A DNA stretch of 64,000 nucleotides from Oscillospiraceae bacterium (GCA_015064685.1 SVRT01000011.1:9401-73400), one strand, 5' to 3'; shown: positions 1 to 64,000, numbered from the stretch's first letter. Notes: a model not told the origin generated them from the sequence alone. Numbers and translations are program-made.

Positions 1-108
1 AGTCAGGACGGAGCCTTCGTCATTCTCTGCGGATACTGAAATAACCGCTAACGTACAGATAAGCACCGCAAGGAATGCGACAGACAATATTTTTTTTATA
101 CCCCTCAT
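1..108 (-). CDS. 5' end of a gene for an exported protein (signal peptide only; the gene runs off the left edge of the window)
   Basis: Reverse-strand ATG at 108 with GGGAGGA a few nt upstream. Translation MRGIKKILSVAFLAVLICTLAVISVSAENDEGSVLT has a basic n-region, a hydrophobic core and a VSA/E cleavage-like site. It is absent from the ORF track because it is truncated. Confidence 0.5.
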   Translation of the reverse strand, partial: MRGIKKILSVAFLAVLICTLAVISVSAENDEGSVLT

Positions 109-280
109 AATATCCTCCCAAATTGTTTTTTCTGTATCAATTATATTGACCCGAGGGGTAAAATATTACGCTGTTTTCCTATATCTTCCGTGTCAGTTTT
201 TCTACAAGTTACAAATTATTCGCAAATTCCCACCAATTGTGTGGTATAATCTAAAGGTCAGTAACAATTATGGAGGCAAA

Positions 281-1219
281 ATGGATTTCAAAATATGCAA
301 GGAGGACGCGGGACTTACTGTGCTGTCCTTTCTAAAGAAAAAGCTCAAAATATCAAATTCCGCGCTCACCTCGCTCAAGCAGATCGATATGGGAATCGCC
401 GCAAACGGCAATCACGTTACTGTAAGATATATCCTTTGCGAGAACGATATTCTTTCGATAATGGAAAAAGACACATTTGCCGATGTAAACGAAGCAGTCG
501 AGCCACACGAAATCCCCTTAAAAATCTTACTTGAGACCGACGACCTTTTCATTATCGACAAGCCCCCATTTATGCCTACTCACCCGTCCCATAATCACAC
601 GGATGATACTCTTGCCAACGCTTTGGCATACATCTACGAAAAACGCGGCGAGCCCCTTGTTTTCCGTCCGATAGGAAGGCTTGACAGAAATACAAGCGGA
701 CTCTCACTTGTCGCAAAAAACGTTATCTCCGCGTCGTTTCTCCATCACGCGCGTTTGCGCGGACTTATGCAAAAGAAATACATAGCTCTGCTCGACGGAT
801 GCATCTCAAACGATACGGAATGGCACACCACCACGACGTATATGAAGCGTATGAAGGATAGCGTTATCGTCAGATGCATAGGTGATCCCGACGATCCTGA
901 GGCCTTCATTGCAATAACGCACTGGAGAGTCATTTTTGCAAACGAAAAAATCAGTCTAGTTGAAGCGATCCCCGAGACTGGCCGTACGCATCAGCTTCGC
1001 GTCAATTTTGCCTATTTAGGTCACGCGATTCTCGGAGACGATATATACGGAAGCGCAAGTCCCTTAATAGCCCGTCACGCACTCCACGCATATAGCCTGA
1101 CCGTTCCTATGCCGTACACCGACGAGCAAACTACATTTTGCTCCCTGCCTCCCGAGGATATGCAAAAGTGCTTCAAGGAATTGACGGATAGAGATCTGAC
1201 AACAGAAATAAACATCTGA
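281..1219 (+). CDS. RluA-family pseudouridine synthase (RluD-like)
   Basis: ORF 146..1219. Start moved to ATG 281 because GGAGG lies at 272-276. Catalytic loop GRLDRNTSGLSL and TGRTHQLRVNFAYLGHAILGD are typical of the RluA family. Confidence 0.85.
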   Translation: MDFKICKEDAGLTVLSFLKKKLKISNSALTSLKQIDMGIAANGNHVTVRYILCENDILSIMEKDTFADVNEAVEPHEIPLKILLETDDLFIIDKPPFMPTHPSHNHTDDTLANALAYIYEKRGEPLVFRPIGRLDRNTSGLSLVAKNVISASFLHHARLRGLMQKKYIALLDGCISNDTEWHTTTTYMKRMKDSVIVRCIGDPDDPEAFIAITHWRVIFANEKISLVEAIPETGRTHQLRVNFAYLGHAILGDDIYGSASPLIARHALHAYSLTVPMPYTDEQTTFCSLPPEDMQKCFKELTDRDLTTEINI

Positions 1220-1232
1220 AAAGGAAATAATT

Positions 1233-2441
1233 ATGGATAACAATCAAATAGAAAAAACGGTAGACATCAGCACGGATCAAATTATTGGAGCAGATGATTT
1301 CAATTCATTACCGCCTGATGAAAAGGTCAAATGGAAAAAATTCGATCCAAAGTATGAAAGAATACCGCTTTGGAGCATAATCTCGCTTAGCTTGCTTCTC
1401 TTTTCCGCAATTCTTTACGTAATAATATGCTTAAGCCCGACATTTGCAGACTTTTTTAATAAAAACATTAGCGGAGTATTCAGATTTTTGCTTGCACAGA
1501 TTACAAATATTCTTCCGTTCTCTTTGGCAGAATCGGCACTTCTGCTCATTCCCGTAATTTTGTTTGTCGCAATAAGATACGTGTGGAAATACAGATGTAA
1601 CACCCACAGATCCACAATTGTAACCATCGTCTGTATTTTCTCGATAGCATCCTTGTTTATCTCTAGCTTTGTTCTGGTATTCTCTGCCGGGTACAGAGGA
1701 ACAAAGCTCGACGATAAGCTTGGAATCCAGTCAGATCCCGTGAGCGCAAATGATTTGTATAATTCTGCTCTTTACCTCTCAGGCGAAATAAACAAGCTCG
1801 TTCCCGAGGTCGAATATGGCGAGGACGGTTTTTCAATTATGCCATACTCGATAGCCGAAATGAACAACAAGCTCCTCGACGCATACAAAAGCTTCAGCGC
1901 AAAGCACAGCTTTATCAACACCTTCCACAGTCGCCTTAAGCCCGTGCTTTTGAGCGAGGGAATGTCATATGCGCACATCACCGGTATATACACGTTCTTC
2001 ACGGGTGAATCAAACATAAATGTCGGTTTTCCGGATTACACGATTCCCTTTACCGCGGCGCATGAGCTTGCTCATCAAAGAGGCATCGCAAGAGAAGATG
2101 AAGCAAATATGATTGCCTTCCTCGTGTGTATGGAATCTGATGACACATATATAAGATATTGCGCATACGTAAACATGTACGAATACGTTGCCAACGCTCT
2201 GTATAGCGCGGATAAAAAGCTTTTCCGAAAGGCAGATGCCACACTTGACACAAGTGTGTATAACGAGCAGGTAGCATACAGTCAATTTTTCAAAAAATAT
2301 CAGAAGTCGGTAACCAGCCAAATAAGCGGAACCGTTAACGACATATATCTCCAATCGCAAGGCACAGTTGGAAGAAAGAGCTACGGAATGGTTGTCGACC
2401 TTACCGTTGCATACCTCAAGAATCTGGGACACATAGAATAA
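1233..2441 (+). CDS. Membrane zinc metallopeptidase-like protein (DUF3810-like, HExxH)
   Basis: Hydrophobic helices are present in the N-terminal half. The HExxH motif AAHELAHQRG is followed by EDEAN. The architecture resembles the DUF3810 family. Confidence 0.6.
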   Translation: MDNNQIEKTVDISTDQIIGADDFNSLPPDEKVKWKKFDPKYERIPLWSIISLSLLLFSAILYVIICLSPTFADFFNKNISGVFRFLLAQITNILPFSLAESALLLIPVILFVAIRYVWKYRCNTHRSTIVTIVCIFSIASLFISSFVLVFSAGYRGTKLDDKLGIQSDPVSANDLYNSALYLSGEINKLVPEVEYGEDGFSIMPYSIAEMNNKLLDAYKSFSAKHSFINTFHSRLKPVLLSEGMSYAHITGIYTFFTGESNINVGFPDYTIPFTAAHELAHQRGIAREDEANMIAFLVCMESDDTYIRYCAYVNMYEYVANALYSADKKLFRKADATLDTSVYNEQVAYSQFFKKYQKSVTSQISGTVNDIYLQSQGTVGRKSYGMVVDLTVAYLKNLGHIE

Positions 2442-2454
2442 TAACAGCAAAGCA

Positions 2455-2483
2455 AAAGGACGGTCGAAAAACCGTCCTTTTTT
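2455..2483. terminator. Bidirectional intrinsic terminator between convergent genes
   Basis: Perfect 10-bp stem aaaggacggt / accgtccttt with a 6-nt loop and flanking A/T runs. Confidence 0.75.
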
Positions 2484-2485
2484 GT

Positions 2486-3331
2486 TTATGCGTAGTATTT
2501 ATCAACTATTCCCTTGAGATATTCCATTGACCTTGCGATCTGCTCTGCCTGCTCTCCGTCGCGGATCTCACGTTCGATTGTAACGAAGCGATCGTATCCG
2601 AGAGAATGAAGCATCGAGAATACCTTCTCAAAGTCAACGTATCCCTCTCCGATGTTTACTTCCTTACCCAGCTTTTTGGGATCTGTGGGCGGCAGACCGT
2701 CTTTAGCGTGCATATTTCTTACGTACTTACCGTAAGTGTAAAGCGCATCGACGGGATTACCGAAGCCATACATGATTATGTTTCCGGTATCGAGATTGAT
2801 GAAGACGTTGTCAAGCCCAATATCCTCGATAAGTCTGAGAAGGCTTATCGGTGACTCTCCTCCCGTCTCAAAAAGAAAGTTCATACCGTTCTTTTTGAGC
2901 TCCTCAGCAATAACCCTTACTGCACACAACATTTCAGAGTACTCTCGCTCAAAAGGATTGTTCGGAATGTGTCCCGAATGAACTATCATATCGGTTACAC
3001 CCAATCTCTTCATAAAAGGAATGACCGACAGAACATAATTCGTGCGGCTTTCACGGAAAGCGGAAACGTTCAATCCTGTATTGTAAAAAGCAAAGTAATT
3101 ATCGAATTTGGAATAGGGATCGCGGTAGCCTGCAAATTGGGCGGAGATCTCTATTCCGTACTTATCTGCATATTCTCTTATTACATCGGCATCCTCAAGC
3201 TTATAGACAGCCGGCTTGTAGACGAGCTGACAGGAATCAAATCCCATCTTCTTAATCTCCGAGAATTTTTCCTCACACGCGGTGGCAATATCTGCCCCCT
3301 CGGGAATTCTCACAAAAGTTCCGTACTTCAT
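2486..3331 (-). CDS. Sugar phosphate isomerase/epimerase (xylose isomerase-like TIM barrel)
   Basis: ORF 2486..3376. The likely start is MKYGTF at 3331, 13 nt after the upstream stop. The sequence has TIM-barrel-type features (IVHSGH, FLFETGGES, HAKDG). Confidence 0.75.
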   Translation of the reverse strand: MKYGTFVRIPEGADIATACEEKFSEIKKMGFDSCQLVYKPAVYKLEDADVIREYADKYGIEISAQFAGYRDPYSKFDNYFAFYNTGLNVSAFRESRTNYVLSVIPFMKRLGVTDMIVHSGHIPNNPFEREYSEMLCAVRVIAEELKKNGMNFLFETGGESPISLLRLIEDIGLDNVFINLDTGNIIMYGFGNPVDALYTYGKYVRNMHAKDGLPPTDPKKLGKEVNIGEGYVDFEKVFSMLHSLGYDRFVTIEREIRDGEQAEQIARSMEYLKGIVDKYYA

Positions 3332-3344
3332 ACGCTCATCCCTA

Positions 3345-4433
3345 TCAGTTCTTTGCGTTAGCGAACATCTCTTCAACCGTTACAGCGCGTCCGATAGAGC
3401 TTGAAAGCTTTGCGGCATCAACGGCAACCTGGCTGTAAAGACCCTCGGAGATAGTTGCTGCATACTCATCCCTATTACCCATAAGAAGATCGACGAACGA
3501 GCGACTCTGTCCGCGCGCCTTAAACTCTGCGGGAACCTCAAGCTCCTCAAAGGTGTTCGTTGCGATATTGTCACCCGTACAGCGAAGGAGTACCTGCTTG
3601 CCCTTATCGTAAATAAAGCGAAGCGCACCCTTTGAGCCTATTACGTAGAATTCGATCAGATCCTTTTCCGTTGTAACTGTTCTCGAGAGAGAAACTCTTG
3701 CGCTTATGCCACTCTTGAGCATACAAACTATCTCTGCCCAGTCGTCGGTGGTAACATCGCCCCACTCCTCAGATCCGATAAGCTGGCGGCGCTTTACAAT
3801 AGTTCCTCTGTCACAGTAGATCTTTTCGAACTCCTGACCGAAGAATCTGATTGTATCAAACATATGGGATCCCAGGTCACAAAGAACACCCGAGCTTGCT
3901 CTTTCCTCACGGAATCTCCACTCCATACGGCGACCCTTCCAAAGTCCGCTATCCTTTATGCAGTTTATATACATATGGTAGATCTCTCCGATCTCACCCT
4001 GGTCAATAAGATACTTCATATAGCGCGGAAAATCGCGATAACGCCAAGAGAAACAAACGAAAACGGGAAGTCCCTTTTCTTTAGCCTTCTTCTCAATAGC
4101 CAAGCTCTGATCGAAATCCATTCCGATCGGCTTTTCAACGCTTACCGCAAGTCCTGCATCGAGCGCTGCCAAAGCGATCTCAGCATGAACGTCGTTAGAA
4201 GTACAAATATCAACCGCATCAACAAGACCGCTGGCGATAAGTTCACGGTAATCGTAAAATCTGTTCTCCGCGGGGATATTGAGTCTGTCACCAGTCTTAT
4301 TTAAAGCATTAGCATCAATATCACAGACCGCGGTGATCTCGCAATCGTCCATACAGTTCTCAAGATAGCTCGGGATATGAGCAGCGTTACATATTCCACC
4401 CGTACCGATAAGTCCAATTCTGATCTTTTTCAT
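3345..4433 (-). CDS. Gfo/Idh/MocA family oxidoreductase
   Basis: N-terminal Rossmann motif IGLIGTGGICN and the EKP motif (VSVEKPIG). Confidence 0.85.
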   Translation of the reverse strand: MKKIRIGLIGTGGICNAAHIPSYLENCMDDCEITAVCDIDANALNKTGDRLNIPAENRFYDYRELIASGLVDAVDICTSNDVHAEIALAALDAGLAVSVEKPIGMDFDQSLAIEKKAKEKGLPVFVCFSWRYRDFPRYMKYLIDQGEIGEIYHMYINCIKDSGLWKGRRMEWRFREERASSGVLCDLGSHMFDTIRFFGQEFEKIYCDRGTIVKRRQLIGSEEWGDVTTDDWAEIVCMLKSGISARVSLSRTVTTEKDLIEFYVIGSKGALRFIYDKGKQVLLRCTGDNIATNTFEELEVPAEFKARGQSRSFVDLLMGNRDEYAATISEGLYSQVAVDAAKLSSSIGRAVTVEEMFANAKN

Positions 4434-4616
4434 CGTTGACCTCCAATTAAATATTAGAATTCCGCAGGAAACCCTGTATTTACATTATAAATGACATTGC
4501 GTTCATACGCAAGTGAGCATTTGAGCAAAAAATAGTATTATTCGATTTTTTTGCACTTACATATTGACCTTTTGCGATATTTGATGTAAAATAAGCTCAA
4601 AGGAGGTGTTTTCCCT

Positions 4617-5423
4617 TTGAATAAAATAAAAATCAGCGATCTTCAATTTGTAGATTTCGATGTAAAAGGCATTAAAGGCTCAATAGCTAACTTTCCAACA
4701 AATATAGAAACTGATTATTTGAACGAAGGTCGTCAGCGCTTTCTTATACATCTGCTCACAGACGGAACAAGAATATACAGTACCGATAAAGAACGTTTAA
4801 CCGTAACCTCGGGAATGATACTATTTCTCCCGAACGGAATGAAGTACCACACAAAACCCGTTGATTTGGGAGAACATCTTTGTAAAGGATTAAGCGTGAT
4901 ATTCGATATGGTGGATTCAGACGGCAAGGAGCTACTCATCGACAACGATACTATTCACGCCTGGCAGGATCACCAGGACAAATACAAGGAGCTTTGCGTG
5001 AAAATTTTAAAATGCACACTGAGAGAGCCGGATAATATACTCAAGATCAAAAGTCTGCTTTTGCGGCTTTTAACAGAATTGACTCGGGAGAACAAAGTTA
5101 CACCTCCGCAGGAATTGATCCCGGCATTTGAGTGCATCTCATCTCGTTTTAAAGAAAATCTTCCCGTTAAAGTGTACGCGGATAAATGTCACATGAGTGA
5201 AAGCTACTTCAGAAAAAGATTCACAGAGTATGCCGGAAGATCTCCGATCCAGTATCGGAACGAGTTGCGTTTCGCTGAAGCCAGGCGACTCTATTCCGAG
5301 GGACTGTCGATAAATGAGATAGCCTGCGAGCTCGGTTTTTTCGATGCCGGATATTTCTCAAAGCTCTACAAAAAAGCCAACGGACACTCACTGAAAAGCG
5401 AAATGGATAAGGGCATGATCTAA
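4617..5423 (+). CDS. AraC family transcriptional regulator
   Basis: TTG start with AAGGAGGTG upstream. C-terminal HTH_18-type region (YFRKRFTEYAGRSPIQYRNELR ... GFFDAGYFSKLYKK). It is divergent from the oxidoreductase/isomerase pair. Confidence 0.85.
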   Translation: MNKIKISDLQFVDFDVKGIKGSIANFPTNIETDYLNEGRQRFLIHLLTDGTRIYSTDKERLTVTSGMILFLPNGMKYHTKPVDLGEHLCKGLSVIFDMVDSDGKELLIDNDTIHAWQDHQDKYKELCVKILKCTLREPDNILKIKSLLLRLLTELTRENKVTPPQELIPAFECISSRFKENLPVKVYADKCHMSESYFRKRFTEYAGRSPIQYRNELRFAEARRLYSEGLSINEIACELGFFDAGYFSKLYKKANGHSLKSEMDKGMI

Positions 5424-5488
5424 CACTCTTATTTAAAAAGGTAACATCCCTCAGTCAACTTTTTCACACAAAGACAACTGTCAAAAAA

Positions 5489-5528
5489 TCGCCTCACGGC
5501 ATAAAATATCCGTGAGACGATTTTTTTA
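5489..5528 (+). terminator. Intrinsic terminator after the AraC gene
   Basis: Stem tcgcctcacgg / ccgtgagacga with one mismatch, followed by TTTTTTT. Confidence 0.7.
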
Positions 5529-5776
5529 TTTTTATGCATTTTTAATGTCGTACTATTCACTATATGTCTACAACGACATTATTTTTTAATTGTTTTAATT
5601 TTTTATTCTTTTTTTATTCATTTTATTCAGATTTGTATTTATTTTTTTAATTTTTTCTGCGTTTATTAACAATATCAAACAAATGTGCTTTATTTATATG
5701 TCATATATATCTCTATGTATGAAAAAATATTTTTTACAAAATATGTAAATAAATTATAAACTTTTGCATATTCATC

Positions 5777-5805
5777 TTTACATATTTATGCATATATGAT
5801 ATAAT
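5777..5805 (+). promoter_or_regulatory. Sigma-A type promoter for murA
   Basis: TTTACA, 17 nt spacer, TGaTATAAT. It would give a leader of about 125 nt before the murA ATG. Confidence 0.5.
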
Positions 5806-5935
5806 ATATACATCGCGACACGCAAGAAAATAATACAATTTTCGACATACTTCACCGGCGCTTTACTGCGACCGAGTTGCAAATAAAAACACCCCTCGCA
5901 GCTCACCCGGGCTACGAGAAAAACAGGAGGAAATT

Positions 5936-7231
5936 ATGGAACAGATCATCATCAACGGCGGCTCTCCCCTTTACGGCAACGTATCTATCGGCGGCATGAA
6001 AAATGCAGCCCTCCCTGTTATTTGTGCATGCGTTCTCAACGAGGAGGCATGCGTGATCGACAATATTCCTCCCGTCAGCGATATAGAAACCCTTCTCGAA
6101 ATCCTCTCAACTATGGGAGCATCGGTAAGACGTCTTACAAAATACTCCGTAGAGATCAACTGTAAGAATCTCGTTCCCTGCACCTCTCCTATGGAGCTTG
6201 CAAACAAGCTTCGCGGATCCTCATATCTCCTTGGTGCAGAGTTTGGAAGATTTGGAAAATCCAGTGTATCTCATCCCGGCGGATGCAGCATCGGCGCCCG
6301 TCCTCTCGACCTTCATATGAAAGCTTTCGAGGCACTCGGTGCAGACTGCACTCACAGAAACGGAAGACTCGAGGTCGAGGCTGAAAATGGCAGACCCGTC
6401 GGTAGTAGCATCTATTTCGATAAGGTCTCCGTAGGCGCAACCGCAAATGCTATCCTTGCATCCGTTCTTGCAGACGGTATCACAACTATAGACAATGCAG
6501 CTCGCGAGCCCCATATCGTTGACCTTGCGGTATTCCTCAATGCATGCGGCGCAATTATCACAGGCGCAGGAACTTCGGTTATCAAGGTTAAAGGCGTTGA
6601 AAAGCTCCACGGATGCCGTTATTCTATCATTCCCGACATGATCGAAGCAGGTACATATATGGCAGCAGTAGCCGCTACCGGAGGTCGCGTTACAGTAACC
6701 AACGTTATCCCCAAGCACCTTGAGGCTATCTCTTCAAAGCTCGAGGAGGCAGGCGCAACCGTTACGGTTGGAGATGACTTTGTTACAGTTGAAAGCACCG
6801 GTAAGCTCAAGGGTATCAATATAGTAACTCAGCCCTACCCCGGATTCGCAACAGATATGCAGGCACAGTTTGGAGCTATGCTCTGCTTCGCTGCGGGAAC
6901 GTCAACTATCACAGAGAATATATTTAATAGCAGATTCCAGTACACCGATGAGCTCTCCAAGATGGGAGCCGACATCAAGGTAGACGGAAACCACGCAACA
7001 ATCATCGGCGGAGCCAAGCTCTCGGGCGCTCCCCTTATGTCTCACGATCTTCGCGGAGGCGCGGCTATGGTCATAGCGGCACTTGCAACCGAGGATACTT
7101 CTGTAATCGAAGGCATCGACAAGATCGAGCGCGGATATCATAATATAGTTGGAAAGCTTCGCGATCTCGGCGCGAACATTCAAAAAAAAACAAGCTACAC
7201 GGACGAGCAGATCAGAGTTGCTTTCAACTAA
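5936..7231 (+). CDS. murA: UDP-N-acetylglucosamine 1-carboxyvinyltransferase
   Basis: Full-length MurA-like sequence. N-terminus INGGSPLYGNVSIGGMKNAALPV. Active-site Cys context HPGGCSIGARPLDLH. RBS AGGAGG. Confidence 0.95.
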   Translation: MEQIIINGGSPLYGNVSIGGMKNAALPVICACVLNEEACVIDNIPPVSDIETLLEILSTMGASVRRLTKYSVEINCKNLVPCTSPMELANKLRGSSYLLGAEFGRFGKSSVSHPGGCSIGARPLDLHMKAFEALGADCTHRNGRLEVEAENGRPVGSSIYFDKVSVGATANAILASVLADGITTIDNAAREPHIVDLAVFLNACGAIITGAGTSVIKVKGVEKLHGCRYSIIPDMIEAGTYMAAVAATGGRVTVTNVIPKHLEAISSKLEEAGATVTVGDDFVTVESTGKLKGINIVTQPYPGFATDMQAQFGAMLCFAAGTSTITENIFNSRFQYTDELSKMGADIKVDGNHATIIGGAKLSGAPLMSHDLRGGAAMVIAALATEDTSVIEGIDKIERGYHNIVGKLRDLGANIQKKTSYTDEQIRVAFN

Positions 7232-7253
7232 TAGCTTTTGATACATATCTTGA

Positions 7254-7282
7254 AAATGGCAGAGATCACTTCTCTGCCATTT
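7254..7282 (+). terminator. Hairpin after murA
   Basis: Perfect 11-bp stem aaatggcagag / ctctgccattt, but the trailing T-run is weak. Confidence 0.5.
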
Positions 7283-7304
7283 GTTAATAATACTCGGCTT
7301 GCAA

Positions 7305-7335
7305 TTCATAAAACAAAACACCCTCTCATATATTT
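7305..7335 (+). promoter_or_regulatory. Candidate sigma-E-type (mother cell) promoter for spoIVA
   Basis: TTCATAAA, about 15 nt, CATATATT resembles the sigma-E -35 (ATA-containing) and -10 (CATAcAnT) boxes as I recall them. B. subtilis spoIVA is sigma-E dependent. Confidence 0.35.
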
Positions 7336-7374
7336 TAGCGAAAACACATCGTCTAAAAATATGGGAGGATTTTT

Positions 7375-8853
7375 ATGGCAGAGCATTCTATTTATCAGGA
7401 CATAGCGCAAAGAACGGGCGGAGACATATACATCGGCGTTGTCGGTCCCGTCAGAACGGGCAAGTCGACCTTTATCAAAAGGTTTATGGAAGCATTGGTG
7501 CTTCCTAACATCAGCGAAGGATATTCGAGAGAACGCGCGAGAGACGAAATGCCTCAGAGCGCGGCAGGAAAAACGGTTATGACGACGGAACCCAAGTTCA
7601 TTCCCGACGAGGCGGTATCTATCAACGTTGACTCCTGCTCGACCTTCAGAGTAAAGATGGTCGATTGCGTCGGGTATATCGTTCCCGAAGCTCTCGGCAC
7701 GATCGAGGACGGACAGCCGCGAATGGTCCGCACCCCTTGGCGCGAGGAGCCCATGCCCTTCGTCGAGGCGGCGGAAATGGGTACTCATAAGGTAATAAGC
7801 GAGCATTCGACTATCGGTATGCTCATCACAACCGACGGAACTATCGGAGATATTTCAAGACAAAGCTACGTTGAGGCGGAAGAAAGAATAGTAAATGAGC
7901 TTAAGGCTCTCGGCAAGCCATTCGCGGTCATTCTCAACTCCGCGCGTCCGCAAAGTGACGATGCAATTGCACTCGCATACGAGCTTGAGGCAAAGTACGA
8001 GGTTCCGGTCGCGCTCGTCTCTTGTATCGATCTCGACGCAGAGGATATAAGGCATATACTCGAGCTCGTCCTTCACGAGTTTCCCGTCAGCGAGGTCAGA
8101 ATATCAATGCCCGAATGGACAACGGCACTCGATAACAGCCACAAGATCAAAGCATCCTTGCTTGAGGACATAAAGGAGTGCGCCGAGAAGATATCAAAGG
8201 CGGGAGACATTCAAAGCGCCTTCTCTTCTCTTTCCGAAAACGAATTTGTAAAGAGCGCCACGATAAATGAGATTGATCTTGGTACAGGTTGCGCGTGCGT
8301 GTCAGTCGTAATGAAGGACGGTCTTTACTACGACGTTATAAGCGAGCTAACAGGCTTCAACGTCAGCGGCGAGGAGGAGCTTATTTCCCTTCTCAAATCA
8401 CTCGCGGCAATGAAGGAAAGGTACGACAGAGTCGAGTCCGCGCTTGACGAAGCTGAAGAAAGAGGCTACGGAATAGTTATGCCCGACGTAAGAGAGCTGC
8501 ACCTCGCCGATCCCGAGATCGTTAAGCAGGCAGGCGGATACGGTGTCAGACTCCGCGCGTCCGCACAGTCAATTCACATGATAAGAGCCAATATAGAAAC
8601 AGAGATCAACCCAATAGTAGGTACGGAACAGCAATCCGAGGACCTCGTCAAATATATGCTCCACGAATTCGAGGAGGATCCTGCTCGTATTTGGAGCTCA
8701 AATATGTTCGGCAAAAGTCTTTATGAGCTTGTCAACGAGGGACTCCATTCGAAGCTCGAGCATATGCCTGAGGCATCGAGAACAAAGCTCTCCGAAACAC
8801 TTGAGCGCATTATCAATGAAGGAAGCGGCGGACTTATTTGCATAATTCTTTAA
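7375..8853 (+). CDS. spoIVA: Stage IV sporulation protein A (spore coat basement-layer ATPase)
   Basis: N-terminus IYQDIAQRTGGDIYIGVVGPVRTGKSTFIKRFME is the characteristic SpoIVA Walker A region. Length is 492 aa. Confidence 0.95.
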   Translation: MAEHSIYQDIAQRTGGDIYIGVVGPVRTGKSTFIKRFMEALVLPNISEGYSRERARDEMPQSAAGKTVMTTEPKFIPDEAVSINVDSCSTFRVKMVDCVGYIVPEALGTIEDGQPRMVRTPWREEPMPFVEAAEMGTHKVISEHSTIGMLITTDGTIGDISRQSYVEAEERIVNELKALGKPFAVILNSARPQSDDAIALAYELEAKYEVPVALVSCIDLDAEDIRHILELVLHEFPVSEVRISMPEWTTALDNSHKIKASLLEDIKECAEKISKAGDIQSAFSSLSENEFVKSATINEIDLGTGCACVSVVMKDGLYYDVISELTGFNVSGEEELISLLKSLAAMKERYDRVESALDEAEERGYGIVMPDVRELHLADPEIVKQAGGYGVRLRASAQSIHMIRANIETEINPIVGTEQQSEDLVKYMLHEFEEDPARIWSSNMFGKSLYELVNEGLHSKLEHMPEASRTKLSETLERIINEGSGGLICIIL

Positions 8854-8872
8854 GTAACATATTATGAATGTA

Positions 8873-8908
8873 GAAATCCAACACGGAAAGTGTTGGATTT
8901 TCTTTTTC
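8873..8908 (+). terminator. Intrinsic terminator after spoIVA
   Basis: Stem gaaatccaacac / gtgttggatttc-like followed by TTCTTTTT. Confidence 0.75.
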
Positions 8909-8921
8909 AACCATTATTTGA

Positions 8922-8950
8922 TTGAAAATAATCAATAGATGTGATATAAT
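8922..8950 (+). promoter_or_regulatory. Sigma-A type promoter for the NUDIX cassette
   Basis: TTGAAA, 17 nt, TGaTATAAT. An inverted repeat TTGATT-N6-AATCAA overlaps the -35 box. Confidence 0.5.
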
Positions 8951-9004
8951 GAATAATATGAAGAAACGACACTACATGTAACAGAACGATTATGAGGTAA
9001 AAAG

Positions 9005-9490
9005 ATGAATAAGGATATGTGTGTTCCCTGCGATGACGGCATATTGAATATCCGTGTAGGCGCAATTATTATGAAAGACGGAAAGATTCTGATGGTGGGT
9101 AATGAAAGAGACAACTATCTCTATTCTGTCGGTGGCAGAATAAAGTTTGGCGAAACCGCAGAAGAAGCCATTGTGCGTGAAGTGTTTGAAGAAACAGGCG
9201 TTAAGATGGAAGTAGGCCGCCTTGGTTTCGTACACGAAAACTATTTCTACGGCGATTCCCCGTTGAATCTCGGCAAGCTGATTTACGAGGTATGCTTCTA
9301 TTTCTATATGAAGACACCCGACGCCTTTGCCCCTCTAAGCCATAGCTTCACCGAGGGCAATACACGAGAATTCCTCAAATGGGTCTCACTCAACGAGGAC
9401 GTCAAGATATATCCTGAATTTTTCAGAACAGAACTTAAAAATCCAACGGATACAGTAAAGCATTTTGTTAATGATGAGAGGATAAGATGA
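9005..9490 (+). CDS. NUDIX hydrolase
   Basis: NUDIX box GGRIKFGETAEEAIVREVFEETGV. Confidence 0.85.
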   Translation: MNKDMCVPCDDGILNIRVGAIIMKDGKILMVGNERDNYLYSVGGRIKFGETAEEAIVREVFEETGVKMEVGRLGFVHENYFYGDSPLNLGKLIYEVCFYFYMKTPDAFAPLSHSFTEGNTREFLKWVSLNEDVKIYPEFFRTELKNPTDTVKHFVNDERIR

Positions 9491-9837
9491 AATACGATAA
9501 TGCTTTTTGGGAAATGGTAGACAAACTTGTCTCATCGGGAAAAGTCGTGATCGACAGACCAAAAGGAAGCTTTCATCCAAGATTTCCGAGTATAATATAT
9601 AAGGTAGATTACGGATATCTGGATAATACTTATTCCATGGACAGAGGCGGTATAGACGTTTGGATTGGCTCATTAGCCGAGAGGAAAGTAACCGCTATAA
9701 TATGCACCGTTGATTTGATGAAAAAAGACTCCGAAATAAAGCTTCTTATCGGTTGCACCGAGGAAGAAATAAATACTGTGTATGAATTTCATAACGATAG
9801 CGAGCTAATGAAAGGAATTCTAATTCGCAGAGGGTAA
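9487..9837 (+). CDS. Small inorganic-pyrophosphatase-like protein
   Basis: YKVDYGYLDNTYSMDRGGIDVWIG resembles the Y-x-x-NYG-x-I-x-x-T...DGD-x-x-DV core of family I PPases. The start overlaps the upstream stop (ATGA). Confidence 0.45.
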   Translation: MKYDNAFWEMVDKLVSSGKVVIDRPKGSFHPRFPSIIYKVDYGYLDNTYSMDRGGIDVWIGSLAERKVTAIICTVDLMKKDSEIKLLIGCTEEEINTVYEFHNDSELMKGILIRRG

Positions 9838-9841
9838 GAAT

Positions 9842-10327
9842 ATGTCAGATATACTTTTCAAAACAGACAATTATGTTTTTTCGTACCGTGTCGGTGGACT
9901 TCTGATCCACAATGGCAAGGTGCTAATGCAAAAAGCAACTAATGATGACGGGTACGCTTTCATCGGCGGTCACGTTGCCTTTGGCGAGACGACAGCAGAA
10001 ACGATCGTAAGAGAATTTAAGGAAGAAATCGGAGCTGACATAAGCGTTGAAAGACTTTTCATGGTAAATGAAAACTTCTTCCCTTGGGGTACTCGTCCTT
10101 GTCAGCAGATAAACTTATATTATTTAGTTTCTTTAAAGGACGAAACGCAAATACCGCTTGACAGAAATTTCAAAGCACTCGACGAGCTTGGCAACGAGCG
10201 AATTGAGCTCGATATGTGTTGGATACCTCTTGAAGATATACCGAGCAAGAATATCTATCCACCGCAGGCAAAGGAATATATCGTAAATATGCCTAACGGG
10301 ATAGTACATTTTGTTTACAAGGAGTAA
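9842..10327 (+). CDS. NUDIX hydrolase (second copy, divergent from the first)
   Basis: NUDIX box GGHVAFGETTAETIVREFKEEIGA. Confidence 0.85.
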   Translation: MSDILFKTDNYVFSYRVGGLLIHNGKVLMQKATNDDGYAFIGGHVAFGETTAETIVREFKEEIGADISVERLFMVNENFFPWGTRPCQQINLYYLVSLKDETQIPLDRNFKALDELGNERIELDMCWIPLEDIPSKNIYPPQAKEYIVNMPNGIVHFVYKE

Positions 10328-10411
10328 TTAATGCTTGAAATAACAGAAATACAAGAGATAATGTCGCACTTCGGGTTATCGGTTCAAGGTGTGACCGATT
10401 TTCCATAACAT

Positions 10412-10446
10412 AAAATCCCTCGCTCCAAATGGAGCGAGGGATTTTT
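10412..10446. terminator. Bidirectional intrinsic terminator
   Basis: Perfect 15-bp stem aaaatccctcgctcc / ggagcgagggatttt between convergent operons. Confidence 0.85.
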
Positions 10447-10453
10447 GCTTTTA

Positions 10454-12709
10454 TTATTCCATTTTCGACATTTCTCTTTGAGCCATAACAAGACCGTAAT
10501 AAATGCCTTGCTTCTCCATAAGCTCGTCATGTGAACCGACCTCCGCAACTCTTCCCTTATCAAGCACGACAAGTCTCGTTGCGTTTCTCAAGGTAGAAAG
10601 ACGGTGGGCGATCGCTATCGTCGTTCTGTTTTTAGAGAGATTTGCAAGAGCATCCTGGATCTGTTTTTCTGTCTCGGTATCAAGTGAAGCGGTCGCCTCA
10701 TCAAGAATAAGTATCTTCGGGTCGCGCAGAAGCGCGCGTGCAATAGCAATTCTCTGCCTCTCGCCTCCGGAGAGAGTATATCCTTTTTCTCCTACCTTCG
10801 TGTCGTATCCGTCAGTCAGTTTGATAATAAAGTCGTGACATCCGGCAAGCTTTGATACGGCAATTATCTCTTCTCTTGTAGATTCAGGCTTTGCATAGGC
10901 GATATTCTGATATACCGTACCCGCAAATAGGAAGGTTTCCTGTAGTACGACACCCATCTGCGAACGCAAGGACTCCTGTGAAATATCTCTTATATCGACT
11001 CCGTCAATGCAGATATTTCCGTCCTCAACGTCATACATTCTCATAATCAGATTGATAAGAGTGGATTTGCCGACACCTGATTTTCCGACAAGACCGATAA
11101 ACTCACCCGATCTTATATGAATATCAACGTTCGAAAGGACTTCTGTACCACTATCATATCCAAAGGAAATATTATTTATATCAATATCACCCTTGATTAT
11201 CGGATTTACCGCCCCCTCTTTGTCAGCGATCTCAACCTCCTCATCAATTATCTCAAAGACCTTGGCGGTTGAAGTGATAAAATTAAGTATCTGTCTTGGA
11301 AGATTGGAAAGCATGCGGAGCGGTCCGTAGATCATACTCGCATACATCGAATATTTTGACATCTCTCCAAGTGTCATTCCCCCGTCAAGAATTCCGTTAC
11401 CGACGTAAAACAGTATGATAAACTCTCCAAAGCACATCAAAAACTGCATCACGGGCATCAAGGAATACCAAAGAGTATCCGACTTTATCTGCATATCGCG
11501 CTCTTCGGATGCTGCGGCATCGTACCTCTCGGTTTCCTTATGCTCCATTCCAAATGACTTTACAACGCGGATACCCGAGAAAATATCATGCAAAACAGAA
11601 TTGGATTTTGATCCCAGCTGCCAGCATCTTCTGAAAAGCTTGTGAGCCTTTTTCCAAAACAAGCTAAAACCAATTACAACAATTGGCACAGGTATCAGAA
11701 TAAGTAAAAACAGTATGCCTGCATCAGATGCCAGGAATACGATTCCAATTGCAACTATGAGTACCGCCTGCTCTATAAGCGACGGTAGATAGTGAACAAG
11801 GAAGCTTTGGATCTGCGCAACGTCGTGCGACACCCGTCGCATAAGCTCTCCCGCGGTTCGCTTGGATATTTTGGAAATAGATAGCTTTTGAATCTTCTCA
11901 AAAAGCATATTTCGGAGATCTACAATAACTCCGGTGCTTGCATTGATAAGCAAATGCGAGCGGAACATCGAGAATAGCCTGAGAATCACCTGGACTCCAA
12001 GCATCAAAAGAATAACTACTAAGTAATCAACCGCCGATACTTTTTCGGGTGACGAGCTATTGATATATTCATCAGTCGCATAGCGGTTCAATTCAGGCAA
12101 TATCAAATTAAGCGCACTGACAACGACAAAGAAAACAACCGACAGTATGATAAAAGCCTTGTACGGTTTGATTATCAGCCACAGTCGCTTAATTGTCTTC
12201 AGCTTATTTGTGCAATGCATGCACACACCGCGCCGCATCGGTCTGCCGCATTTCGGACACATCCTCGAGCCTTCGTCCTCTTTTCCCTTTTTGCTCTTGT
12301 CATTATTTGCATCATAATCCGCAAACCCACATGATTTTACGATCCTATTGAATTTCTTGGATGCGGCAATTGCTCTTTTATTGAGTGACATATCAGATCG
12401 GCAAAGCAGATGCTCGGATCCGTCCTCTTTAAGCGTATACGAAACAAAGCAGGATCCAACGCCGCCCTCTACCTTTAGCTCGGCCACGTCGCATATTTGG
12501 ATCGACATAGTCAGTATTCCGTCCGCAAAAACACGGATCGATTCCCTGTCAATTATTACGTTTCCACGTATTCTGCCTCTCGGATCGGAGGGGTGCAGAT
12601 TATAAGGGAAAGAGATGATAAGGTCTTCTTTTTTTAGCTCTGGGCACAGCTTATTAGCTATTTCAAAGCTTGTAGCACGTTTTTCGCCGGACTTCTTTTT
12701 CATTCTCAT
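10454..12709 (-). CDS. ABC exporter subunit (TMD-NBD) with an N-terminal cytoplasmic domain plus zinc ribbon
   Basis: Walker A GKSGVGKST, signature LSGGERQR, Walker B ILILDEATA. The first roughly 170 aa are non-membrane and end in CPKCGRPMRRGVCMHC. Confidence 0.9.
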   Translation of the reverse strand: MRMKKKSGEKRATSFEIANKLCPELKKEDLIISFPYNLHPSDPRGRIRGNVIIDRESIRVFADGILTMSIQICDVAELKVEGGVGSCFVSYTLKEDGSEHLLCRSDMSLNKRAIAASKKFNRIVKSCGFADYDANNDKSKKGKEDEGSRMCPKCGRPMRRGVCMHCTNKLKTIKRLWLIIKPYKAFIILSVVFFVVVSALNLILPELNRYATDEYINSSSPEKVSAVDYLVVILLMLGVQVILRLFSMFRSHLLINASTGVIVDLRNMLFEKIQKLSISKISKRTAGELMRRVSHDVAQIQSFLVHYLPSLIEQAVLIVAIGIVFLASDAGILFLLILIPVPIVVIGFSLFWKKAHKLFRRCWQLGSKSNSVLHDIFSGIRVVKSFGMEHKETERYDAAASEERDMQIKSDTLWYSLMPVMQFLMCFGEFIILFYVGNGILDGGMTLGEMSKYSMYASMIYGPLRMLSNLPRQILNFITSTAKVFEIIDEEVEIADKEGAVNPIIKGDIDINNISFGYDSGTEVLSNVDIHIRSGEFIGLVGKSGVGKSTLINLIMRMYDVEDGNICIDGVDIRDISQESLRSQMGVVLQETFLFAGTVYQNIAYAKPESTREEIIAVSKLAGCHDFIIKLTDGYDTKVGEKGYTLSGGERQRIAIARALLRDPKILILDEATASLDTETEKQIQDALANLSKNRTTIAIAHRLSTLRNATRLVVLDKGRVAEVGSHDELMEKQGIYYGLVMAQREMSKME

Positions 12710-12743
12710 AATCCTTCCTCCTTTCCATTTTTTGATATAATAA

Positions 12744-13271
12744 TTAAAGATAAAGTTCTATTTTTCTATAACTCTTTGAATTCAATGCAGCTATGCTCGC
12801 AATCGTAAATCGGTTTCCGTCAACGTCCTGTAGCATAAGACTGTCGTCACTTGTGTGCAAAATATTCTTAAACGTATCCTGCATAGTAAAGCTCAGCTCT
12901 CTGCCGTCAACGAGAGATACCTTCCAATAAGAAAAGCCGTATCTTTCCTTAACGCTTTTGATCTCCTTAATAATTGGCGAATAATATTTCCGTTCGATCT
13001 CTTCCTTGATTTTAGCTACAGCCTCGCCCTCAAAGTCGTCAACGTCAAAAATTATGCCGATCTCCTTTTTTTCTTCGCCAAGTACTGAAATAAACTTATA
13101 CGGCAACTCGTAAGGAAACGCTCTGTGAAGAAATATCCTGTCAAATCTTTGCTCTTCACCGTTTTCCGTGAAAATCAAAGCTAAAAACCCGTTTTTCTCC
13201 TCAAAGCGCGCATTACTTTTATCAAGTCGCACGATACGGGCAGACTTTTCATTCATTATTTCATTTTCCAT
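12744..13271 (-). CDS. DUF1854-like small cytoplasmic protein encoded between the two ABC subunits
   Basis: 175 aa with no TM segment and AGGAGG 7 nt upstream. My recollection is that DUF1854 proteins accompany this kind of ABC pair. The family assignment was not verified. Confidence 0.6.
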   Translation of the reverse strand: MENEIMNEKSARIVRLDKSNARFEEKNGFLALIFTENGEEQRFDRIFLHRAFPYELPYKFISVLGEEKKEIGIIFDVDDFEGEAVAKIKEEIERKYYSPIIKEIKSVKERYGFSYWKVSLVDGRELSFTMQDTFKNILHTSDDSLMLQDVDGNRFTIASIAALNSKSYRKIELYL

Positions 13272-13287
13272 ATAAAAGCCTCCTTCA

Positions 13288-15585
13288 TCATTCGACTATT
13301 CCTGCATTTTTAAGCGCTTCTTCCTGGAGAGTATAGAGTTTTTTATATACTCCATCCTCAAGTGATAGAAGCTCTCTGTGAGTTCCTCTCTCCGCAACCT
13401 TTCCGTTTTCAATAACGATGAGCTCGTCAGCATCACGAAGAGTCGATAGCCTGTGCGCTATCATAATAGTTGTCTTGTCTTTTGTCAATTCGGTTATAGC
13501 ATTCTGAATTCTCTTTTCGGTCTCAGTATCCATTGCCGCAGTTGCCTCGTCAAGGATAAGGATCTTCGGGTCTCGAAGTATCGCGCGAGCAATGGAAAGT
13601 CTCTGTCGTTCACCGCCGGAAAGGTCCTTGAAGCCGAAACCTATTTTTGTATTGTAAGCATCGGGAAGCTTAACGATAAAGTCGTGCGCACCCGAGAGCT
13701 TAGCTGCGGTCAGGACTTCCTCGTAGGTTGCATCAGGCTTTGCGTACTTGATATTGTCAAGTATAGACCCGATAAAGAAGAAGGTCTCCTGTGAAACGAT
13801 CGCAATATTCTCATATAATGCTTTAAACGAGAGGTCCTTTACGTTAATACCGTCAACGAATATCTCACCCTCATTGCTGTCGTACAGGCGCATAAGCAGA
13901 TTAACAATCGTACTCTTTCCTGCTCCTGTGTGACCAACTATTCCGAGTGTCTTTCCGGCTTTCACGTCAAAGCTCACACCGTCAATGACCTTGTGATTCT
14001 TCACGTAAGAAAACTCAACATTTTTAAACTCTACGTCACCGCGTATCTCTTTGGGTGTTATAGCATTTTCCTTTTCAGCAATGTCAGGCTCCGTATCGTA
14101 TATCTCAAATAGTCTTTGAAGAGCGTTGGTACTTGAAGCTGACCAATCGATCATATCGGCAAAGAAATACATCGGGCTATAGATCATATTGACGTATGCC
14201 ACGAATTTTATAAGCTTTCCGTAAGTAAAGTCTCCGTATCCCGAAATCACCATCCATCCGCCAACTCCCAGCGCGATGATGTTTCCAAGATAAAGAATGA
14301 GTCCGAGCGACGGATAAACGTAGTGGTTAAAAATTGATAGATTCTTCTGATACTGTGCCGCGCGTCTGCTCGTGCCGTAAAACCTTTCTGTCTCAGCCTG
14401 CTCGCGCGAGAATGCCTTGACTACTCTCATTCCCGTCAGAACGTCGGATAGCTGAGAGTTGAGCTTTCTCGATCCCGAATAGCTCTTTGCGTGAAGCTTC
14501 ATCTCCTTGCGATAGCTCTTCAAAATAATAATAAAGAAAAGCGGAACGGTAAAGAGCGAGCAAAGAGCAAGCAGCGGATTTTCAATGAATAGCAGCACAC
14601 AGATGACGATGACCTGTACTACGTTGATCAAAAAATACGGAATACCGTCGCAAAAGAAGTAATATATGGTATTGGAGTCGTTGTTGACCTGAGTCATTAG
14701 TGCTCCCGTCTGCCTGCCGTTGAAGAATGACAGCGAAAGCTTTTCGATCGATGTAAATACCGTCATTTTCAGATCGTAAACGATCCTCGCCGCAATTTTT
14801 GCGGAAATACGACCATTAATTACCGTAAATATCTGCGATAATACTCTTGTCGCAATTATTATTCCTATAACAAGCAGTATTTCGCCAAAGAAGCCTCCGT
14901 CCTCGCGTAAAACCTCGTCATAGAAAAATTCATTTGAAAAATAAGGGATAAGAATGCTCGTTGCCGTCAAAAGTATCAACGATGTAAGCATTATTGCAAT
15001 ATACTTTTTGTATTTCAAAAGGAACATACCGAATCGACGGTAAAGCTTTCCCTTTTCCATACATTTTGGACATACCTTGCGATTCTTATCAGGGTATCGC
15101 ATACCGCATTTCGGACAGCAGTGCGATGCCGGATCATCTTCCTCATCCACCTCGAAATCAACGGTCTTAATATCGCCCTTCTTCATTCTCTCAAAATACT
15201 TGATGAAAATGAGAACACTCGAACGGCATGTATTCGTCATAGCACACAGGAAAACATATTCTCCCGATTCAAGCTTCGCCGTCAGCCTTGCACTTGATTG
15301 AATCTCCTCAAGCTTCAGCTCTTTGATTTTGGAAATATCGTAGATATCAAACGAAGTCTCGCGCCATACTCTCTCTGCGTGCTTTTTATGTGCATCCGAT
15401 CCGTCGAGCACGACAGATCCCGAGGAGACATATATGCTTTCAAGCGTCGCCAAAACGTATGTATCGCAAAAGATATGTCCCGAGTCCATATCACAGTACG
15501 TCGCGAGCATTATCTTGGATACGTCAACACCCTCACGCTCAAGAGACTCATAAATATACGAAGGAATCTTGTCTGTAATAAGCAT
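13288..15585 (-). CDS. ABC exporter subunit (TMD-NBD) with an N-terminal cytoplasmic domain plus zinc ribbon
   Basis: Walker A GHTGAGKST, signature LSGGERQR, Walker B ILILDEATA. The N-terminal roughly 180 aa end in CCPKCGMRYPDKNRKVCPKC. Confidence 0.9.
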   Translation of the reverse strand: MLITDKIPSYIYESLEREGVDVSKIMLATYCDMDSGHIFCDTYVLATLESIYVSSGSVVLDGSDAHKKHAERVWRETSFDIYDISKIKELKLEEIQSSARLTAKLESGEYVFLCAMTNTCRSSVLIFIKYFERMKKGDIKTVDFEVDEEDDPASHCCPKCGMRYPDKNRKVCPKCMEKGKLYRRFGMFLLKYKKYIAIMLTSLILLTATSILIPYFSNEFFYDEVLREDGGFFGEILLVIGIIIATRVLSQIFTVINGRISAKIAARIVYDLKMTVFTSIEKLSLSFFNGRQTGALMTQVNNDSNTIYYFFCDGIPYFLINVVQVIVICVLLFIENPLLALCSLFTVPLFFIIILKSYRKEMKLHAKSYSGSRKLNSQLSDVLTGMRVVKAFSREQAETERFYGTSRRAAQYQKNLSIFNHYVYPSLGLILYLGNIIALGVGGWMVISGYGDFTYGKLIKFVAYVNMIYSPMYFFADMIDWSASSTNALQRLFEIYDTEPDIAEKENAITPKEIRGDVEFKNVEFSYVKNHKVIDGVSFDVKAGKTLGIVGHTGAGKSTIVNLLMRLYDSNEGEIFVDGINVKDLSFKALYENIAIVSQETFFFIGSILDNIKYAKPDATYEEVLTAAKLSGAHDFIVKLPDAYNTKIGFGFKDLSGGERQRLSIARAILRDPKILILDEATAAMDTETEKRIQNAITELTKDKTTIMIAHRLSTLRDADELIVIENGKVAERGTHRELLSLEDGVYKKLYTLQEEALKNAGIVE

Positions 15586-15625
15586 ATATACACCTCACTT
15601 TCCGCAAAAATTGCATCATATAATT

Positions 15626-15654
15626 ATTATAAGACTTTTTTTCACCTTTGTCAA
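15626..15654 (-). promoter_or_regulatory. Sigma-A promoter for the ABC/DUF1854 operon
   Basis: Reverse strand reads TTGACA, 17 nt, TATAAT (perfect consensus). Confidence 0.55.
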
Positions 15655-15697
15655 TAAACCACAGGTAGATTAGACAAATTAATTTGCCGATTTGATA

Positions 15698-15726
15698 TTG
15701 AAAAAACATGTCAGTTGTGATATACT
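15698..15726 (+). promoter_or_regulatory. Sigma-A promoter for radA
   Basis: TTGAAA, 17 nt, TGaTATACT. It lies 30 nt upstream of the radA ATG. Confidence 0.5.
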
Positions 15727-15755
15727 TTATATAATGAAAGAAAAGGAGCCCAAAA

Positions 15756-17147
15756 ATGAAAGGCTTGAAAACAATATACGTATGCTCAAATTGTGAATAC
15801 CACTCCCCGAAGTGGATGGGAAAATGCCCATCCTGCAACCAATGGAACACCATGGTCGAGGATGTCATCAACGTGGCTCCCGAGGAACCCGCGAACAAAA
15901 GAAAATCGATCTCGGGGACACTCGGTGCCGATAATCACGCAATCTCTTACGACGAGCTTGAAATCCCCGACTATATCCGTTCGCAAACGGGACTTGACGA
16001 GCTTGACAGAGTCCTCGGCGGAGGTCTCGTTCACGGCTCTGTCGTACTGATCTCCGGCGAGCCCGGAATCGGTAAATCTACCCTGCTTATGCAGATCTCC
16101 GAGTGCCTCGGTGCAAACCGCCGCGTTCTTTATATTTCGGGCGAGGAATCGGGCGGACAGATCAAGCTCCGCGCCAAAAGACTCGGCGTTTCGGGAAAGA
16201 ATCTCTATATTCTGACAGAGACCAATCTTGACAGCATCCTCAAGGAGGCAGACAAGATAAAGCCCGATATTATGATAATCGACTCTATACAGACCATCTA
16301 CGAAGAGATGATCAAATCCGCGCCGGGAAGCATCACTCAGGTAAGAGAGTCGGCTCTGACGCTAATAAACCGCGCAAAATCGCACGGAATATCGATGCTC
16401 CTCGTGGGTCACGTTAACAAGGAAGGCGGCATTGCAGGACCCAAGGTGCTTGAGCATATGGTCGATGCGGTCCTCTGCTTCGAGGGAGAAAAGCTGCAAT
16501 CATACAGAATAATCCGCGCAAATAAAAACCGCTTTGGCTCAACTAACGAGATAGGTGTGTTTGAGATGACCGACAAGGGACTTGTCGAGATCCCCAATCC
16601 TTCCGAAATGCTTCTTTCGGGCAGACCAAAGAATACTCCCGGCAACTGCGCCGTGTGTACCATCGAGGGTACAAGGCCGATCATCGCTGAGATACAGGCT
16701 CTCGTTTCCCCAACAGCATTTCCCTCTCCGCGTCGCACCTCAAACGGCATAGACTATAACAGACTTTGCCTCATTATCGCAGTGCTTGAAAAAAGGCTCG
16801 GACTCAAGTTCTATCAGAACGACGTATATATGAACGTCATAGGAGGTCTCTATCTCAACGAGCCCGCAAGCGATGCAGCTATTGCTTTAGCTCTCATTTC
16901 CTCGCTTACCGACAAAGCCGTTCCCGACGATCTTATCGCGATAGGCGAGCTTGGTCTTTCGGGCGAGTGTCGCGCTGTATCTAACCTTGAGCAAAGGGTC
17001 AAGGAGGCGGCAAGACTTGGCTTCACAAAGGCTATCGTACCATACAAAAACGTAGAAAAGCGTAAGATAGACACTACAATTGAGCTTATCCCCATTCACA
17101 GTATTTACGAGGCTATCAGAGTCCTTGTCAGTACGTCCGAAAGTTAA
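15756..17147 (+). CDS. radA: DNA repair protein RadA/Sms
   Basis: N-terminal zinc finger YVCSNCEYHSPKWMGKCPSCNQWN, Walker A GEPGIGKST and a Lon-like C-terminal domain. Confidence 0.95.
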   Translation: MKGLKTIYVCSNCEYHSPKWMGKCPSCNQWNTMVEDVINVAPEEPANKRKSISGTLGADNHAISYDELEIPDYIRSQTGLDELDRVLGGGLVHGSVVLISGEPGIGKSTLLMQISECLGANRRVLYISGEESGGQIKLRAKRLGVSGKNLYILTETNLDSILKEADKIKPDIMIIDSIQTIYEEMIKSAPGSITQVRESALTLINRAKSHGISMLLVGHVNKEGGIAGPKVLEHMVDAVLCFEGEKLQSYRIIRANKNRFGSTNEIGVFEMTDKGLVEIPNPSEMLLSGRPKNTPGNCAVCTIEGTRPIIAEIQALVSPTAFPSPRRTSNGIDYNRLCLIIAVLEKRLGLKFYQNDVYMNVIGGLYLNEPASDAAIALALISSLTDKAVPDDLIAIGELGLSGECRAVSNLEQRVKEAARLGFTKAIVPYKNVEKRKIDTTIELIPIHSIYEAIRVLVSTSES

Positions 17148-17186
17148 AAAAATATTCGCTGCTCGACGAGCAGCGAATATTTTTTA
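17146..17186. terminator. Bidirectional intrinsic terminator
   Basis: 15-bp arms aatattcgctgctcg / cgagcagcgaatatt flanked by A and T runs. Confidence 0.85.
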
Positions 17187-18968
17187 TTATCCTCCCCAAT
17201 CGGGGTTAAATCTGTTCAGATCTCTGTCACCCAACTTTAACATGAAGAGTGTTCTATAATCTACACCCTCTCCTACGTTACGTTCCTTCAGCTCATCCTT
17301 GTGACCCAATCTGCGCGCCGTTGCCCACGTGGATCTGAATGCCGCACGCGAGTAGGTGTCCCATAGAGCTATTCTCTCCGCCCCACAATCATAAAGATCG
17401 AGTGCCCTTGATTTGAATTCCTCGCTTGTAAGGTGTCTCGGCAGGATCTCAAAATATACCTTTACGCCGTATTTACGCTCAAGCTCCATCCATTCCTCAA
17501 CACGCTCCCTTTGACTTTTTGGACCGCAAAGCTCACCGCGATAATTGACAATAGGTTCTATCGTCTCAAAGTCACACGGGCGCATATTAACGTGATAAGA
17601 CGTGCGCACGTAATTTGTATACTTGTCAAGGTCAAGCTTTTCTTTACTATCATCCTTCCACACGTCGCCTCCCAAAAGCTCGTGTACTCTCTGTGGATAT
17701 GAAATTATTGCGCTGATAAGACCCTCTTTCGCCCATCTTTCAGCATCAAGTCCAACGTATTTTGAATCGTAAAGTGAGTATATTGATCTGAAATGTATCT
17801 CCACCCTATTCTTTCCGAATTCTTTGTCGAGCGCCTCTCGAAGCTCTCTGACATATTCGGTCATAATGTCGCAATGAAGCTTATTAAGTCTTTCCTCGTC
17901 AAGAGGAAGCTCGTAGGGGTATTCACCGTAAAGCTCATAGAACCTTCTTGCGACGGGTTCCTCAAAAAGCACGTACGGTATGCCTCTGTGCGCCATTATC
18001 GTAACCGCATCACATTCCGACCTTGCGCATTCCACAAGCTCGTCAATAAGAAATTTGCGCACCTCGGGGTAGGCGTACGACATCGCCCTTATCTCATCTC
18101 CGTTTCTGTCGCGCGTGCGCCACTCGGGATGTGATTCAACAAAGTCGCAATCAAAATAGAATTGATCGTACGGAAACGGCATTCCCCATCCGCCCATCCT
18201 CATGGACACACTTGACTTAATGCCCATCTTTTTACATTGATCTACAACCGTACAGATCGCCTTGTGCATGTCGAATTTTTTCATGCTCTCCTGCACGTGT
18301 CTGTCTATTTGGGTAGGAAACGCGAAATCGTCTATATTGTCAACTGCAAGATGATTCGAAACAAGCGTTGCAAGCGTTTCGACCGAGAGCCACTCAATAT
18401 CTGAGTCCTCATAATTAATTGCAACCGCACGCCAATCGTCATAGCTGTTCTGATTGATAAATGCAAGGCGGTTGTGCAGATCATCGGTTGCGTATATTCG
18501 CTTTGTATCTCGTCTCGTTTGCTCGCGTTTATACTCAGCAACCTCTTCATCGTTCATAGGGATAAATTTTATCGCGGAAAGCACACTGTAGTTTGTATAC
18601 GCATCAAGCTTTTTCGATAAAATAATACTCTGATCCGTCATATCAGCGCATTTCCAGAGCACCTCCTCGATTAGATATCTCCTTTTCGTCACGGCAGACA
18701 TACAAATGAAGGCATCATCTCCCGAGAGCTTCAAATAAACGGAACTTCTACCCGGAAGATGAATTAAAATTTTATACCATCCTTTAAGCTTAGGATCGAA
18801 CGAAATATCCTCGGGCATACCATCTATGGAGGATATGAGTCTTCCCGAATATTCAGATGTGTCGAGTTCGATCGCTCTCCATTTATTTTTTAGCGATATT
18901 TCGGAAAAATGCTTCTTTGGCTCAAAGCATTCGTAAAGATCCGAAAACAATACAATCCCTCTCTCCAT
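17187..18968 (-). CDS. Hypothetical cytoplasmic protein, possibly a glycoside-hydrolase-like TIM barrel
   Basis: Clean 593-aa ORF with no signal peptide. The central region (SVSMRMGGWGMPFPYDQFYFDCDFVESHPEWRTRDRNGDEIRAMSYAYPEVRKFLIDELVE) resembles GHL10/YngK-type hydrolase-like domains. The function is unverified. Confidence 0.4.
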   Translation of the reverse strand: MERGIVLFSDLYECFEPKKHFSEISLKNKWRAIELDTSEYSGRLISSIDGMPEDISFDPKLKGWYKILIHLPGRSSVYLKLSGDDAFICMSAVTKRRYLIEEVLWKCADMTDQSIILSKKLDAYTNYSVLSAIKFIPMNDEEVAEYKREQTRRDTKRIYATDDLHNRLAFINQNSYDDWRAVAINYEDSDIEWLSVETLATLVSNHLAVDNIDDFAFPTQIDRHVQESMKKFDMHKAICTVVDQCKKMGIKSSVSMRMGGWGMPFPYDQFYFDCDFVESHPEWRTRDRNGDEIRAMSYAYPEVRKFLIDELVECARSECDAVTIMAHRGIPYVLFEEPVARRFYELYGEYPYELPLDEERLNKLHCDIMTEYVRELREALDKEFGKNRVEIHFRSIYSLYDSKYVGLDAERWAKEGLISAIISYPQRVHELLGGDVWKDDSKEKLDLDKYTNYVRTSYHVNMRPCDFETIEPIVNYRGELCGPKSQRERVEEWMELERKYGVKVYFEILPRHLTSEEFKSRALDLYDCGAERIALWDTYSRAAFRSTWATARRLGHKDELKERNVGEGVDYRTLFMLKLGDRDLNRFNPDWGG

Positions 18969-19100
18969 CTTATCTCTCCTTTTGGGAATACCAATAACTA
19001 CGTATATTTATAACATACCAAAAGTGAAATGTCAAGACCAAATTTTCACTTAATCGTCTTTATAAAAACTATTGCCACATAAATTTTATACCGTAAACAT

Positions 19101-19129
19101 TTGACAAACGGTATTTTATGTGCTATAAT
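19101..19129 (+). promoter_or_regulatory. Perfect consensus sigma-A promoter driving the TerB/ATPase/helicase cassette
   Basis: TTGACA (19101-19106), 17 nt spacer, TGcTATAAT (-10 at 19124-19129). The ORF-track start at 19101 is this -35 box, so it is an artefact. Confidence 0.6.
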
Positions 19130-19178
19130 AATATATTACAGTAATTCTTTATATTTCATGGCAAAAGGAGGGCTTTTT

Positions 19179-20867
19179 ATGACAGATCATAACAAGGGTG
19201 ACGATTTCTGGGATCTTAGCGCATTCGCCAAGAAAAATGAAAAAACTACACCTGCCACTCCCTCCTATCCAATTCACCGAATCTCGGCGATAGAAATAAA
19301 GGATAATAAAGCCTGTACCGTTGAAAGCGACAAGATTGATACCGCAGAGACGATGATAACAAAGTTTATCCCTCCTCACAGCGATGCAAGCTTTGTCAAG
19401 AAGAACATTATTTTCGAATATGAACCTGAAAACCCATTGATTAAAAAAGTTACGGTATACTCAGACAAAACCGGAGAAGAACTTTTTGTCTCAGATAATC
19501 TCTTCATTCGTGAGCGCCGCGCTCTGCTCGAACGAACAACAACCTTTAAGGAGCCCGTTCCCTTTTATTCCTATGCTCCAAGATATTCGCAGTTGAATAA
19601 AGCTCAGCTGAACTGGTATATCTGGTGGAGACAAAACGCGAGAAACGGACATTTTATTAAGACCGACGAGTCCTATGTTATGCTCTATGCCTACGAGCTT
19701 GCAGCAACGGGTGAGGGCGAGGATAAAGCGGCTGCACTTGAGAGCCTCTGTTCTCTTTTGACGGGATTTAGTGCGACCGATCTCGGCATAGTTTACAAAA
19801 TAATGATCCGCGATATTATATGTGACTTTTGTCTTATCCACAAACTTCCCTCTCCTGTTCATTTGCTCTCGGGTGTTGAGAAACAAGTGTTGTTCGGCTC
19901 TTTTTTACCCGAGTTTTTCGTGGATTTCTCACAGAATAAGCAGCATTGCGCTCCGCTTTTGGCGGCAATGTCGCTTTATGACTATCGCAGAAGCAAGTGT
20001 TACACTGAAGAAAGCGCGGACACCTTCAAAAAAGGTGTTGACGGTGCGATAAACGCAGTAATCAACAATGAGGATGCATTTAATTCAATAACATCCTTTA
20101 CAAGAGGCGTATACGGCGGTGTGACCGAGGACCGTCATCCCTTTACCAGAATGGTGAACATCGTAAATAAAAACATTAAGATCGAGATAGTTTATTACGA
20201 GCTTTCCAATCTTAAATCTGCAATTACCGACGTAGTCCGCTATTCCGAAAACAAGATACGCGAGCATCTTGGAATCAGAAACAAGATTCACGTGCTCACA
20301 GTAAATCCACATGCCAGAGCAGCGATAGATGTCTTCTTCGAGGACAATCTTCCTGCCCGTCAGTTCATAGACAGAAGGCGAAAGGATGCAAAGCTTGCCG
20401 AGAACGAGCCGCACGAATACGACAAACTGTACGACCTTCCCAAAACCGAAATTTCTCCCGAACGAGCGCTTGAGATCGAGCGAGAGTCCTGGGATACTAC
20501 AAAAAAGCTTACGGAAGCTTTTGAAGACACCGAGAACATTAACAAAACGGTCGTAGATCCTATAACTGAGCCTCTAAAGCCAATCAATGAAACTCCCGAG
20601 CTTCTCCCCCCCGAGCCCATCTCGGACATGAACGATCTCTATTCACAGCTTATCTCAAAGCTTGGAGATATAGCTAGATTTATTAATCTCTGTAAAGGCT
20701 CCGGCATTGTGGAGCAAAGAAAATTCGCCTCGTCTCACAACAGTACAGTCGACGAGATAGCCGACAGAATAAACGAAGCGGCAGCAGAGCTTTTCGGGGA
20801 CATTATTCTTGATAATGAGGGCAAAGCGTATACCATTATAGAAGATTACCTTTTCTTATTTAATTGA
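19179..20867 (+). CDS. TerB_N/TerB_C domain protein (Shango SngA-like)
   Basis: Start moved to ATG 19179 because AAGGAGGG lies at 19165-19172. The TerB_N-like signature is YAPRYSQLNKAQLNWYIWWRQNARNGHFIKTDESYVMLYAYELA. The TerB_C-like tail is TVDEIADRINEAAAELFGDIILD. No TM segments. Confidence 0.75.
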   Translation: MTDHNKGDDFWDLSAFAKKNEKTTPATPSYPIHRISAIEIKDNKACTVESDKIDTAETMITKFIPPHSDASFVKKNIIFEYEPENPLIKKVTVYSDKTGEELFVSDNLFIRERRALLERTTTFKEPVPFYSYAPRYSQLNKAQLNWYIWWRQNARNGHFIKTDESYVMLYAYELAATGEGEDKAAALESLCSLLTGFSATDLGIVYKIMIRDIICDFCLIHKLPSPVHLLSGVEKQVLFGSFLPEFFVDFSQNKQHCAPLLAAMSLYDYRRSKCYTEESADTFKKGVDGAINAVINNEDAFNSITSFTRGVYGGVTEDRHPFTRMVNIVNKNIKIEIVYYELSNLKSAITDVVRYSENKIREHLGIRNKIHVLTVNPHARAAIDVFFEDNLPARQFIDRRRKDAKLAENEPHEYDKLYDLPKTEISPERALEIERESWDTTKKLTEAFEDTENINKTVVDPITEPLKPINETPELLPPEPISDMNDLYSQLISKLGDIARFINLCKGSGIVEQRKFASSHNSTVDEIADRINEAAAELFGDIILDNEGKAYTIIEDYLFLFN

Positions 20868-20890
20868 ACCTAAAAAGGACGGATCAATAC

Positions 20891-22276
20891 ATGGAACAAA
20901 TAAATAACACAACACCTCAGGTGCCTCGCAGAATACTCTCTTCTCTTCTGTCAAGCGTATCTGCGGGTGTAGTACCTCGTGCAGGCGCACCTTATATCGC
21001 AATAGGCAGAAAAGATGAGATCTCAGCATTTCTGTCTGACCTAGAGGAGATAAACGATGGTGGAGGCGCAATGCGCTTCCTTATCGGACGTTACGGAAGC
21101 GGAAAGAGCTTCCTTATTCAGCTCATACGCGGCTACGCGCTTGAGCGCGATTTCCTGACCGCAGACTGTGATCTCTCTCCCGAGCGACGCCTTTGCGGAA
21201 GCGGACACGGAGGTATTTCGACCTACCGTGAGCTGATGAAAAACCTCGCGTCCAAATCCTCACCCGACGGCAATGCGCTCTCAAAGATAATTCTCCGCTG
21301 GACGGGAAAGCTTCGTTCCGAGCTTGTTGACAGCGGCATATCACCCGACAGCGAAAAGCTATACAGAGAGCTGAGCCGTAAGGTACACTCGGAGCTTGAT
21401 GATCTTGAATTCATGGTCGGAGGCTTTGATTTTGCGCGCGTAATATATGAGTACTACGTAGCAAGCGTTTCAGATTCCGACGAGGCAAATGCAAAAATGA
21501 GCGCGTGTCTGCGCTGGCTCAGAGGTGAGTTTTCCACCAAAACAGAAGCGAAAAACGCACTTGGATTCCCCGTTTCAATCATCATCGACGATGATAACTG
21601 GTACGACTTTATCAAGCTCTGGGCAACTCTTTCCAGGAAGATCGGCTACAGAGGTCTCGTAGTTTTCATCGACGAGTGTGTAAACCTTTATAAGATACCC
21701 AATCGAATAAGCCGTGAGAATAACTACGAAAAGATACTTTCAATGTTCAATGATACTCTTCAAGGACGCGCCCCGGGTCTTGATATCATCTTCGGAGGGA
21801 CACCGCAGTTTCTTGAGGATACCCGCAGGGGACTTTTCAGTTACGAAGCTCTGCGCTCGCGCCTTTGCGACAGTAGATTTGCGCTTGACGGTTTCAAGAA
21901 TCTCATAGGACCCGTAATACGTTTACGCAGACTTAGCGATGATGAGCTTTTTGCACTTATTCAGCGAATAACGGTCCTCTATTCTCAATATTATAATTGG
22001 GAATGTACCGTATCCAATGAAGACAGGTTGAAATTTTTAAATATATGTCTTTCAAAAGCAGGTGCGGACAGCATGATCACTCCTCGAGAGATGCTTCGCG
22101 ACTATATGACGGTTCTCAATATTTTAATGCAAAATCCCGACGCGAGCTTTGATGACGTGGTAGGCAAACACGTAACGCTGAAAACAGAGCAGCAAGAGGA
22201 AGAAGAAATAGAAATCGTGTCGACAGATACGCCAACAGACAGAAAGAGATTTACCGCTAACGACATCGAATTCTGA
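20891..22276 (+). CDS. P-loop ATPase, DUF2791/BrxD-like (Shango SngB-like)
   Basis: Walker A GRYGSGKS, Walker B LVVFIDECVN. An alternative TTG start at 20864 would overlap the upstream stop. Confidence 0.75.
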   Translation: MEQINNTTPQVPRRILSSLLSSVSAGVVPRAGAPYIAIGRKDEISAFLSDLEEINDGGGAMRFLIGRYGSGKSFLIQLIRGYALERDFLTADCDLSPERRLCGSGHGGISTYRELMKNLASKSSPDGNALSKIILRWTGKLRSELVDSGISPDSEKLYRELSRKVHSELDDLEFMVGGFDFARVIYEYYVASVSDSDEANAKMSACLRWLRGEFSTKTEAKNALGFPVSIIIDDDNWYDFIKLWATLSRKIGYRGLVVFIDECVNLYKIPNRISRENNYEKILSMFNDTLQGRAPGLDIIFGGTPQFLEDTRRGLFSYEALRSRLCDSRFALDGFKNLIGPVIRLRRLSDDELFALIQRITVLYSQYYNWECTVSNEDRLKFLNICLSKAGADSMITPREMLRDYMTVLNILMQNPDASFDDVVGKHVTLKTEQQEEEEIEIVSTDTPTDRKRFTANDIEF

Positions 22277-22297
22277 TATATTAACAAGGAGAAAAAA

Positions 22298-24565
22298 ATG
22301 ACAGAGGCTGACAGAATATTTGAGCGCTTTCCCGATTTTATCAGAGAATACATCTACTCACACTCCTGGGAGTCTCTGCGCGAGGTGCAAATTGCGGCGG
22401 CAAAGTCTATCTTTGAGACAGAAAACAATCTCCTTCTCACCTCGTCTACCGCAAGCGGAAAAACCGAGGCGGCATTTTTCCCCATCCTTTCGCTTCTTCA
22501 CGAGGATCCGTCTGCCAGCGTTGGTGTGCTGTATATCGCCCCACTCAAAAGCCTTATAAACGATCAGTTTGAACGTCTTGAGGAGCTTCTCGATATGACC
22601 GGTGTCAAGGTCACTCATTGGCACGGAGACGTTGCCATGTCGCACAAAAAAAGATTGCTCGAAAAGCCCTCGGGAATACTGCAGATAACTCCCGAATCGC
22701 TTGAAGCAATGCTGATAAACAGATCGAACGACATACCGCGTTTATTTGGGGATCTGCGCTTCATCGTGATCGACGAGATACACACTCTCACAGGAACAGA
22801 CAGAGGCAATCAGATAATCTGCCAGCTCTCGCGCATTGCTCACCTTATTGGCTATCACCCGAGACGTATCGGACTTTCCGCGACGATCGGTGACCCGTCG
22901 CTCGCAGCGGAATGGCTTTGCGCAGACTCGGGACGAGGAATCGATACTCCTTCTCTTCCTCAGGAAAAGATCCGTTGGAGACTTGGACTTGAGCATTTCT
23001 ATATACAGAATCCCGAAATAGAGACCCCTGCCGAAAAGAAAGAAAAAGAGTCTGCAACTGCTGCTGACTCATACGATAACGTAAAGCAAAAAAAGCCTTA
23101 TACTGTAGATCCCGGATACGAGTATATATACGACTGTGTCAAGGACAAAAAATCCCTTGTTTTCTCAAATTCCAGAGAGGAAACCGAATATATCTGCGCA
23201 ACTCTCAGACAAATTGCTTCATTACGTCAGGATGACGACAGACATATCCTTATCCATCACGGCAATCTCTCTGCATCCCTGCGCGAGGAGGCAGAGATGA
23301 AAATGAGAAACGACGAGGACCATGCTATTACCTGCGCCACAGTAACAATGGAGCTCGGCATTGACATCGGTCGACTTGAAAGAGTTGTTCAGATAGAAGC
23401 TCCTAATACCGTTTCAAGCTTTCTTCAAAGGCTTGGACGTTCGGGGCGCAGAGGAGATCCGCCCGAAATGATGATGGTTTTCAGGGAGGAAGACCCTCTC
23501 CCGAATACTCCCCTCCCTCAGCTCATTCCCTGGGAGCTTCTCAGAGGCATTGCAATAATACAGTTATATATAGAGGAAAGGTTTATCGAGCCTCCTCAAA
23601 GAAAGCAACTGCCGTTCAGTCTGCTTTTCCACCAGACTCTGTCCGTTCTTGCGTCGTCGGGAGAGCTTACTGCGAAAAGACTTGCACATCGAGTTTTGTC
23701 CCTCCCACCATTCAAAGCAGTAAGTGATGAGGATTATAAAACCCTGCTGGTATCAATGCTCAACAACGACTTTATTGAAATGACCGAGGAAAAGGGGCTT
23801 ATAGTCGGTCTTTCGGGCGAAAGGCTCCTCAAAAGCTTCAAGTTCTACGCGGTATTTAAGGACAGCGAGGACTTCACAGTTCGCTGCGGCTCGGATGAGA
23901 TAGGCACTATAACCACTCCCCCTCCCGTTGGGGACAGATTCGCTCTTGCGGGACGTGTTTGGGAGGTAGAAGAGCTTGACATTCAGCACAAGCTCGTTTA
24001 CGTCAAAAAAGTTGACGGAAAGATGGAGATCTCCTGGCCGGGAGACTTCGGTGAGATCCATACGAAAATTCTTAAGCGTATGAAGCAGATACTCGCGGAG
24101 GATACTATCTATCCTTATCTCAAGGAAAACGCGGTAAAACGCCTTATTCAGGCAAGAAAAACCGCAAGAAACACGGGTATGCTCGAGCATTCGCTCGTCC
24201 ATCTCGGAGGATATTCGTGGTGCCTTTTCCCCTGGCTTGGCACACGCTCCTTCAGAACGCTGCGCAAATTTATTCAAAGAAATTCAAAAGATAATAACAT
24301 AAGCGGAATCGAGTTTGAGGGCTGCTACTACATTACGTTTAAAATGGAAAAGGTCACCGATCTCAATTTTATTACGCATCTTCTCAACCGTGTGGAACGA
24401 GACGGAATTGACCGATATGCACTCGTCGAAAACGGAGAGATTCCCGTTTTTGAAAAGTACGACAACTACGTTCCCTACGATCTGCTTCGCAAGGCGTACG
24501 CCGCTGACAAGCTTCGCAGTGACGAGGCTGAGGAGCAGGTACGAAAGATCTTTGAGGAATATTGA
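22298..24565 (+). CDS. Lhr-like DEAD/DEAH-box SF2 helicase (Shango SngC-like)
   Basis: Motif I SSTASGKTEAAF, motif II VIDEIHTL, motif VI QRLGRSGRRG, plus a long C-terminal extension. RBS AAGGAG is 6 nt upstream. Confidence 0.85.
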   Translation: MTEADRIFERFPDFIREYIYSHSWESLREVQIAAAKSIFETENNLLLTSSTASGKTEAAFFPILSLLHEDPSASVGVLYIAPLKSLINDQFERLEELLDMTGVKVTHWHGDVAMSHKKRLLEKPSGILQITPESLEAMLINRSNDIPRLFGDLRFIVIDEIHTLTGTDRGNQIICQLSRIAHLIGYHPRRIGLSATIGDPSLAAEWLCADSGRGIDTPSLPQEKIRWRLGLEHFYIQNPEIETPAEKKEKESATAADSYDNVKQKKPYTVDPGYEYIYDCVKDKKSLVFSNSREETEYICATLRQIASLRQDDDRHILIHHGNLSASLREEAEMKMRNDEDHAITCATVTMELGIDIGRLERVVQIEAPNTVSSFLQRLGRSGRRGDPPEMMMVFREEDPLPNTPLPQLIPWELLRGIAIIQLYIEERFIEPPQRKQLPFSLLFHQTLSVLASSGELTAKRLAHRVLSLPPFKAVSDEDYKTLLVSMLNNDFIEMTEEKGLIVGLSGERLLKSFKFYAVFKDSEDFTVRCGSDEIGTITTPPPVGDRFALAGRVWEVEELDIQHKLVYVKKVDGKMEISWPGDFGEIHTKILKRMKQILAEDTIYPYLKENAVKRLIQARKTARNTGMLEHSLVHLGGYSWCLFPWLGTRSFRTLRKFIQRNSKDNNISGIEFEGCYYITFKMEKVTDLNFITHLLNRVERDGIDRYALVENGEIPVFEKYDNYVPYDLLRKAYAADKLRSDEAEEQVRKIFEEY

Positions 24566-24566
24566 G

Positions 24567-24603
24567 AAAACCCGCAACGGCAAAGCCGTTGCGGGTTTTT
24601 ATC
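24567..24603 (+). terminator. Strong intrinsic terminator closing the cassette
   Basis: Perfect 15-bp stem aaaacccgcaacggc / gccgttgcgggtttt followed by a T-run, starting 2 nt after the stop codon. Confidence 0.9.
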
Positions 24604-24723
24604 AAATATATTATATTCGGCTTTTCGCCGTGCTTATACTCTTCTGTGTTCTATGTTAAATATATATTAAATCCTTAACTGTAACTAAGGAACAAAGATT
24701 ACAGAGATTTCTGCATATTTGAA

Positions 24724-26268
24724 TTACTTCGCGTAGTCTACTGCGCGGCTCTCGCGAATAAGGTTGATCTTGATCTGTCCGGGATACTTGACCTCTGCCT
24801 GGATCTTCGCAGCCATTTCGCGTGCGATGACCTTCATACCGGCATCGTTTACTTCCTCGGGCTTGACCATAACTCTTATCTCACGTCCTGCCTGGATCGC
24901 AAATGCCTTATCTATTCCGCTAAAGCCCTTTGCTATTTCCTCAAGCTTTTCAAGACGCTTGATGTAGTTCTCCATATCCTCGCGTCTCGCGCCGGGTCTA
25001 GCTGCGCTTATTGCGTCCGCTGCCTGAACGAGTACTGCGATAATTGTCTTAGGCTCTACGTCGTTGTGGTGTGCCTCGATAGCGTGTACTACCTCACGGC
25101 TCTCCTTATACTTCTTAGCGGCGTTGACACCTATTTCTACGTGCGATCCCTCAACGTCGTGCGGGAATGCCTTACCGATATCGTGGAGAAGTCCTGCTCT
25201 CTTTGCGAGATTTGCATCTACGCCAAGCTCATCTGCCATAATACCGGCAATGAACGCAACCTCAATCGAATGCTTGAGAACGTTCTGTCCGTAACTTGTT
25301 CTGTACTTAAGCCTACCGAGCAATCTGACAAGCTCGGGATTGATGCCATGGATTCCAACCTCAAAGGTCGCTCTCTCACCTGCCTGCTTGACAGATGCTT
25401 CAACTTCCTTCTGAGCTTTCTCCACCATTTCCTCAATTCTTGCAGGATGTATACGTCCGTCAGAAATGAGTCTTTCAAGTGCTATTCTTGCTACCTCACG
25501 TCTTACAGGGTCGAAGCCTGAAAGAGTGATCGTTTCGGGGGTATCATCAATAATAAGCTCAACACCCGTAAGTGTTTCGATCTTCTGGATGTTTCGTCCT
25601 TCTCGACCGATGATTCTTCCCTTCATTTCTTCACTGGGAAGCGCTACGCTCGATACGGTAGACTCGGATACGTGATCCGATGCGTATCTCTGGATCGCCA
25701 GCGAGATGATGTTCTTTGACTTCTCATCCGCTTCCTCCTTGAACTGAGCCTCAAGCTCGTCAAGTCTCTGAGCCAGCTCGTGCTTCGTCTCGGACTCTAC
25801 ACGCTCAAAGAGCTCTTCCTTTGCTTTTTCCACAGTGATTCCCGAGATCTCCTCGAGTCTCTTAAGCTGTAATCTAAGTACTTCGTTGTGCTGCTCACGG
25901 ATCTCTTCGTTTTCCTTGATCTTCTTATCAAGAATCTCGTTTTTACGCTCGAGTGCCTCCGTCTTTTTATCAATAGTTTCCTCTTTCTGAGCAACTCTGT
26001 TTTCAAGACGTGACATTTCCTTGCGTCTTTCCTTGATCTCGCGTTCAAGCTCGTTTCGCTGAGCCATTATGGTCTCTTTTGCTTCGATCAACGCCTCTTT
26101 CTTTGACGATTCAGCGTTTTTCTTAGCTTCCTCAACGATCTTCTTCGCCTCGGCTTCGGCAGAACCTATCTTCGCCTCACCGATTTTTTTTCTGATAAGA
26201 AAGCCTACGAAAAATCCAAGGGCAACACCAACAACCACACCGATCACGGCATACAGGATTGGTGGCAT
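24724..26268 (-). CDS. rny: Ribonuclease Y
   Basis: N-terminal TM anchor, a coiled-coil region, KH and HD domains (LLHDIGK). Start moved to MPPILY at 26268 because AGGAGG lies about 8 nt upstream. Confidence 0.95.
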
Positions 26269-26456
26269 TTTTTTATTCCTCCTTGGTTTTTTTGGGAGCA
26301 TAACTAAGGCACATAGCGGGACAATTGCTCCGATTTGTCCATGTAAATTATTGAATACGGTGTCGGATCGTATCTTTCATGGTCAATACCATTATGTGCT
26401 ATGATCCGCCTTTATAAATAAACCGAATTTAATCAATTTATAATATACCTTCCTAT

Positions 26457-26485
26457 ATTATACATAAAAAAAGGCGTTTTGTCAA
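26457..26485 (-). promoter_or_regulatory. Perfect consensus sigma-A promoter for rny, nested in the upstream terminator
   Basis: Reverse strand reads TTGACA, 17 nt, TGtTATAAT. The -35 hexamer lies inside the 3' arm of the pmbA terminator stem. Confidence 0.55.
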
Positions 26486-26516
26486 TAGCTTTTTGATTAC
26501 ACTTTGACAAAACGCC
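26465..26516 (-). terminator. Intrinsic terminator of the tldD-pmbA operon
   Basis: 13-bp arms ggcgttttgtcaa / ttgacaaaacgcc with a loop of about 18 nt, followed by TTTTTTT on the reverse strand. Confidence 0.65.
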
Positions 26517-26554
26517 GCTTTATTCATAAAATATTTACGTTTTAGGATGAAATA

Positions 26555-27883
26555 TTATTTTCCGGCAACACTCATATCCTTAACAAGCACGTCGGGAGCG
26601 CCGAATACCGTAAATCCACCCGGAATTCCCCACTTGACCTCATTGGAGAGCGAATCAATGCTCTTGAGCAAAGCAAAGAAGTTACCTGCAACGGTAAATG
26701 ACTTGATAGGTCCTGCCTTCTTACCGTCTTTGATAAGGAATCCTTCGCTTTCGACCGAGAAATCACCCGTGATCGCGTTTGCGCCTGCATGAAGTCCCTT
26801 AACACCGGTTACATATATACCGTCCCCTGCCTTTGCAAAAAGTCCCTCAAGCGTGTCCTCTCCCGCATTGATAGCAAAGTTATACGGAGCGATATTACCA
26901 CCGCGTCGACCGTTGGCGGTCGTCTGCTTCCCGGTCTTGATCGCTGTGGTCAAATCGTAAAGAAGAGTCTTAAGAACACCGTTTTCGACAACGCTCTTCT
27001 TGTAGGTTGCTACACCCTCTTCGTCGAATGGGGTCTGGACGGGACATCCCTCTCTCATCGCGTCGTCTGTTATATTTACGATATCGGAAGCGATCTTCTC
27101 GCCCTCCTTACCTGCAAGCAAGGACATACCGAGAATTGCATTCTTTGCCGAGAAAGAAGGAGAAAACGCAGACAGGATCGATCTCATCTGGCTTCCGTCG
27201 ATAACGACGTTATATTTGCCCGTAGGGATCTCGGTAGCGCCGATCTTCTCAAGCGCACCGTTTACTGCCTTTGCTGGAAGCTCATCAAACTTTTCTCCGT
27301 GTATAGACTCAGCAAACTCGAAGTTGTTACGCGACTCGCCATCCTTATTAACGACTGCTTCGACGTAACATCCTGTCATTCCGACCTTGTTGGAAAGCTC
27401 GAGGCCGTGGGAGTTATACATATAGATCTCGTCTCTGAACGAAATAGCGATCGACTGAGTTCCGTCAACGACCGAGCTATCTGCAGCGTAAGTCTTTTTT
27501 TGAAGCTCGAGCGCCTTATTTTTAAGCTCAGCCGCGTCAATAGCCTCAGGAGCCGGCGCGGTAGGTGTGCCGTATGATTCTGAACCCTTGAAAATAACGA
27601 CGACGTCGTCATTCTCTATTGCTCTTGCGTTATCCGATGCTCTGATAACAAGGTCCTCGATCTCGTCAGCATCGAAGTAGCTTGTCGAAGCATATCCCAT
27701 ATGTCCGTTTACGATGCAACGGAAAGAAACGCTTGCACTCTCACCCGAGCTGAATGCGCTGATCTCGTCCTTGAGTGTCTCTGCGCTGATATTCTCGCCT
27801 ACAGAATAGGTTACCTCATATTCCTCAACGCCGTACTTTGTGCAAGCGGCAGAGATAATTTCTTTTATCTGCTTAAAATCCAT
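26555..27883 (-). CDS. pmbA: TldD/PmbA family metalloprotease subunit (PmbA-like)
   Basis: 442-aa paralogue of the adjacent TldD, lacking the HExxxH motif. Typical C-terminal region GDFSVESEGFLIKDGK. Confidence 0.8.
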   Translation of the reverse strand: MDFKQIKEIISAACTKYGVEEYEVTYSVGENISAETLKDEISAFSSGESASVSFRCIVNGHMGYASTSYFDADEIEDLVIRASDNARAIENDDVVVIFKGSESYGTPTAPAPEAIDAAELKNKALELQKKTYAADSSVVDGTQSIAISFRDEIYMYNSHGLELSNKVGMTGCYVEAVVNKDGESRNNFEFAESIHGEKFDELPAKAVNGALEKIGATEIPTGKYNVVIDGSQMRSILSAFSPSFSAKNAILGMSLLAGKEGEKIASDIVNITDDAMREGCPVQTPFDEEGVATYKKSVVENGVLKTLLYDLTTAIKTGKQTTANGRRGGNIAPYNFAINAGEDTLEGLFAKAGDGIYVTGVKGLHAGANAITGDFSVESEGFLIKDGKKAGPIKSFTVAGNFFALLKSIDSLSNEVKWGIPGGFTVFGAPDVLVKDMSVAGK

Positions 27884-27884
27884 A

Positions 27885-29267
27885 TCAGCGACCTCCTACT
27901 GTGATCTTGGATACGCGGATGAGGGGCTGTCCAACGTCCGTGGGCACACTTCCGCTTGACGATCCACACATTCCCTGTGCAGTCTCAAGGTTCTGTCCTA
28001 CCATATCAATATCCATAAGTATCTGCGATCCCGTTCCGACGAGTGATGCTCCGCGTACAGGTTCACAGATCACACCGTTTCTGATTATATATCCCTCGCT
28101 TACACCGAAGTTAAATTCACCCGTGAGGGGATTTACTGATCCGCCGCCCATGCTCTTTGCATAGAGGCCGTACTCAATAGAGGAAATAATGTCCTCGTTC
28201 TTATCGGGACCGTTTGCAATAAATGTATTTGTCATTCTTGACGTAGGCTCGTACATAAAGCTCTCGCGTCTGCCGTTACCTGTCATTTCCATACCCATTC
28301 TACGAGAGCCAAGACGGTCGATCATATAGCTCTTGAGTACACCGTTCTCAATAAGGACGTTTCTCTGTGTTACGTGTCCCTCGTCATCGATATTCACGGA
28401 GCCCCAAGCACCGGGAATAGTTCCATCGTCAATGGCGGTTACCTTTTCGTTTGCGATCTTCTGACCGAGCTTTCCACACATCTGAGAGGTACCCGTACCA
28501 ACGCTTGTAGCCTCAAGCGAGTGTCCGCAAGCCTCATGGAATATAACTCCGCCAAAGCCGTTTTCGATAGCAACTGTCATCTGTCCTGCGGGACAGTAAT
28601 CAGCGCGGAGATTGACAAGCGCCTGATCAGCAGCCTTGATTCCTACGGACTTAGGATCGATAAAATCAAACATCTCGAGTCCTGTTCCGCGTCCGGGTGA
28701 CGCGCTTCCCGACTGGTTCTCATGTCCGTCGGATGCGACTGCCTGAACTGCAATTCTTGTTCTTACGTGTCTGTCAGAGGTATAGAGACCTTCGCTGTTT
28801 GCGATGAGGATCGTGTGGTCGACAGAAGCAAGGCTTCCCATTACCTGTTTGATCTTCTCGTCGCGCTCGGATGCCGCAAAGCATGCAGACTTGAGAATAT
28901 CGGTTCTAGTCTGCATAGGCGTGCTTCCGGGAAGAATTTTTACGGGATGAATATTCGGGAAAATGCGCTCGGTCAAGTGGATCTGAACCTGCGCATTGCT
29001 CTCTCCGAGTGCATCTGCTACCGCTCTTGCGCAACGGATAAGTCCCGAGCGAGTAATGTCTGTAGTAGTAGCGTATACGGTTCTTGTTCCGATGAACGCA
29101 CGGATTCCGACTCCGGAGGTCACTCCGTCATTGGCTGTATCGATCTTACCGTTAAGGAATCGAATACCGTTATTTCTCGTTCTCTCGGCATATACCTCTG
29201 CGAAGTCCGCGCCGGTAGACATAGCTACTGCAAGCACGTCCTCAAGTATAAGTCTTGAAATAATCAT
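27885..29267 (-). CDS. tldD: TldD metalloprotease subunit
   Basis: HEACGH zinc motif (GGVIFHEACGHSLEAT). A 1-nt gap separates it from pmbA. Confidence 0.9.
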   Translation of the reverse strand: MIISRLILEDVLAVAMSTGADFAEVYAERTRNNGIRFLNGKIDTANDGVTSGVGIRAFIGTRTVYATTTDITRSGLIRCARAVADALGESNAQVQIHLTERIFPNIHPVKILPGSTPMQTRTDILKSACFAASERDEKIKQVMGSLASVDHTILIANSEGLYTSDRHVRTRIAVQAVASDGHENQSGSASPGRGTGLEMFDFIDPKSVGIKAADQALVNLRADYCPAGQMTVAIENGFGGVIFHEACGHSLEATSVGTGTSQMCGKLGQKIANEKVTAIDDGTIPGAWGSVNIDDEGHVTQRNVLIENGVLKSYMIDRLGSRRMGMEMTGNGRRESFMYEPTSRMTNTFIANGPDKNEDIISSIEYGLYAKSMGGGSVNPLTGEFNFGVSEGYIIRNGVICEPVRGASLVGTGSQILMDIDMVGQNLETAQGMCGSSSGSVPTDVGQPLIRVSKITVGGR

Positions 29268-29296
29268 TTTCTAAGTCTCCTTGATTTTCTGCAATA

Positions 29297-29710
29297 TTAT
29301 AACTTTTTTGCATACATCTTCATCATGATCTCTTCGCCCTCAAAGGAAACGTCGCACATCTTTTCAAACATCTTTGTGCCGCCGATTCCGAGCTCGAAAT
29401 TGTTGTCATCCTTCCAGTTGAATGAGATCTTTGCATTCTTGCCTGCAAGGAAGCTGATCTCGCAATGATCGTTCTCGTTCTCTGCCTTTACCTTTACAAG
29501 AGTAAGACCTCTTGCGAAGTCGGACGAGCCGCAGGTTACGGTTACATAGTTCTTTTCGTTGGGAGATACCATTGTCGTCTCTTGGCTATCGTTCTTGATT
29601 TCCTTGAGGACCTTGAATGCTGCAAATCCACCTGCTGTTGCAGCGGCAACACCTGCGGTGATACCTAAGATCATTCCTACGATTCCGTTTGTTCCGTTTT
29701 TCTGTGACAT
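29297..29710 (-). CDS. Small membrane-anchored hypothetical protein
   Basis: Start moved to MSQKNG at 29710 because GGAGGG lies 7 nt upstream. It has one N-terminal TM helix (IVGMILGITAGVAAATAGGFAAF) and then a region of about 90 aa that looks beta-rich. Confidence 0.55.
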   Translation of the reverse strand: MSQKNGTNGIVGMILGITAGVAAATAGGFAAFKVLKEIKNDSQETTMVSPNEKNYVTVTCGSSDFARGLTLVKVKAENENDHCEISFLAGKNAKISFNWKDDNNFELGIGGTKMFEKMCDVSFEGEEIMMKMYAKKL

Positions 29711-29728
29711 AATTTTACCCTCCAAATT

Positions 29729-30403
29729 TTATTTAGATAAATTGTTTTCTTTCTTTATCAGCTCGATGACGTCTGAAAGACTGTTCACCGTTGCATACGT
29801 TACTTTGTCGGTTTCCTCTGTAGGTCTTAAGAGATCGGGTATGAGTATCGGGAGCATATTCGCCGCATCTGCCGCAAATATTCCGCTGTATGAGTCCTCG
29901 CAGACGATACATTCCGCAGGATCACTTACACCGATCCTTTTACCTGCCTCAATGAAAATATCGGGAGCCGGCTTGCCGTTTTTGACCATTGATGCGGTTA
30001 CGATGGCGTCAAAATAGTCATAAAGCTCAACTCTATTAAGGTTTGCATCCGTGATGTCGGGTGCAGTAGAAGTCGCTACCGCCATAGGGATATTTTGCGA
30101 TCTAAGAAAGTCAAGTAGCTCCCTACATCCATTTTTCAGCCGAAGTTCCTTTGAAACAAGACTGTGATAGAGAGCCATTCTTTCGTTCATAAAGCCCTCG
30201 GAATCAAAGTCCTCGCCGAAATGGTCCTTCAAGACTTGCTTGGAGCTTGCGACGCTTCTTCCGCAGATAAATGGGACGTACATATTCTCCATAGTCTCAT
30301 GGTCGAGTCCCCATTTGTCACCCATTTCAACCCACGAACGCATATACACGGACTCGGTATCGAGGAGTGTACCGTCCATATCGAATATTGCGTATTTTAT
30401 CAT
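29729..30403 (-). CDS. HAD-superfamily hydrolase (beta-phosphoglucomutase-like subfamily IA)
   Basis: FDMDGTLLDTE motif I. Start moved to MIKYAIF at 30403, 13 nt after the tgt stop, with an RBS-like GAGAGGG upstream. Confidence 0.8.
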   Translation of the reverse strand: MIKYAIFDMDGTLLDTESVYMRSWVEMGDKWGLDHETMENMYVPFICGRSVASSKQVLKDHFGEDFDSEGFMNERMALYHSLVSKELRLKNGCRELLDFLRSQNIPMAVATSTAPDITDANLNRVELYDYFDAIVTASMVKNGKPAPDIFIEAGKRIGVSDPAECIVCEDSYSGIFAADAANMLPILIPDLLRPTEETDKVTYATVNSLSDVIELIKKENNLSK

Positions 30404-30416
30404 TTCATCTGCCCTC

Positions 30417-31553
30417 TCAATCGGGATTTCTCTCTCCGAGTGCAACATGATACTTTTGATAGAAGCTTTCGAAATATCCTCCGTCAAGCGCCTCTCTTAT
30501 CTTTCTTGTAAGGTTGTTATAGAAATAGAGATTGTGCTGCACCGCAAGCCTCATACCGAGTGATTCCTTTGCCTTGATGAGGTGTCTGATGTAGGAACGG
30601 CTGTAATTGCGGCAGGTAGGACAGTCGCAGGAAAGCGATATTGGACGGGGATCCTTTGCATACTTTTCGTTGCAGATATTCATCTTTCCTTCCCAGGTAA
30701 AGAGGTTACCATGGCGAGCATTTCTCGACGGCATTACGCAGTCGAAGAAATCAACTCCCATATGCACCGCCTCGAGGATATTGCAGGGTGTTCCGACACC
30801 CATAAGGTATCTCGGCTTATCCTTAGGCATAAAGGGCTCTACCGCATCGATTATACGGTACATCTCCTCTGTCTCCTCGCCTACGGCAAGTCCTCCGATA
30901 GCATATCCCTCACAGTTTATCTCCGATATTCTCTGCATATGCTCGATACGGAGATCCTCATACGTTCCGCCCTGGTTAATACCAAAGAGCATCTGATGAC
31001 GGTTGATAGTCTCGGGAAGCGAATTGAGTCTGTCCATCTCGGCGCGGCATCTCTCGAGCCAACGCGTCGTTCTGTCTATCGAATTTCTTACGTACTTATA
31101 GGGTGCGGGGTTCTCGATGCACTCGTCAAATGCCATCGCGATCGTGGACGCGAGGTTCGACTGTATCTGCATGCTCTCCTCGGGTCCCATAAATATCTTC
31201 TTACCGTCTACGTGGGATTGGAATCTTACGCCCTCCTCGGTTATCTTACGAAGCTGTGCGAGCGAAAACACCTGGAATCCACCCGAGTCGGTAAGTATCG
31301 GCTTCTGCCAATTCATAAATTTGTGAAGTCCGCCCATTTCATAAATGAGCCTGTCACCCGGACGGATGTGAAGGTGATAGGTATTTGAAAGCTCTACCTG
31401 ACAGTCGATCTCTTCAAGCTCGACTGTAGATACTCCTCCCTTTATTGCGGCACACGTGCCGACGTTCATAAACACGGGAGTCTGTATATCTCCGTGTACG
31501 GTATGGAGAACGCCTCTGCGCGCTCTGCCATCCTGCGCTAAAAGTTCAAACAT
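30417..31553 (-). CDS. tgt: tRNA-guanine transglycosylase (queuine tRNA-ribosyltransferase)
   Basis: ARRGVLHTVHGDIQTPVFMNVGT, the DSGGFQV catalytic motif, and the zinc site CDCPTC...H. Start moved to MFELL at 31553 (AAGGAG upstream). Confidence 0.95.
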   Translation of the reverse strand: MFELLAQDGRARRGVLHTVHGDIQTPVFMNVGTCAAIKGGVSTVELEEIDCQVELSNTYHLHIRPGDRLIYEMGGLHKFMNWQKPILTDSGGFQVFSLAQLRKITEEGVRFQSHVDGKKIFMGPEESMQIQSNLASTIAMAFDECIENPAPYKYVRNSIDRTTRWLERCRAEMDRLNSLPETINRHQMLFGINQGGTYEDLRIEHMQRISEINCEGYAIGGLAVGEETEEMYRIIDAVEPFMPKDKPRYLMGVGTPCNILEAVHMGVDFFDCVMPSRNARHGNLFTWEGKMNICNEKYAKDPRPISLSCDCPTCRNYSRSYIRHLIKAKESLGMRLAVQHNLYFYNNLTRKIREALDGGYFESFYQKYHVALGERNPD

Positions 31554-31612
31554 AACTTGGCTCCTTTTGCCCGAACGCAAAACAGTGCGATGGGCATCTA
31601 CTCTTTATTTTT

Positions 31613-33715
31613 TTACGTTCTTTCAAATTGTCTGTCTATACTTCTCTTCGACAGCTCCATAGCAACGGGGCGACCGTGAGGACAGAAGGTAATATCGGGG
31701 ATTCGCATAAGCTTCTCCACGACCCATTTCTGATAATCCTCCGGGTATTCCCGTCCGGCCTTTATCGCCGCCTTACAGGATGCCTGATAAAGCGCTTTTT
31801 CGAAAACGATGTTTCTGGTGATATCAACGCTTCCCGTTCCGTTCTTAATTCGATCGGCAATAACGGTGAACATATCAATGACAGCCTCCTGCTCTATACC
31901 TATCGGAAGCGCATTAACAAACACCATATTTCTCGATGAGGTAAATTCAAAACCTACCGCCTCGATCTCGCGTCTGTATTCCTCGATCGCCGCTACCTCG
32001 TCGCTCATGAGCATTATCTCTATCGGCAACATCAAAAGCTGAGAAGAGACCTCCGCGGAATACATATTAGATTTCAGCTCCTCGAACACTATCCTTTCGT
32101 GCGCGGCGTGCTTATCGATGATCAGGACCTTCTCTTCCACCTCAACCATAATGTATGAATGGAATGCCTCGCCAATTATCCTATATGAGGGAATAACCGG
32201 AGCATTCTCAGGTACAGCCGTCTGTTCAATCTGATCATTTTTAACCGTGGGCTTTTTTTCAGGCTTTTCACAAATCTGAGAAACAGCTTCATCTGTAGGA
32301 ACTTTACCCGTAATCTCTGCGATCCTCTTTTCGAATTCGATAAATCCGGGCATCTGTCTTACCTGCTCAGCGGTTATGGGATTCTCCTTTACCGCTTTGT
32401 CGTATGCCGCCTTTTCCTCGGGAGTTGTCATAAGATTTTCTCTGATATACTGCTCCACAGAAGGAACCTCGAGCTTTCCTTTTGGGGTCTCATCCGCGAT
32501 TTTCTCCTCTGCCTTCGGGATCGCCTTTTCCACCTTAACCGTATTGACAGTTGACTGTATCGGCTTTGATGTCATCTGCGACGTAGGCTGAGGATTCTTC
32601 ACAACGGAATGAAGCTGATCTATTGAGATCTGTCTGCTTTTCAAAGAGCCTTCACGTTCAACGGGTGCGAACGCATCCGACATTCTCACGGCATTGGTCT
32701 TCTGCACGACGATCTCAGGGCGGGTAGTATTCTCTTCAAGCGTCTGCTTTACTGCATAATATATCGCTTCAAATACAGGCTTTTCGTTTGAGAATTTGAC
32801 CTCAAGCTTTGCAGGATGCACGTTTACGTCCACTCTGTTTGGATTTAGTGACAGGAACAAAACGCAGACCGGAAACTTCTCGCTTGGCATGTAAGACGTA
32901 TACGCCTGCTCTATTGCCGCGCTTGCGGTTCTGCTCTTTATATAACGCTTGTTTATGTAAAAGTTCTCATAGTTGCGGTTGCTCTTGACGTTATCCGAGC
33001 GACCGATATATCCCTTGACGGTTATTCCGTCGTATTCACCCTTAACCTCAAGCAACCTGTTCGAAAAGTCGCGTCCGAATACAGCGTATATCGCACTGAT
33101 AAGCTTTCCGTCTCCTGCGGTCTCAAGCTTCACCTGTCCGTCGCAAATAAGCCTGAACGCTATCTCAGGGTGTGAGAGCGCTATTCGCTCGACGTTTGCA
33201 CACACAGCCGTAGTCTCGGTAACGTCTCGCTTTAAAAACTTTCTTCTTGCGGGAACGTTTGCAAAAAGATTCTCAACGATTATAGTCGTTCCGTTCGAGC
33301 AACCGCGCTCGGTTATTTCGCCCGCCTCGCCGTAGTGTATCTCAAACTCAGCACCGACAGTTGCATCGTGAGGTTTCGAGATTATTCTCACGTCAGACAC
33401 CGCGCTGATAGCCGCCAAAGCCTCGCCTCTGAATCCGAGCGTGCATATACCGTCAAGGTCCTCCGCATTTTTTATCTTGCTTGTCGCGTGTCTCATCACG
33501 GCTAAAGGAATATCCTCGGGCTCCATACCGCATCCGTCGTCGGATATGCGCATAAAGGTGATACCTCCGTTTTGTATCTCAACGGTGATATGTCTCGCCT
33601 CTGCGTCTATGGAGTTCTCTATCATTTCCTTTATTGCGGAAGCAGGTCTGTCAACGACCTCACCCGCAGCGATAAGATTGGCAACCTCAAAGGACAGAAG
33701 ATTTATTTTTGGCAT
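31613..33715 (-). CDS. mutL: DNA mismatch repair protein MutL
   Basis: N-terminal GHKL ATPase motif VANLIAAGEVVDRPASAIKEMIENSIDA. Confidence 0.95.
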   Translation of the reverse strand: MPKINLLSFEVANLIAAGEVVDRPASAIKEMIENSIDAEARHITVEIQNGGITFMRISDDGCGMEPEDIPLAVMRHATSKIKNAEDLDGICTLGFRGEALAAISAVSDVRIISKPHDATVGAEFEIHYGEAGEITERGCSNGTTIIVENLFANVPARRKFLKRDVTETTAVCANVERIALSHPEIAFRLICDGQVKLETAGDGKLISAIYAVFGRDFSNRLLEVKGEYDGITVKGYIGRSDNVKSNRNYENFYINKRYIKSRTASAAIEQAYTSYMPSEKFPVCVLFLSLNPNRVDVNVHPAKLEVKFSNEKPVFEAIYYAVKQTLEENTTRPEIVVQKTNAVRMSDAFAPVEREGSLKSRQISIDQLHSVVKNPQPTSQMTSKPIQSTVNTVKVEKAIPKAEEKIADETPKGKLEVPSVEQYIRENLMTTPEEKAAYDKAVKENPITAEQVRQMPGFIEFEKRIAEITGKVPTDEAVSQICEKPEKKPTVKNDQIEQTAVPENAPVIPSYRIIGEAFHSYIMVEVEEKVLIIDKHAAHERIVFEELKSNMYSAEVSSQLLMLPIEIMLMSDEVAAIEEYRREIEAVGFEFTSSRNMVFVNALPIGIEQEAVIDMFTVIADRIKNGTGSVDITRNIVFEKALYQASCKAAIKAGREYPEDYQKWVVEKLMRIPDITFCPHGRPVAMELSKRSIDRQFERT

Positions 33716-33740
33716 AAGTCTTTTCCCCTTTTACTCTTTC

Positions 33741-36338
33741 TTATCCAAGTCTTTTTTTCCAATCAAATACCAGCGTCATACACTCGTACGGTGAAAGTGT
33801 GTTAAGATCGGTATTCTTAATCTCATCGATTACCTGCTCGTTAACGAGATCGTCGAAGCTGATAAGGCTATCGTCCTTCTCATCGACCTTTTCCTCGACG
33901 GTGTCGGTGAGCTTGATATTCTTTGCGCTCTCCTCAACCGATGCAAGCACCTCTTTGGCGCGCTTTATTACCTCGTTAGGCAATCCTGCGAGCTTTGCGA
34001 CCTCTATACCGTAGCTATCATCAGTAGATCCGCGAACGATCTTACGAAGGAAAGTAATATTGTCTCCCCTCTTCTTCGCCGCAATATTATAGTTAACTAT
34101 ACCCTCAAACTCGTTTTCCATACTCGTAAGCTCGTGATAGTGAGTTGCGAAAAGCGTCTTCGCGCCTATTTTTCTGCTTGCGGTATACTCAACGATCGCT
34201 CTCGCGATGCTCATGCCGTCAAAGGTCGAGGTTCCGCGTCCGACTTCATCGTATATGATAAGGCTCTTTTTCGTAGCGTTACGAAGGATATACGCAACCT
34301 CGTTCATCTCAAGCATAAATGTCGATTGACCCGATGCAAGATCATCGGATGCTCCTACTCTTGTAAATATCTTATCCGTAATGCCTACCGTTGCCTCTGC
34401 CGCAGGTACGAACGAGCCGATCTGAGACATAAGCACTATCAGCGCGACCTGTCTCATATATGTCGATTTACCTGCCATATTGGGTCCGGTGATAAGAAGC
34501 AGTCTGTCTGTCTTCATATTGAGCAGCGTATCGTTCGGGACGAAATAGCTATCCTTTACGAACTGCTCTACCACAGGGTGACGTCCGTCCTTTATGATTA
34601 TCTCGTCCGAAGAGTTGACTTCGGGACGAATATATCTGTTTTTCGCCGCAACAGTTGCAAGGCTGTAATACGCGTCTATCTGCGCAATAAGCGAGGCGGA
34701 TTTCTGGATCCTCGTACTGTTTTCTGCAACGATCATTCTTATCTCACAGAAAAGATCATACTCAAGCTGACAGAGCTTATCCGATGCTCCAAGCACCTTT
34801 GCCTCCATTTCCTTGAGCTCCTCTGTAATATATCTTTCGCAGTTTGAGAGTGTCTGCTTTCTGATATATCTGTCGGGAACGAGAGATATCTGAGATTTAG
34901 TTACCTCTATGTAGAATCCGAACACTCGGTTGTAACCGACCTTAAGGTTCTTGATTCCGGTAGCCTCACGCTCGTTCTCGGCAATCTGCTCCTTCCACTC
35001 GTCTCCATGGTTGATTATCGTTCTGTACTCATCGACCTGCGCGTTATAGCCGTCAAGGATCATATTACCCTCGCGGACAGTGATAGGCGCATCCTCTGAA
35101 ATAGAACGGTCGATAAGCGCGCACACATCCTCGAGTGTATCAAGCTCCTCGTATATGCTTTGCATCTCGTTAGAGGTACATTCGCTAATAAGCTTTTTAA
35201 GCTCGGGGAGAATACGGGTACTGTTTGCGACAGCACGGAGATCACGCGCGTTCGCAGTGCCGTAGACTATCTTCGTCATAAGCCTCTCAAGGTCAAGCAC
35301 CTGGTCGAGAAGCTCAGATATCTGCTCGCGGAGCATAAAGTTATTGTAAAGCTCCTCTACTGCATTCTGTCTGCGAACTATCCTTGAGACGTTGATTAGC
35401 GGATGCTCCACCCATTTGCGCAAAAGTCGAGCACCGAGTGACGAGCGTGTCTTGTCAAGCACCCAAAGTAGAGTTCCCTTTTTCTCCTTGGTGCGAAGTG
35501 ACTCTGTAAGCTCGAGATTTCTTCTTGTGTTCACATCAAGCTCAAGATACTGATCGTTTGAGTAAAGGTTGAGCTTATTTATATACGAAATATCCTTCTT
35601 CTGCGTGTCCCTGATATAATCAAGCATTGCACCTACGGCACAAACGATCGCCTTGTCGGCTACATCCTCCTCGCGGAGGGTATCTGCAAACTGATTTTTG
35701 ATGCGCTCAAGACAGGTGTCGTACTCAAATCTCTTATATTGGCTATCGTTGAGCATAGCGTGAAGTCTGCCCTCAATAAACTTCGCATTTTCGGAAAATT
35801 TCAAGGAATTAAGATTCGTAACGACCTCAACGGGCGAATAGGTGCCAAGCTCATTCTGCAACTTCGCGTCGATTCCGTCACCCGAAATACTCGTTGCATA
35901 TATCTCCGCGGTGGAGATATCGCAAAAGCAGATTCCGTACTCAAATTCGCCGAGATAGAGCGAACAGAGGTAGTTATTCTTTTTATCCGACAAAAGCTCC
36001 GACTCGATTAGAGTTCCGGGGGTAATCACTCTGATAACGTCTCTCTTGACTATTCCCTTTGCCTCTGCGGGATTCTCCATCTGCTCACAGATCGCAATCT
36101 TGAAGCCCTGCTCGATAAGTCTGCCTATATAAGTGTCTACCGAGTGGAAAGGGACTCCGCACATGGGCGCTCTTTCGGCTTCTCCGCAATCTCTTCCTGT
36201 AAGAGTGAGATCGAGCGCGCGCGACGCTATTATGGCATCGTCAAAAAACATCTCGTAAAAGTCACCGAGACGGTAGAAAAGCAGATGATCCTTGTAATTC
36301 TTTTTTATCTCAAAATATTGCTCCATCATTGGAGTCAT
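33741..36338 (-). CDS. mutS: DNA mismatch repair protein MutS
   Basis: TPMMEQYFEIKKNYKDHLLFYRLGDFYEMFFDDA N-terminus. Walker A GPNMAGKST. Confidence 0.95.
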   Translation of the reverse strand: MTPMMEQYFEIKKNYKDHLLFYRLGDFYEMFFDDAIIASRALDLTLTGRDCGEAERAPMCGVPFHSVDTYIGRLIEQGFKIAICEQMENPAEAKGIVKRDVIRVITPGTLIESELLSDKKNNYLCSLYLGEFEYGICFCDISTAEIYATSISGDGIDAKLQNELGTYSPVEVVTNLNSLKFSENAKFIEGRLHAMLNDSQYKRFEYDTCLERIKNQFADTLREEDVADKAIVCAVGAMLDYIRDTQKKDISYINKLNLYSNDQYLELDVNTRRNLELTESLRTKEKKGTLLWVLDKTRSSLGARLLRKWVEHPLINVSRIVRRQNAVEELYNNFMLREQISELLDQVLDLERLMTKIVYGTANARDLRAVANSTRILPELKKLISECTSNEMQSIYEELDTLEDVCALIDRSISEDAPITVREGNMILDGYNAQVDEYRTIINHGDEWKEQIAENEREATGIKNLKVGYNRVFGFYIEVTKSQISLVPDRYIRKQTLSNCERYITEELKEMEAKVLGASDKLCQLEYDLFCEIRMIVAENSTRIQKSASLIAQIDAYYSLATVAAKNRYIRPEVNSSDEIIIKDGRHPVVEQFVKDSYFVPNDTLLNMKTDRLLLITGPNMAGKSTYMRQVALIVLMSQIGSFVPAAEATVGITDKIFTRVGASDDLASGQSTFMLEMNEVAYILRNATKKSLIIYDEVGRGTSTFDGMSIARAIVEYTASRKIGAKTLFATHYHELTSMENEFEGIVNYNIAAKKRGDNITFLRKIVRGSTDDSYGIEVAKLAGLPNEVIKRAKEVLASVEESAKNIKLTDTVEEKVDEKDDSLISFDDLVNEQVIDEIKNTDLNTLSPYECMTLVFDWKKRLG

Positions 36339-36372
36339 AGCGGTTTCCTCGCTTCTAAAATTTTCTCTGTTA

Positions 36373-36753
36373 TTAATGGCAGCCCGAGCAAGAGGAGCAA
36401 TCGTGCGTGCAGGGTGTCTGTCCCGTTGCGTTGAACATTATGGTGTTGTTTACTGTCTCCATAAGCTCGTTAACTGCAGCTTGAGCCTCGTCAAGCTCCT
36501 TGAAAATGGGATCCATAGTGATCTCGGCATATATCTCGTCGATTCTATCCTGAATTCTCGTTACCGCATCGGTATCGATCTCATCGCCGTCGCCCATCGT
36601 TGTGAGAGCCTGCTGCTGAATTCCGTATTCCATCATAAGGTTGCCGATCTTCTCGCTCGACTCGTAGGCTTCCTTTGCCTTTTCCATACGGATCATTCTC
36701 TCGTCTTCTCTGATTGCCTTTCCAAGCTCTGCTGCTAGTGAATAAATACTCAT
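36373..36753 (-). CDS. ymcA: YlbF/YmcA-family regulator (RicA-like) with a C-terminal cysteine cluster
   Basis: Helical, about 126 aa, directly downstream of miaB as ymcA follows ymcB in B. subtilis. C-terminus is CTHDCSSCSGCH. The likely start is MSIYSL at 36753; the ORF-track start is 36783. Confidence 0.65.
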   Translation of the reverse strand: MSIYSLAAELGKAIREDERMIRMEKAKEAYESSEKIGNLMMEYGIQQQALTTMGDGDEIDTDAVTRIQDRIDEIYAEITMDPIFKELDEAQAAVNELMETVNNTIMFNATGQTPCTHDCSSCSGCH

Positions 36754-36779
36754 TTTATTTTCCTCATTTCTGTGATTAA

Positions 36780-38213
36780 TCAAATTTTTTCGCCGTAGAG
36801 CGCAAAGGTCTCGGCGCGTGTTATTTTTATGGAGAGGAATTTTCCTATATCAGATTCGTCTCCGTCAAATAAAACTATCTTGTTTCCTTCACTTCGTCCC
36901 GAATATACGTTTTCATTGTTTTTACTCGGTCCGTCGCAAAGTACTTTAATTATTCTTCCCTCCATCGGCTTGTTTTTTTCAAGCGCGATAGCGTTTTGTG
37001 TTTCAAGAAGTCTGTTCATTCTCTCGCCCTTTATAGCGTCGGGTATCTGGCAATCCATCGCAGCGGCAGGTGTATCCTTTCTCGGCGAATAGATGAACGA
37101 ATAGGTCATATCGAACTTGACTCTGCGTAGCATGTCGAGCGTTGCCTCAAAATCCTCATCCGTCTCGCTGGGAAATCCGACTATAATATCCGAGGATATT
37201 GTTACGTCGGGAACTCTTTTGCGAAGATAGTCGACGGTGCGGAGATACTTTTCCGTGTCATAGTGGCGGTTCATTGCCTTGAGTATGCTGTCGCTTCCCG
37301 ACTGCATAGGCAGGTGAAACTGATGTGCTACGTGCTTTGATTCTGCTATAACGTCAATTAACTTATTCGAAGCGTCCTTCGGATGCGAGGTCATAAAGCG
37401 TATGTAGTAGTCGCCCTCGATCTTGTCAATATCTGCAAGAAGATCGGCAAAGTCGTATATCTCTCCGTCGTCGCTCTTGGCATCCTTGCCGTACGAGTTT
37501 ACGTTCTGTCCGAGGAGCGTAATGTCCTTATATCCTTGTTCAACAAGCTCCCTCACCTCAGCGATTATGTCATCGGGGCGACGGCTTCTCTCACGGCCGC
37601 GGACGTAAGGCACGATGCAATAGGTACAAAAGTTATTGCAACCGTACATTATCGAGACCCAGGCGCGATAGGTAGACTCACGATGTATCGGTATTCCCTC
37701 CGCAACGAGATATTCCTTTTCCTCGGGGCAATAAAGACGCTTTCCCCTTTGGATCTTCGTGTAAATAAGCTCGGGCAAACGGTGAAGCGACGATGTTCCA
37801 AGCACAAAATCAACGTAAGGATAGCTGTGCTTGATACCTTCTTTTCTGTGCTCCTGTGTAACCATACATCCGCACACACCTATAAGCATATCGGGCTTCG
37901 CGTTCTTAAGATGCTTATACTGGCCTATTATTGAAAGCGCTTTCTGCTCGGCATGTTCTCTTACAGCACAGGTGTTGACCATTATCAGATCGGCAAGTGC
38001 CGGCTCTGAGCATATTTCATAACCCATAGCAACACACATTCCCGCGATCTTTTCGCTGTCGGCTTCATTCTGCTGGCAACCGAAGGTCTGAACGAAGGCG
38101 TACTTTACCTCTCCCGCCGTCTCTTTTGCACCAAGCACCAAGGCTCTTATCTTCGCTATATATTCATTTTGCTTTTGCATTTCCGCATCGGGCAAAATTC
38201 TGTATTCTTTCAT
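36780..38213 (-). CDS. miaB: tRNA-i6A37 methylthiotransferase MiaB
   Basis: UPF0004 N-terminal region FVQTFGCQQNEADSE, radical-SAM motif CNNFCTYCIVP, and a TRAM C-terminal domain. Confidence 0.95.
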   Translation of the reverse strand: MKEYRILPDAEMQKQNEYIAKIRALVLGAKETAGEVKYAFVQTFGCQQNEADSEKIAGMCVAMGYEICSEPALADLIMVNTCAVREHAEQKALSIIGQYKHLKNAKPDMLIGVCGCMVTQEHRKEGIKHSYPYVDFVLGTSSLHRLPELIYTKIQRGKRLYCPEEKEYLVAEGIPIHRESTYRAWVSIMYGCNNFCTYCIVPYVRGRERSRRPDDIIAEVRELVEQGYKDITLLGQNVNSYGKDAKSDDGEIYDFADLLADIDKIEGDYYIRFMTSHPKDASNKLIDVIAESKHVAHQFHLPMQSGSDSILKAMNRHYDTEKYLRTVDYLRKRVPDVTISSDIIVGFPSETDEDFEATLDMLRRVKFDMTYSFIYSPRKDTPAAAMDCQIPDAIKGERMNRLLETQNAIALEKNKPMEGRIIKVLCDGPSKNNENVYSGRSEGNKIVLFDGDESDIGKFLSIKITRAETFALYGEKI

Positions 38214-38253
38214 TTATGCAATTCCTTGAGACATATATATTTATAGATAATAA

Positions 38254-38282
38254 ATTATATCATAAAAAACCATTAGTGTCAA
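38254..38282 (-). promoter_or_regulatory. Perfect consensus sigma-A promoter for the miaB-ricA-mutSL block
   Basis: Reverse strand reads TTGACA, 17 nt, TGaTATAAT. Confidence 0.55.
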
Positions 38283-38334
38283 GGGCTTGAACGACATTTT
38301 ATCGGCGTACGACATGGGTTTTGACGAAGACAAG

Positions 38335-38363
38335 TAAAAAAGGTCGCCTCAGCGACCTTTTTG
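38335..38363 (-). terminator. Intrinsic terminator after folD
   Basis: Stem ggtcgc / gcgacc extended by A/T runs, loop ctca. It lies 6 nt past the folD stop. Confidence 0.7.
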
Positions 38364-38368
38364 TACTT

Positions 38369-39223
38369 CTATTTCTCGCGAGCAATTTTTGCCGCAGTAA
38401 GTGTATTTTTGAGCAGCATCGTTATCGTCATAGGTCCTACACCGCCCGGAACGGGAGTGATGTAAGATGCCTTCGGCTCTACCTCGGAAAATGCGACGTC
38501 TCCGACGAGCTTTCCGCTATCAAGTCGGTTTATACCTACGTCGACTACGACAGCTCCCTCCTTGACCATATCTCCCTTAACAAATTCGGGCTTTCCGATA
38601 GATGCAACGAGTATATCGGCTTCACGGCAAATGTCCGCGAGCTTCTGTGTTTTGCTATGACAAACCGTTACAGTTCCGTTAGCGTGGAGCAAAAGCATCG
38701 CCATAGGCTTGCCTACGATATTTGATCGACCGATGACAACACACTTCTTTCCCGTCACGTCAATTCCCGACTTTTCAAGGAGTACCATTACTCCTGCGGG
38801 CGTGCAAGGAAGCAGGTCGTGATTGCCGATCATAATTTTTCCTACGTTATACGGATGAAATGCATCGACATCCTTTTCGGGCTTGATCCTCAGAAGCACT
38901 TCTGTTTCGTTGAGGTGCTTGGGGAGAGGCAGCTGAACGAGTATTCCGTGAATTTTTTCGTCATTGTTCAGCTTTTCAACGAGTGCATTCAACTCTTCCT
39001 GTGTCGTGCTTTCGTCAAGCTCATAGCTCTCGGAGTAAAATCCGACCTCCTCGCAGCCTCTTTTCTTGTTTCTGACGTAGACCTGCGATGCGGGATCATT
39101 GCCAACAATAACAACGGCAAGACCCGGTGCGCAATTGTATTTTTCCTTAAAGCTTACCACCTCTGCGGCGATCTCTTCTCTTACCTGTCGGCTTATTGCC
39201 TTTCCGTCAATTATCTGTGCCAT
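38369..39223 (-). CDS. folD: Bifunctional 5,10-methylene-THF dehydrogenase/cyclohydrolase
   Basis: [17 protein letters not shown] start at 39223 (the ORF-track start 39292 lies inside lgt). Conserved PGGVGPMT motif. Confidence 0.95.
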
Positions 39224-40250
39224 CTTCCTCTTCTCCCTGCTCTTGCTCCTGCTCTTGTTTTTCTTCCTCAGCCTCATTTGAATTCTCAACACCGTCGGCT
39301 ACCTTTTCCTTCTTCGCAAAGAACACGGGATTCAGCTCAAGGGAGGGCTTGATCATCTCGTCAAACTTTGTGAGCTTTGCATCGGGATCCTTGAATTTTC
39401 TGGAATAAATCAAGCCCGCAACAAGCAGCGCTCCGAATACGACAAAGCAAAGAATTCCCACAAGCTGAGAAATGCGTATAGCAGTTCCGGGAATATAAAG
39501 ACTGTCTGTACGTAGAGCCTCAATAAAGAATCTGCCGAATCCGTACCAGGCGAGATACATACAAGCGATCTGTCCGTTGAATTTCTTTTTCTTGTAGAAG
39601 ATGTTTATCAGGATGAATCCGAGGAGATTCCAAAGAGATTCATAAAGGAAGGTCGGATGATAGTAGAACATAGTATGCGCGCTGTCTTCATTGGGCAAAA
39701 GTCCCATTCTGATGAAATAGAGAGGGCTGTCCTGTGCAACGATGCCGCCGTGAGCCTCACCGTTAAAGAAGTTACCCCATCTGCCAAGCGACTGCGCTAT
39801 CATAACGCCGGGTCCCGCCATATCCATAAGCTTTATGGTATTCACCTTTTTTATCTTCGTAGCAATCACAATACCGAGTATACCGCAGATTATTCCGCCA
39901 TATATCGCCAGACCACCTTCTCTGAGATTGAATACGTTCTTTAAGAACTCCCAAAGATTAAACGGCTCGGGAATGTAGTTTTCAAGCGTAGTGAGGACGT
40001 AATAAAGTCTTGCTCCGATAACACCCAAAACAACAGTCCATAGTGCTACGTCAATAAGGTCATCCACCAATATTTTTTCGTATTTTGCTCTGAACGAGGC
40101 ATAAATAAAGGCAAGCACTATACCGAGCGTGATTATCACGCCGTACCAGTATACCTGGAAATTGTCGCCTATTGAAAACGCAACGTTATCAAGCTCAAAA
40201 TTTTCAATTCCGATTCCCGGGAAAGAAACCGTGGTTTTACTTAGAATCAT
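39207..40250 (-). CDS. lgt: Prolipoprotein diacylglyceryl transferase with an acidic low-complexity tail
   Basis: Lgt hallmarks ([13 protein letters not shown]) and multiple TM helices. The C-terminus is [21 protein letters not shown]. Confidence 0.9.
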
Positions 40251-41539
40251 TTTGACTCCTTTCTCTGCGGTTCAACGACCGACAGCGTAAAATATTCATC
40301 TTTAAAGATCTCGTTTGCGATGGATACAGTATCCTCAAATGTAATTTCGCCTATTATTTCAGGATACGAGAACAGATCAAGCCCCTCCCATGTGTACGAC
40401 ATGAGTGCAAACGCAATATCCTCCGTAAGATCAAATTCGGACACGTACGACGCGTACATACACTTTTTTTCTCTATCAAAGTCACGTCTGTCAAATCCGT
40501 TCTCAATGCTCCTTGAGATATGCTTTTTTATTTCGGAAAGCAGCGTTTCGGGAGCATCACTTTCTCCCGACATCATAACGTACGCGGTTTTGGAATTAGA
40601 GGAATAACCAACGTCAAATCCGGGAGACAAAAGATTCTTTTCAAGCATTCCAAGATAAAAATCTCCCGCCTCTGAGAACATCATATTTAAAAGGATATTG
40701 ATCGTCTCCGCCCTCTTATATCTCTCCCTCGCATCCGTGGGAATATCAGAATCCTTAACCCCTATTGAGAAGATGGGCTTACCCACAGGCATTTCCGTCT
40801 TAACATATTGCGATACAATGTTTTTCGGCTCATCAAAGCCTATTATTTGGGGACGCGATACTCCTCTGTTAACAACTACTTTATCAACGATTTCGATAAC
40901 CTTTTCGGGAGATAATCTTCCGCTGACGCAAAGAAGCATATTTGACGGAATATAAAAATCTTGACAGCATCTGTAAAGGGTCTCGGGAGTGATCTTAGCA
41001 ATCGATTCCTCGCTGCCGCAGATCTCTTTTTTCACGGGATTATTATGATACATTCCCTCAAGCATTCCCAAATAGCAACGCTCATAAGGATCATCAATAC
41101 AGCCTCTTATCTCCTGGGCAATTATTCCGATCTCCTTGTCAACCGTCTCCTTTGTAAAGTATGGATCCAGAACAAAGCTTATAAGATGCTCGAGACACCG
41201 CTCCTCGTTCTTTGTTGCCGAGAAGAGGTATGCGGTCTTTTCATTTGACGTATACGCATTACAGTATGCACCGAGGGATGAAAATACGTCATCCGCATTC
41301 GTACCATCCGAATTATCAAAAAGCTTGTGCTCGAGAAAGTGCGCGCATCCTTCGGGCAGCACTATCCTCTCTCCATTCTTTTCGTACTCAGTGATATTTC
41401 CTCCGAAATTCACCGAAAAAACTGCATACGTCGTAGACATATCCTTTGGAAAAACGCATAGCGTCAATCCGCTTTCGTGTACGGTCTTATAATATTTTTC
41501 ACCGAGGAGCTGGGAGCTAAACGACTTAAATTCACTCAT
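40247..41539 (-). CDS. M16 (pitrilysin/insulinase) zinc peptidase, active-site bearing (YmfH-like)
   Basis: HxxEH motif in CAHFLEHKLF. Start moved to MSEFKSF at 41539 because GAGGAGGG lies upstream. Confidence 0.85.
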   Translation of the reverse strand: MSEFKSFSSQLLGEKYYKTVHESGLTLCVFPKDMSTTYAVFSVNFGGNITEYEKNGERIVLPEGCAHFLEHKLFDNSDGTNADDVFSSLGAYCNAYTSNEKTAYLFSATKNEERCLEHLISFVLDPYFTKETVDKEIGIIAQEIRGCIDDPYERCYLGMLEGMYHNNPVKKEICGSEESIAKITPETLYRCCQDFYIPSNMLLCVSGRLSPEKVIEIVDKVVVNRGVSRPQIIGFDEPKNIVSQYVKTEMPVGKPIFSIGVKDSDIPTDARERYKRAETINILLNMMFSEAGDFYLGMLEKNLLSPGFDVGYSSNSKTAYVMMSGESDAPETLLSEIKKHISRSIENGFDRRDFDREKKCMYASYVSEFDLTEDIAFALMSYTWEGLDLFSYPEIIGEITFEDTVSIANEIFKDEYFTLSVVEPQRKESK

Positions 41540-42845
41540 CTTCTCCGCCCTCCTCATATTCATTGCATCCATTCATAAAATAAACGGTATCAAGCTCTAC
41601 TTTGCTTGCGGCAAGAATTATATCTTCCTTGCTTACATTATCAATGCGCTCACTGCACTCCTCGGGGCCTTCATCAACGTTCGCCAGCAATCTTCTCAGC
41701 ATAAACGCCTCTATAGACGCGGGGCTGTCCTTTATCTGTCTGACACCGGAGATTAATGTATGCTTCGCGGTCTGAATCTCCTCATCGGTAATATCACCAC
41801 GCTTCATTGCATCGAGCTGTCTGTCAATCTCACAAAGTGCATCATCCTTTTTCGCCGGATCTATTCCGCAACCCACCTTCAACGTTCCCGTCGAGGTATG
41901 GAAGGAGGAATAGCAGTAATAGCAAAGGCTCTTTTTCTCTCTGACGTTAAGGAAAAGCTTTGATACCGACGACCCGCCGAATATCTCGTTAAAGAGAGCC
42001 ATAGGATAATAATCCTTGTCCGAAAGTACCGTGTTACATCTATATCCGAGAACGAGTCTTCCCTGTGAAACGTCTCCCTCATCCTCAATATAGCATGCGT
42101 CTTGTTTATCACTCTTAAAAGCATGCTCCCCATATACAGGCACATTGGTATTTTTGCCTGAAAACGGGAAATATTTTTCAACAAGCTCCTCGACCTCACT
42201 GTGCGGCTTGTCGCCTACGTAGTAGCATTCAACTATACATTCACTGAAGAAAGCCTTGAACCTCTCCGTAATCTGTTCGGCGGTAAATGAGTTTATCAGC
42301 TCCTCGTTTCCGTCTGCCACGACCTCGTACTCCGAGCCTTCAAACATATATCTCGAGCATTGCTCTGATGCGTATGCCTTGGGATCGTTTATCTTCGAGT
42401 TTATTGCATCTATAGCTATTCTCTTTTCGCTTTCAACGTAATTTGAAAGTAAAAGCCCTTTTTCATCCTTCAGTGGCGAAAAAAGAATATCGGACAGTAT
42501 TCCCATTACATTTTCAAGTATCGCGGAATTATCTCCGTCAAAAACAAAGCTTTCCTTCAGCAGCTTGCAGGATATTTTATGTATACTCTTGTCTCCGACG
42601 GTCGTTGTTCTGAGAGTCACCGCCGCTCCATATTGCTCGTCAAGTGCTTTATTGATCGCGGTAACGGTAGGATACCTTTGCGATCCCCTCAGCATTACCG
42701 CAAGCATAAGCTTGGTCAGCGGAGTATTGATTTTGTCACTTTTGGTTATCAGATTGATCGAAAACCGTGACATTTTAAACTTGTCCGTGGTTACGCTATG
42801 GAGCCGTACCCTTCCGCCACTTATCCATGTTGTGTTATTTATCAT
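41532..42845 (-). CDS. M16 family peptidase-like protein lacking HxxEH (YmfF-like partner)
   Basis: Insulinase-like length and layout, but no HxxEH at the equivalent N-terminal position. It overlaps its partner by 8 nt. Confidence 0.75.
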   Translation of the reverse strand: MINNTTWISGGRVRLHSVTTDKFKMSRFSINLITKSDKINTPLTKLMLAVMLRGSQRYPTVTAINKALDEQYGAAVTLRTTTVGDKSIHKISCKLLKESFVFDGDNSAILENVMGILSDILFSPLKDEKGLLLSNYVESEKRIAIDAINSKINDPKAYASEQCSRYMFEGSEYEVVADGNEELINSFTAEQITERFKAFFSECIVECYYVGDKPHSEVEELVEKYFPFSGKNTNVPVYGEHAFKSDKQDACYIEDEGDVSQGRLVLGYRCNTVLSDKDYYPMALFNEIFGGSSVSKLFLNVREKKSLCYYCYSSFHTSTGTLKVGCGIDPAKKDDALCEIDRQLDAMKRGDITDEEIQTAKHTLISGVRQIKDSPASIEAFMLRRLLANVDEGPEECSERIDNVSKEDIILAASKVELDTVYFMNGCNEYEEGGEDE

Positions 42846-42983
42846 TATCTAAAGCGTCTTAGCAACGTCCTTTCTCATTATAACAGATAATTCATTTTAC
42901 ACCATAAGCCATTTTTTTTCAAGTGTTATTTGTTAATTAATAAAGGAAATGGGAGATATTTTACAATATCCCCCACCAAATAT

Positions 42984-43622
42984 TCATATACACATAAAGA
43001 AATCCTTAACGCGAGCAAGAATCTCACGGATGTCACGCACAGTTTGTCCAATATAAGGGCGCAGATCGGCTGACACGCCTATCGCGTCAATTCCCGCCTT
43101 ATCCGCAATATAAAGAGCGCGGTAAAGATGATATTTCTGTGTAATCACGATAACGCGGTCAAAGCCATATTCTTCCTTGACACGAGTTATACTCTCATAC
43201 GTCGAAAATCCGCAGCCGTCGGTAAGTATCATAGACGGATCAACTCCAAGCTTCTCGGCATATTCTTTCATTGCGCCGGGCTCGTCGTAGTATTCACCGG
43301 ACCTGTCTCCACTCATAAGGATGTAAGCGGCTCCCGATGCCTCAAACACCTCTATACCGACCTTTATCCTGTCTTCAAGCATCGGACTCGGAGTTCCGTC
43401 GCTTTTAAGACCTGCTCCAAGCACGATCACACAATCGAAATCCTCAACATCCCGGATCTCGGGTGTATTGATATAAACCGAATCCTCGACAGAAAGCCTT
43501 ACGTATAAGCTTATACCTGCAGTGGCTATCAACGCCGCAAAAACGACGCAAAGAACTATTACTGCGATCTTTATCAGAGCTCTGATTATCCGCCCTCTGT
43601 CACGGATGCAAGGCATACTCAT
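42984..43622 (-). CDS. SanA/YdcF (DUF218) family membrane-anchored protein
   Basis: One N-terminal TM helix, then CVIVLGAGLKSDGTPSPMLEDRI...ILMSGD, typical of DUF218/SanA. Confidence 0.8.
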   Translation of the reverse strand: MSMPCIRDRGRIIRALIKIAVIVLCVVFAALIATAGISLYVRLSVEDSVYINTPEIRDVEDFDCVIVLGAGLKSDGTPSPMLEDRIKVGIEVFEASGAAYILMSGDRSGEYYDEPGAMKEYAEKLGVDPSMILTDGCGFSTYESITRVKEEYGFDRVIVITQKYHLYRALYIADKAGIDAIGVSADLRPYIGQTVRDIREILARVKDFFMCI

Positions 43623-44464
43623 TATTTTACCTTATCCGCGCATTTTTTTGCGATACTGTCTGCCGCAGAATCAAGATAATCGCAAATGATATATTCGATC
43701 ATTCCCTTGTCTACGTAAGAAGCAACGGAGGTATCGATCGGAATTCTTGCCAACAGATCGTATCCAAATTCGTCAGCTATCTCATCGATATGGCTCTCAC
43801 CGAATATCTTTATCTCCTTACCGCAATCGGGACACTTAACAAAGCTCATGTTCTCAACGAGTCCAAGCACAGGAATACTCATCATATCCGCCATATTAGC
43901 AGCCTTCTTTACGATCATCGCAACAAGGTCCTGAGGGCTTGATACGATAACACATCCGTCAATGGGAAGACTCTGGAAAACGGTAAGCGGTACGTCACCT
44001 GTTCCGGGAGGGCAATCGACCAAAAGAAAGTCGAGGTCCCCCCATGCTGTATCGGTCCAGAACTGACGGACAGTACCTGCAATAAGAGATCCGCGCCAAA
44101 CCACGGGTCTTGTCTCATCCTCAAGCATAAGGTTTACCGACATTACCTTGATTCCCGTCTTTGTTACGGGTGGGAGCATAGCTCCGTTCTCATCTCCCTC
44201 AACGTCTGCGTAAACGCCAAACGCCTTAGGGATCGAAGGACCTGTGATATCGGCATCAAGAACACCGACCTTATATCCCTTACGTGAAAGATGAACTGCA
44301 AGCATTGAGGTCACGAGAGACTTTCCAACTCCGCCCTTTCCGCTGACAACCGCAATTATATGCTTAACATTACTGCCCTTGTTCGCCTCATCCTTGGGAA
44401 TTCCGCCATTTTTTGACGGACAGTTAAGAGAGCACGAGGAGCAATCGTGTGTACATTCACTCAT
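43622..44464 (-). CDS. mrp: Mrp/NBP35 (ApbC-like) Fe-S cluster carrier ATPase with an N-terminal cysteine cluster
   Basis: Deviant Walker A VVSGKGGVGKS and CPxC-like VKCPDCGK. The N-terminus is MSECTHDCSSCSLNC. Confidence 0.9.
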   Translation of the reverse strand: MSECTHDCSSCSLNCPSKNGGIPKDEANKGSNVKHIIAVVSGKGGVGKSLVTSMLAVHLSRKGYKVGVLDADITGPSIPKAFGVYADVEGDENGAMLPPVTKTGIKVMSVNLMLEDETRPVVWRGSLIAGTVRQFWTDTAWGDLDFLLVDCPPGTGDVPLTVFQSLPIDGCVIVSSPQDLVAMIVKKAANMADMMSIPVLGLVENMSFVKCPDCGKEIKIFGESHIDEIADEFGYDLLARIPIDTSVASYVDKGMIEYIICDYLDSAADSIAKKCADKVK

Positions 44465-44558
44465 TTTTCTACCTCCTGTAAGATCAAAATAAAATCCAAT
44501 GGATATTATACACCGAATTCATCAAAAAATCAAGTACAAAAAGCACTTTTTTGAGAAT

Positions 44559-44590
44559 AAAAAAGAACCCTACGCATAGAGTTCTTTTTT
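44559..44590 (-). terminator. Terminator after rpmF (symmetrical)
   Basis: aaaaaagaac / gttctttttt arms around a 12-nt loop. Confidence 0.5.
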
Positions 44591-44606
44591 ACTGTTTAAC
44601 GGTCAA

Positions 44607-44798
44607 TTATGCCTCTTTTACGTTGAGAACCTTCTTGCCGTTGTAGTAGCCGCAAACCTTGCATACGCAGTGGGGCTTAAGCATCTCACCGCATGCGGGG
44701 TTGGAGCACTTTACAAGTCCGGGCATTGTGAGCTTGGAGTTGTTGGATCTTCTCTTATCTCTGCGTGCGCTGGACACTTTCTTCTTCGGTACTGCCAT
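44607..44798 (-). CDS. rpmF: 50S ribosomal protein L32
   Basis: MAVPKKKVSSARRDKRRS N-terminus and a CxxC...CxxC zinc ribbon. Confidence 0.95.
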   Translation of the reverse strand: MAVPKKKVSSARRDKRRSNNSKLTMPGLVKCSNPACGEMLKPHCVCKVCGYYNGKKVLNVKEA

Positions 44799-44872
44799 AT
44801 TGAACCTCCCTCTCGAAGCACACTTATGTATGCCGTCGATATATAAAAATATTTTTTACTGTATTGAAGCGT

Positions 44873-45391
44873 TTATTGCTCGTCTTCCTTTTTGAGCAGA
44901 GTTGCAAGGACTGCAAGGCGAGGATCTATCTCTTTCTTGGGGCAACCGCAATCGCCGCCCTTGAGAGATTTCCCGCACTTCGGGCAAAGCCCGGGACAAT
45001 CGTCGGAGCAAAGGATCTTTCGCGGGAAATCAAGCAGGAGCGCCTCGGCGAGCTGCTCATCGATGTCAAGCTTTCCGTTCTCGACTATGACGTACTCGTC
45101 TACATTGTCCTCTATTTGTTCCTCGGTCAAGGTTCCCTCGTCTGCAACGACTCGCTCAAAATCCAGTACGAATTCACCTTCAACCGCATCAAGGCATCTG
45201 TCGCACTCGGTCTCATACGCAAGATGAGCCTGTGCCGTCAGCTGCATATATCCCGCGCTGTCGGTGATCTCGCCCGTAACGTGAGCATCGTCCTTAAACG
45301 TAACTCTGTCCATAGGAATGGGGGCAAGCATATAATCAAACGTTATACGGCTCTTTTCTCCGCGGAGAAGCGGACCAACGTCTAAAATCAT
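44873..45391 (-). CDS. yceD: YceD/DUF177 family protein (23S rRNA accumulation protein)
   Basis: C-terminal CSDDCPGLCPKCGKSLKGGDCGC. It sits upstream of rpmF, as in many bacteria. ATG 45391 is preferred (GGAAGGA RBS); the ORF-track start 45418 would lie only about 11 nt from the predicted TSS. Confidence 0.85.
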   Translation of the reverse strand: MILDVGPLLRGEKSRITFDYMLAPIPMDRVTFKDDAHVTGEITDSAGYMQLTAQAHLAYETECDRCLDAVEGEFVLDFERVVADEGTLTEEQIEDNVDEYVIVENGKLDIDEQLAEALLLDFPRKILCSDDCPGLCPKCGKSLKGGDCGCPKKEIDPRLAVLATLLKKEDEQ

Positions 45392-45435
45392 ACTTTTTCC
45401 TTCCCTTCTTACAGACATAAAACGCGACTTTAATT

Positions 45436-45464
45436 ATTATATATGATTAATTGCAATTTGTCAA
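45436..45464 (-). promoter_or_regulatory. Perfect consensus sigma-A promoter for yceD-rpmF
   Basis: Reverse strand reads TTGACA, 17 nt, TATAAT. Confidence 0.55.
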
Positions 45465-45519
45465 GAGTTTTTTTAATTTTTGAGAGGGATTTTTTGTGAT
45501 TTTTTAAAAATTATTATGC

Positions 45520-45548
45520 TTGACACCCACTAATAAAAATGGTATACT
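45520..45548 (+). promoter_or_regulatory. Sigma-A promoter for tmcAL
   Basis: TTGACA, 17 nt, TGgTATACT. Confidence 0.55.
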
Positions 45549-45578
45549 CTAAATATAAGTCAAAAAAGGAGGGATACT

Positions 45579-46799
45579 ATGCGCACGGTCGGTATTATTT
45601 GTGAATACAATCCGTTTCACACAGGACACAAGCGACAGATAGATATTTTGCGGTCGATGGGATATGACTGCGTAGTTTGCATTATGAGCGGAAACTTCAC
45701 TCAGCGCGGAGAGATGGCGATATTTGATAAATACACACGTGCCGAAGCTGCGATCCGCGGCGGGGCGGATATAGTCGTAGAGCTTCCCTTTCCTTTTTCC
45801 TCCTTCTCAGCCGAGGGCTTCGCAAACGCCGGGGTTCACATTCTATCCTCTCTTGGAATTGATGCGATGAGCTTTGGCAGCGAATGCGGAGACGTATCGC
45901 TCCTCAACCGTGCCGCAAATGCAATTTGCTCCCCTGAATTCGCCTCGGTTTATTACGAGCTTCAGCGCGGAGGGCTTGGCTCTGCAGCGGCATACTTCGA
46001 AGCGATAAAAAACATATCCGGTGAAGACATTCCATTGCTTTCAAACGACATTCTCGGTATCTCATACGTTGCAGCTATAAAAAGACTCGGTGCACAGCTT
46101 GATATTGTTCCAATAAAACGTGAAGGCGCGGCGTACAATGACAAGGAGCTTCCGCAAAACAGTCATCCAAGCGCATCGGCAATACGCGAGGCGGTCAAGA
46201 ATTCTGCTCTGGAGCCTGAGCAGCTTTTGAACGAATATATTCCCAAAAATTCACTTTGTGCCCTTTTAAAAGCAAAAAACTGCGGTCTCGGGCCGATTGA
46301 CGAAGATAATACAAGCCGAGAAATTCTTTCATTTTTTAAGCTGATGACACCTTTGGAGATCACCGTGCGTGCGATATCCCGTTCAAACGGTGGTGAGCAT
46401 ATCGCCGAGGACGGATGCGGGATTATTGAGCGAATCCGCAACGCGGCATTATCGGCAAACAGCTATTGCGAATTTTTTAATGCCTGCTACTCATCAAAAT
46501 ACACGAATGCGAGAGTTAACCGAGTTATTCTCTTCTCACTGTTAGGTGTATCCGACAAGCTGACTCATTCGCTTCCCGAGTACACAACACTACTCGGAGC
46601 AAACGATGCAGGACGCAAGCTACTGGCAAAGCTGAGAAAAACGTGTGATTTTAATATTGTGACAAAACCGGCAGACGCACCCGAGCATAGCATTCAAAAA
46701 ACAGTATCCGAAGCTGCAGACATTCTTTACACGTCTGCTATGCCGCAAAATAAGGGACCATATTTTTTTATCAAAGCGCACCCTTTTATGCTCAAATAA
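45579..46799 (+). CDS. tmcAL: tRNA(Met) cytidine acetate ligase (YlbM/UPF0348)
   Basis: GIICEYNPFHTGHKRQI nucleotidyltransferase HxGH motif. It is adjacent to yceD-rpmF, as ylbM-ylbN-rpmF are in Bacillus. Confidence 0.85.
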   Translation: MRTVGIICEYNPFHTGHKRQIDILRSMGYDCVVCIMSGNFTQRGEMAIFDKYTRAEAAIRGGADIVVELPFPFSSFSAEGFANAGVHILSSLGIDAMSFGSECGDVSLLNRAANAICSPEFASVYYELQRGGLGSAAAYFEAIKNISGEDIPLLSNDILGISYVAAIKRLGAQLDIVPIKREGAAYNDKELPQNSHPSASAIREAVKNSALEPEQLLNEYIPKNSLCALLKAKNCGLGPIDEDNTSREILSFFKLMTPLEITVRAISRSNGGEHIAEDGCGIIERIRNAALSANSYCEFFNACYSSKYTNARVNRVILFSLLGVSDKLTHSLPEYTTLLGANDAGRKLLAKLRKTCDFNIVTKPADAPEHSIQKTVSEAADILYTSAMPQNKGPYFFIKAHPFMLK

Positions 46800-46829
46800 G
46801 CATTTTTTAAAAAAATTGACAAATAAATG

Positions 46830-46858
46830 TTGACTTGACATCTTTGTTATGGTATAAT
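46830..46858 (+). promoter_or_regulatory. Sigma-A promoter for the 97-aa ORF
   Basis: TTGACT, 17 nt, TGgTATAAT. Confidence 0.5.
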
Positions 46859-46915
46859 ATATTGATAGTATTATAAACCGAGAAAGGATAAGCTTGTCAT
46901 CAAGCGGGTGAATAT

Positions 46916-47209
46916 ATGGCTGCAGAAGCACGCGAGCAGGTCAAGGGCTCATATCTTTATTATAAAAACAGACCTTTGGTAAGAGAAAAGGATACCATCT
47001 GCTACGGAGATTTCTCCGAGAGATGCGTTCTCATTTTTGAAATAATGTCCTACACAGAGACCAACGGCAATAAGGTTCCCGGAAAGATCTTTATTCAGGT
47101 TATCGAATCCGCAACAGGTGCGATTCTCAAGCAAGCGGACAAGGACGGAATGTACGAGGCGTTCACATACGGAATGTTCTGGTACGAAAAGTTCCTCAAC
47201 GAGGCATAA
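46916..47209 (+). CDS. Hypothetical 97-aa protein (monocistronic)
   Basis: ORF bracketed by its own promoter and a terminator. I recognise no family. Confidence 0.5.
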   Translation: MAAEAREQVKGSYLYYKNRPLVREKDTICYGDFSERCVLIFEIMSYTETNGNKVPGKIFIQVIESATGAILKQADKDGMYEAFTYGMFWYEKFLNEA

Positions 47210-47220
47210 TAATTCATTGA

Positions 47221-47248
47221 AAAAAGCACGGTACACCGTGCTTTTTTT
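47221..47248. terminator. Bidirectional intrinsic terminator
   Basis: aaaaagcacgg taca ccgtgcttttttt. Confidence 0.8.
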
Positions 47249-47250
47249 GT

Positions 47251-48126
47251 TTATTCAATCTTCATTCCAACGCTCTGCAAGTATGCAATGATATCGCTCT
47301 CCTCTTTTTCGGTAAGCTTTCTCATAGGGTGTATGGGATAGTATACGTCGTATCCAAGCCTTGACATAATAAATTTTGCAACCATAATAACACTTCTGCC
47401 CGAGAATACTCCGCAAACGCGCGCGACGTATGTTTGAAGCTCTAAGGCTTTTGCGAAATCTCCGCTCGTAAAGGCGTTATATATTCCCTTTATCTCGGGC
47501 AGGAGAAAATTATAGGTCGTGCCTATGCCCGCGTCACAGCCCGCGCCCAAGCCCTGAAGGAGGGTCTCGTCGGGTCCGTTTATAAAATTCGCCTCGGGAT
47601 TTCTCGCCTTTACGCTCATAACCGTAGCATAATTGGGATTAGTCCACTTTATCGCGGTGAGGTTTGGTATCGAGAAAAGACGGTCTAAGAGTTTATCAGA
47701 GAAAGCTACCGCCGCAGCGGGGCTGTTATATATCACGATCGGAATATTGACACTCTCTGCAAGCCTTTCGTAATATGAGTATATCTCGTCCTCGTCGTAT
47801 TTGAAGAATATCGGAGGAATTGCGGAAATAGCCGCAGCTCCTACGCTCTCAGCGTAACGGGCAAGCTCTATCATCTCGGAGAATACCGTTCTCGCTACGT
47901 GGACAATACACGGCACTCTGCCTCCGACCTTTTCTATCGTTTTTCCGACCATTTCCTTGTGCTGACACACGGTGAGGTTCAAGCCCTCACCTGTTGCACC
48001 GCAAAGATAAAAGCCATCCGCGCCCTGCTCTATCAAGCTCTCAACGAGTCTTTCAAGTACCTCAGAGCTTACGTTTCCGTTTTTATCAAGCGGGGTGATC
48101 AGCGCGGGAAGTATTCCTTTAAACAT
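47251..48126 (-). CDS. DapA/NanA-family class I aldolase (N-acetylneuraminate-lyase-like)
   Basis: ITPLDKNGNV...GFYLCGATGEG N-terminal signature of the DHDPS/NAL family. The substrate is not determinable from the sequence. Confidence 0.75.
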   Translation of the reverse strand: MFKGILPALITPLDKNGNVSSEVLERLVESLIEQGADGFYLCGATGEGLNLTVCQHKEMVGKTIEKVGGRVPCIVHVARTVFSEMIELARYAESVGAAAISAIPPIFFKYDEDEIYSYYERLAESVNIPIVIYNSPAAAVAFSDKLLDRLFSIPNLTAIKWTNPNYATVMSVKARNPEANFINGPDETLLQGLGAGCDAGIGTTYNFLLPEIKGIYNAFTSGDFAKALELQTYVARVCGVFSGRSVIMVAKFIMSRLGYDVYYPIHPMRKLTEKEESDIIAYLQSVGMKIE

Positions 48127-49687
48127 TTTTATTCTCCTTAATCTCGATCAATGCATAAGCACGGGGCTTGTCGAATTTTACAGTAACGTCATTACCGCAG
48201 ACCGTCGCATCGACCGACGTATTTGATATAAGTATGTTAACGATCTCGACGCTTTCACCGACGTCGAAGGTGAAGCTGTTTCTGTCTGTAAGCTCTCGGA
48301 AAACAAGCAGGTACGACCTATCTTTTCCCTTCACCTTAAAGCCTGTAAAGTTTCTTCCGCAGGGACACTCTCCTATGGGAGAGACATCTGCCGTGGCAAT
48401 ATCCTCCCTTATTTTGCGCCAGACCTCCATTACAGGCTTAAGCTCCGCACGACGTGACTCAGGCAAGAACTGAAGCTCCATCCAGAAAAGCGGATTTGAG
48501 AGCATTACAGATGCGAAAAGATAATCCATTCCGTAGAGCGAGGGAGCGAAAACGTCATCCTCCGCGTAGCATTCCTTGAAAAGATCGGGATTTACAAGCT
48601 CAAACTGGAAGCGAGTCGAAGGGATATATTTTGAGAATCTCCAAAGGCTTCTGAGTACTCTGTAAGGATAAGAGTTTGCGCTCTTCGTATATCTGTTTTC
48701 TACGAAAATGCTACCGTATTTTTTGCCACAGAGGTAGTTTATTCTCTTATCACGGGTCACGTCAAGCTGGACCGCTACGTCATCTCCGAATGAGTATACT
48801 GCATCCAAAAGCTTTAAGAACTGATCCCTGTTCTCTCTTGACTCTATCCAATACATATCAAGCTTGAAGAATCTTACTCCCCACTCATCGTACGCTTTTT
48901 TCAGCACCGCGATATCTCTGTCAATAAGAGCGTAATTGTTCTCGCTATCGGGCGCAAACCAGATACCGAGCTTGAGTCCCGCATCTGTCGCGGCTTTGGC
49001 TATCTCTTCCATACCGAAGGGGAACTTTTCTTTTCCGTACTTCCAGAAGTCTCCTCTGAAGCATCTTCTCCCCTGCTCGTTTTTGATGGCGGGATCGTAG
49101 GTGTTTCCCGTTTGCCATCCATCGTCTATCTGAACGATATCAATTCCGATATCCTTTGCTGCCTCGATCTCACGCAGAACGAAATCACGGCAGATACGCG
49201 AATATCCGTTTCTGTCTCCCCAGGTATTCGACATAGTGCGAGGAAGCTTATTTATCATAGCATCCTTGTAATAAGAACGGCAAGCTTTTTCGATGTCCTC
49301 GGTCTTATCAAAGCCTATCGCGATCGCGTTGCCCTCATTTGACAGAGATACTACACCCTTTGTGATGTAAAGAATGCTCGTCACGTAATCGGGTGCCTCG
49401 GAGGCAATAAAGAGCGACTCTCCGCTTAAAAGATTATCAAGGAAAAATATATTTCCAGTAAGTGGCGCCTTATGTCCGTTGGCAAAAACAAGGCTTTCAT
49501 TTTCATCTATCAACGTGTCACTGTCATCGCTGAACGCGTGCAGGGATACCGTTCTGATACGCCAATGATTTCCGTCAATTCCAATAAAACCGCCCTCTGC
49601 ACCAAATGGCAAATTAATTACCCTGTCATTTATCTCAACGCTGCCTTCAACGTCAAAAAGTCTTGCTCCACATATCAATTCTTTCAT
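48119..49687 (-). CDS. GH36/GH27-clan alpha-galactosidase-like glycoside hydrolase
   Basis: IVQIDDGWQ and FFKLDMYW motifs (melibiase-type catalytic barrel). No signal peptide. Confidence 0.6.
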   Translation of the reverse strand: MKELICGARLFDVEGSVEINDRVINLPFGAEGGFIGIDGNHWRIRTVSLHAFSDDSDTLIDENESLVFANGHKAPLTGNIFFLDNLLSGESLFIASEAPDYVTSILYITKGVVSLSNEGNAIAIGFDKTEDIEKACRSYYKDAMINKLPRTMSNTWGDRNGYSRICRDFVLREIEAAKDIGIDIVQIDDGWQTGNTYDPAIKNEQGRRCFRGDFWKYGKEKFPFGMEEIAKAATDAGLKLGIWFAPDSENNYALIDRDIAVLKKAYDEWGVRFFKLDMYWIESRENRDQFLKLLDAVYSFGDDVAVQLDVTRDKRINYLCGKKYGSIFVENRYTKSANSYPYRVLRSLWRFSKYIPSTRFQFELVNPDLFKECYAEDDVFAPSLYGMDYLFASVMLSNPLFWMELQFLPESRRAELKPVMEVWRKIREDIATADVSPIGECPCGRNFTGFKVKGKDRSYLLVFRELTDRNSFTFDVGESVEIVNILISNTSVDATVCGNDVTVKFDKPRAYALIEIKENKNV

Positions 49688-50778
49688 ATTTCTTCAAGTC
49701 TCCATTTCGTATAAAGAAGTGATCTGAACGGGTCGTCGTTCCTTGCGCTTTGATAATATACCGTAAGCAGCGAGCCGTCGGACAGCTCCACTGTAGAGGG
49801 GTAACCCAAGTCACCGTGAGTAGCATCGTCGCGGAGAACAACTTCTTTTTCAAAGGTCTCTCCGCCGTCATAGCTGATCAACGCACGCTGACCGAACGGT
49901 GCTTTTCTTCTTCCGTATGAAAGAATAATTGCACCCGAGGAATGAAGGAGAAAATGAGGCGGCGCGCCGCAGTTTCCGAGAGGCTTTATCTCGCTCCAGC
50001 TTTTTCCTCCGTCGTCCGAGTGACATATATGCACGGTTATTCCATCCCCCTCCTGGACTCTTATGCCGCAGAGTATTCTTCCGTTTTCAAGCTCAACTGT
50101 GTGAGGCTCGGTGAAAATATATCCCTGGTATCCCGTTGTATCCTTAATTCTTGACACGTATTCCCACGTTTGTCCTCCGTCAAGGCTTTCGTATGCAAGG
50201 ATATCGCCCTTGCAGTCTGTGCGATCTGAATAAAACTCCTTACCAACATAAAGGAGTTTTCCGCAGCGCAGCTTAATGGGACCGTGAGGCGCGGATACGG
50301 GAACTTTTATCGCTTTTCCCCACGTTCTGCCGTTATCCTCGGACAGACGGACAAACGAGCCATATATATTACGCTCCTCGGGCATCTTCTTCAGATACTC
50401 TATCGTACCCATATAAAGCTCCCAATGAAGCTCGACCGATGCTCTGTCCGCCACGTGAGATGCGTGTGCCTCGGCATTATCGATATAAAAGTTTCTCGGA
50501 TGGTTGAAATAGGTCATAAGCAGCTTTCCGTCACCGAGCGAGACTATTCCCGCGTCTCTGTCATCGAGCGCAGTGTCGTTTATTACCGACGGGCAGGACC
50601 ATGTCTCGCCCTCGTCGCTGCTTATAAAAAGATAGTTTTTGCCGAAGGGACATATATGGCTTATTCTGTGTCCCGAACAGGCGGCGTAAAGAACTCCGTT
50701 TTCATCACGGCAAACGGTTGGCCAGCCGATATATTTGAATATTTCGTTTTCACCTCTGTAAATTATTCCGTTCTTCAT
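49684..50778 (-). CDS. BNR/Asp-box repeat protein (sialidase-like beta-propeller), cytoplasmic
   Basis: Five Asp-boxes: SSDEGETW, SEDNGRTW, SLDGGQTW, SDDGGKSW, SYDGGETF. Start moved to MKNGIIY at 50778 (AAGGAGG upstream). No clear FRIP motif. Confidence 0.7.
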   Translation of the reverse strand: MKNGIIYRGENEIFKYIGWPTVCRDENGVLYAACSGHRISHICPFGKNYLFISSDEGETWSCPSVINDTALDDRDAGIVSLGDGKLLMTYFNHPRNFYIDNAEAHASHVADRASVELHWELYMGTIEYLKKMPEERNIYGSFVRLSEDNGRTWGKAIKVPVSAPHGPIKLRCGKLLYVGKEFYSDRTDCKGDILAYESLDGGQTWEYVSRIKDTTGYQGYIFTEPHTVELENGRILCGIRVQEGDGITVHICHSDDGGKSWSEIKPLGNCGAPPHFLLHSSGAIILSYGRRKAPFGQRALISYDGGETFEKEVVLRDDATHGDLGYPSTVELSDGSLLTVYYQSARNDDPFRSLLYTKWRLEEI

Positions 50779-50992
50779 TTTTACCTCCTTGTAACAATTG
50801 ATACTCAGATTTTTGTAATCATCATCATTATACACATTTTAATCGATTTTTTTCTAAAAATCAATACAAAAACGGGACAAAAAGAAAGATTAAGGTCCCA
50901 AAATTAAATTTTTATCGCTTTTAGTATTGATTTTGTGCTTTTAATATGCTAAAATACGGTTGTAACGACCGATCAAGGGAGGACAACTGTTT

Positions 50993-51865
50993 ATGGCTCT
51001 TTCGAAAAAACCGTATTTTGTTGAAACGGTGGTACACATAGAAAATATTAAGATCCGCGTTTGTGCCGACGAAAATATTTACGCCGTGGGCGAGGAATGC
51101 ATAGCTTCGACACACAATCATTCCCTTTATGAGATAAGATATTTCGCAAGCGGAGGCGGGGAGATCGTTATTGGAAATCAGCGAATGGAGATAGCCCCCG
51201 GAAACCTCTATGTGATACATCCCAACGAATACCACTATCAAGAGAATCTAAGCATACGCGATGGGATCTCTCAATACAGTATCCGATTTGCCCCGATAGC
51301 CCCTGCTGAAAGCTCCTCTAACCTTCAAAAGCGCGCTTATGAGAGACTTTGCGAGGCGCTTTCGAGCCTTCATTATATACGAGACGAGTCCTTTGAGATA
51401 CTTCCCTATTTTGAAAAGCTCGTAACGGAGATAAAGGAGCGTCGCTACGGTCATGTTGGATGCACGACGGCTCTGCTTACCTTCATTATGACCGAGATAT
51501 TGAGACGCTCCGAGCTTGACGACCGCCGCCGCGGCATGGCGCATACGGGGGACTTTATGATCGAGACCGACGCGTTCTTTGCCGCTGAATTTACCAGAAA
51601 GGTTACGCTTTCTGATTATGCAAGACAGCTCAACGTCTCAAGCCGCCACGCTTCGAGAATAATCCGAAAGAATTTCGGGATGAGCTTCGTTGAAAAGCTG
51701 ACCGAAACTCGCATCGAGCATGCCAAGGTCGAGCTTACTCACTCCTCCCGCTCGCTCGGTGAGATCGCGGCAGATTGCGGATTCCAGAGCTACGGATATT
51801 TCATTACCTGCTTTAAAGATCACACGGGAATGACTCCTGCGCAATACAGAGCAAATAATCAATAA
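50993..51865 (+). CDS. AraC family transcriptional regulator
   Basis: Cupin-like N-terminal domain and a C-terminal AraC HTH (GFQSYGYFITCFKDHTGMTPAQYR). Confidence 0.85.
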   Translation: MALSKKPYFVETVVHIENIKIRVCADENIYAVGEECIASTHNHSLYEIRYFASGGGEIVIGNQRMEIAPGNLYVIHPNEYHYQENLSIRDGISQYSIRFAPIAPAESSSNLQKRAYERLCEALSSLHYIRDESFEILPYFEKLVTEIKERRYGHVGCTTALLTFIMTEILRRSELDDRRRGMAHTGDFMIETDAFFAAEFTRKVTLSDYARQLNVSSRHASRIIRKNFGMSFVEKLTETRIEHAKVELTHSSRSLGEIAADCGFQSYGYFITCFKDHTGMTPAQYRANNQ

Positions 51866-51868
51866 TTT

Positions 51869-51901
51869 AAAAACGGTCTTCTTTTTAGAAGACCGTTTTT
51901 A
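51869..51901. terminator. Bidirectional intrinsic terminator
   Basis: Perfect 13-bp arms aaaaacggtcttc / gaagaccgttttt. Confidence 0.85.
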
Positions 51902-51903
51902 AA

Positions 51904-53154
51904 TTATTCTACCGTAACAAATACACCGTGTCCCTGCGGAAGGACAAATTCGTAATAACCGCTATCTCCATGCATAACGCAAGGCTCTCCGTTTATATAC
52001 TGAGTCACCTTTCCATCCAATTTCACTCTTACATGAGATGTCTTGGGTGACTTGAAAGGACTGTAATTGACAAGGGTAAACGCGTGTCCCGTGTCCTCCT
52101 CCTTTCGGAAACAACCGACAAGAAGAGGGGTGTCTGACTCTATTTCTCTGATCGTATCAAACTCTGTGTATGGATGCTCAAGTCCAAGATACTTAACCTC
52201 ATCGGAGTAATTCACATTGAACACGCCAACGTTTTTATAAGAGAGGTACACATCCTCCATCCTGTGAATAGCGTCCGCGAGATCCTTTGCCGCCCAATAT
52301 ATCTTGGTTTGATGTCCGCGCTCATCAAGCATACATCCGCTGTGGACCGCTCTGTGAGCAAAAACGTAATATTCAAAATGAGTTGCGCCGAAGGACATCA
52401 TCGTGTAAAACTGCTGTACTATCTCACAGGGCTCGGGCTCGCGTATTCCCTTACTCCAAGAGCAGCTCTGCATAACTCCCCAAAAATCACGGCCGCTTTT
52501 TCGGCAGGCATCCGCTACTATCTCAAGATTTTTACAATAATCGGCGTATTCGGTTGGAATATAGTACGCGGGAAAACGCTCGGGACAAGCGGGATCGGGT
52601 ATTCTCTGATAAGGGTAAACGTCAACGCAGATATAGTCCGTGTTGACCTTTTTCACGTATTCATCGATATATTCACGGTATTCATCCGTGGATATCTTAT
52701 AATATTCTATCGCAGATTTCCAAGCGCCGCCCTTGAGCTGCGCAGAGTTTGCGTACATCGGGAGAAGATTGATGTAAGGTATCTTATCGGGAAACCTCTT
52801 CTTGAATTCTTCAACCTCTTTACCTAGCACCTCAAAATGATCGCTTCCCGGCTCGTCAACGTAGGTGCAAGCGATAAAGCAAGGATGCTTTTCAAAAGCC
52901 GTCCCCTCAAGCTTGTCAAGATCGGGCATCCACGCCTCCTTGTAGTATTTCATCACGTCTGTCTGTCGAAACGCACAGGTGACTCCGTGCTTATCAAACC
53001 AAGAAAGTATCTCGTCACGTCTGCCCTCGGGCAAACTGTCTATGAAAATTGTGGCAAAGTTTACTCTTGCCTCTTTGAGCATAATGACGTGCTCCTCATC
53101 AAAGTTCATAATTGGCGTGCACATTCCGATTCTTATTTGTCTTTTTCTTGCCAT
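51904..53154 (-). CDS. Hypothetical cytoplasmic protein, possibly glycoside-hydrolase-like
   Basis: Clean 416-aa ORF in a carbohydrate locus. I recognise no motif and there is no signal peptide. Confidence 0.35.
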   Translation of the reverse strand: MARKRQIRIGMCTPIMNFDEEHVIMLKEARVNFATIFIDSLPEGRRDEILSWFDKHGVTCAFRQTDVMKYYKEAWMPDLDKLEGTAFEKHPCFIACTYVDEPGSDHFEVLGKEVEEFKKRFPDKIPYINLLPMYANSAQLKGGAWKSAIEYYKISTDEYREYIDEYVKKVNTDYICVDVYPYQRIPDPACPERFPAYYIPTEYADYCKNLEIVADACRKSGRDFWGVMQSCSWSKGIREPEPCEIVQQFYTMMSFGATHFEYYVFAHRAVHSGCMLDERGHQTKIYWAAKDLADAIHRMEDVYLSYKNVGVFNVNYSDEVKYLGLEHPYTEFDTIREIESDTPLLVGCFRKEEDTGHAFTLVNYSPFKSPKTSHVRVKLDGKVTQYINGEPCVMHGDSGYYEFVLPQGHGVFVTVE

Positions 53155-53164
53155 GATTATTACC

Positions 53165-55198
53165 TCACTTTACCTCTACCGTGTAGATACACGGCACGTT
53201 TGCGCTTATTTTTTCAAAGCGTATCCTTACTCTTTTTTCATCGGGTTTTGATCTGTAATTAAACGACACGATAGCTTTTCCGTCGCATTTGGCGTTAACA
53301 GTGTGCTCACTGTCTCCGATTGTCACCTTCATGCAGAGAGTATCAGTATTACTTCCCGCCTCAACGGTTATCAGATTATCACTTTCCGGAGTAATATTCA
53401 TTTCGTAGCTGAACCAGCCGTGTGCGTTTATAGTGCTCCATTCAAGCCCCTTGCGGTTCCCGGGAATACGACAAAGCTCCCCGTCGCGCATCAGCGTGTC
53501 GCTGAAATTTACTTCTTTTTGAAGCTTGTGACCTTCGCAAGCGCCGCCGCAGATAACGTAATCAGTCAAGCCCTCTTTCGCAAGCTCCCTGTTTTTCCTC
53601 TCTTCATACGCTAGGCTCGCTTCGGTCTCTCTGACAAACTCGGATATCATGTCTCTGTTGTGTACAAGCCCATCAAGCCGATCGCCGATAACACAGTGAA
53701 ACATTTCACCAAGCTGCTCCTTGCCAAGAGCTTCAAGCTCCAAAAGCCTTGAGAGACCCTTTTTCAGCTTGCTGTAATATTCCCTCTCTCCTCCGTCCAT
53801 ATACCTTGAATATGAAAAGAAAACTTCAACAATCTCACCCCAGATGCGTGCACAAAGATCAAGATTTCTGAACTTTACATAAAGATCAGCAAATTCATCC
53901 TCCACGATCTCATCCTTCAAAGCAAGCACCCTTTGCAAAAGCATAGCGGCATCATTTTTCGCACTCTCTATCTCGTCAAAGATCTTTCCTATATTTCCAC
54001 GCTTCCAGCCAACGGGAACAAACCACTCATCAGAGGCAATACAATAATTCTCTCTCATCATCTCAAAATAGAAATGGTTTTTCGAGTGATTCAGGGTCGG
54101 AAAACGGCTCAGCTCGCTGAAATAATAACCGTTGAGAAAAAGAATTTTCCTGACAACGTCCTCTGTACGCTCCATTATCGCCCTGACCTTATCAGCGGTT
54201 TTTCCGTATTTCCCTTTAAAAAACAGGTCTATCGCTTCATCAACGTTTTCGCCGCTCATAAGCGCGTGCATAATGACAAGATTGACCTCGTTCACCTCTC
54301 CCCACGGATAAAAGCCGCTCCTGTCGATCCTCGAGACGTATCCGCAGGGGAAATACTTTTCGCAATGATAATAATTCTCCTTTATATGCTCCTTTATCAT
54401 CAAGGGCAATCTTCCCTTTCCGAAATACTCTCCGAAAAGGTCTGTCTCCATAAGCAGAGGATTTTTATCAACGTTGCGGATAAATTGGTTCGGAGGCAGC
54501 GTCAGACTCCAGTCAAACTGTGTCCACTTGTCCATTATCACCATGTCGGTCGATACCTGCTCATATACCTTAAGCAAGGTTACGTAGTCCTCTTCAAGCG
54601 TTGCATCGGTGCGGACTATTATTTTTTTGCCGTATTTTGCGCAGGTATCGTACAGCAGCTGCGTTACGTACTTCATTCGTTCCGTCGTGGAGAGCTTTTG
54701 ATTCTTCAATCGCATCAGCGGAACCTTGGTTTCATAATAGGTTATCACAAGACCGTCCATAAGCGGATAAGTCTCAAAGAAATCCTTAAGCTTGTTCTCG
54801 AGAAAATCCTTGAGTATCGGATGGCTCACCTCAACGTCACCGTATTCGTTGAGCAACTCCGGAAAAGCCTCGCAGAATCCGTCGGGAATATCAAGCTCGT
54901 GATGCCACATATACGTTTCTATCCCCGCCGCGTGAGACTTTTCAAGTGCTTCATTTACTACCTTTATGCAATGATTTACGTAATCGGCATCCTTTGAGGA
55001 GTTAAACCGAGAATACTTTTTGTAAAAAACCATTCCGTCCACGTTTCCTCTGACGGGATCGTGAATTGGACCGATCAGTTGGATGTGATTATATCCGTGC
55101 TTGATAGCATGATCTATAGACCTAAGATATATCTCCCTGTCAACTCTTACAGGATTGAGCACGGATATTCCCTTTATCTCTTTTTTATTATTCATCAT
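53165..55198 (-). CDS. Hypothetical 677-aa cytoplasmic protein (TIM-barrel-hydrolase-like N-terminal part, beta-sandwich-like C-terminal part)
   Basis: Clean ORF with no signal peptide. The N-terminal part (HGYNHIQLIGPIHD ... GIETYMWHHELDIPDGF) looks like a glycosidase barrel. The family is unassigned. Confidence 0.35.
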   Translation of the reverse strand: MMNNKKEIKGISVLNPVRVDREIYLRSIDHAIKHGYNHIQLIGPIHDPVRGNVDGMVFYKKYSRFNSSKDADYVNHCIKVVNEALEKSHAAGIETYMWHHELDIPDGFCEAFPELLNEYGDVEVSHPILKDFLENKLKDFFETYPLMDGLVITYYETKVPLMRLKNQKLSTTERMKYVTQLLYDTCAKYGKKIIVRTDATLEEDYVTLLKVYEQVSTDMVIMDKWTQFDWSLTLPPNQFIRNVDKNPLLMETDLFGEYFGKGRLPLMIKEHIKENYYHCEKYFPCGYVSRIDRSGFYPWGEVNEVNLVIMHALMSGENVDEAIDLFFKGKYGKTADKVRAIMERTEDVVRKILFLNGYYFSELSRFPTLNHSKNHFYFEMMRENYCIASDEWFVPVGWKRGNIGKIFDEIESAKNDAAMLLQRVLALKDEIVEDEFADLYVKFRNLDLCARIWGEIVEVFFSYSRYMDGGEREYYSKLKKGLSRLLELEALGKEQLGEMFHCVIGDRLDGLVHNRDMISEFVRETEASLAYEERKNRELAKEGLTDYVICGGACEGHKLQKEVNFSDTLMRDGELCRIPGNRKGLEWSTINAHGWFSYEMNITPESDNLITVEAGSNTDTLCMKVTIGDSEHTVNAKCDGKAIVSFNYRSKPDEKRVRIRFEKISANVPCIYTVEVK

Positions 55199-55207
55199 AA
55201 AACCCTT

Positions 55208-56104
55208 TTATATATTGATAAGCAGGACGGCGACAAGACCGATAAATATCCCCGCAAGCTTTTTTACAGTTATCTTTTCTTTAAAAATCAGCGCACCAAC
55301 CGCAGTCGTGACCGAAATACTGATAACGCTCTCAAGCGATAAAAGTACTACGGAATCGACGGTTTTTGCGAGAGTCGTCACAACGATATTGACAACGAAT
55401 ACAGCACACGAAAGTATTGCCCCATAGCCGTAGAGCCTTTTGTCAAGCGACTCTATTGCAAATCGCTTTCTCTCTTTTTTTGTTTTTATTTTACATGACA
55501 CCAACGCACAAAGCGAAAGTATCAGCGCGTTCGACGCAAACATCAGAAATGAAAACGCAGCCGTATTTCCGCCCTCAACGTTCTTGGCAAAAAACTTCTG
55601 AACAACGACTATAAGTCCCTCGCCTAAAAAATACGCAACAAGCATAAGAACGGTTTTCAACGTCATCTTGCCGCCGGTGCTTTTTGAGTCCGAAACCAAA
55701 AAATAGGTAGAGATCACGAAAACTACAAGCCCGACCCATTGCAAAGCACCCATAGGCTCGTCAAATAGGAATATTCCCAACACACAGGGCAAAATTATAC
55801 TCGCCGAGGACGTCATATTGATGAGCACGAGAGTGCATCCCTTCATCGCCTCGAGCGAGGAAAATATACTTACAGTCAAAAGAAATGCACTTGCGACCGA
55901 GCAGATAAGCGTTGGGATATTGAATCCGTAAAAGCCGGTGACGGAAAGCGTGATAAGTGCAAAAAGTGCGGCTAAAAATTGGTACACCGCCCCATAGTGA
56001 AAAAACTTAACACCGCTGTCAATCAACGAGGCGGTCTTTTTCGAGCACACCTTCTGTGCTATTCGCATCAATGCCAACGCGCAAAACAATAAAGCGTTCG
56101 TCAT
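55208..56104 (-). CDS. Polytopic membrane transporter (DMT/EamA-like, about 10 TM helices)
   Basis: 298 aa, almost entirely hydrophobic helices in two similar halves. Confidence 0.55.
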   Translation of the reverse strand: MTNALLFCALALMRIAQKVCSKKTASLIDSGVKFFHYGAVYQFLAALFALITLSVTGFYGFNIPTLICSVASAFLLTVSIFSSLEAMKGCTLVLINMTSSASIILPCVLGIFLFDEPMGALQWVGLVVFVISTYFLVSDSKSTGGKMTLKTVLMLVAYFLGEGLIVVVQKFFAKNVEGGNTAAFSFLMFASNALILSLCALVSCKIKTKKERKRFAIESLDKRLYGYGAILSCAVFVVNIVVTTLAKTVDSVVLLSLESVISISVTTAVGALIFKEKITVKKLAGIFIGLVAVLLINI

Positions 56105-56118
56105 AATCTATCTGTTTT

Positions 56119-57177
56119 TCATCCGAGCTTTTCAAGCTCCTCGGAGATAACGCGCCACATCGTATCCTCGCACCACCAATGCTGATGCTCGTTTACGGTA
56201 AGGCTACACAAGTCAGCCGCTCCCGCCTTTTCGTATATCCTTTTTACCGTCTCAAATCCGCGCTTAACGCCTTTTATCGGGAAGCAGGTATCGTATTTTC
56301 CAGAAACAATTGCCAGGCGGCGAGGAGCGATAAGACAGGAGAGATCCTGCATATCAAACCATCTGTAAGCGTTTGGAATATAATTACACGTGCAGTGATA
56401 GAATCTTAATACCGACTCGGGATAAGGACAGAACGTACAGCTCGGAGCGCATATCTTTATTCTCTCATCTATGCACGCGGCATAGTAAGATGCAGTACCT
56501 CCGCCCGAGTTACCCGTAATGACGATCCTGTCAGTATCACATTCGGGAAAAGCAGAAAGAAGGTCGATGGTGCGGCTTATATCCCACACTCTCTCACCGA
56601 TAAGCGTTCTGCCAAGCATCTGCGCGGTCATAGCCTCCCAATAGCAGGATCCGCTTTCGGGACGGATGCTGACACGCCTTATAAGAGTGTTCATCGCCCG
56701 ACGCTCGCCCATTCCTCTTTGCTCTATGGCAACCGCGACGTATCCTTTCTTAACCGCTTGGATAGCGAAAGTTCCCCTTCCCGTGTCGTAATCCTCCGTG
56801 TCGGGACCGGGATCACCGATAGAAGAACGAAATCCCATTTTGTTGTGTCCCTGCAAGGTTATTACAACAGGTGCCTTCCCCTCAAGCCTATCGGGTATCA
56901 GTATATAAACGGGTACAACAGAACCGACCTCGCTTTCAAATTCAAAGCGAATCTGTCTGTAGCCCTCCATCTGTTCTTCCTCAAATATCTCCATTCGAGG
57001 ATCATTGACCGCGTTTTCAGATATTGTATCAAGACCCAAAAGCTCGATAAGCTTCCCTCTTATCTTCTCTTTCCATTCGCTAAAATCCGCGCTTTCATCA
57101 AACGAAAGCTCCGGTGTCAGCTTTTCAGTGATACGATCGTGGCAAAGTAATCCGTTAATCTCCATAATCTTCTCCAT
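56119..57177 (-). CDS. Alpha/beta hydrolase (carbohydrate esterase-like)
   Basis: Nucleophile elbow GNSGGG and upstream IEQRGMGER. No signal peptide. Confidence 0.65.
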   Translation of the reverse strand: MEKIMEINGLLCHDRITEKLTPELSFDESADFSEWKEKIRGKLIELLGLDTISENAVNDPRMEIFEEEQMEGYRQIRFEFESEVGSVVPVYILIPDRLEGKAPVVITLQGHNKMGFRSSIGDPGPDTEDYDTGRGTFAIQAVKKGYVAVAIEQRGMGERRAMNTLIRRVSIRPESGSCYWEAMTAQMLGRTLIGERVWDISRTIDLLSAFPECDTDRIVITGNSGGGTASYYAACIDERIKICAPSCTFCPYPESVLRFYHCTCNYIPNAYRWFDMQDLSCLIAPRRLAIVSGKYDTCFPIKGVKRGFETVKRIYEKAGAADLCSLTVNEHQHWWCEDTMWRVISEELEKLG

Positions 57178-57331
57178 TCATATCCGCACAGCAGTGCATT
57201 TTTTATTCAACTCGATTATATCACAGCAATAACACACTCGCAATATTCAAAAGAGTCAAAAAAATGCTCTATTCCGCTTTTTTTGAACATTTACGCTTGA
57301 CATAATGCTTTTTACTGTCTATAATTAAAGC

Positions 57332-58210
57332 ATGAATACTTTAACAACACACGAACAGCAAAACAGCCTGCTCCCCGACGAATCGGGATTTGCGTTGCAA
57401 ATACTGCAAAGCGCCAACCGCCCCCTCTGCTCACATAGCTATTTCGAAATAATCTATATTTTGGACGGAGAAGCGGAATTAATCAAGGAAGGAGAAAAAA
57501 CGCAGCTTTCCCTCGGTGATTGCAGATTGATCGCACCAAATACACAGCATAGCATCTCAAGTCCCGGCACGTTATTGCAAAGATCGGTTATTATTTCAAA
57601 TAAAATTTTTGAGCAATATTTATCCCTGATAGCGCACCAAGATGAGAAGTATATGGCGTTACCCGTCAATCACGATTTCGTACATCTCTCGGTGTCGGAG
57701 CTTATGGAGCTTGAGGCGATCGCCCTGCGCTATTCCTCGGTTTCCGATCTGACGCGAAAGCGCGGATACGGAGCAGAGATGCTCATAAAGATATTTAACA
57801 TATTTTTCAACGAGATCGAAAGAAGCAAGCCATCTGATTCACCTCTTATGCAAAGAATCCTCGATCTTCTCAATACGTCTGCCGGCATACGCGGCGGACT
57901 TCCCTATATTTGTAAAACGTTGCAGTACAGTGAATCCTACGTATCCCACCGCTTTAAATTTCATTGGGGGGTTACCTTTTCGCAATATCTTAAGGACACG
58001 CGCCTCAAGTATATCGAATATTATCTGAAAACAACTAACTATTCGCTCAAAAACATAGCCGATCTTGTCGGTATTGAGAGCCTTTCATATCTTAACCACA
58101 TCTTCAAGGAAAAGTATAACGTAACCCCCTTGAAATACCGAAAGCTTTATGCAAATCCATCTCCAAATCCATCTAAGATAAACCAAAAAAGATCCGTCCG
58201 CAAGGCGTAA
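57332..58210 (+). CDS. AraC family transcriptional regulator
   Basis: C-terminal AraC HTH (YVSHRFKFHWGVTFSQYLKDTRL ... YLNHIFKEKYNVTPLKYR). It is divergent from the esterase operon. Confidence 0.85.
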   Translation: MNTLTTHEQQNSLLPDESGFALQILQSANRPLCSHSYFEIIYILDGEAELIKEGEKTQLSLGDCRLIAPNTQHSISSPGTLLQRSVIISNKIFEQYLSLIAHQDEKYMALPVNHDFVHLSVSELMELEAIALRYSSVSDLTRKRGYGAEMLIKIFNIFFNEIERSKPSDSPLMQRILDLLNTSAGIRGGLPYICKTLQYSESYVSHRFKFHWGVTFSQYLKDTRLKYIEYYLKTTNYSLKNIADLVGIESLSYLNHIFKEKYNVTPLKYRKLYANPSPNPSKINQKRSVRKA

Positions 58211-58229
58211 GCCATGCGGACGGTAATTG

Positions 58230-59216
58230 TTATATTATATCATTTCCCACGGGAGTATAGAAAAGCTTTGCAAATTCTGAGGCGGTCTTGCACTGCGGGA
58301 GCGCCCACATTACTTTGGCAACGACGGTTTCGGTAGTCATATCATATGCCTCGGGAAGCTCGTATTTCTGCTTGATACGGAGTCCGACCTGATAGACTCC
58401 CATATCGCTTCCCTCGTGCGGCACCTGCGTCGTGATGACGATGCGAACTCCTTTTTCTATAAGCGTTTCTATTTTCTCGACGAATTCGTCGTTATCGTAA
58501 TATGGCAATCCGCCCACACCGAAGCTCTCGATGATGACAGCGTGGTAACGGTCTGCAATAAAGTCAAAAATATCCGCGCTCATTCCGGGAATAAGCTTGA
58601 CCACTATGACGGACGGATCTATCTCATCGAAAAATGCCGTTTCTCCTACAGGTGTTTCTCTAATATAGTATTTGACCGATCCGCGGATAAAGCCGATCTC
58701 GGGATAGTCGATGCTTGAGAAGGCATTAAAGCTCTTCGTCCTCGTCTTTCTTGCGCGTGTCGCGGCGATGATCTTGTCGCCGAATACTATATGCACACCG
58801 CAAGCGTCATCATCAGCTGCGTACATAAACGCATCGGTAAGATTCTCTCGCGCATCTGTGTCGCGCTTCTCTATCGGTATCTGCGCTCCCGTCAGGACTA
58901 TCGGCTTTCTGCTGTTTTGTATGAGATAATGCAGCATTGCCGCCGCGTACGCCATAGTGTCTGTGCCGTGGGTAATTACGAATCCATCGTAATCATCATA
59001 TACCTTGCGGATATATCTTGTGACCTCAAGCCAATATTCGGGCTTCATATTCGTGCTGTCAAGATTGTATAGCTGCACCGTTGAAACGCGGCAGATATTT
59101 CTTACCTCGGGTACGTGGGAGAGCAATTGATCGGATGCGAGGGCGGGTACGAGACCGTTTTCGCTCTCCGCGCTTGCTATCGTGCCTCCCGTTGTGATCA
59201 AAAGTATATGCTTCAT
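58230..59216 (-). CDS. ansA: Type I L-asparaginase
   Basis: LLITTGGTIAS catalytic Thr motif and the HGTDTM motif. Confidence 0.9.
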   Translation of the reverse strand: MKHILLITTGGTIASAESENGLVPALASDQLLSHVPEVRNICRVSTVQLYNLDSTNMKPEYWLEVTRYIRKVYDDYDGFVITHGTDTMAYAAAMLHYLIQNSRKPIVLTGAQIPIEKRDTDARENLTDAFMYAADDDACGVHIVFGDKIIAATRARKTRTKSFNAFSSIDYPEIGFIRGSVKYYIRETPVGETAFFDEIDPSVIVVKLIPGMSADIFDFIADRYHAVIIESFGVGGLPYYDNDEFVEKIETLIEKGVRIVITTQVPHEGSDMGVYQVGLRIKQKYELPEAYDMTTETVVAKVMWALPQCKTASEFAKLFYTPVGNDII

Positions 59217-59223
59217 AATGCTC

Positions 59224-59727
59224 CTATTCTTTAAAGGTTATGCTGAATTTCTTCTCAGGTGGAAAGAACTCACCAAGCTCAATGCCCTCAATCCTTGTCT
59301 TTAACGGAAATGCGATATCGGGTGCGATCTTTCCGGCTTTGATTACCTCATCAACTTCTCCGCAAAAAAGCGTAGCGTGAGGGACCCAATCGAATCCGTT
59401 TGCGTAATCACACTCAAAGCTCTTCCGAAGCTTGATAAGTTCATCGGTTATTTCCGGCTCAAGAAAGAAAACCTTATTACCAAAGTTATTATATCTGTTG
59501 AGCGATATTTCAAACGGCTTTGCCGTCTCGCCGACATTTTTTATCTGTTCAATAACCGCTTCAAGCTCATCTGCTGGATAGCTTCCTAGAGTCAGGTGAA
59601 ACGGTATTCCCATCGTCTGTGTTCCATCGGAAATATTACTGATCAGATGTTCCTGTATCTCCGCAAGCTTCATTTGCGTTTCGGCATCGAACACCGCCAT
59701 AACAGTCAAAAATTTTCGATTATTCAT
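59224..59727 (-). CDS. 2H phosphoesterase / LigT-like 2'-5' RNA ligase family protein
   Basis: Two H-x-T-x motifs: FHLTLG and PHATLF. Confidence 0.75.
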   Translation of the reverse strand: MNNRKFLTVMAVFDAETQMKLAEIQEHLISNISDGTQTMGIPFHLTLGSYPADELEAVIEQIKNVGETAKPFEISLNRYNNFGNKVFFLEPEITDELIKLRKSFECDYANGFDWVPHATLFCGEVDEVIKAGKIAPDIAFPLKTRIEGIELGEFFPPEKKFSITFKE

Positions 59728-60440
59728 ATTCCGAACCCACCGTCAACGCCAATTATCTGCGCTGTGATAAACGATGCCTTTTCGCTCGCAAGAAAATAAA
59801 CAAGCTCCGCAACCTCAGCAGGGTCGCCGATTCGATAAAGAGGTGTCTGCTCGCAAAGCTCTGCAATGTCATCGTCATCGTAGCAGGCGTTCATATCTGT
59901 GTCGATCACACCGGGCTCAACGCAATTGACTCTCACGCCTGACGGACCGAGCTCCTTTGCCATAGACAAGGTAAGTCCGCGTATTCCTGCCTTACTCGTC
60001 GAATACGCGACCTCGCAGGATGCACCGCATCTGCCCCATACGGAGCCAATATTAACGATAGCACCCGATTGCTGTCTGACAAAATCGTGAGCCGCGGCGC
60101 GGCTCATATAAAACGCACTTGAGAGGTTGGTATTTATCACCCTCACCCACTCATCGTCGGTCATATCGGTGACAAGTCCCGAAGAACTGATACCCGCGTT
60201 GTTGACGAGAATATCGACGCCGCCGAGATACTCCACAGCCTTATTATACGCCCACTCGGCGTCTTCGGGGTCCGAAAGATCCGCCTTTATCGGATATGCA
60301 CCTGTTTCATCCGCGCACTCCTCTGCAGCCTCGTCGTTTGAGCAATAGATAAACGCTACCGCGCAATCGTTTTCCGAAAACAGCTCAACGCACGCGCGAC
60401 CGATACCGCGCGATCCGCCTGTAACTATAACCTTTTTCAT
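59724..60440 (-). CDS. SDR family oxidoreductase (FabG-like)
   Basis: TGGSRGIGRA cofactor motif and the YSTSK catalytic motif. Confidence 0.9.
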   Translation of the reverse strand: MKKVIVTGGSRGIGRACVELFSENDCAVAFIYCSNDEAAEECADETGAYPIKADLSDPEDAEWAYNKAVEYLGGVDILVNNAGISSSGLVTDMTDDEWVRVINTNLSSAFYMSRAAAHDFVRQQSGAIVNIGSVWGRCGASCEVAYSTSKAGIRGLTLSMAKELGPSGVRVNCVEPGVIDTDMNACYDDDDIAELCEQTPLYRIGDPAEVAELVYFLASEKASFITAQIIGVDGGFGI

Positions 60441-60549
60441 AAAAATTACCTCTCAAAGCCATTTTTGACGTTTGGACTCCTATTAACATAGATTATATCA
60501 TTGAATAAGCTCTTTTTCAATAGAAAAATGAATTTTTTCCCAAAAAGGC

Positions 60550-60578
60550 TTGAAAAACGGCCAAGAATATTGTATAAT
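60550..60578 (+). promoter_or_regulatory. Sigma-A promoter for rhaA
   Basis: TTGAAA, 17 nt, TGtTATAAT. Confidence 0.5.
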
Positions 60579-60647
60579 GACATATGGTGATTTTTGGTCA
60601 CCTTAACTGAGAAATAAAAATTTGATAAACATATCAGGAGGTCATTT

Positions 60648-61898
60648 ATGGCAAACGCAAGATACGAATCTGCTCGCGAGATCTACGCAAGATACGGCGT
60701 TGACACCGAGGCGGCTATCGCTTCTCTTTCCGACATCCGCATTTCTATGCACTGCTGGCAGGCAGACGACGTTCTCGGATTCGAGGGTACAGGCGCACTT
60801 TCCGGCGGTATCCAGACCACGGGTAACTATCCCGGACGCGCAAGAAACCCCGAGGAGCTCTTCGCAGACCTTGACAAGGCTCTTTCTCTCATCCCCGGAA
60901 CACATAAGATAAACGTTCACGCCAACTACGCTATCGCTGAGGACGGCGAGATCATCGATAGAGACACTATTGAGCCCCGTCACTTCAAGAAGTGGGTAGA
61001 GTTCGCAAAGAAGCATAACTGCGGTCTCGATTTCAATCCCACATTCTTCTCTCACCCAAAGGCTGACGGTCTTACCCTCTCAAGCCCCGACGATGAGATC
61101 AGAAACTTCTGGATCAGACACGGTATCGCTTGTGTAAAGATCTCCGAGTATTTTGCTAACGAGACCGGTTACCCCTGTGTTATGAACATCTGGACCGGCG
61201 ACGGTATGAAGGATATCCCCGGCGACAGACTTGGTCCCCGTCAGAGATACGCTGACTCGATCGATAAGATCCTCGCTTGCGGATACGACAAGAGTAAGGT
61301 ATACGTAACCGTTGAGTCCAAGGTATTCGGTATCGGCGTTGAGGCTTACACGGTAGGTTCCGCTGAGTTCTCTCTCGCATACGCTATGACCAGAGGAATC
61401 ACTCCTCTTATGGATAACGGTCACTATCATCCCACCGAGGTAGTTTCGGATAAGATCCCCGCGCTCCTCGTATTCTCCGACAAGATCGCGCTCCACATCA
61501 CACGTCCTATCCGTTGGGACTCCGACCACGTTGTTGCTTACGACGATGAGACGAGAGAGATGATGAAGGAGGTCGTTCGTTGCAATGCTCTTGACAGAGT
61601 GTTCCTCGCAACCGACTACTTCGATGCATCCATCAACCGTGTAGCGGCTCTCGTTATCGGTATGAGAAACGTGCAGAAGGCTCTTCTTAATGCTCTTCTT
61701 ACTCCTAACGCTGATATCAAGAAGTATCAGGATGAGGGCAACTATACTATGATGCTCGCAATGCAGGAGGAGATCAAGACTCTTCCCATGGGCGACGTAT
61801 GGATGGAATTCTGCGAGAGAAACGGCGTTGCAGGCTGCTCATGCTGGCTCAAGGAGATCGAAAAGTACGAAAAGGAAGTTCTTTCTAAGAGAGTTTGA
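60648..61898 (+). CDS. rhaA: L-rhamnose isomerase
   Basis: N-terminus YESAREIYARYGVDTEAAIASLSDIRISMHCWQADDVLGFE is typical of RhaA. Length is 416 aa. Confidence 0.9.
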   Translation: MANARYESAREIYARYGVDTEAAIASLSDIRISMHCWQADDVLGFEGTGALSGGIQTTGNYPGRARNPEELFADLDKALSLIPGTHKINVHANYAIAEDGEIIDRDTIEPRHFKKWVEFAKKHNCGLDFNPTFFSHPKADGLTLSSPDDEIRNFWIRHGIACVKISEYFANETGYPCVMNIWTGDGMKDIPGDRLGPRQRYADSIDKILACGYDKSKVYVTVESKVFGIGVEAYTVGSAEFSLAYAMTRGITPLMDNGHYHPTEVVSDKIPALLVFSDKIALHITRPIRWDSDHVVAYDDETREMMKEVVRCNALDRVFLATDYFDASINRVAALVIGMRNVQKALLNALLTPNADIKKYQDEGNYTMMLAMQEEIKTLPMGDVWMEFCERNGVAGCSCWLKEIEKYEKEVLSKRV

Positions 61899-61915
61899 GC
61901 TTAGTACATACATAG

Positions 61916-61949
61916 AAAAGATCCAAGTGCCAAGGCACTTGGATCTTTT
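61916..61949. terminator. Bidirectional intrinsic terminator
   Basis: 16-bp arms aaaagatccaagtgcc / ggcacttggatctttt. Confidence 0.85.
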
Positions 61950-62797
61950 CAGTTTTTATCTTTTATTTTGGGCTTATGCATATTCTCGCTTCTCCACGCG
62001 TATGGGGAGAGCCCGTAATGCTTTTTGAAGCTTCGTGAGAAATATTCTATGCTCGGGAAGCCGCAAAGCTCCGAGACCTCTCTTATCGACATATCGTCGT
62101 TGAGGAGGAGCTGTCCTGCTCTTTGCATCTTCTTTTTCATTACGTATTCCATTATTGTAATGCCGAATTCCTTTTTGAAATGCTCGGTCAAGGTGACAGT
62201 ACTGTAATGGAGATTCCAGCTTATATCCGAGAGCGTGATCTTCCTTGAGATATTGTGCTTGACGTAGCTTTTTACGAGCTGTCCTATCGTCATATCTCCG
62301 TCGACCATAAGATTATTCGCCTCGATATACTCAGCGATCATCGGAAGGAGATATGCAAACGCTTCAAGCTTTTCCTTAGGATAGCTTGGCGTGCTCAATA
62401 TACTTTTCTCGAGTATTTTTTTATCAAGCGAGGGAGAGACGTCAAGCGCTCTTTTAAGCACTTCCTGCTTTGCCCCTTCGTTATCCTCAATTCCCATTCC
62501 GAGAAAAATATAGCCTATAACGTCATCGTTCTTTTTTATGGGCATAATAGCCTCGTAAATACCAAAAGGACAGCGATAGATCGCGAGTCCGCCGCTCTCT
62601 CTTGCCTTCTCCATTCCGCATTTATCGGATTCAAGGCAAAGCTCGAGGCATTTTTCGGATTTGTGTATGCAGGTGCAGAAAAGAGCTCCCGAATAGCGAC
62701 GGGAAAAAATCTTATTCTTACTGTTGAGTATCGCAATATCCATTCCCGATATCTCGTAGAAATTCTGGAGGATCTCCTCAATTTTAGAGGTATTCAA
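61949..62797 (-). CDS. AraC family regulator with a PocR-like sensory domain
   Basis: Cys-rich N-terminal sensor (CTCIHKSEKCLELC...YRCPFG) of PocR type, plus a C-terminal AraC HTH. Confidence 0.75.
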   Translation of the reverse strand: MNTSKIEEILQNFYEISGMDIAILNSKNKIFSRRYSGALFCTCIHKSEKCLELCLESDKCGMEKARESGGLAIYRCPFGIYEAIMPIKKNDDVIGYIFLGMGIEDNEGAKQEVLKRALDVSPSLDKKILEKSILSTPSYPKEKLEAFAYLLPMIAEYIEANNLMVDGDMTIGQLVKSYVKHNISRKITLSDISWNLHYSTVTLTEHFKKEFGITIMEYVMKKKMQRAGQLLLNDDMSIREVSELCGFPSIEYFSRSFKKHYGLSPYAWRSENMHKPKIKDKN

Positions 62798-63036
62798 GGC
62801 GTCTCACCATCCTTCCCTGCACCCGTGTATCCGAGTTGCGGTTCTATAGGGTAATAATAACACAATTAATAAATTTTTTCAAGTATTAATGCAAAAAAAG
62901 GCCAATTTTTATCGATTTGTCAAATTAACTTATTGATTTGATATTGTATACAAACCAATTCTTTGTTACAATGTAATCATAGGCGGTGACGCTCTGTCAC
63001 TCAAAAATGAATAAAACTGATATTTCGGAGGTTTTT

Positions 63037-64000
63037 ATGAAAGACGGAAAAATCGTAGCAGGTGTCGTTGGTCTTCAGTTTGGACTGAGACATCTTGACG
63101 GAATCATTGCAAATGGATATGAGGTGGGAGGAATTTGCGACAACCTTCCCGGCAGAGTTGAGGAGTACGGCGCAGAGTATAAGCTTCCCCCCGAGAAATA
63201 TTACACCGACTGGCACGATATGCTTAATATCGGTCTTGACGTTGTAGTTATTGCAGTTCCCGATATGTTACATAGAGAGCTTGCAGTAGCATTCCTTGAC
63301 GCAGGTGTAAACGTTCTTTGTGAAAAGCCCTTGGCGCTCAATCACGAGGACCTTTGTGCAATCGCAAAGGCTGAGGCGAGAAGCACCGCTCGCTTTATGT
63401 GCGGTCAGATCTGCCGCTTCACCCCCTCCTTCGTTAAGGCTAAGGAGATCGTGGATGCAGGAACCATCGGAGAGGTTTACTTCGTTGAGTCCGAGTACGC
63501 TCACGACTATATGAAGATCCTCGCAGACGAAAAGATCTGGAGAGCTGATCCTCGCCGTCACGGTGTTATCGGAGGTGGATGCCACGCAGTCGACCTTCTC
63601 CGTTGGATCGCAGGCGACCCCGAGGAGGTCTGTGCTTACGGTACGCACAAGCTCCTTCCCCAGGTTCCCTACGACGACGCTACGATCGCTATCCTTAAGT
63701 TCCCCAACAACATTATCGGTAAGGTTTTCGTATCCACGGGTTGCAAGAGAAACTACACGATGCGTACCCTTATCTACGGAACTAAGGGTACAATTATCTG
63801 TGACAACACGTCTAAGACTCTTACTCTCTTCACAGTTGACGAGGAGGGCGTAACAAAGAAACCCGCAGAGGAGATAGAGCTCGAGGTCAACAACCACAAC
63901 GCGCAGAAGGAGATCGCTGTTTTCGTTGATGCTATCCTTAACGACAAGCCTCTTATGATGTCCGCAATCGAGGGCGGTAAGAGTGCCGCTGCTTGCATAG
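63037..64000 (+). CDS. Gfo/Idh/MocA family oxidoreductase (3' end beyond the window)
   Basis: ATG 63037 with GGAGG at 63027-63031. The frame is open to the window end. Translation MKDGKIVAGVVGLQFGLRH...VLCEKPLA. It is not in the ORF track because there is no stop codon. Confidence 0.85.
   Translation, partial: MKDGKIVAGVVGLQFGLRHLDGIIANGYEVGGICDNLPGRVEEYGAEYKLPPEKYYTDWHDMLNIGLDVVVIAVPDMLHRELAVAFLDAGVNVLCEKPLALNHEDLCAIAKAEARSTARFMCGQICRFTPSFVKAKEIVDAGTIGEVYFVESEYAHDYMKILADEKIWRADPRRHGVIGGGCHAVDLLRWIAGDPEEVCAYGTHKLLPQVPYDDATIAILKFPNNIIGKVFVSTGCKRNYTMRTLIYGTKGTIICDNTSKTLTLFTVDEEGVTKKPAEEIELEVNNHNAQKEIAVFVDAILNDKPLMMSAIEGGKSAAACI

What the first reader, a model, noticed from the sequence alone, without database searches (positions are those of the whole stretch)
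19101..24603. Self-contained TerB_N/TerB_C + BrxD-like ATPase + Lhr-like helicase cassette (Shango-type anti-phage candidate) between radA and rny
Seen in sequence: three co-directional, tightly packed genes. The first junction is a 23-nt gap (or a 4-nt overlap if the TTG at 20864 is used), and the second is a 21-nt gap. They are framed by a perfect TTGACA-17-TGcTATAAT promoter (19101-19129) and a 15-bp GC-rich terminator (24567-24603). Gene 1 has no TM segment and carries the TerB_N-like block YAPRYSQLNKAQLNWYIWWRQNARNGHFIKTDESYVMLYAYELA and a TerB_C-like tail. Gene 2 is a P-loop ATPase (GRYGSGKS, VVFIDEC) resembling DUF2791/BrxD. Gene 3 is an SF2 helicase (ASGKT, DEIH, QRLGRSGRRG) with a long Lhr-like C-terminus. 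Established knowledge, from memory: this triad was predicted as a DNA-processing conflict system by Anantharaman, Iyer and Aravind (2012). It was shown to protect against phages as 'Shango' by Millman et al. (2022). Its trigger and effector mechanism remain unknown. Inference: this is an accessory defence module sitting in an otherwise housekeeping interval. No integrase or transposase is nearby, so how it was acquired is unclear.
Basis: partly seen in the sequence, partly recalled or inferred. Interest (0 to 1): 0.8.

Follow-up and report, generated by a model that had tools for sequence, protein, structure and literature searches.

The report
Shango defence operon, fixed in clade
This is a complete three-gene Shango anti-phage operon in an uncultured ruminant-gut Clostridia genome: an ordinary member of a catalogued system, unusual only in that every relative examined has inherited it at the same chromosomal spot and that one subunit (SngA) evolves much faster than the other two.

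Summary
Window 19101-24603 is one promoter-to-terminator unit with three co-directional genes. Each gene's best PADLOC hit is a Shango model: SngA 1.6e-36, SngB 1.1e-159, SngC 1.7e-243. Pfam gives TerB_N + TerB_C, BrxC_BrxD, and DEAD + Helicase_C. The SngC model superposes on Lhr-core (TM 0.70) and has no nuclease domain.

One correction: the cassette does not behave as a recent accessory insertion. Every relative examined (RadA or Rny at least 88% identical, 11 lineages) has it beside rny, including six found through anchors independent of Shango. SngB and SngC diverge in step with the housekeeping neighbours. The cassette's own near-consensus promoter travels with it. At greater divergence it sits elsewhere, and the trio also occurs on plasmids.

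SngA diverges 2.4-4.8 times faster than SngB or SngC. Within the species, pN/pS is 0.31 for SngA against 0.00-0.03 for the partners. This marks SngA as the likely phage-facing sensor.

The proposed mechanism is inferred, not shown: SngA senses, SngB (an ORC/Cdc6-type AAA+ ATPase) loads or activates SngC, and SngC (a 3'-to-5' translocase) disrupts phage DNA intermediates. Novelty: new member of a known kind. Interest is modest.

The parts
19101..19129 (+). Sigma-70-type promoter TTGACA-17 nt-TATAAT with an extended -10 (TGc)
   Evidence: 12/12 consensus match with TG. Conserved upstream of sngA in L089, L090, L091, L002, L093, L174 and L175, with a TTTACA variant in L001 and L176, while upstream DNA is unalignable.
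19163..19172 (+). Ribosome-binding site AAAAGGAGGG, 6 nt before the sngA ATG
   Evidence: Read directly from the sequence.
19179..20867 (+). sngA, 562 aa: TerB_N + unassigned central region (helices plus a small beta element in the model) + TerB_C. Low-confidence, probably disordered segments at residues 1-69 and 451-484. This is the fast-evolving subunit.
   Evidence: PADLOC SngA 1.6e-36 over nearly the whole model. Pfam TerB_N 6.4e-13 and TerB_C 5.1e-8. AF2 pLDDT 75. No PDB or BFVD fold match. pN/pS 0.31 within the species.
20891..22276 (+). sngB, 461 aa (470 aa if the TTG at 20864 is used): BrxD-like ORC/Cdc6-type AAA+ ATPase. Walker A GRYGSGKS, Walker B VVFIDE.
   Evidence: PADLOC SngB 1.1e-159, against BrxD 9e-44. 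Pfam BrxC_BrxD 3.2e-148. Motifs. RBS AAAGGA.
22298..24565 (+). sngC, 755 aa: Lhr-core-like SF2 helicase (two RecA domains plus a C-terminal half that aligns with Lhr-core's), no nuclease domain. Motifs GKT, DEIH, SAT, QRLGRSGR.
   Evidence: PADLOC SngC 1.7e-243, against BrxHI 1.7e-127. Pfam DEAD and Helicase_C. AF2 pTM 0.73. Foldseek best hit 5V9X Lhr-core, TM 0.70, E 2.8e-27.
24567..24603 (.). Bidirectional intrinsic terminator shared by convergent sngC and rny: 11-bp GC-rich stem extended to 15 bp, AAA loop, T-tract
   Evidence: -30.0 kcal/mol (z -8.5) on the + strand and -28.2 kcal/mol (z -7.3) on the - strand. Sequence.

Best explanation
SHOWN. Window 19101-24603 is a complete, self-contained Shango operon, sngA-sngB-sngC, with its own near-consensus promoter and a strong terminator. 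It lies in the chromosome of an uncultured ruminant-gut Oscillospiraceae/Clostridia bacterium. It was not recently acquired. It was present in the common ancestor of a genus-level clade and has been inherited vertically beside rny (and usually radA). SngB and SngC are under purifying selection as strong as on the neighbouring housekeeping genes. SngA changes about 3 times faster.

INFERRED mechanism (about 0.35 likely as a whole):
1. SngA has no detectable enzymatic domain, a variable disordered N-tail and a fast-evolving folded core. It is the phage-facing sensor or adaptor and sets specificity.
2. SngB is a standalone ORC/Cdc6-type AAA+ ATPase of the BrxD kind. It oligomerises on ATP and loads or activates SngC, as proposed for the BrxD-BrxHI dyad of type 2 BREX.
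3. SngC is an Lhr-core-type 3'-to-5' ssDNA translocase/helicase and is the effector. It engages phage replication or recombination intermediates (forks, flaps, R-loops) and unwinds or strips them. This stalls phage DNA replication without a dedicated nuclease or toxin, possibly handing the DNA to host nucleases. That would fit the modest (10-100-fold), non-suicidal protection reported for Shango in E. coli and P. aeruginosa.

Identity as Shango: about 0.93.
For: Identity:
- Top PADLOC hits are SngA, SngB and SngC at 1.6e-36, 1.1e-159 and 1.7e-243. Each beats the BREX paralogue models by a wide margin.
- Pfam finds TerB_N, TerB_C, BrxC_BrxD, DEAD and Helicase_C.
- Catalytic motifs are intact.

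Operon structure.

Vertical fixation:
- L001 and L002 were found through RadA. L178-L181 were found through Rny and chosen as the likeliest negatives. L089-L093 were found through SngC. All carry the trio next to rny.
- 14 further Rny homologues share unique contig lengths with SngA or SngC hits.
- Identity to the window in L089 / L090 / L091: SngC 95/90/82, SngB 90/90/80, RadA 96/94/90, PmbA 91/92/79, ABC 91/87/76.

SngA as sensor:
- Its divergence is 2.4-4.8 times that of SngB or SngC in every lineage where it could be measured.
- Between species, dN is 0.156 for SngA against 0.034-0.057 for the other genes.
- Within the species, nonsynonymous:synonymous changes are 9:8 for SngA against 2:42 for SngB+SngC (Fisher p = 5.7e-5). 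For folded regions only the counts are 6:7 (p = 0.001).

SngB as loader: BrxD is classified as a standalone ORC/Cdc6 AAA+ ATPase, tightly linked to BrxHI and proposed to load or activate it (PMC12839542).

SngC as translocase:
- Whole-length structural match to Lhr-core bound to ssDNA (5V9X, TM 0.70), then MrfA and Hel308.
- Lhr is an ATPase, 3'-to-5' translocase and helicase (PMC8053096), and archaeal Lhr prefers fork structures (PMC7437997).
- SngC groups with BrxHI, DruE and DpdJ in a defence-associated SF2 clade (PMC12278908).

Defence function of the family: phage protection was shown in E. coli and P. aeruginosa.
Against: - No experiment exists for this locus or this organism, which is uncultured.
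- No nuclease, toxin or membrane effector is detectable, so the effector step is conjecture.
- Clade-wide fixation and housekeeping-grade constraint on SngB and SngC are atypical for defence systems, which usually turn over quickly.
- SngA's faster rate may be partly relaxed constraint: 3 of its 9 within-species replacements fall in the low-confidence linker, and the within-species contrast rests on one pair of alleles.
- Between-species dS is saturated, so positive selection cannot be shown.
- The canonical TerB domain (PF05099) is not detectable in any of 61 family members.
- SngA has no structural relative in the PDB or BFVD, so its 'sensor' role rests only on evolutionary rate and the lack of catalytic features.
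- The published hypothesis for TerB proteins is membrane surveillance. SngA has no TM segment here, but peripheral membrane binding is not excluded.
Confidence: 0.8

Rival explanations
1. Domesticated genome-maintenance module. In this clade the TerB_N/C protein, AAA+ loader and Lhr-like helicase act mainly as a housekeeping DNA-repair or replication-conflict (R-loop or fork processing) system. They would not be primarily an anti-phage system, although they are homologous to Shango.
For: - The cassette is fixed at one locus in all 11 related lineages.
- It is embedded among DNA-metabolism genes: radA upstream, then rny ... tgt-mutL-mutS downstream.
- SngB and SngC have pN/pS of 0.00-0.03, indistinguishable from housekeeping genes (Fisher p = 1.0).
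- There are no mobility marks.
- The nearest solved relatives, Lhr and MrfA, are DNA-repair helicases.
- The strong constitutive-type promoter is conserved.
Against: - HMM scores to the Shango models far exceed those to repair-helicase models. NCBIfam DEXH_lig_assoc scores 220.8 bits against a cutoff of 850, and PRK13767 scores 183 against 849.
- SngA's elevated replacement rate fits an arms race better than a repair scaffold.
- Closely related cassettes (77-78% SngC identity) sit in other contexts, one next to an integrase.
- The trio is carried on plasmids, and SngB homologues occur on 697 plasmid records, mostly conjugative.
- The next clade out (RadA 74% or lower) lacks it beside radA.
- The family has demonstrated anti-phage activity.
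Confidence: 0.1
2. Remnant or satellite of a type 2 BREX (Pgl) system. Genes 2 and 3 would be the BrxD-BrxHI dyad, left behind or working with BREX genes elsewhere.
For: SngB hits PADLOC BrxD (9e-44) and NCBIfam BREX_BrxD (1.3e-42). SngC hits BrxHI (1.7e-127). BrxD and BrxHI form a linked dyad in type 2 BREX.
Against: - The Sng models score far higher: 530 against 148 bits for gene 2, and 809 against 425 bits for gene 3.
- NCBIfam BrxD scores 146 bits against a cutoff of 350.
- No PglZ, PglX, BrxC or PglW gene is within 10 kb in this or any sister locus.
- The dyad is always preceded by a TerB_N/TerB_C gene under one promoter.
Confidence: 0.02
3. Ter-type (tellurite or metal stress) response locus, given the TerB-related domains of gene 1.
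For: Pfam TerB_N and TerB_C hits. TerB was first described in the tellurite-resistance cassette.
Against: - No terZ, terA, terC, terD or terE-like genes are in the neighbourhood.
- The canonical TerB domain PF05099 is undetectable in the family (1 of 61 members at E = 0.44).
- The gene is in an operon with a helicase and an AAA+ ATPase, which is the DNA-processing association and not the metal-resistance one.
Confidence: 0.02

Closest known systems
Shango (SngABC) of E. coli (Millman et al. 2022) and P. aeruginosa PA14 (Johnson et al. 2023)
   Same: Same three-gene architecture and order: TerB_N/TerB_C protein, BrxD-like ATPase, Lhr-like DEAD/DEAH helicase. Near full-length matches to all three PADLOC models. 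Single operon.
   Different: - The host is an uncultured Gram-positive gut anaerobe.
- The cassette is not in a defence island or a variable hotspot. It is fixed at one housekeeping locus across a whole clade. In P. aeruginosa, Shango is one of many alternative occupants of the hotspot cDHS1.
- The SngA match is much weaker (125 bits) than the SngB and SngC matches (530 and 809 bits).
- Activity is untested here.
BrxD-BrxHI dyad of type 2 BREX (Pgl)
   Same: SngB and SngC are homologous to BrxD (ORC/Cdc6-type AAA+) and BrxHI (SF2 helicase with wHTH, beta-barrel and Lhr-like CTD) over most of their length. This is probably the same loader-plus-helicase logic.
   Different: There is no PglZ, PglX, BrxC or PglW, so no methylation-based self/non-self module. 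The partner is a TerB_N/TerB_C protein instead. The HMM scores favour the Sng models.
Lhr-core / MrfA (YprA) DNA-repair helicases
   Same: The predicted SngC fold superposes on M. smegmatis Lhr-core bound to ssDNA (5V9X, TM 0.70) and less well on MrfA (6ZNP, TM 0.50). It shares the SF2 motifs.
   Different: SngC lacks the tetramerising Lhr-CTD and the MrfA DUF1998 zinc domain, falls far below the NCBIfam equivalog cutoffs, and is in an operon with SngA and SngB.
Other TerB-domain defence systems (Bunzi BnzA, Dionysus DinB)
   Same: All share a TerB-related component of unknown biochemical role in a multi-gene anti-phage system.
   Different: Those systems pair TerB with transmembrane or pore-forming proteins, which suggests membrane surveillance and a membrane effector. 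Here no protein has a TM segment and the partners act on DNA.

Membership tests
Shango (SngABC) | SngA: a TerB_N + TerB_C protein that matches the SngA profile | tested here: met
   PADLOC SngA 1.6e-36, residues 81-558 on model positions 64-520 of 528. Pfam TerB_N 49.4 bits (cutoff 25) and TerB_C 33.7 bits (cutoff 26.3). All 61 family members hit both domains. The canonical TerB PF05099 is NOT detectable (1 of 61 at E = 0.44). That the profile-based definitions do not need it is my inference from the near full-length SngA model match.
Shango (SngABC) | SngB: a BrxD-like (PF10923/DUF2791) P-loop ATPase with intact Walker A and B motifs | tested here: met
   PADLOC SngB 1.1e-159. Pfam BrxC_BrxD 3.2e-148. 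GRYGSGKS and VVFIDE present.
Shango (SngABC) | SngC: an Lhr/BrxHI-like SF2 helicase with intact motifs I, II, III and VI | tested here: met
   PADLOC SngC 1.7e-243, nearly full length. GKT, DEIH, SAT and QRLGRSGR present. Fold matches Lhr-core, TM 0.70.
Shango (SngABC) | The three genes are adjacent, co-directional and co-transcribed | tested here: met
   Gaps of 23 and 21 nt, one promoter, one terminator, no internal terminator on the + strand. Co-transcription itself is inferred.
Shango (SngABC) | Confers resistance to phage infection | not testable with these tools
   Shown only for the E. coli and P. aeruginosa homologues. It needs heterologous expression or genetics.
Type 2 BREX (Pgl) | Core genes PglZ, PglX (methyltransferase) and BrxC/PglY, plus PglW, next to BrxD-BrxHI | tested here: not met
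   None of these Pfam families occurs among the genes within 10 kb of the cassette in the window's species or in the sister loci. NCBIfam BREX_BrxD scores 146 bits against a cutoff of 350.
Ter (tellurite-resistance) stress operon | A canonical TerB (PF05099) together with TerC/TerD-family genes | tested here: not met
   PF05099 is absent. There are no Ter genes in the neighbourhood.
Bona fide Lhr / ligase-associated DEXH repair helicase | Score above the equivalog cutoff; Lhr-CTD or ligase association | tested here: not met
   TIGR04121 scores 220.8 bits against a cutoff of 850, and PRK09751 scores 100 against 1496. The protein ends at 755 aa with no CTD. Only the Lhr-core fold is shared.

The most novel reading that the evidence does not exclude
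In this gut Clostridia clade Shango is no longer a mobile accessory. It is a chromosomally fixed module whose SngB-SngC motor has taken on a constitutive cellular role, such as resolving replication-fork or R-loop conflicts beside radA and mutSL. Only SngA would remain in an arms race. That would make it a case of a defence system caught in domestication, or of a repair system from which Shango-type defence derives.
Probability: 0.1. Interest if true: 0.6.

Novelty: new member of a known kind. Interest (0 to 1): 0.33.

Why it matters
Shango is experimentally validated, but its mechanism is unknown. This locus adds no new architecture. It does offer a natural allelic series. Eleven lineages carry the cassette beside rny, nine of them with the same near-consensus promoter. 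Their SngB and SngC stay at 76-95% identity to the window's, while SngA ranges from 76% to below 50% identity. That points to SngA as the specificity-determining subunit and gives a concrete design for swap experiments. It also shows that a 'defence system' can be as stably inherited and as constrained as its housekeeping neighbours. This is a caution against equating defence genes with accessory genes in defensome surveys of gut and rumen MAGs.

Tried and rejected
- **Metagenome RadA scan for empty sites.** It returned only relatives at 69% identity or lower, with no informative radA-rny junctions.
- **RadA relatives at 74% or lower in GTDB.** Synteny is already broken there: neither rny nor the ABC genes are near radA. 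No clean pre-insertion site could be defined.
- **SngA fold against the PDB and BFVD.** Best E-values were 0.7 and 0.6, with no relative. A domain-level search was not possible with the tools.
- **PDB sequence search for SngA and SngB.** Nothing found, so no Shango structure has been solved.
- **Fusion partners of SngA.** I searched among 2,228 representative clusters. Nearly all of the 150 best-scoring hits match the profile over almost its full length, most are 520-650 aa, and the 10 longer ones carry no enzymatic or canonical TerB domain. This gave no functional lead.
- **Between-species dN/dS.** dS is saturated (above 1.5, or undefined), so only dN and the within-species counts were used.
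- **The 593-aa neighbour and the L091 extra gene as additional defence genes.** Neither has a PADLOC or NCBIfam hit, and they are unrelated to each other.
- **tRNA, Rfam and direct-repeat searches for integration scars or regulatory RNAs.** None found.
- **Anantharaman, Iyer and Aravind 2012.** It is not in the library. Its prediction is cited only through the papers that quote it and from my own knowledge.
- **BREX-remnant and Ter-operon readings.** Both rejected (see rival explanations).

Full report
**1. The observation**

Window 19101-24603 holds three co-directional ORFs.
- Gene 1: the listed TTG start at 19101 is only the -35 hexamer. The real start is ATG 19179, 6 nt after AAAAGGAGGG. 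The protein is 562 aa.
- Gene 2: it most likely starts at ATG 20891, which has AAAGGA 11 nt upstream. The overlapping TTG at 20864 has no RBS. Gene callers on most identical contigs chose the 461-aa form.
- Gene 3: it starts at ATG 22298, 7 nt after AAGGAG.
- Promoter: TTGACA-17-TGcTATAAT at 19101-19129 is a 12/12 match with an extended -10. The total count of promoter-like sites in the region is not above the shuffled expectation (24 against 17.7 +/- 3.9), so the match alone is weak evidence. Conservation is the strong evidence (section 4).
- Terminator: the hairpin after gene 3 folds at -30 kcal/mol (z = -8.5) and at -28.2 kcal/mol on the opposite strand. It can terminate both sngC and the convergent rny. 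The pattern scan missed it, probably because A-U pairs that extend the stem use up the T-tract (my inference).
- All quoted motifs are present and no protein has a TM segment.

**2. What the genes are**

Each protein's best PADLOC hit is a Shango model, and each outscores the BREX paralogue.

| Protein | Shango model | Bits | BREX paralogue | Bits |
|---|---|---|---|---|
| Gene 1 | SngA, 1.6e-36 (model positions 64-520 of 528) | 125 | - | - |
| Gene 2 | SngB, 1.1e-159 | 530 | BrxD | 148 |
| Gene 3 | SngC, 1.7e-243 | 809 | BrxHI | 425 |

- Pfam gives TerB_N and TerB_C, BrxC_BrxD (3.2e-148), and DEAD + Helicase_C with a sub-threshold WH_Lhr.
- NCBIfam has no model for SngA. It places SngB and SngC far below the BrxD and repair-helicase equivalog cutoffs.
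- The PDB holds no sequence relative of SngA or SngB. The best relatives of SngC are Lhr-core 5V9X, MrfA/YprA 6ZNP and full-length Lhr 7LHL.

**3. Structure predictions**

- SngC (pLDDT 77, pTM 0.73) superposes on Lhr-core bound to ssDNA over its whole length (TM 0.70, E = 2.8e-27). MrfA, Hel308/Hjm and Pol-theta helicase follow. It shares the whole Lhr-core fold and has no appended nuclease or toxin domain.
- SngA (pLDDT 75) has low-confidence, probably disordered segments at residues 1-69 and 451-484, a confident core at about 70-405 (two small beta elements plus helices), and a helical TerB_C at 485-560.
- The SngA model has no significant match in the PDB or in BFVD.
- Across 61 family members, TerB_N and TerB_C are always found. 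The canonical TerB PF05099 essentially never is (1 of 61, E = 0.44).
- A profile search finds 2,228 representative clusters. Nearly all of the 150 best hits match the profile over almost its full length and most are 520-650 aa. The 10 longer ones carry no informative domain.

**4. Where it sits and how it got there**

The exact SngC protein is found on 19 contigs from ruminant and other gut metagenomes, and the eight examined have the same neighbours as far as they extend. Source names point to uncultured Oscillospiraceae/Ruminococcaceae.

Three independent anchors were used.
- **RadA against GTDB species representatives.** Only two relatives exceed 74% identity: L001 at 92% and L002 at 91%. 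Both have sngA and sngB directly after radA. L002 continues through sngC to rny, while the L001 contig ends inside sngC. All 78 relatives at 74% or lower lack the cassette, and also lack rny near radA.
- **SngC and SngA homologues.** At 95%, 90% and 83% SngC identity the backbone is identical: ABC-DUF1854-ABC-radA-[SngABC]-rny-pmbA-tldD-...-tgt-mutL-mutS.
  - At 79% (L093) and 77% (L174) the cassette is still linked to rny. The upstream side is replaced by two giant ORFs, or by an integrase plus unknown genes.
  - At 78% (L175) the cassette lies in an unrelated context (rplJL/glyS ... ligA).
- **Rny homologues.** This anchor is also independent of Shango. 14 hits at 88% identity or above on contigs over 20 kb share unique contig lengths with SngA or SngC hits. 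I then looked up four unmatched ones as the likeliest negatives, and all four carry the trio next to rny (L178-L181).

No empty site was found.

Different small inserts occupy both flanks in different lineages: an AraC regulator, GH92, transposase fragments, unknown genes, and the 593-aa gene in the window.

The promoter TTGACA-17-TGnTATAAT is conserved at the same distance upstream of sngA in seven other lineages, with a TTTACA variant in two more. DNA upstream of the -35 box cannot be aligned. Six of the seven sister loci checked have their own GC-rich hairpin after sngC, and L089 shows none in the 110 nt examined. The unit that is inherited, and occasionally relocated, is therefore exactly promoter-to-terminator.

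In the window there is no tRNA, Rfam element, integrase or flanking direct repeat.

As a family the trio is mobile. SngB homologues occur on 697 plasmids, 542 of them conjugative, and on none of 50,697 phage records. A Clostridium estertheticum plasmid carries the trio beside a relaxase and IS110.

**5. Evolutionary rates**

Identity to the window:

| Protein | L089 | L090 | L091 |
|---|---|---|---|
| RadA | 96 | 94 | 90 |
| Rny | 99 | 97 | 90 |
| PmbA | 91 | 92 | 79 |
| ABC | 91 | 87 | 76 |
| SngC | 95 | 90 | 82 |
| SngB | 90 | 90 | 80 |
| SngA | 76 | 66 | 51 |

- SngB and SngC diverge in step with the housekeeping neighbours, as vertical descent predicts.
- SngA diverges 2.4-4.8 times faster in every lineage where it could be measured.
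- Between species dS is saturated. For L089, dN is 0.156 for SngA against 0.034-0.057 for the other genes except rny (0.009) and radA (0.029).
- The two low-confidence segments of SngA are the most variable, but the folded parts are also faster: 78-86% identity in L089, against 92-96% for SngB and SngC.
- Within the species (window against L081, 1.4% nucleotide divergence), replacement:silent codon changes are as follows:

| Gene | Replacement | Silent |
|---|---|---|
| SngA | 9 | 8 |
| SngB | 2 | 17 |
| SngC | 0 | 25 |
| RadA | 2 | 28 |
| ABC | 4 | 42 |
| PmbA | 1 | 16 |
| TldD | 0 | 24 |

- By Fisher's exact test, SngA differs from SngB+SngC (p = 5.7e-5) and from the housekeeping genes (p = 4.8e-6). 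SngB+SngC do not differ from the housekeeping genes (p = 1.0).
- With the low-confidence segments removed, SngA is still 6:7 (p = 0.001).
- Caveat: this is one allele pair. A pN/pS of 0.31 fits relaxed constraint as well as diversifying selection on a subset of sites.

**6. How it most likely works**

Shown:
- Homology to Shango.
- Intact ATPase and helicase motifs.
- An Lhr-core fold for SngC.
- No recognisable nuclease, toxin or membrane domain.
- SngA as the fast-evolving partner.

From the literature:
- Shango protects E. coli (about 10-fold) and P. aeruginosa (10-100-fold on plates, strong protection in liquid culture).
- How TerB-type defence proteins work was still described as unclear in September 2025.
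- BrxD is a standalone ORC/Cdc6 AAA+ ATPase, tightly linked to BrxHI and proposed to load or activate it.
- Lhr is an ATPase, 3'-to-5' translocase and helicase, and archaeal Lhr prefers forks.
- SngC groups with BrxHI, DruE and DpdJ.

Inferred (about 0.35 likely as a whole):
- SngA senses a phage component or a phage-induced state.
- SngB uses ATP to load or activate SngC.
- SngC translocates on and remodels phage replication or recombination intermediates. It would block phage DNA replication without killing the cell, possibly exposing the DNA to host nucleases.
- The published alternative is membrane surveillance by TerB. That fits poorly with proteins that have no TM segment and partners that act on DNA, but it is not excluded.

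**7. Comparison, novelty and score**

- The locus meets every sequence-testable defining feature of Shango. It fails those of type 2 BREX, the Ter operon and bona fide Lhr.
- It is a new member of a known kind, and standard tools such as PADLOC would call it automatically.
- Two things are mildly unexpected. The first is clade-wide vertical fixation at a housekeeping locus with housekeeping-grade constraint on SngB and SngC. The second is the consistent rate asymmetry that singles out SngA.
- Neither changes what kind of system this is, and the host is uncultured.
- The most novel reading not excluded is partial domestication of the SngB-SngC motor for genome maintenance. I put it at about 0.1.

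Noticed in passing
window 17187-18968 (-): A 593-aa orphan gene lies between radA and the Shango promoter. It has only a faint GHL6 (glycosyl-hydrolase-like) hit and no PADLOC or NCBIfam hit. It is absent from every sister lineage. Its within-species nucleotide diversity is 0.3%, against about 2% in radA and the ABC gene, so it looks like a recent lineage-specific insertion.
   Followed up: partly
L178-L181, L091/L092, L093, L174, L176 (flanks of the cassette): Both flanks of the conserved cassette hold different cargo in different lineages: an AraC regulator, GH92 plus an unknown gene, FBPase/CitMHS fragments with a DDE transposase, a 575-598-aa unknown protein, an integrase with unknown genes, and two giant ORFs of 1,543-1,974 aa with no Pfam domain. 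These look like two small insertion hotspots bracketing a stable defence operon.
   Followed up: partly
L083 against window 12298-28781: Contig L083 is 100% identical to the window from 12298 through the Shango terminator region (to 24723). It is then 13-20% diverged at the nucleotide level in rny, pmbA and tldD. This is either a homologous-recombination breakpoint or an assembly chimera, at or just after the intergenic region that follows the terminator.
   Followed up: partly
window 19124-19138 and alignment A3: The block TATAATAATATATTA, which runs from the -10 box into the initial transcribed region, is almost invariant in six lineages (a single substitution in L002). This is more than promoter function needs, so it may be an operator or a start-site element.
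   Followed up: no
SngA residues 8-13 and 60-67 (window 19200-19217 and 19356-19379): Within the otherwise variable, low-confidence N-terminal tail, F10, W11 and L13 (DDFWDL) and I60, T61 and P65 (ITKFIPPH) are invariant across 61 homologues. They are candidate short linear interaction motifs.
   Followed up: no
window 17147-17185: A perfect 19-nt inverted repeat with a 1-nt spacer lies between the convergent radA and the 593-aa gene. It is probably a bidirectional terminator.
   Followed up: no
window 10454-15585 (-): An ABC exporter pair with a DUF1854 gene between them. The 765-aa member has an N-terminal extension of about 190 aa that contains a zinc ribbon (CPKC...CPKC). The arrangement is conserved next to radA across the clade.
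   Followed up: no
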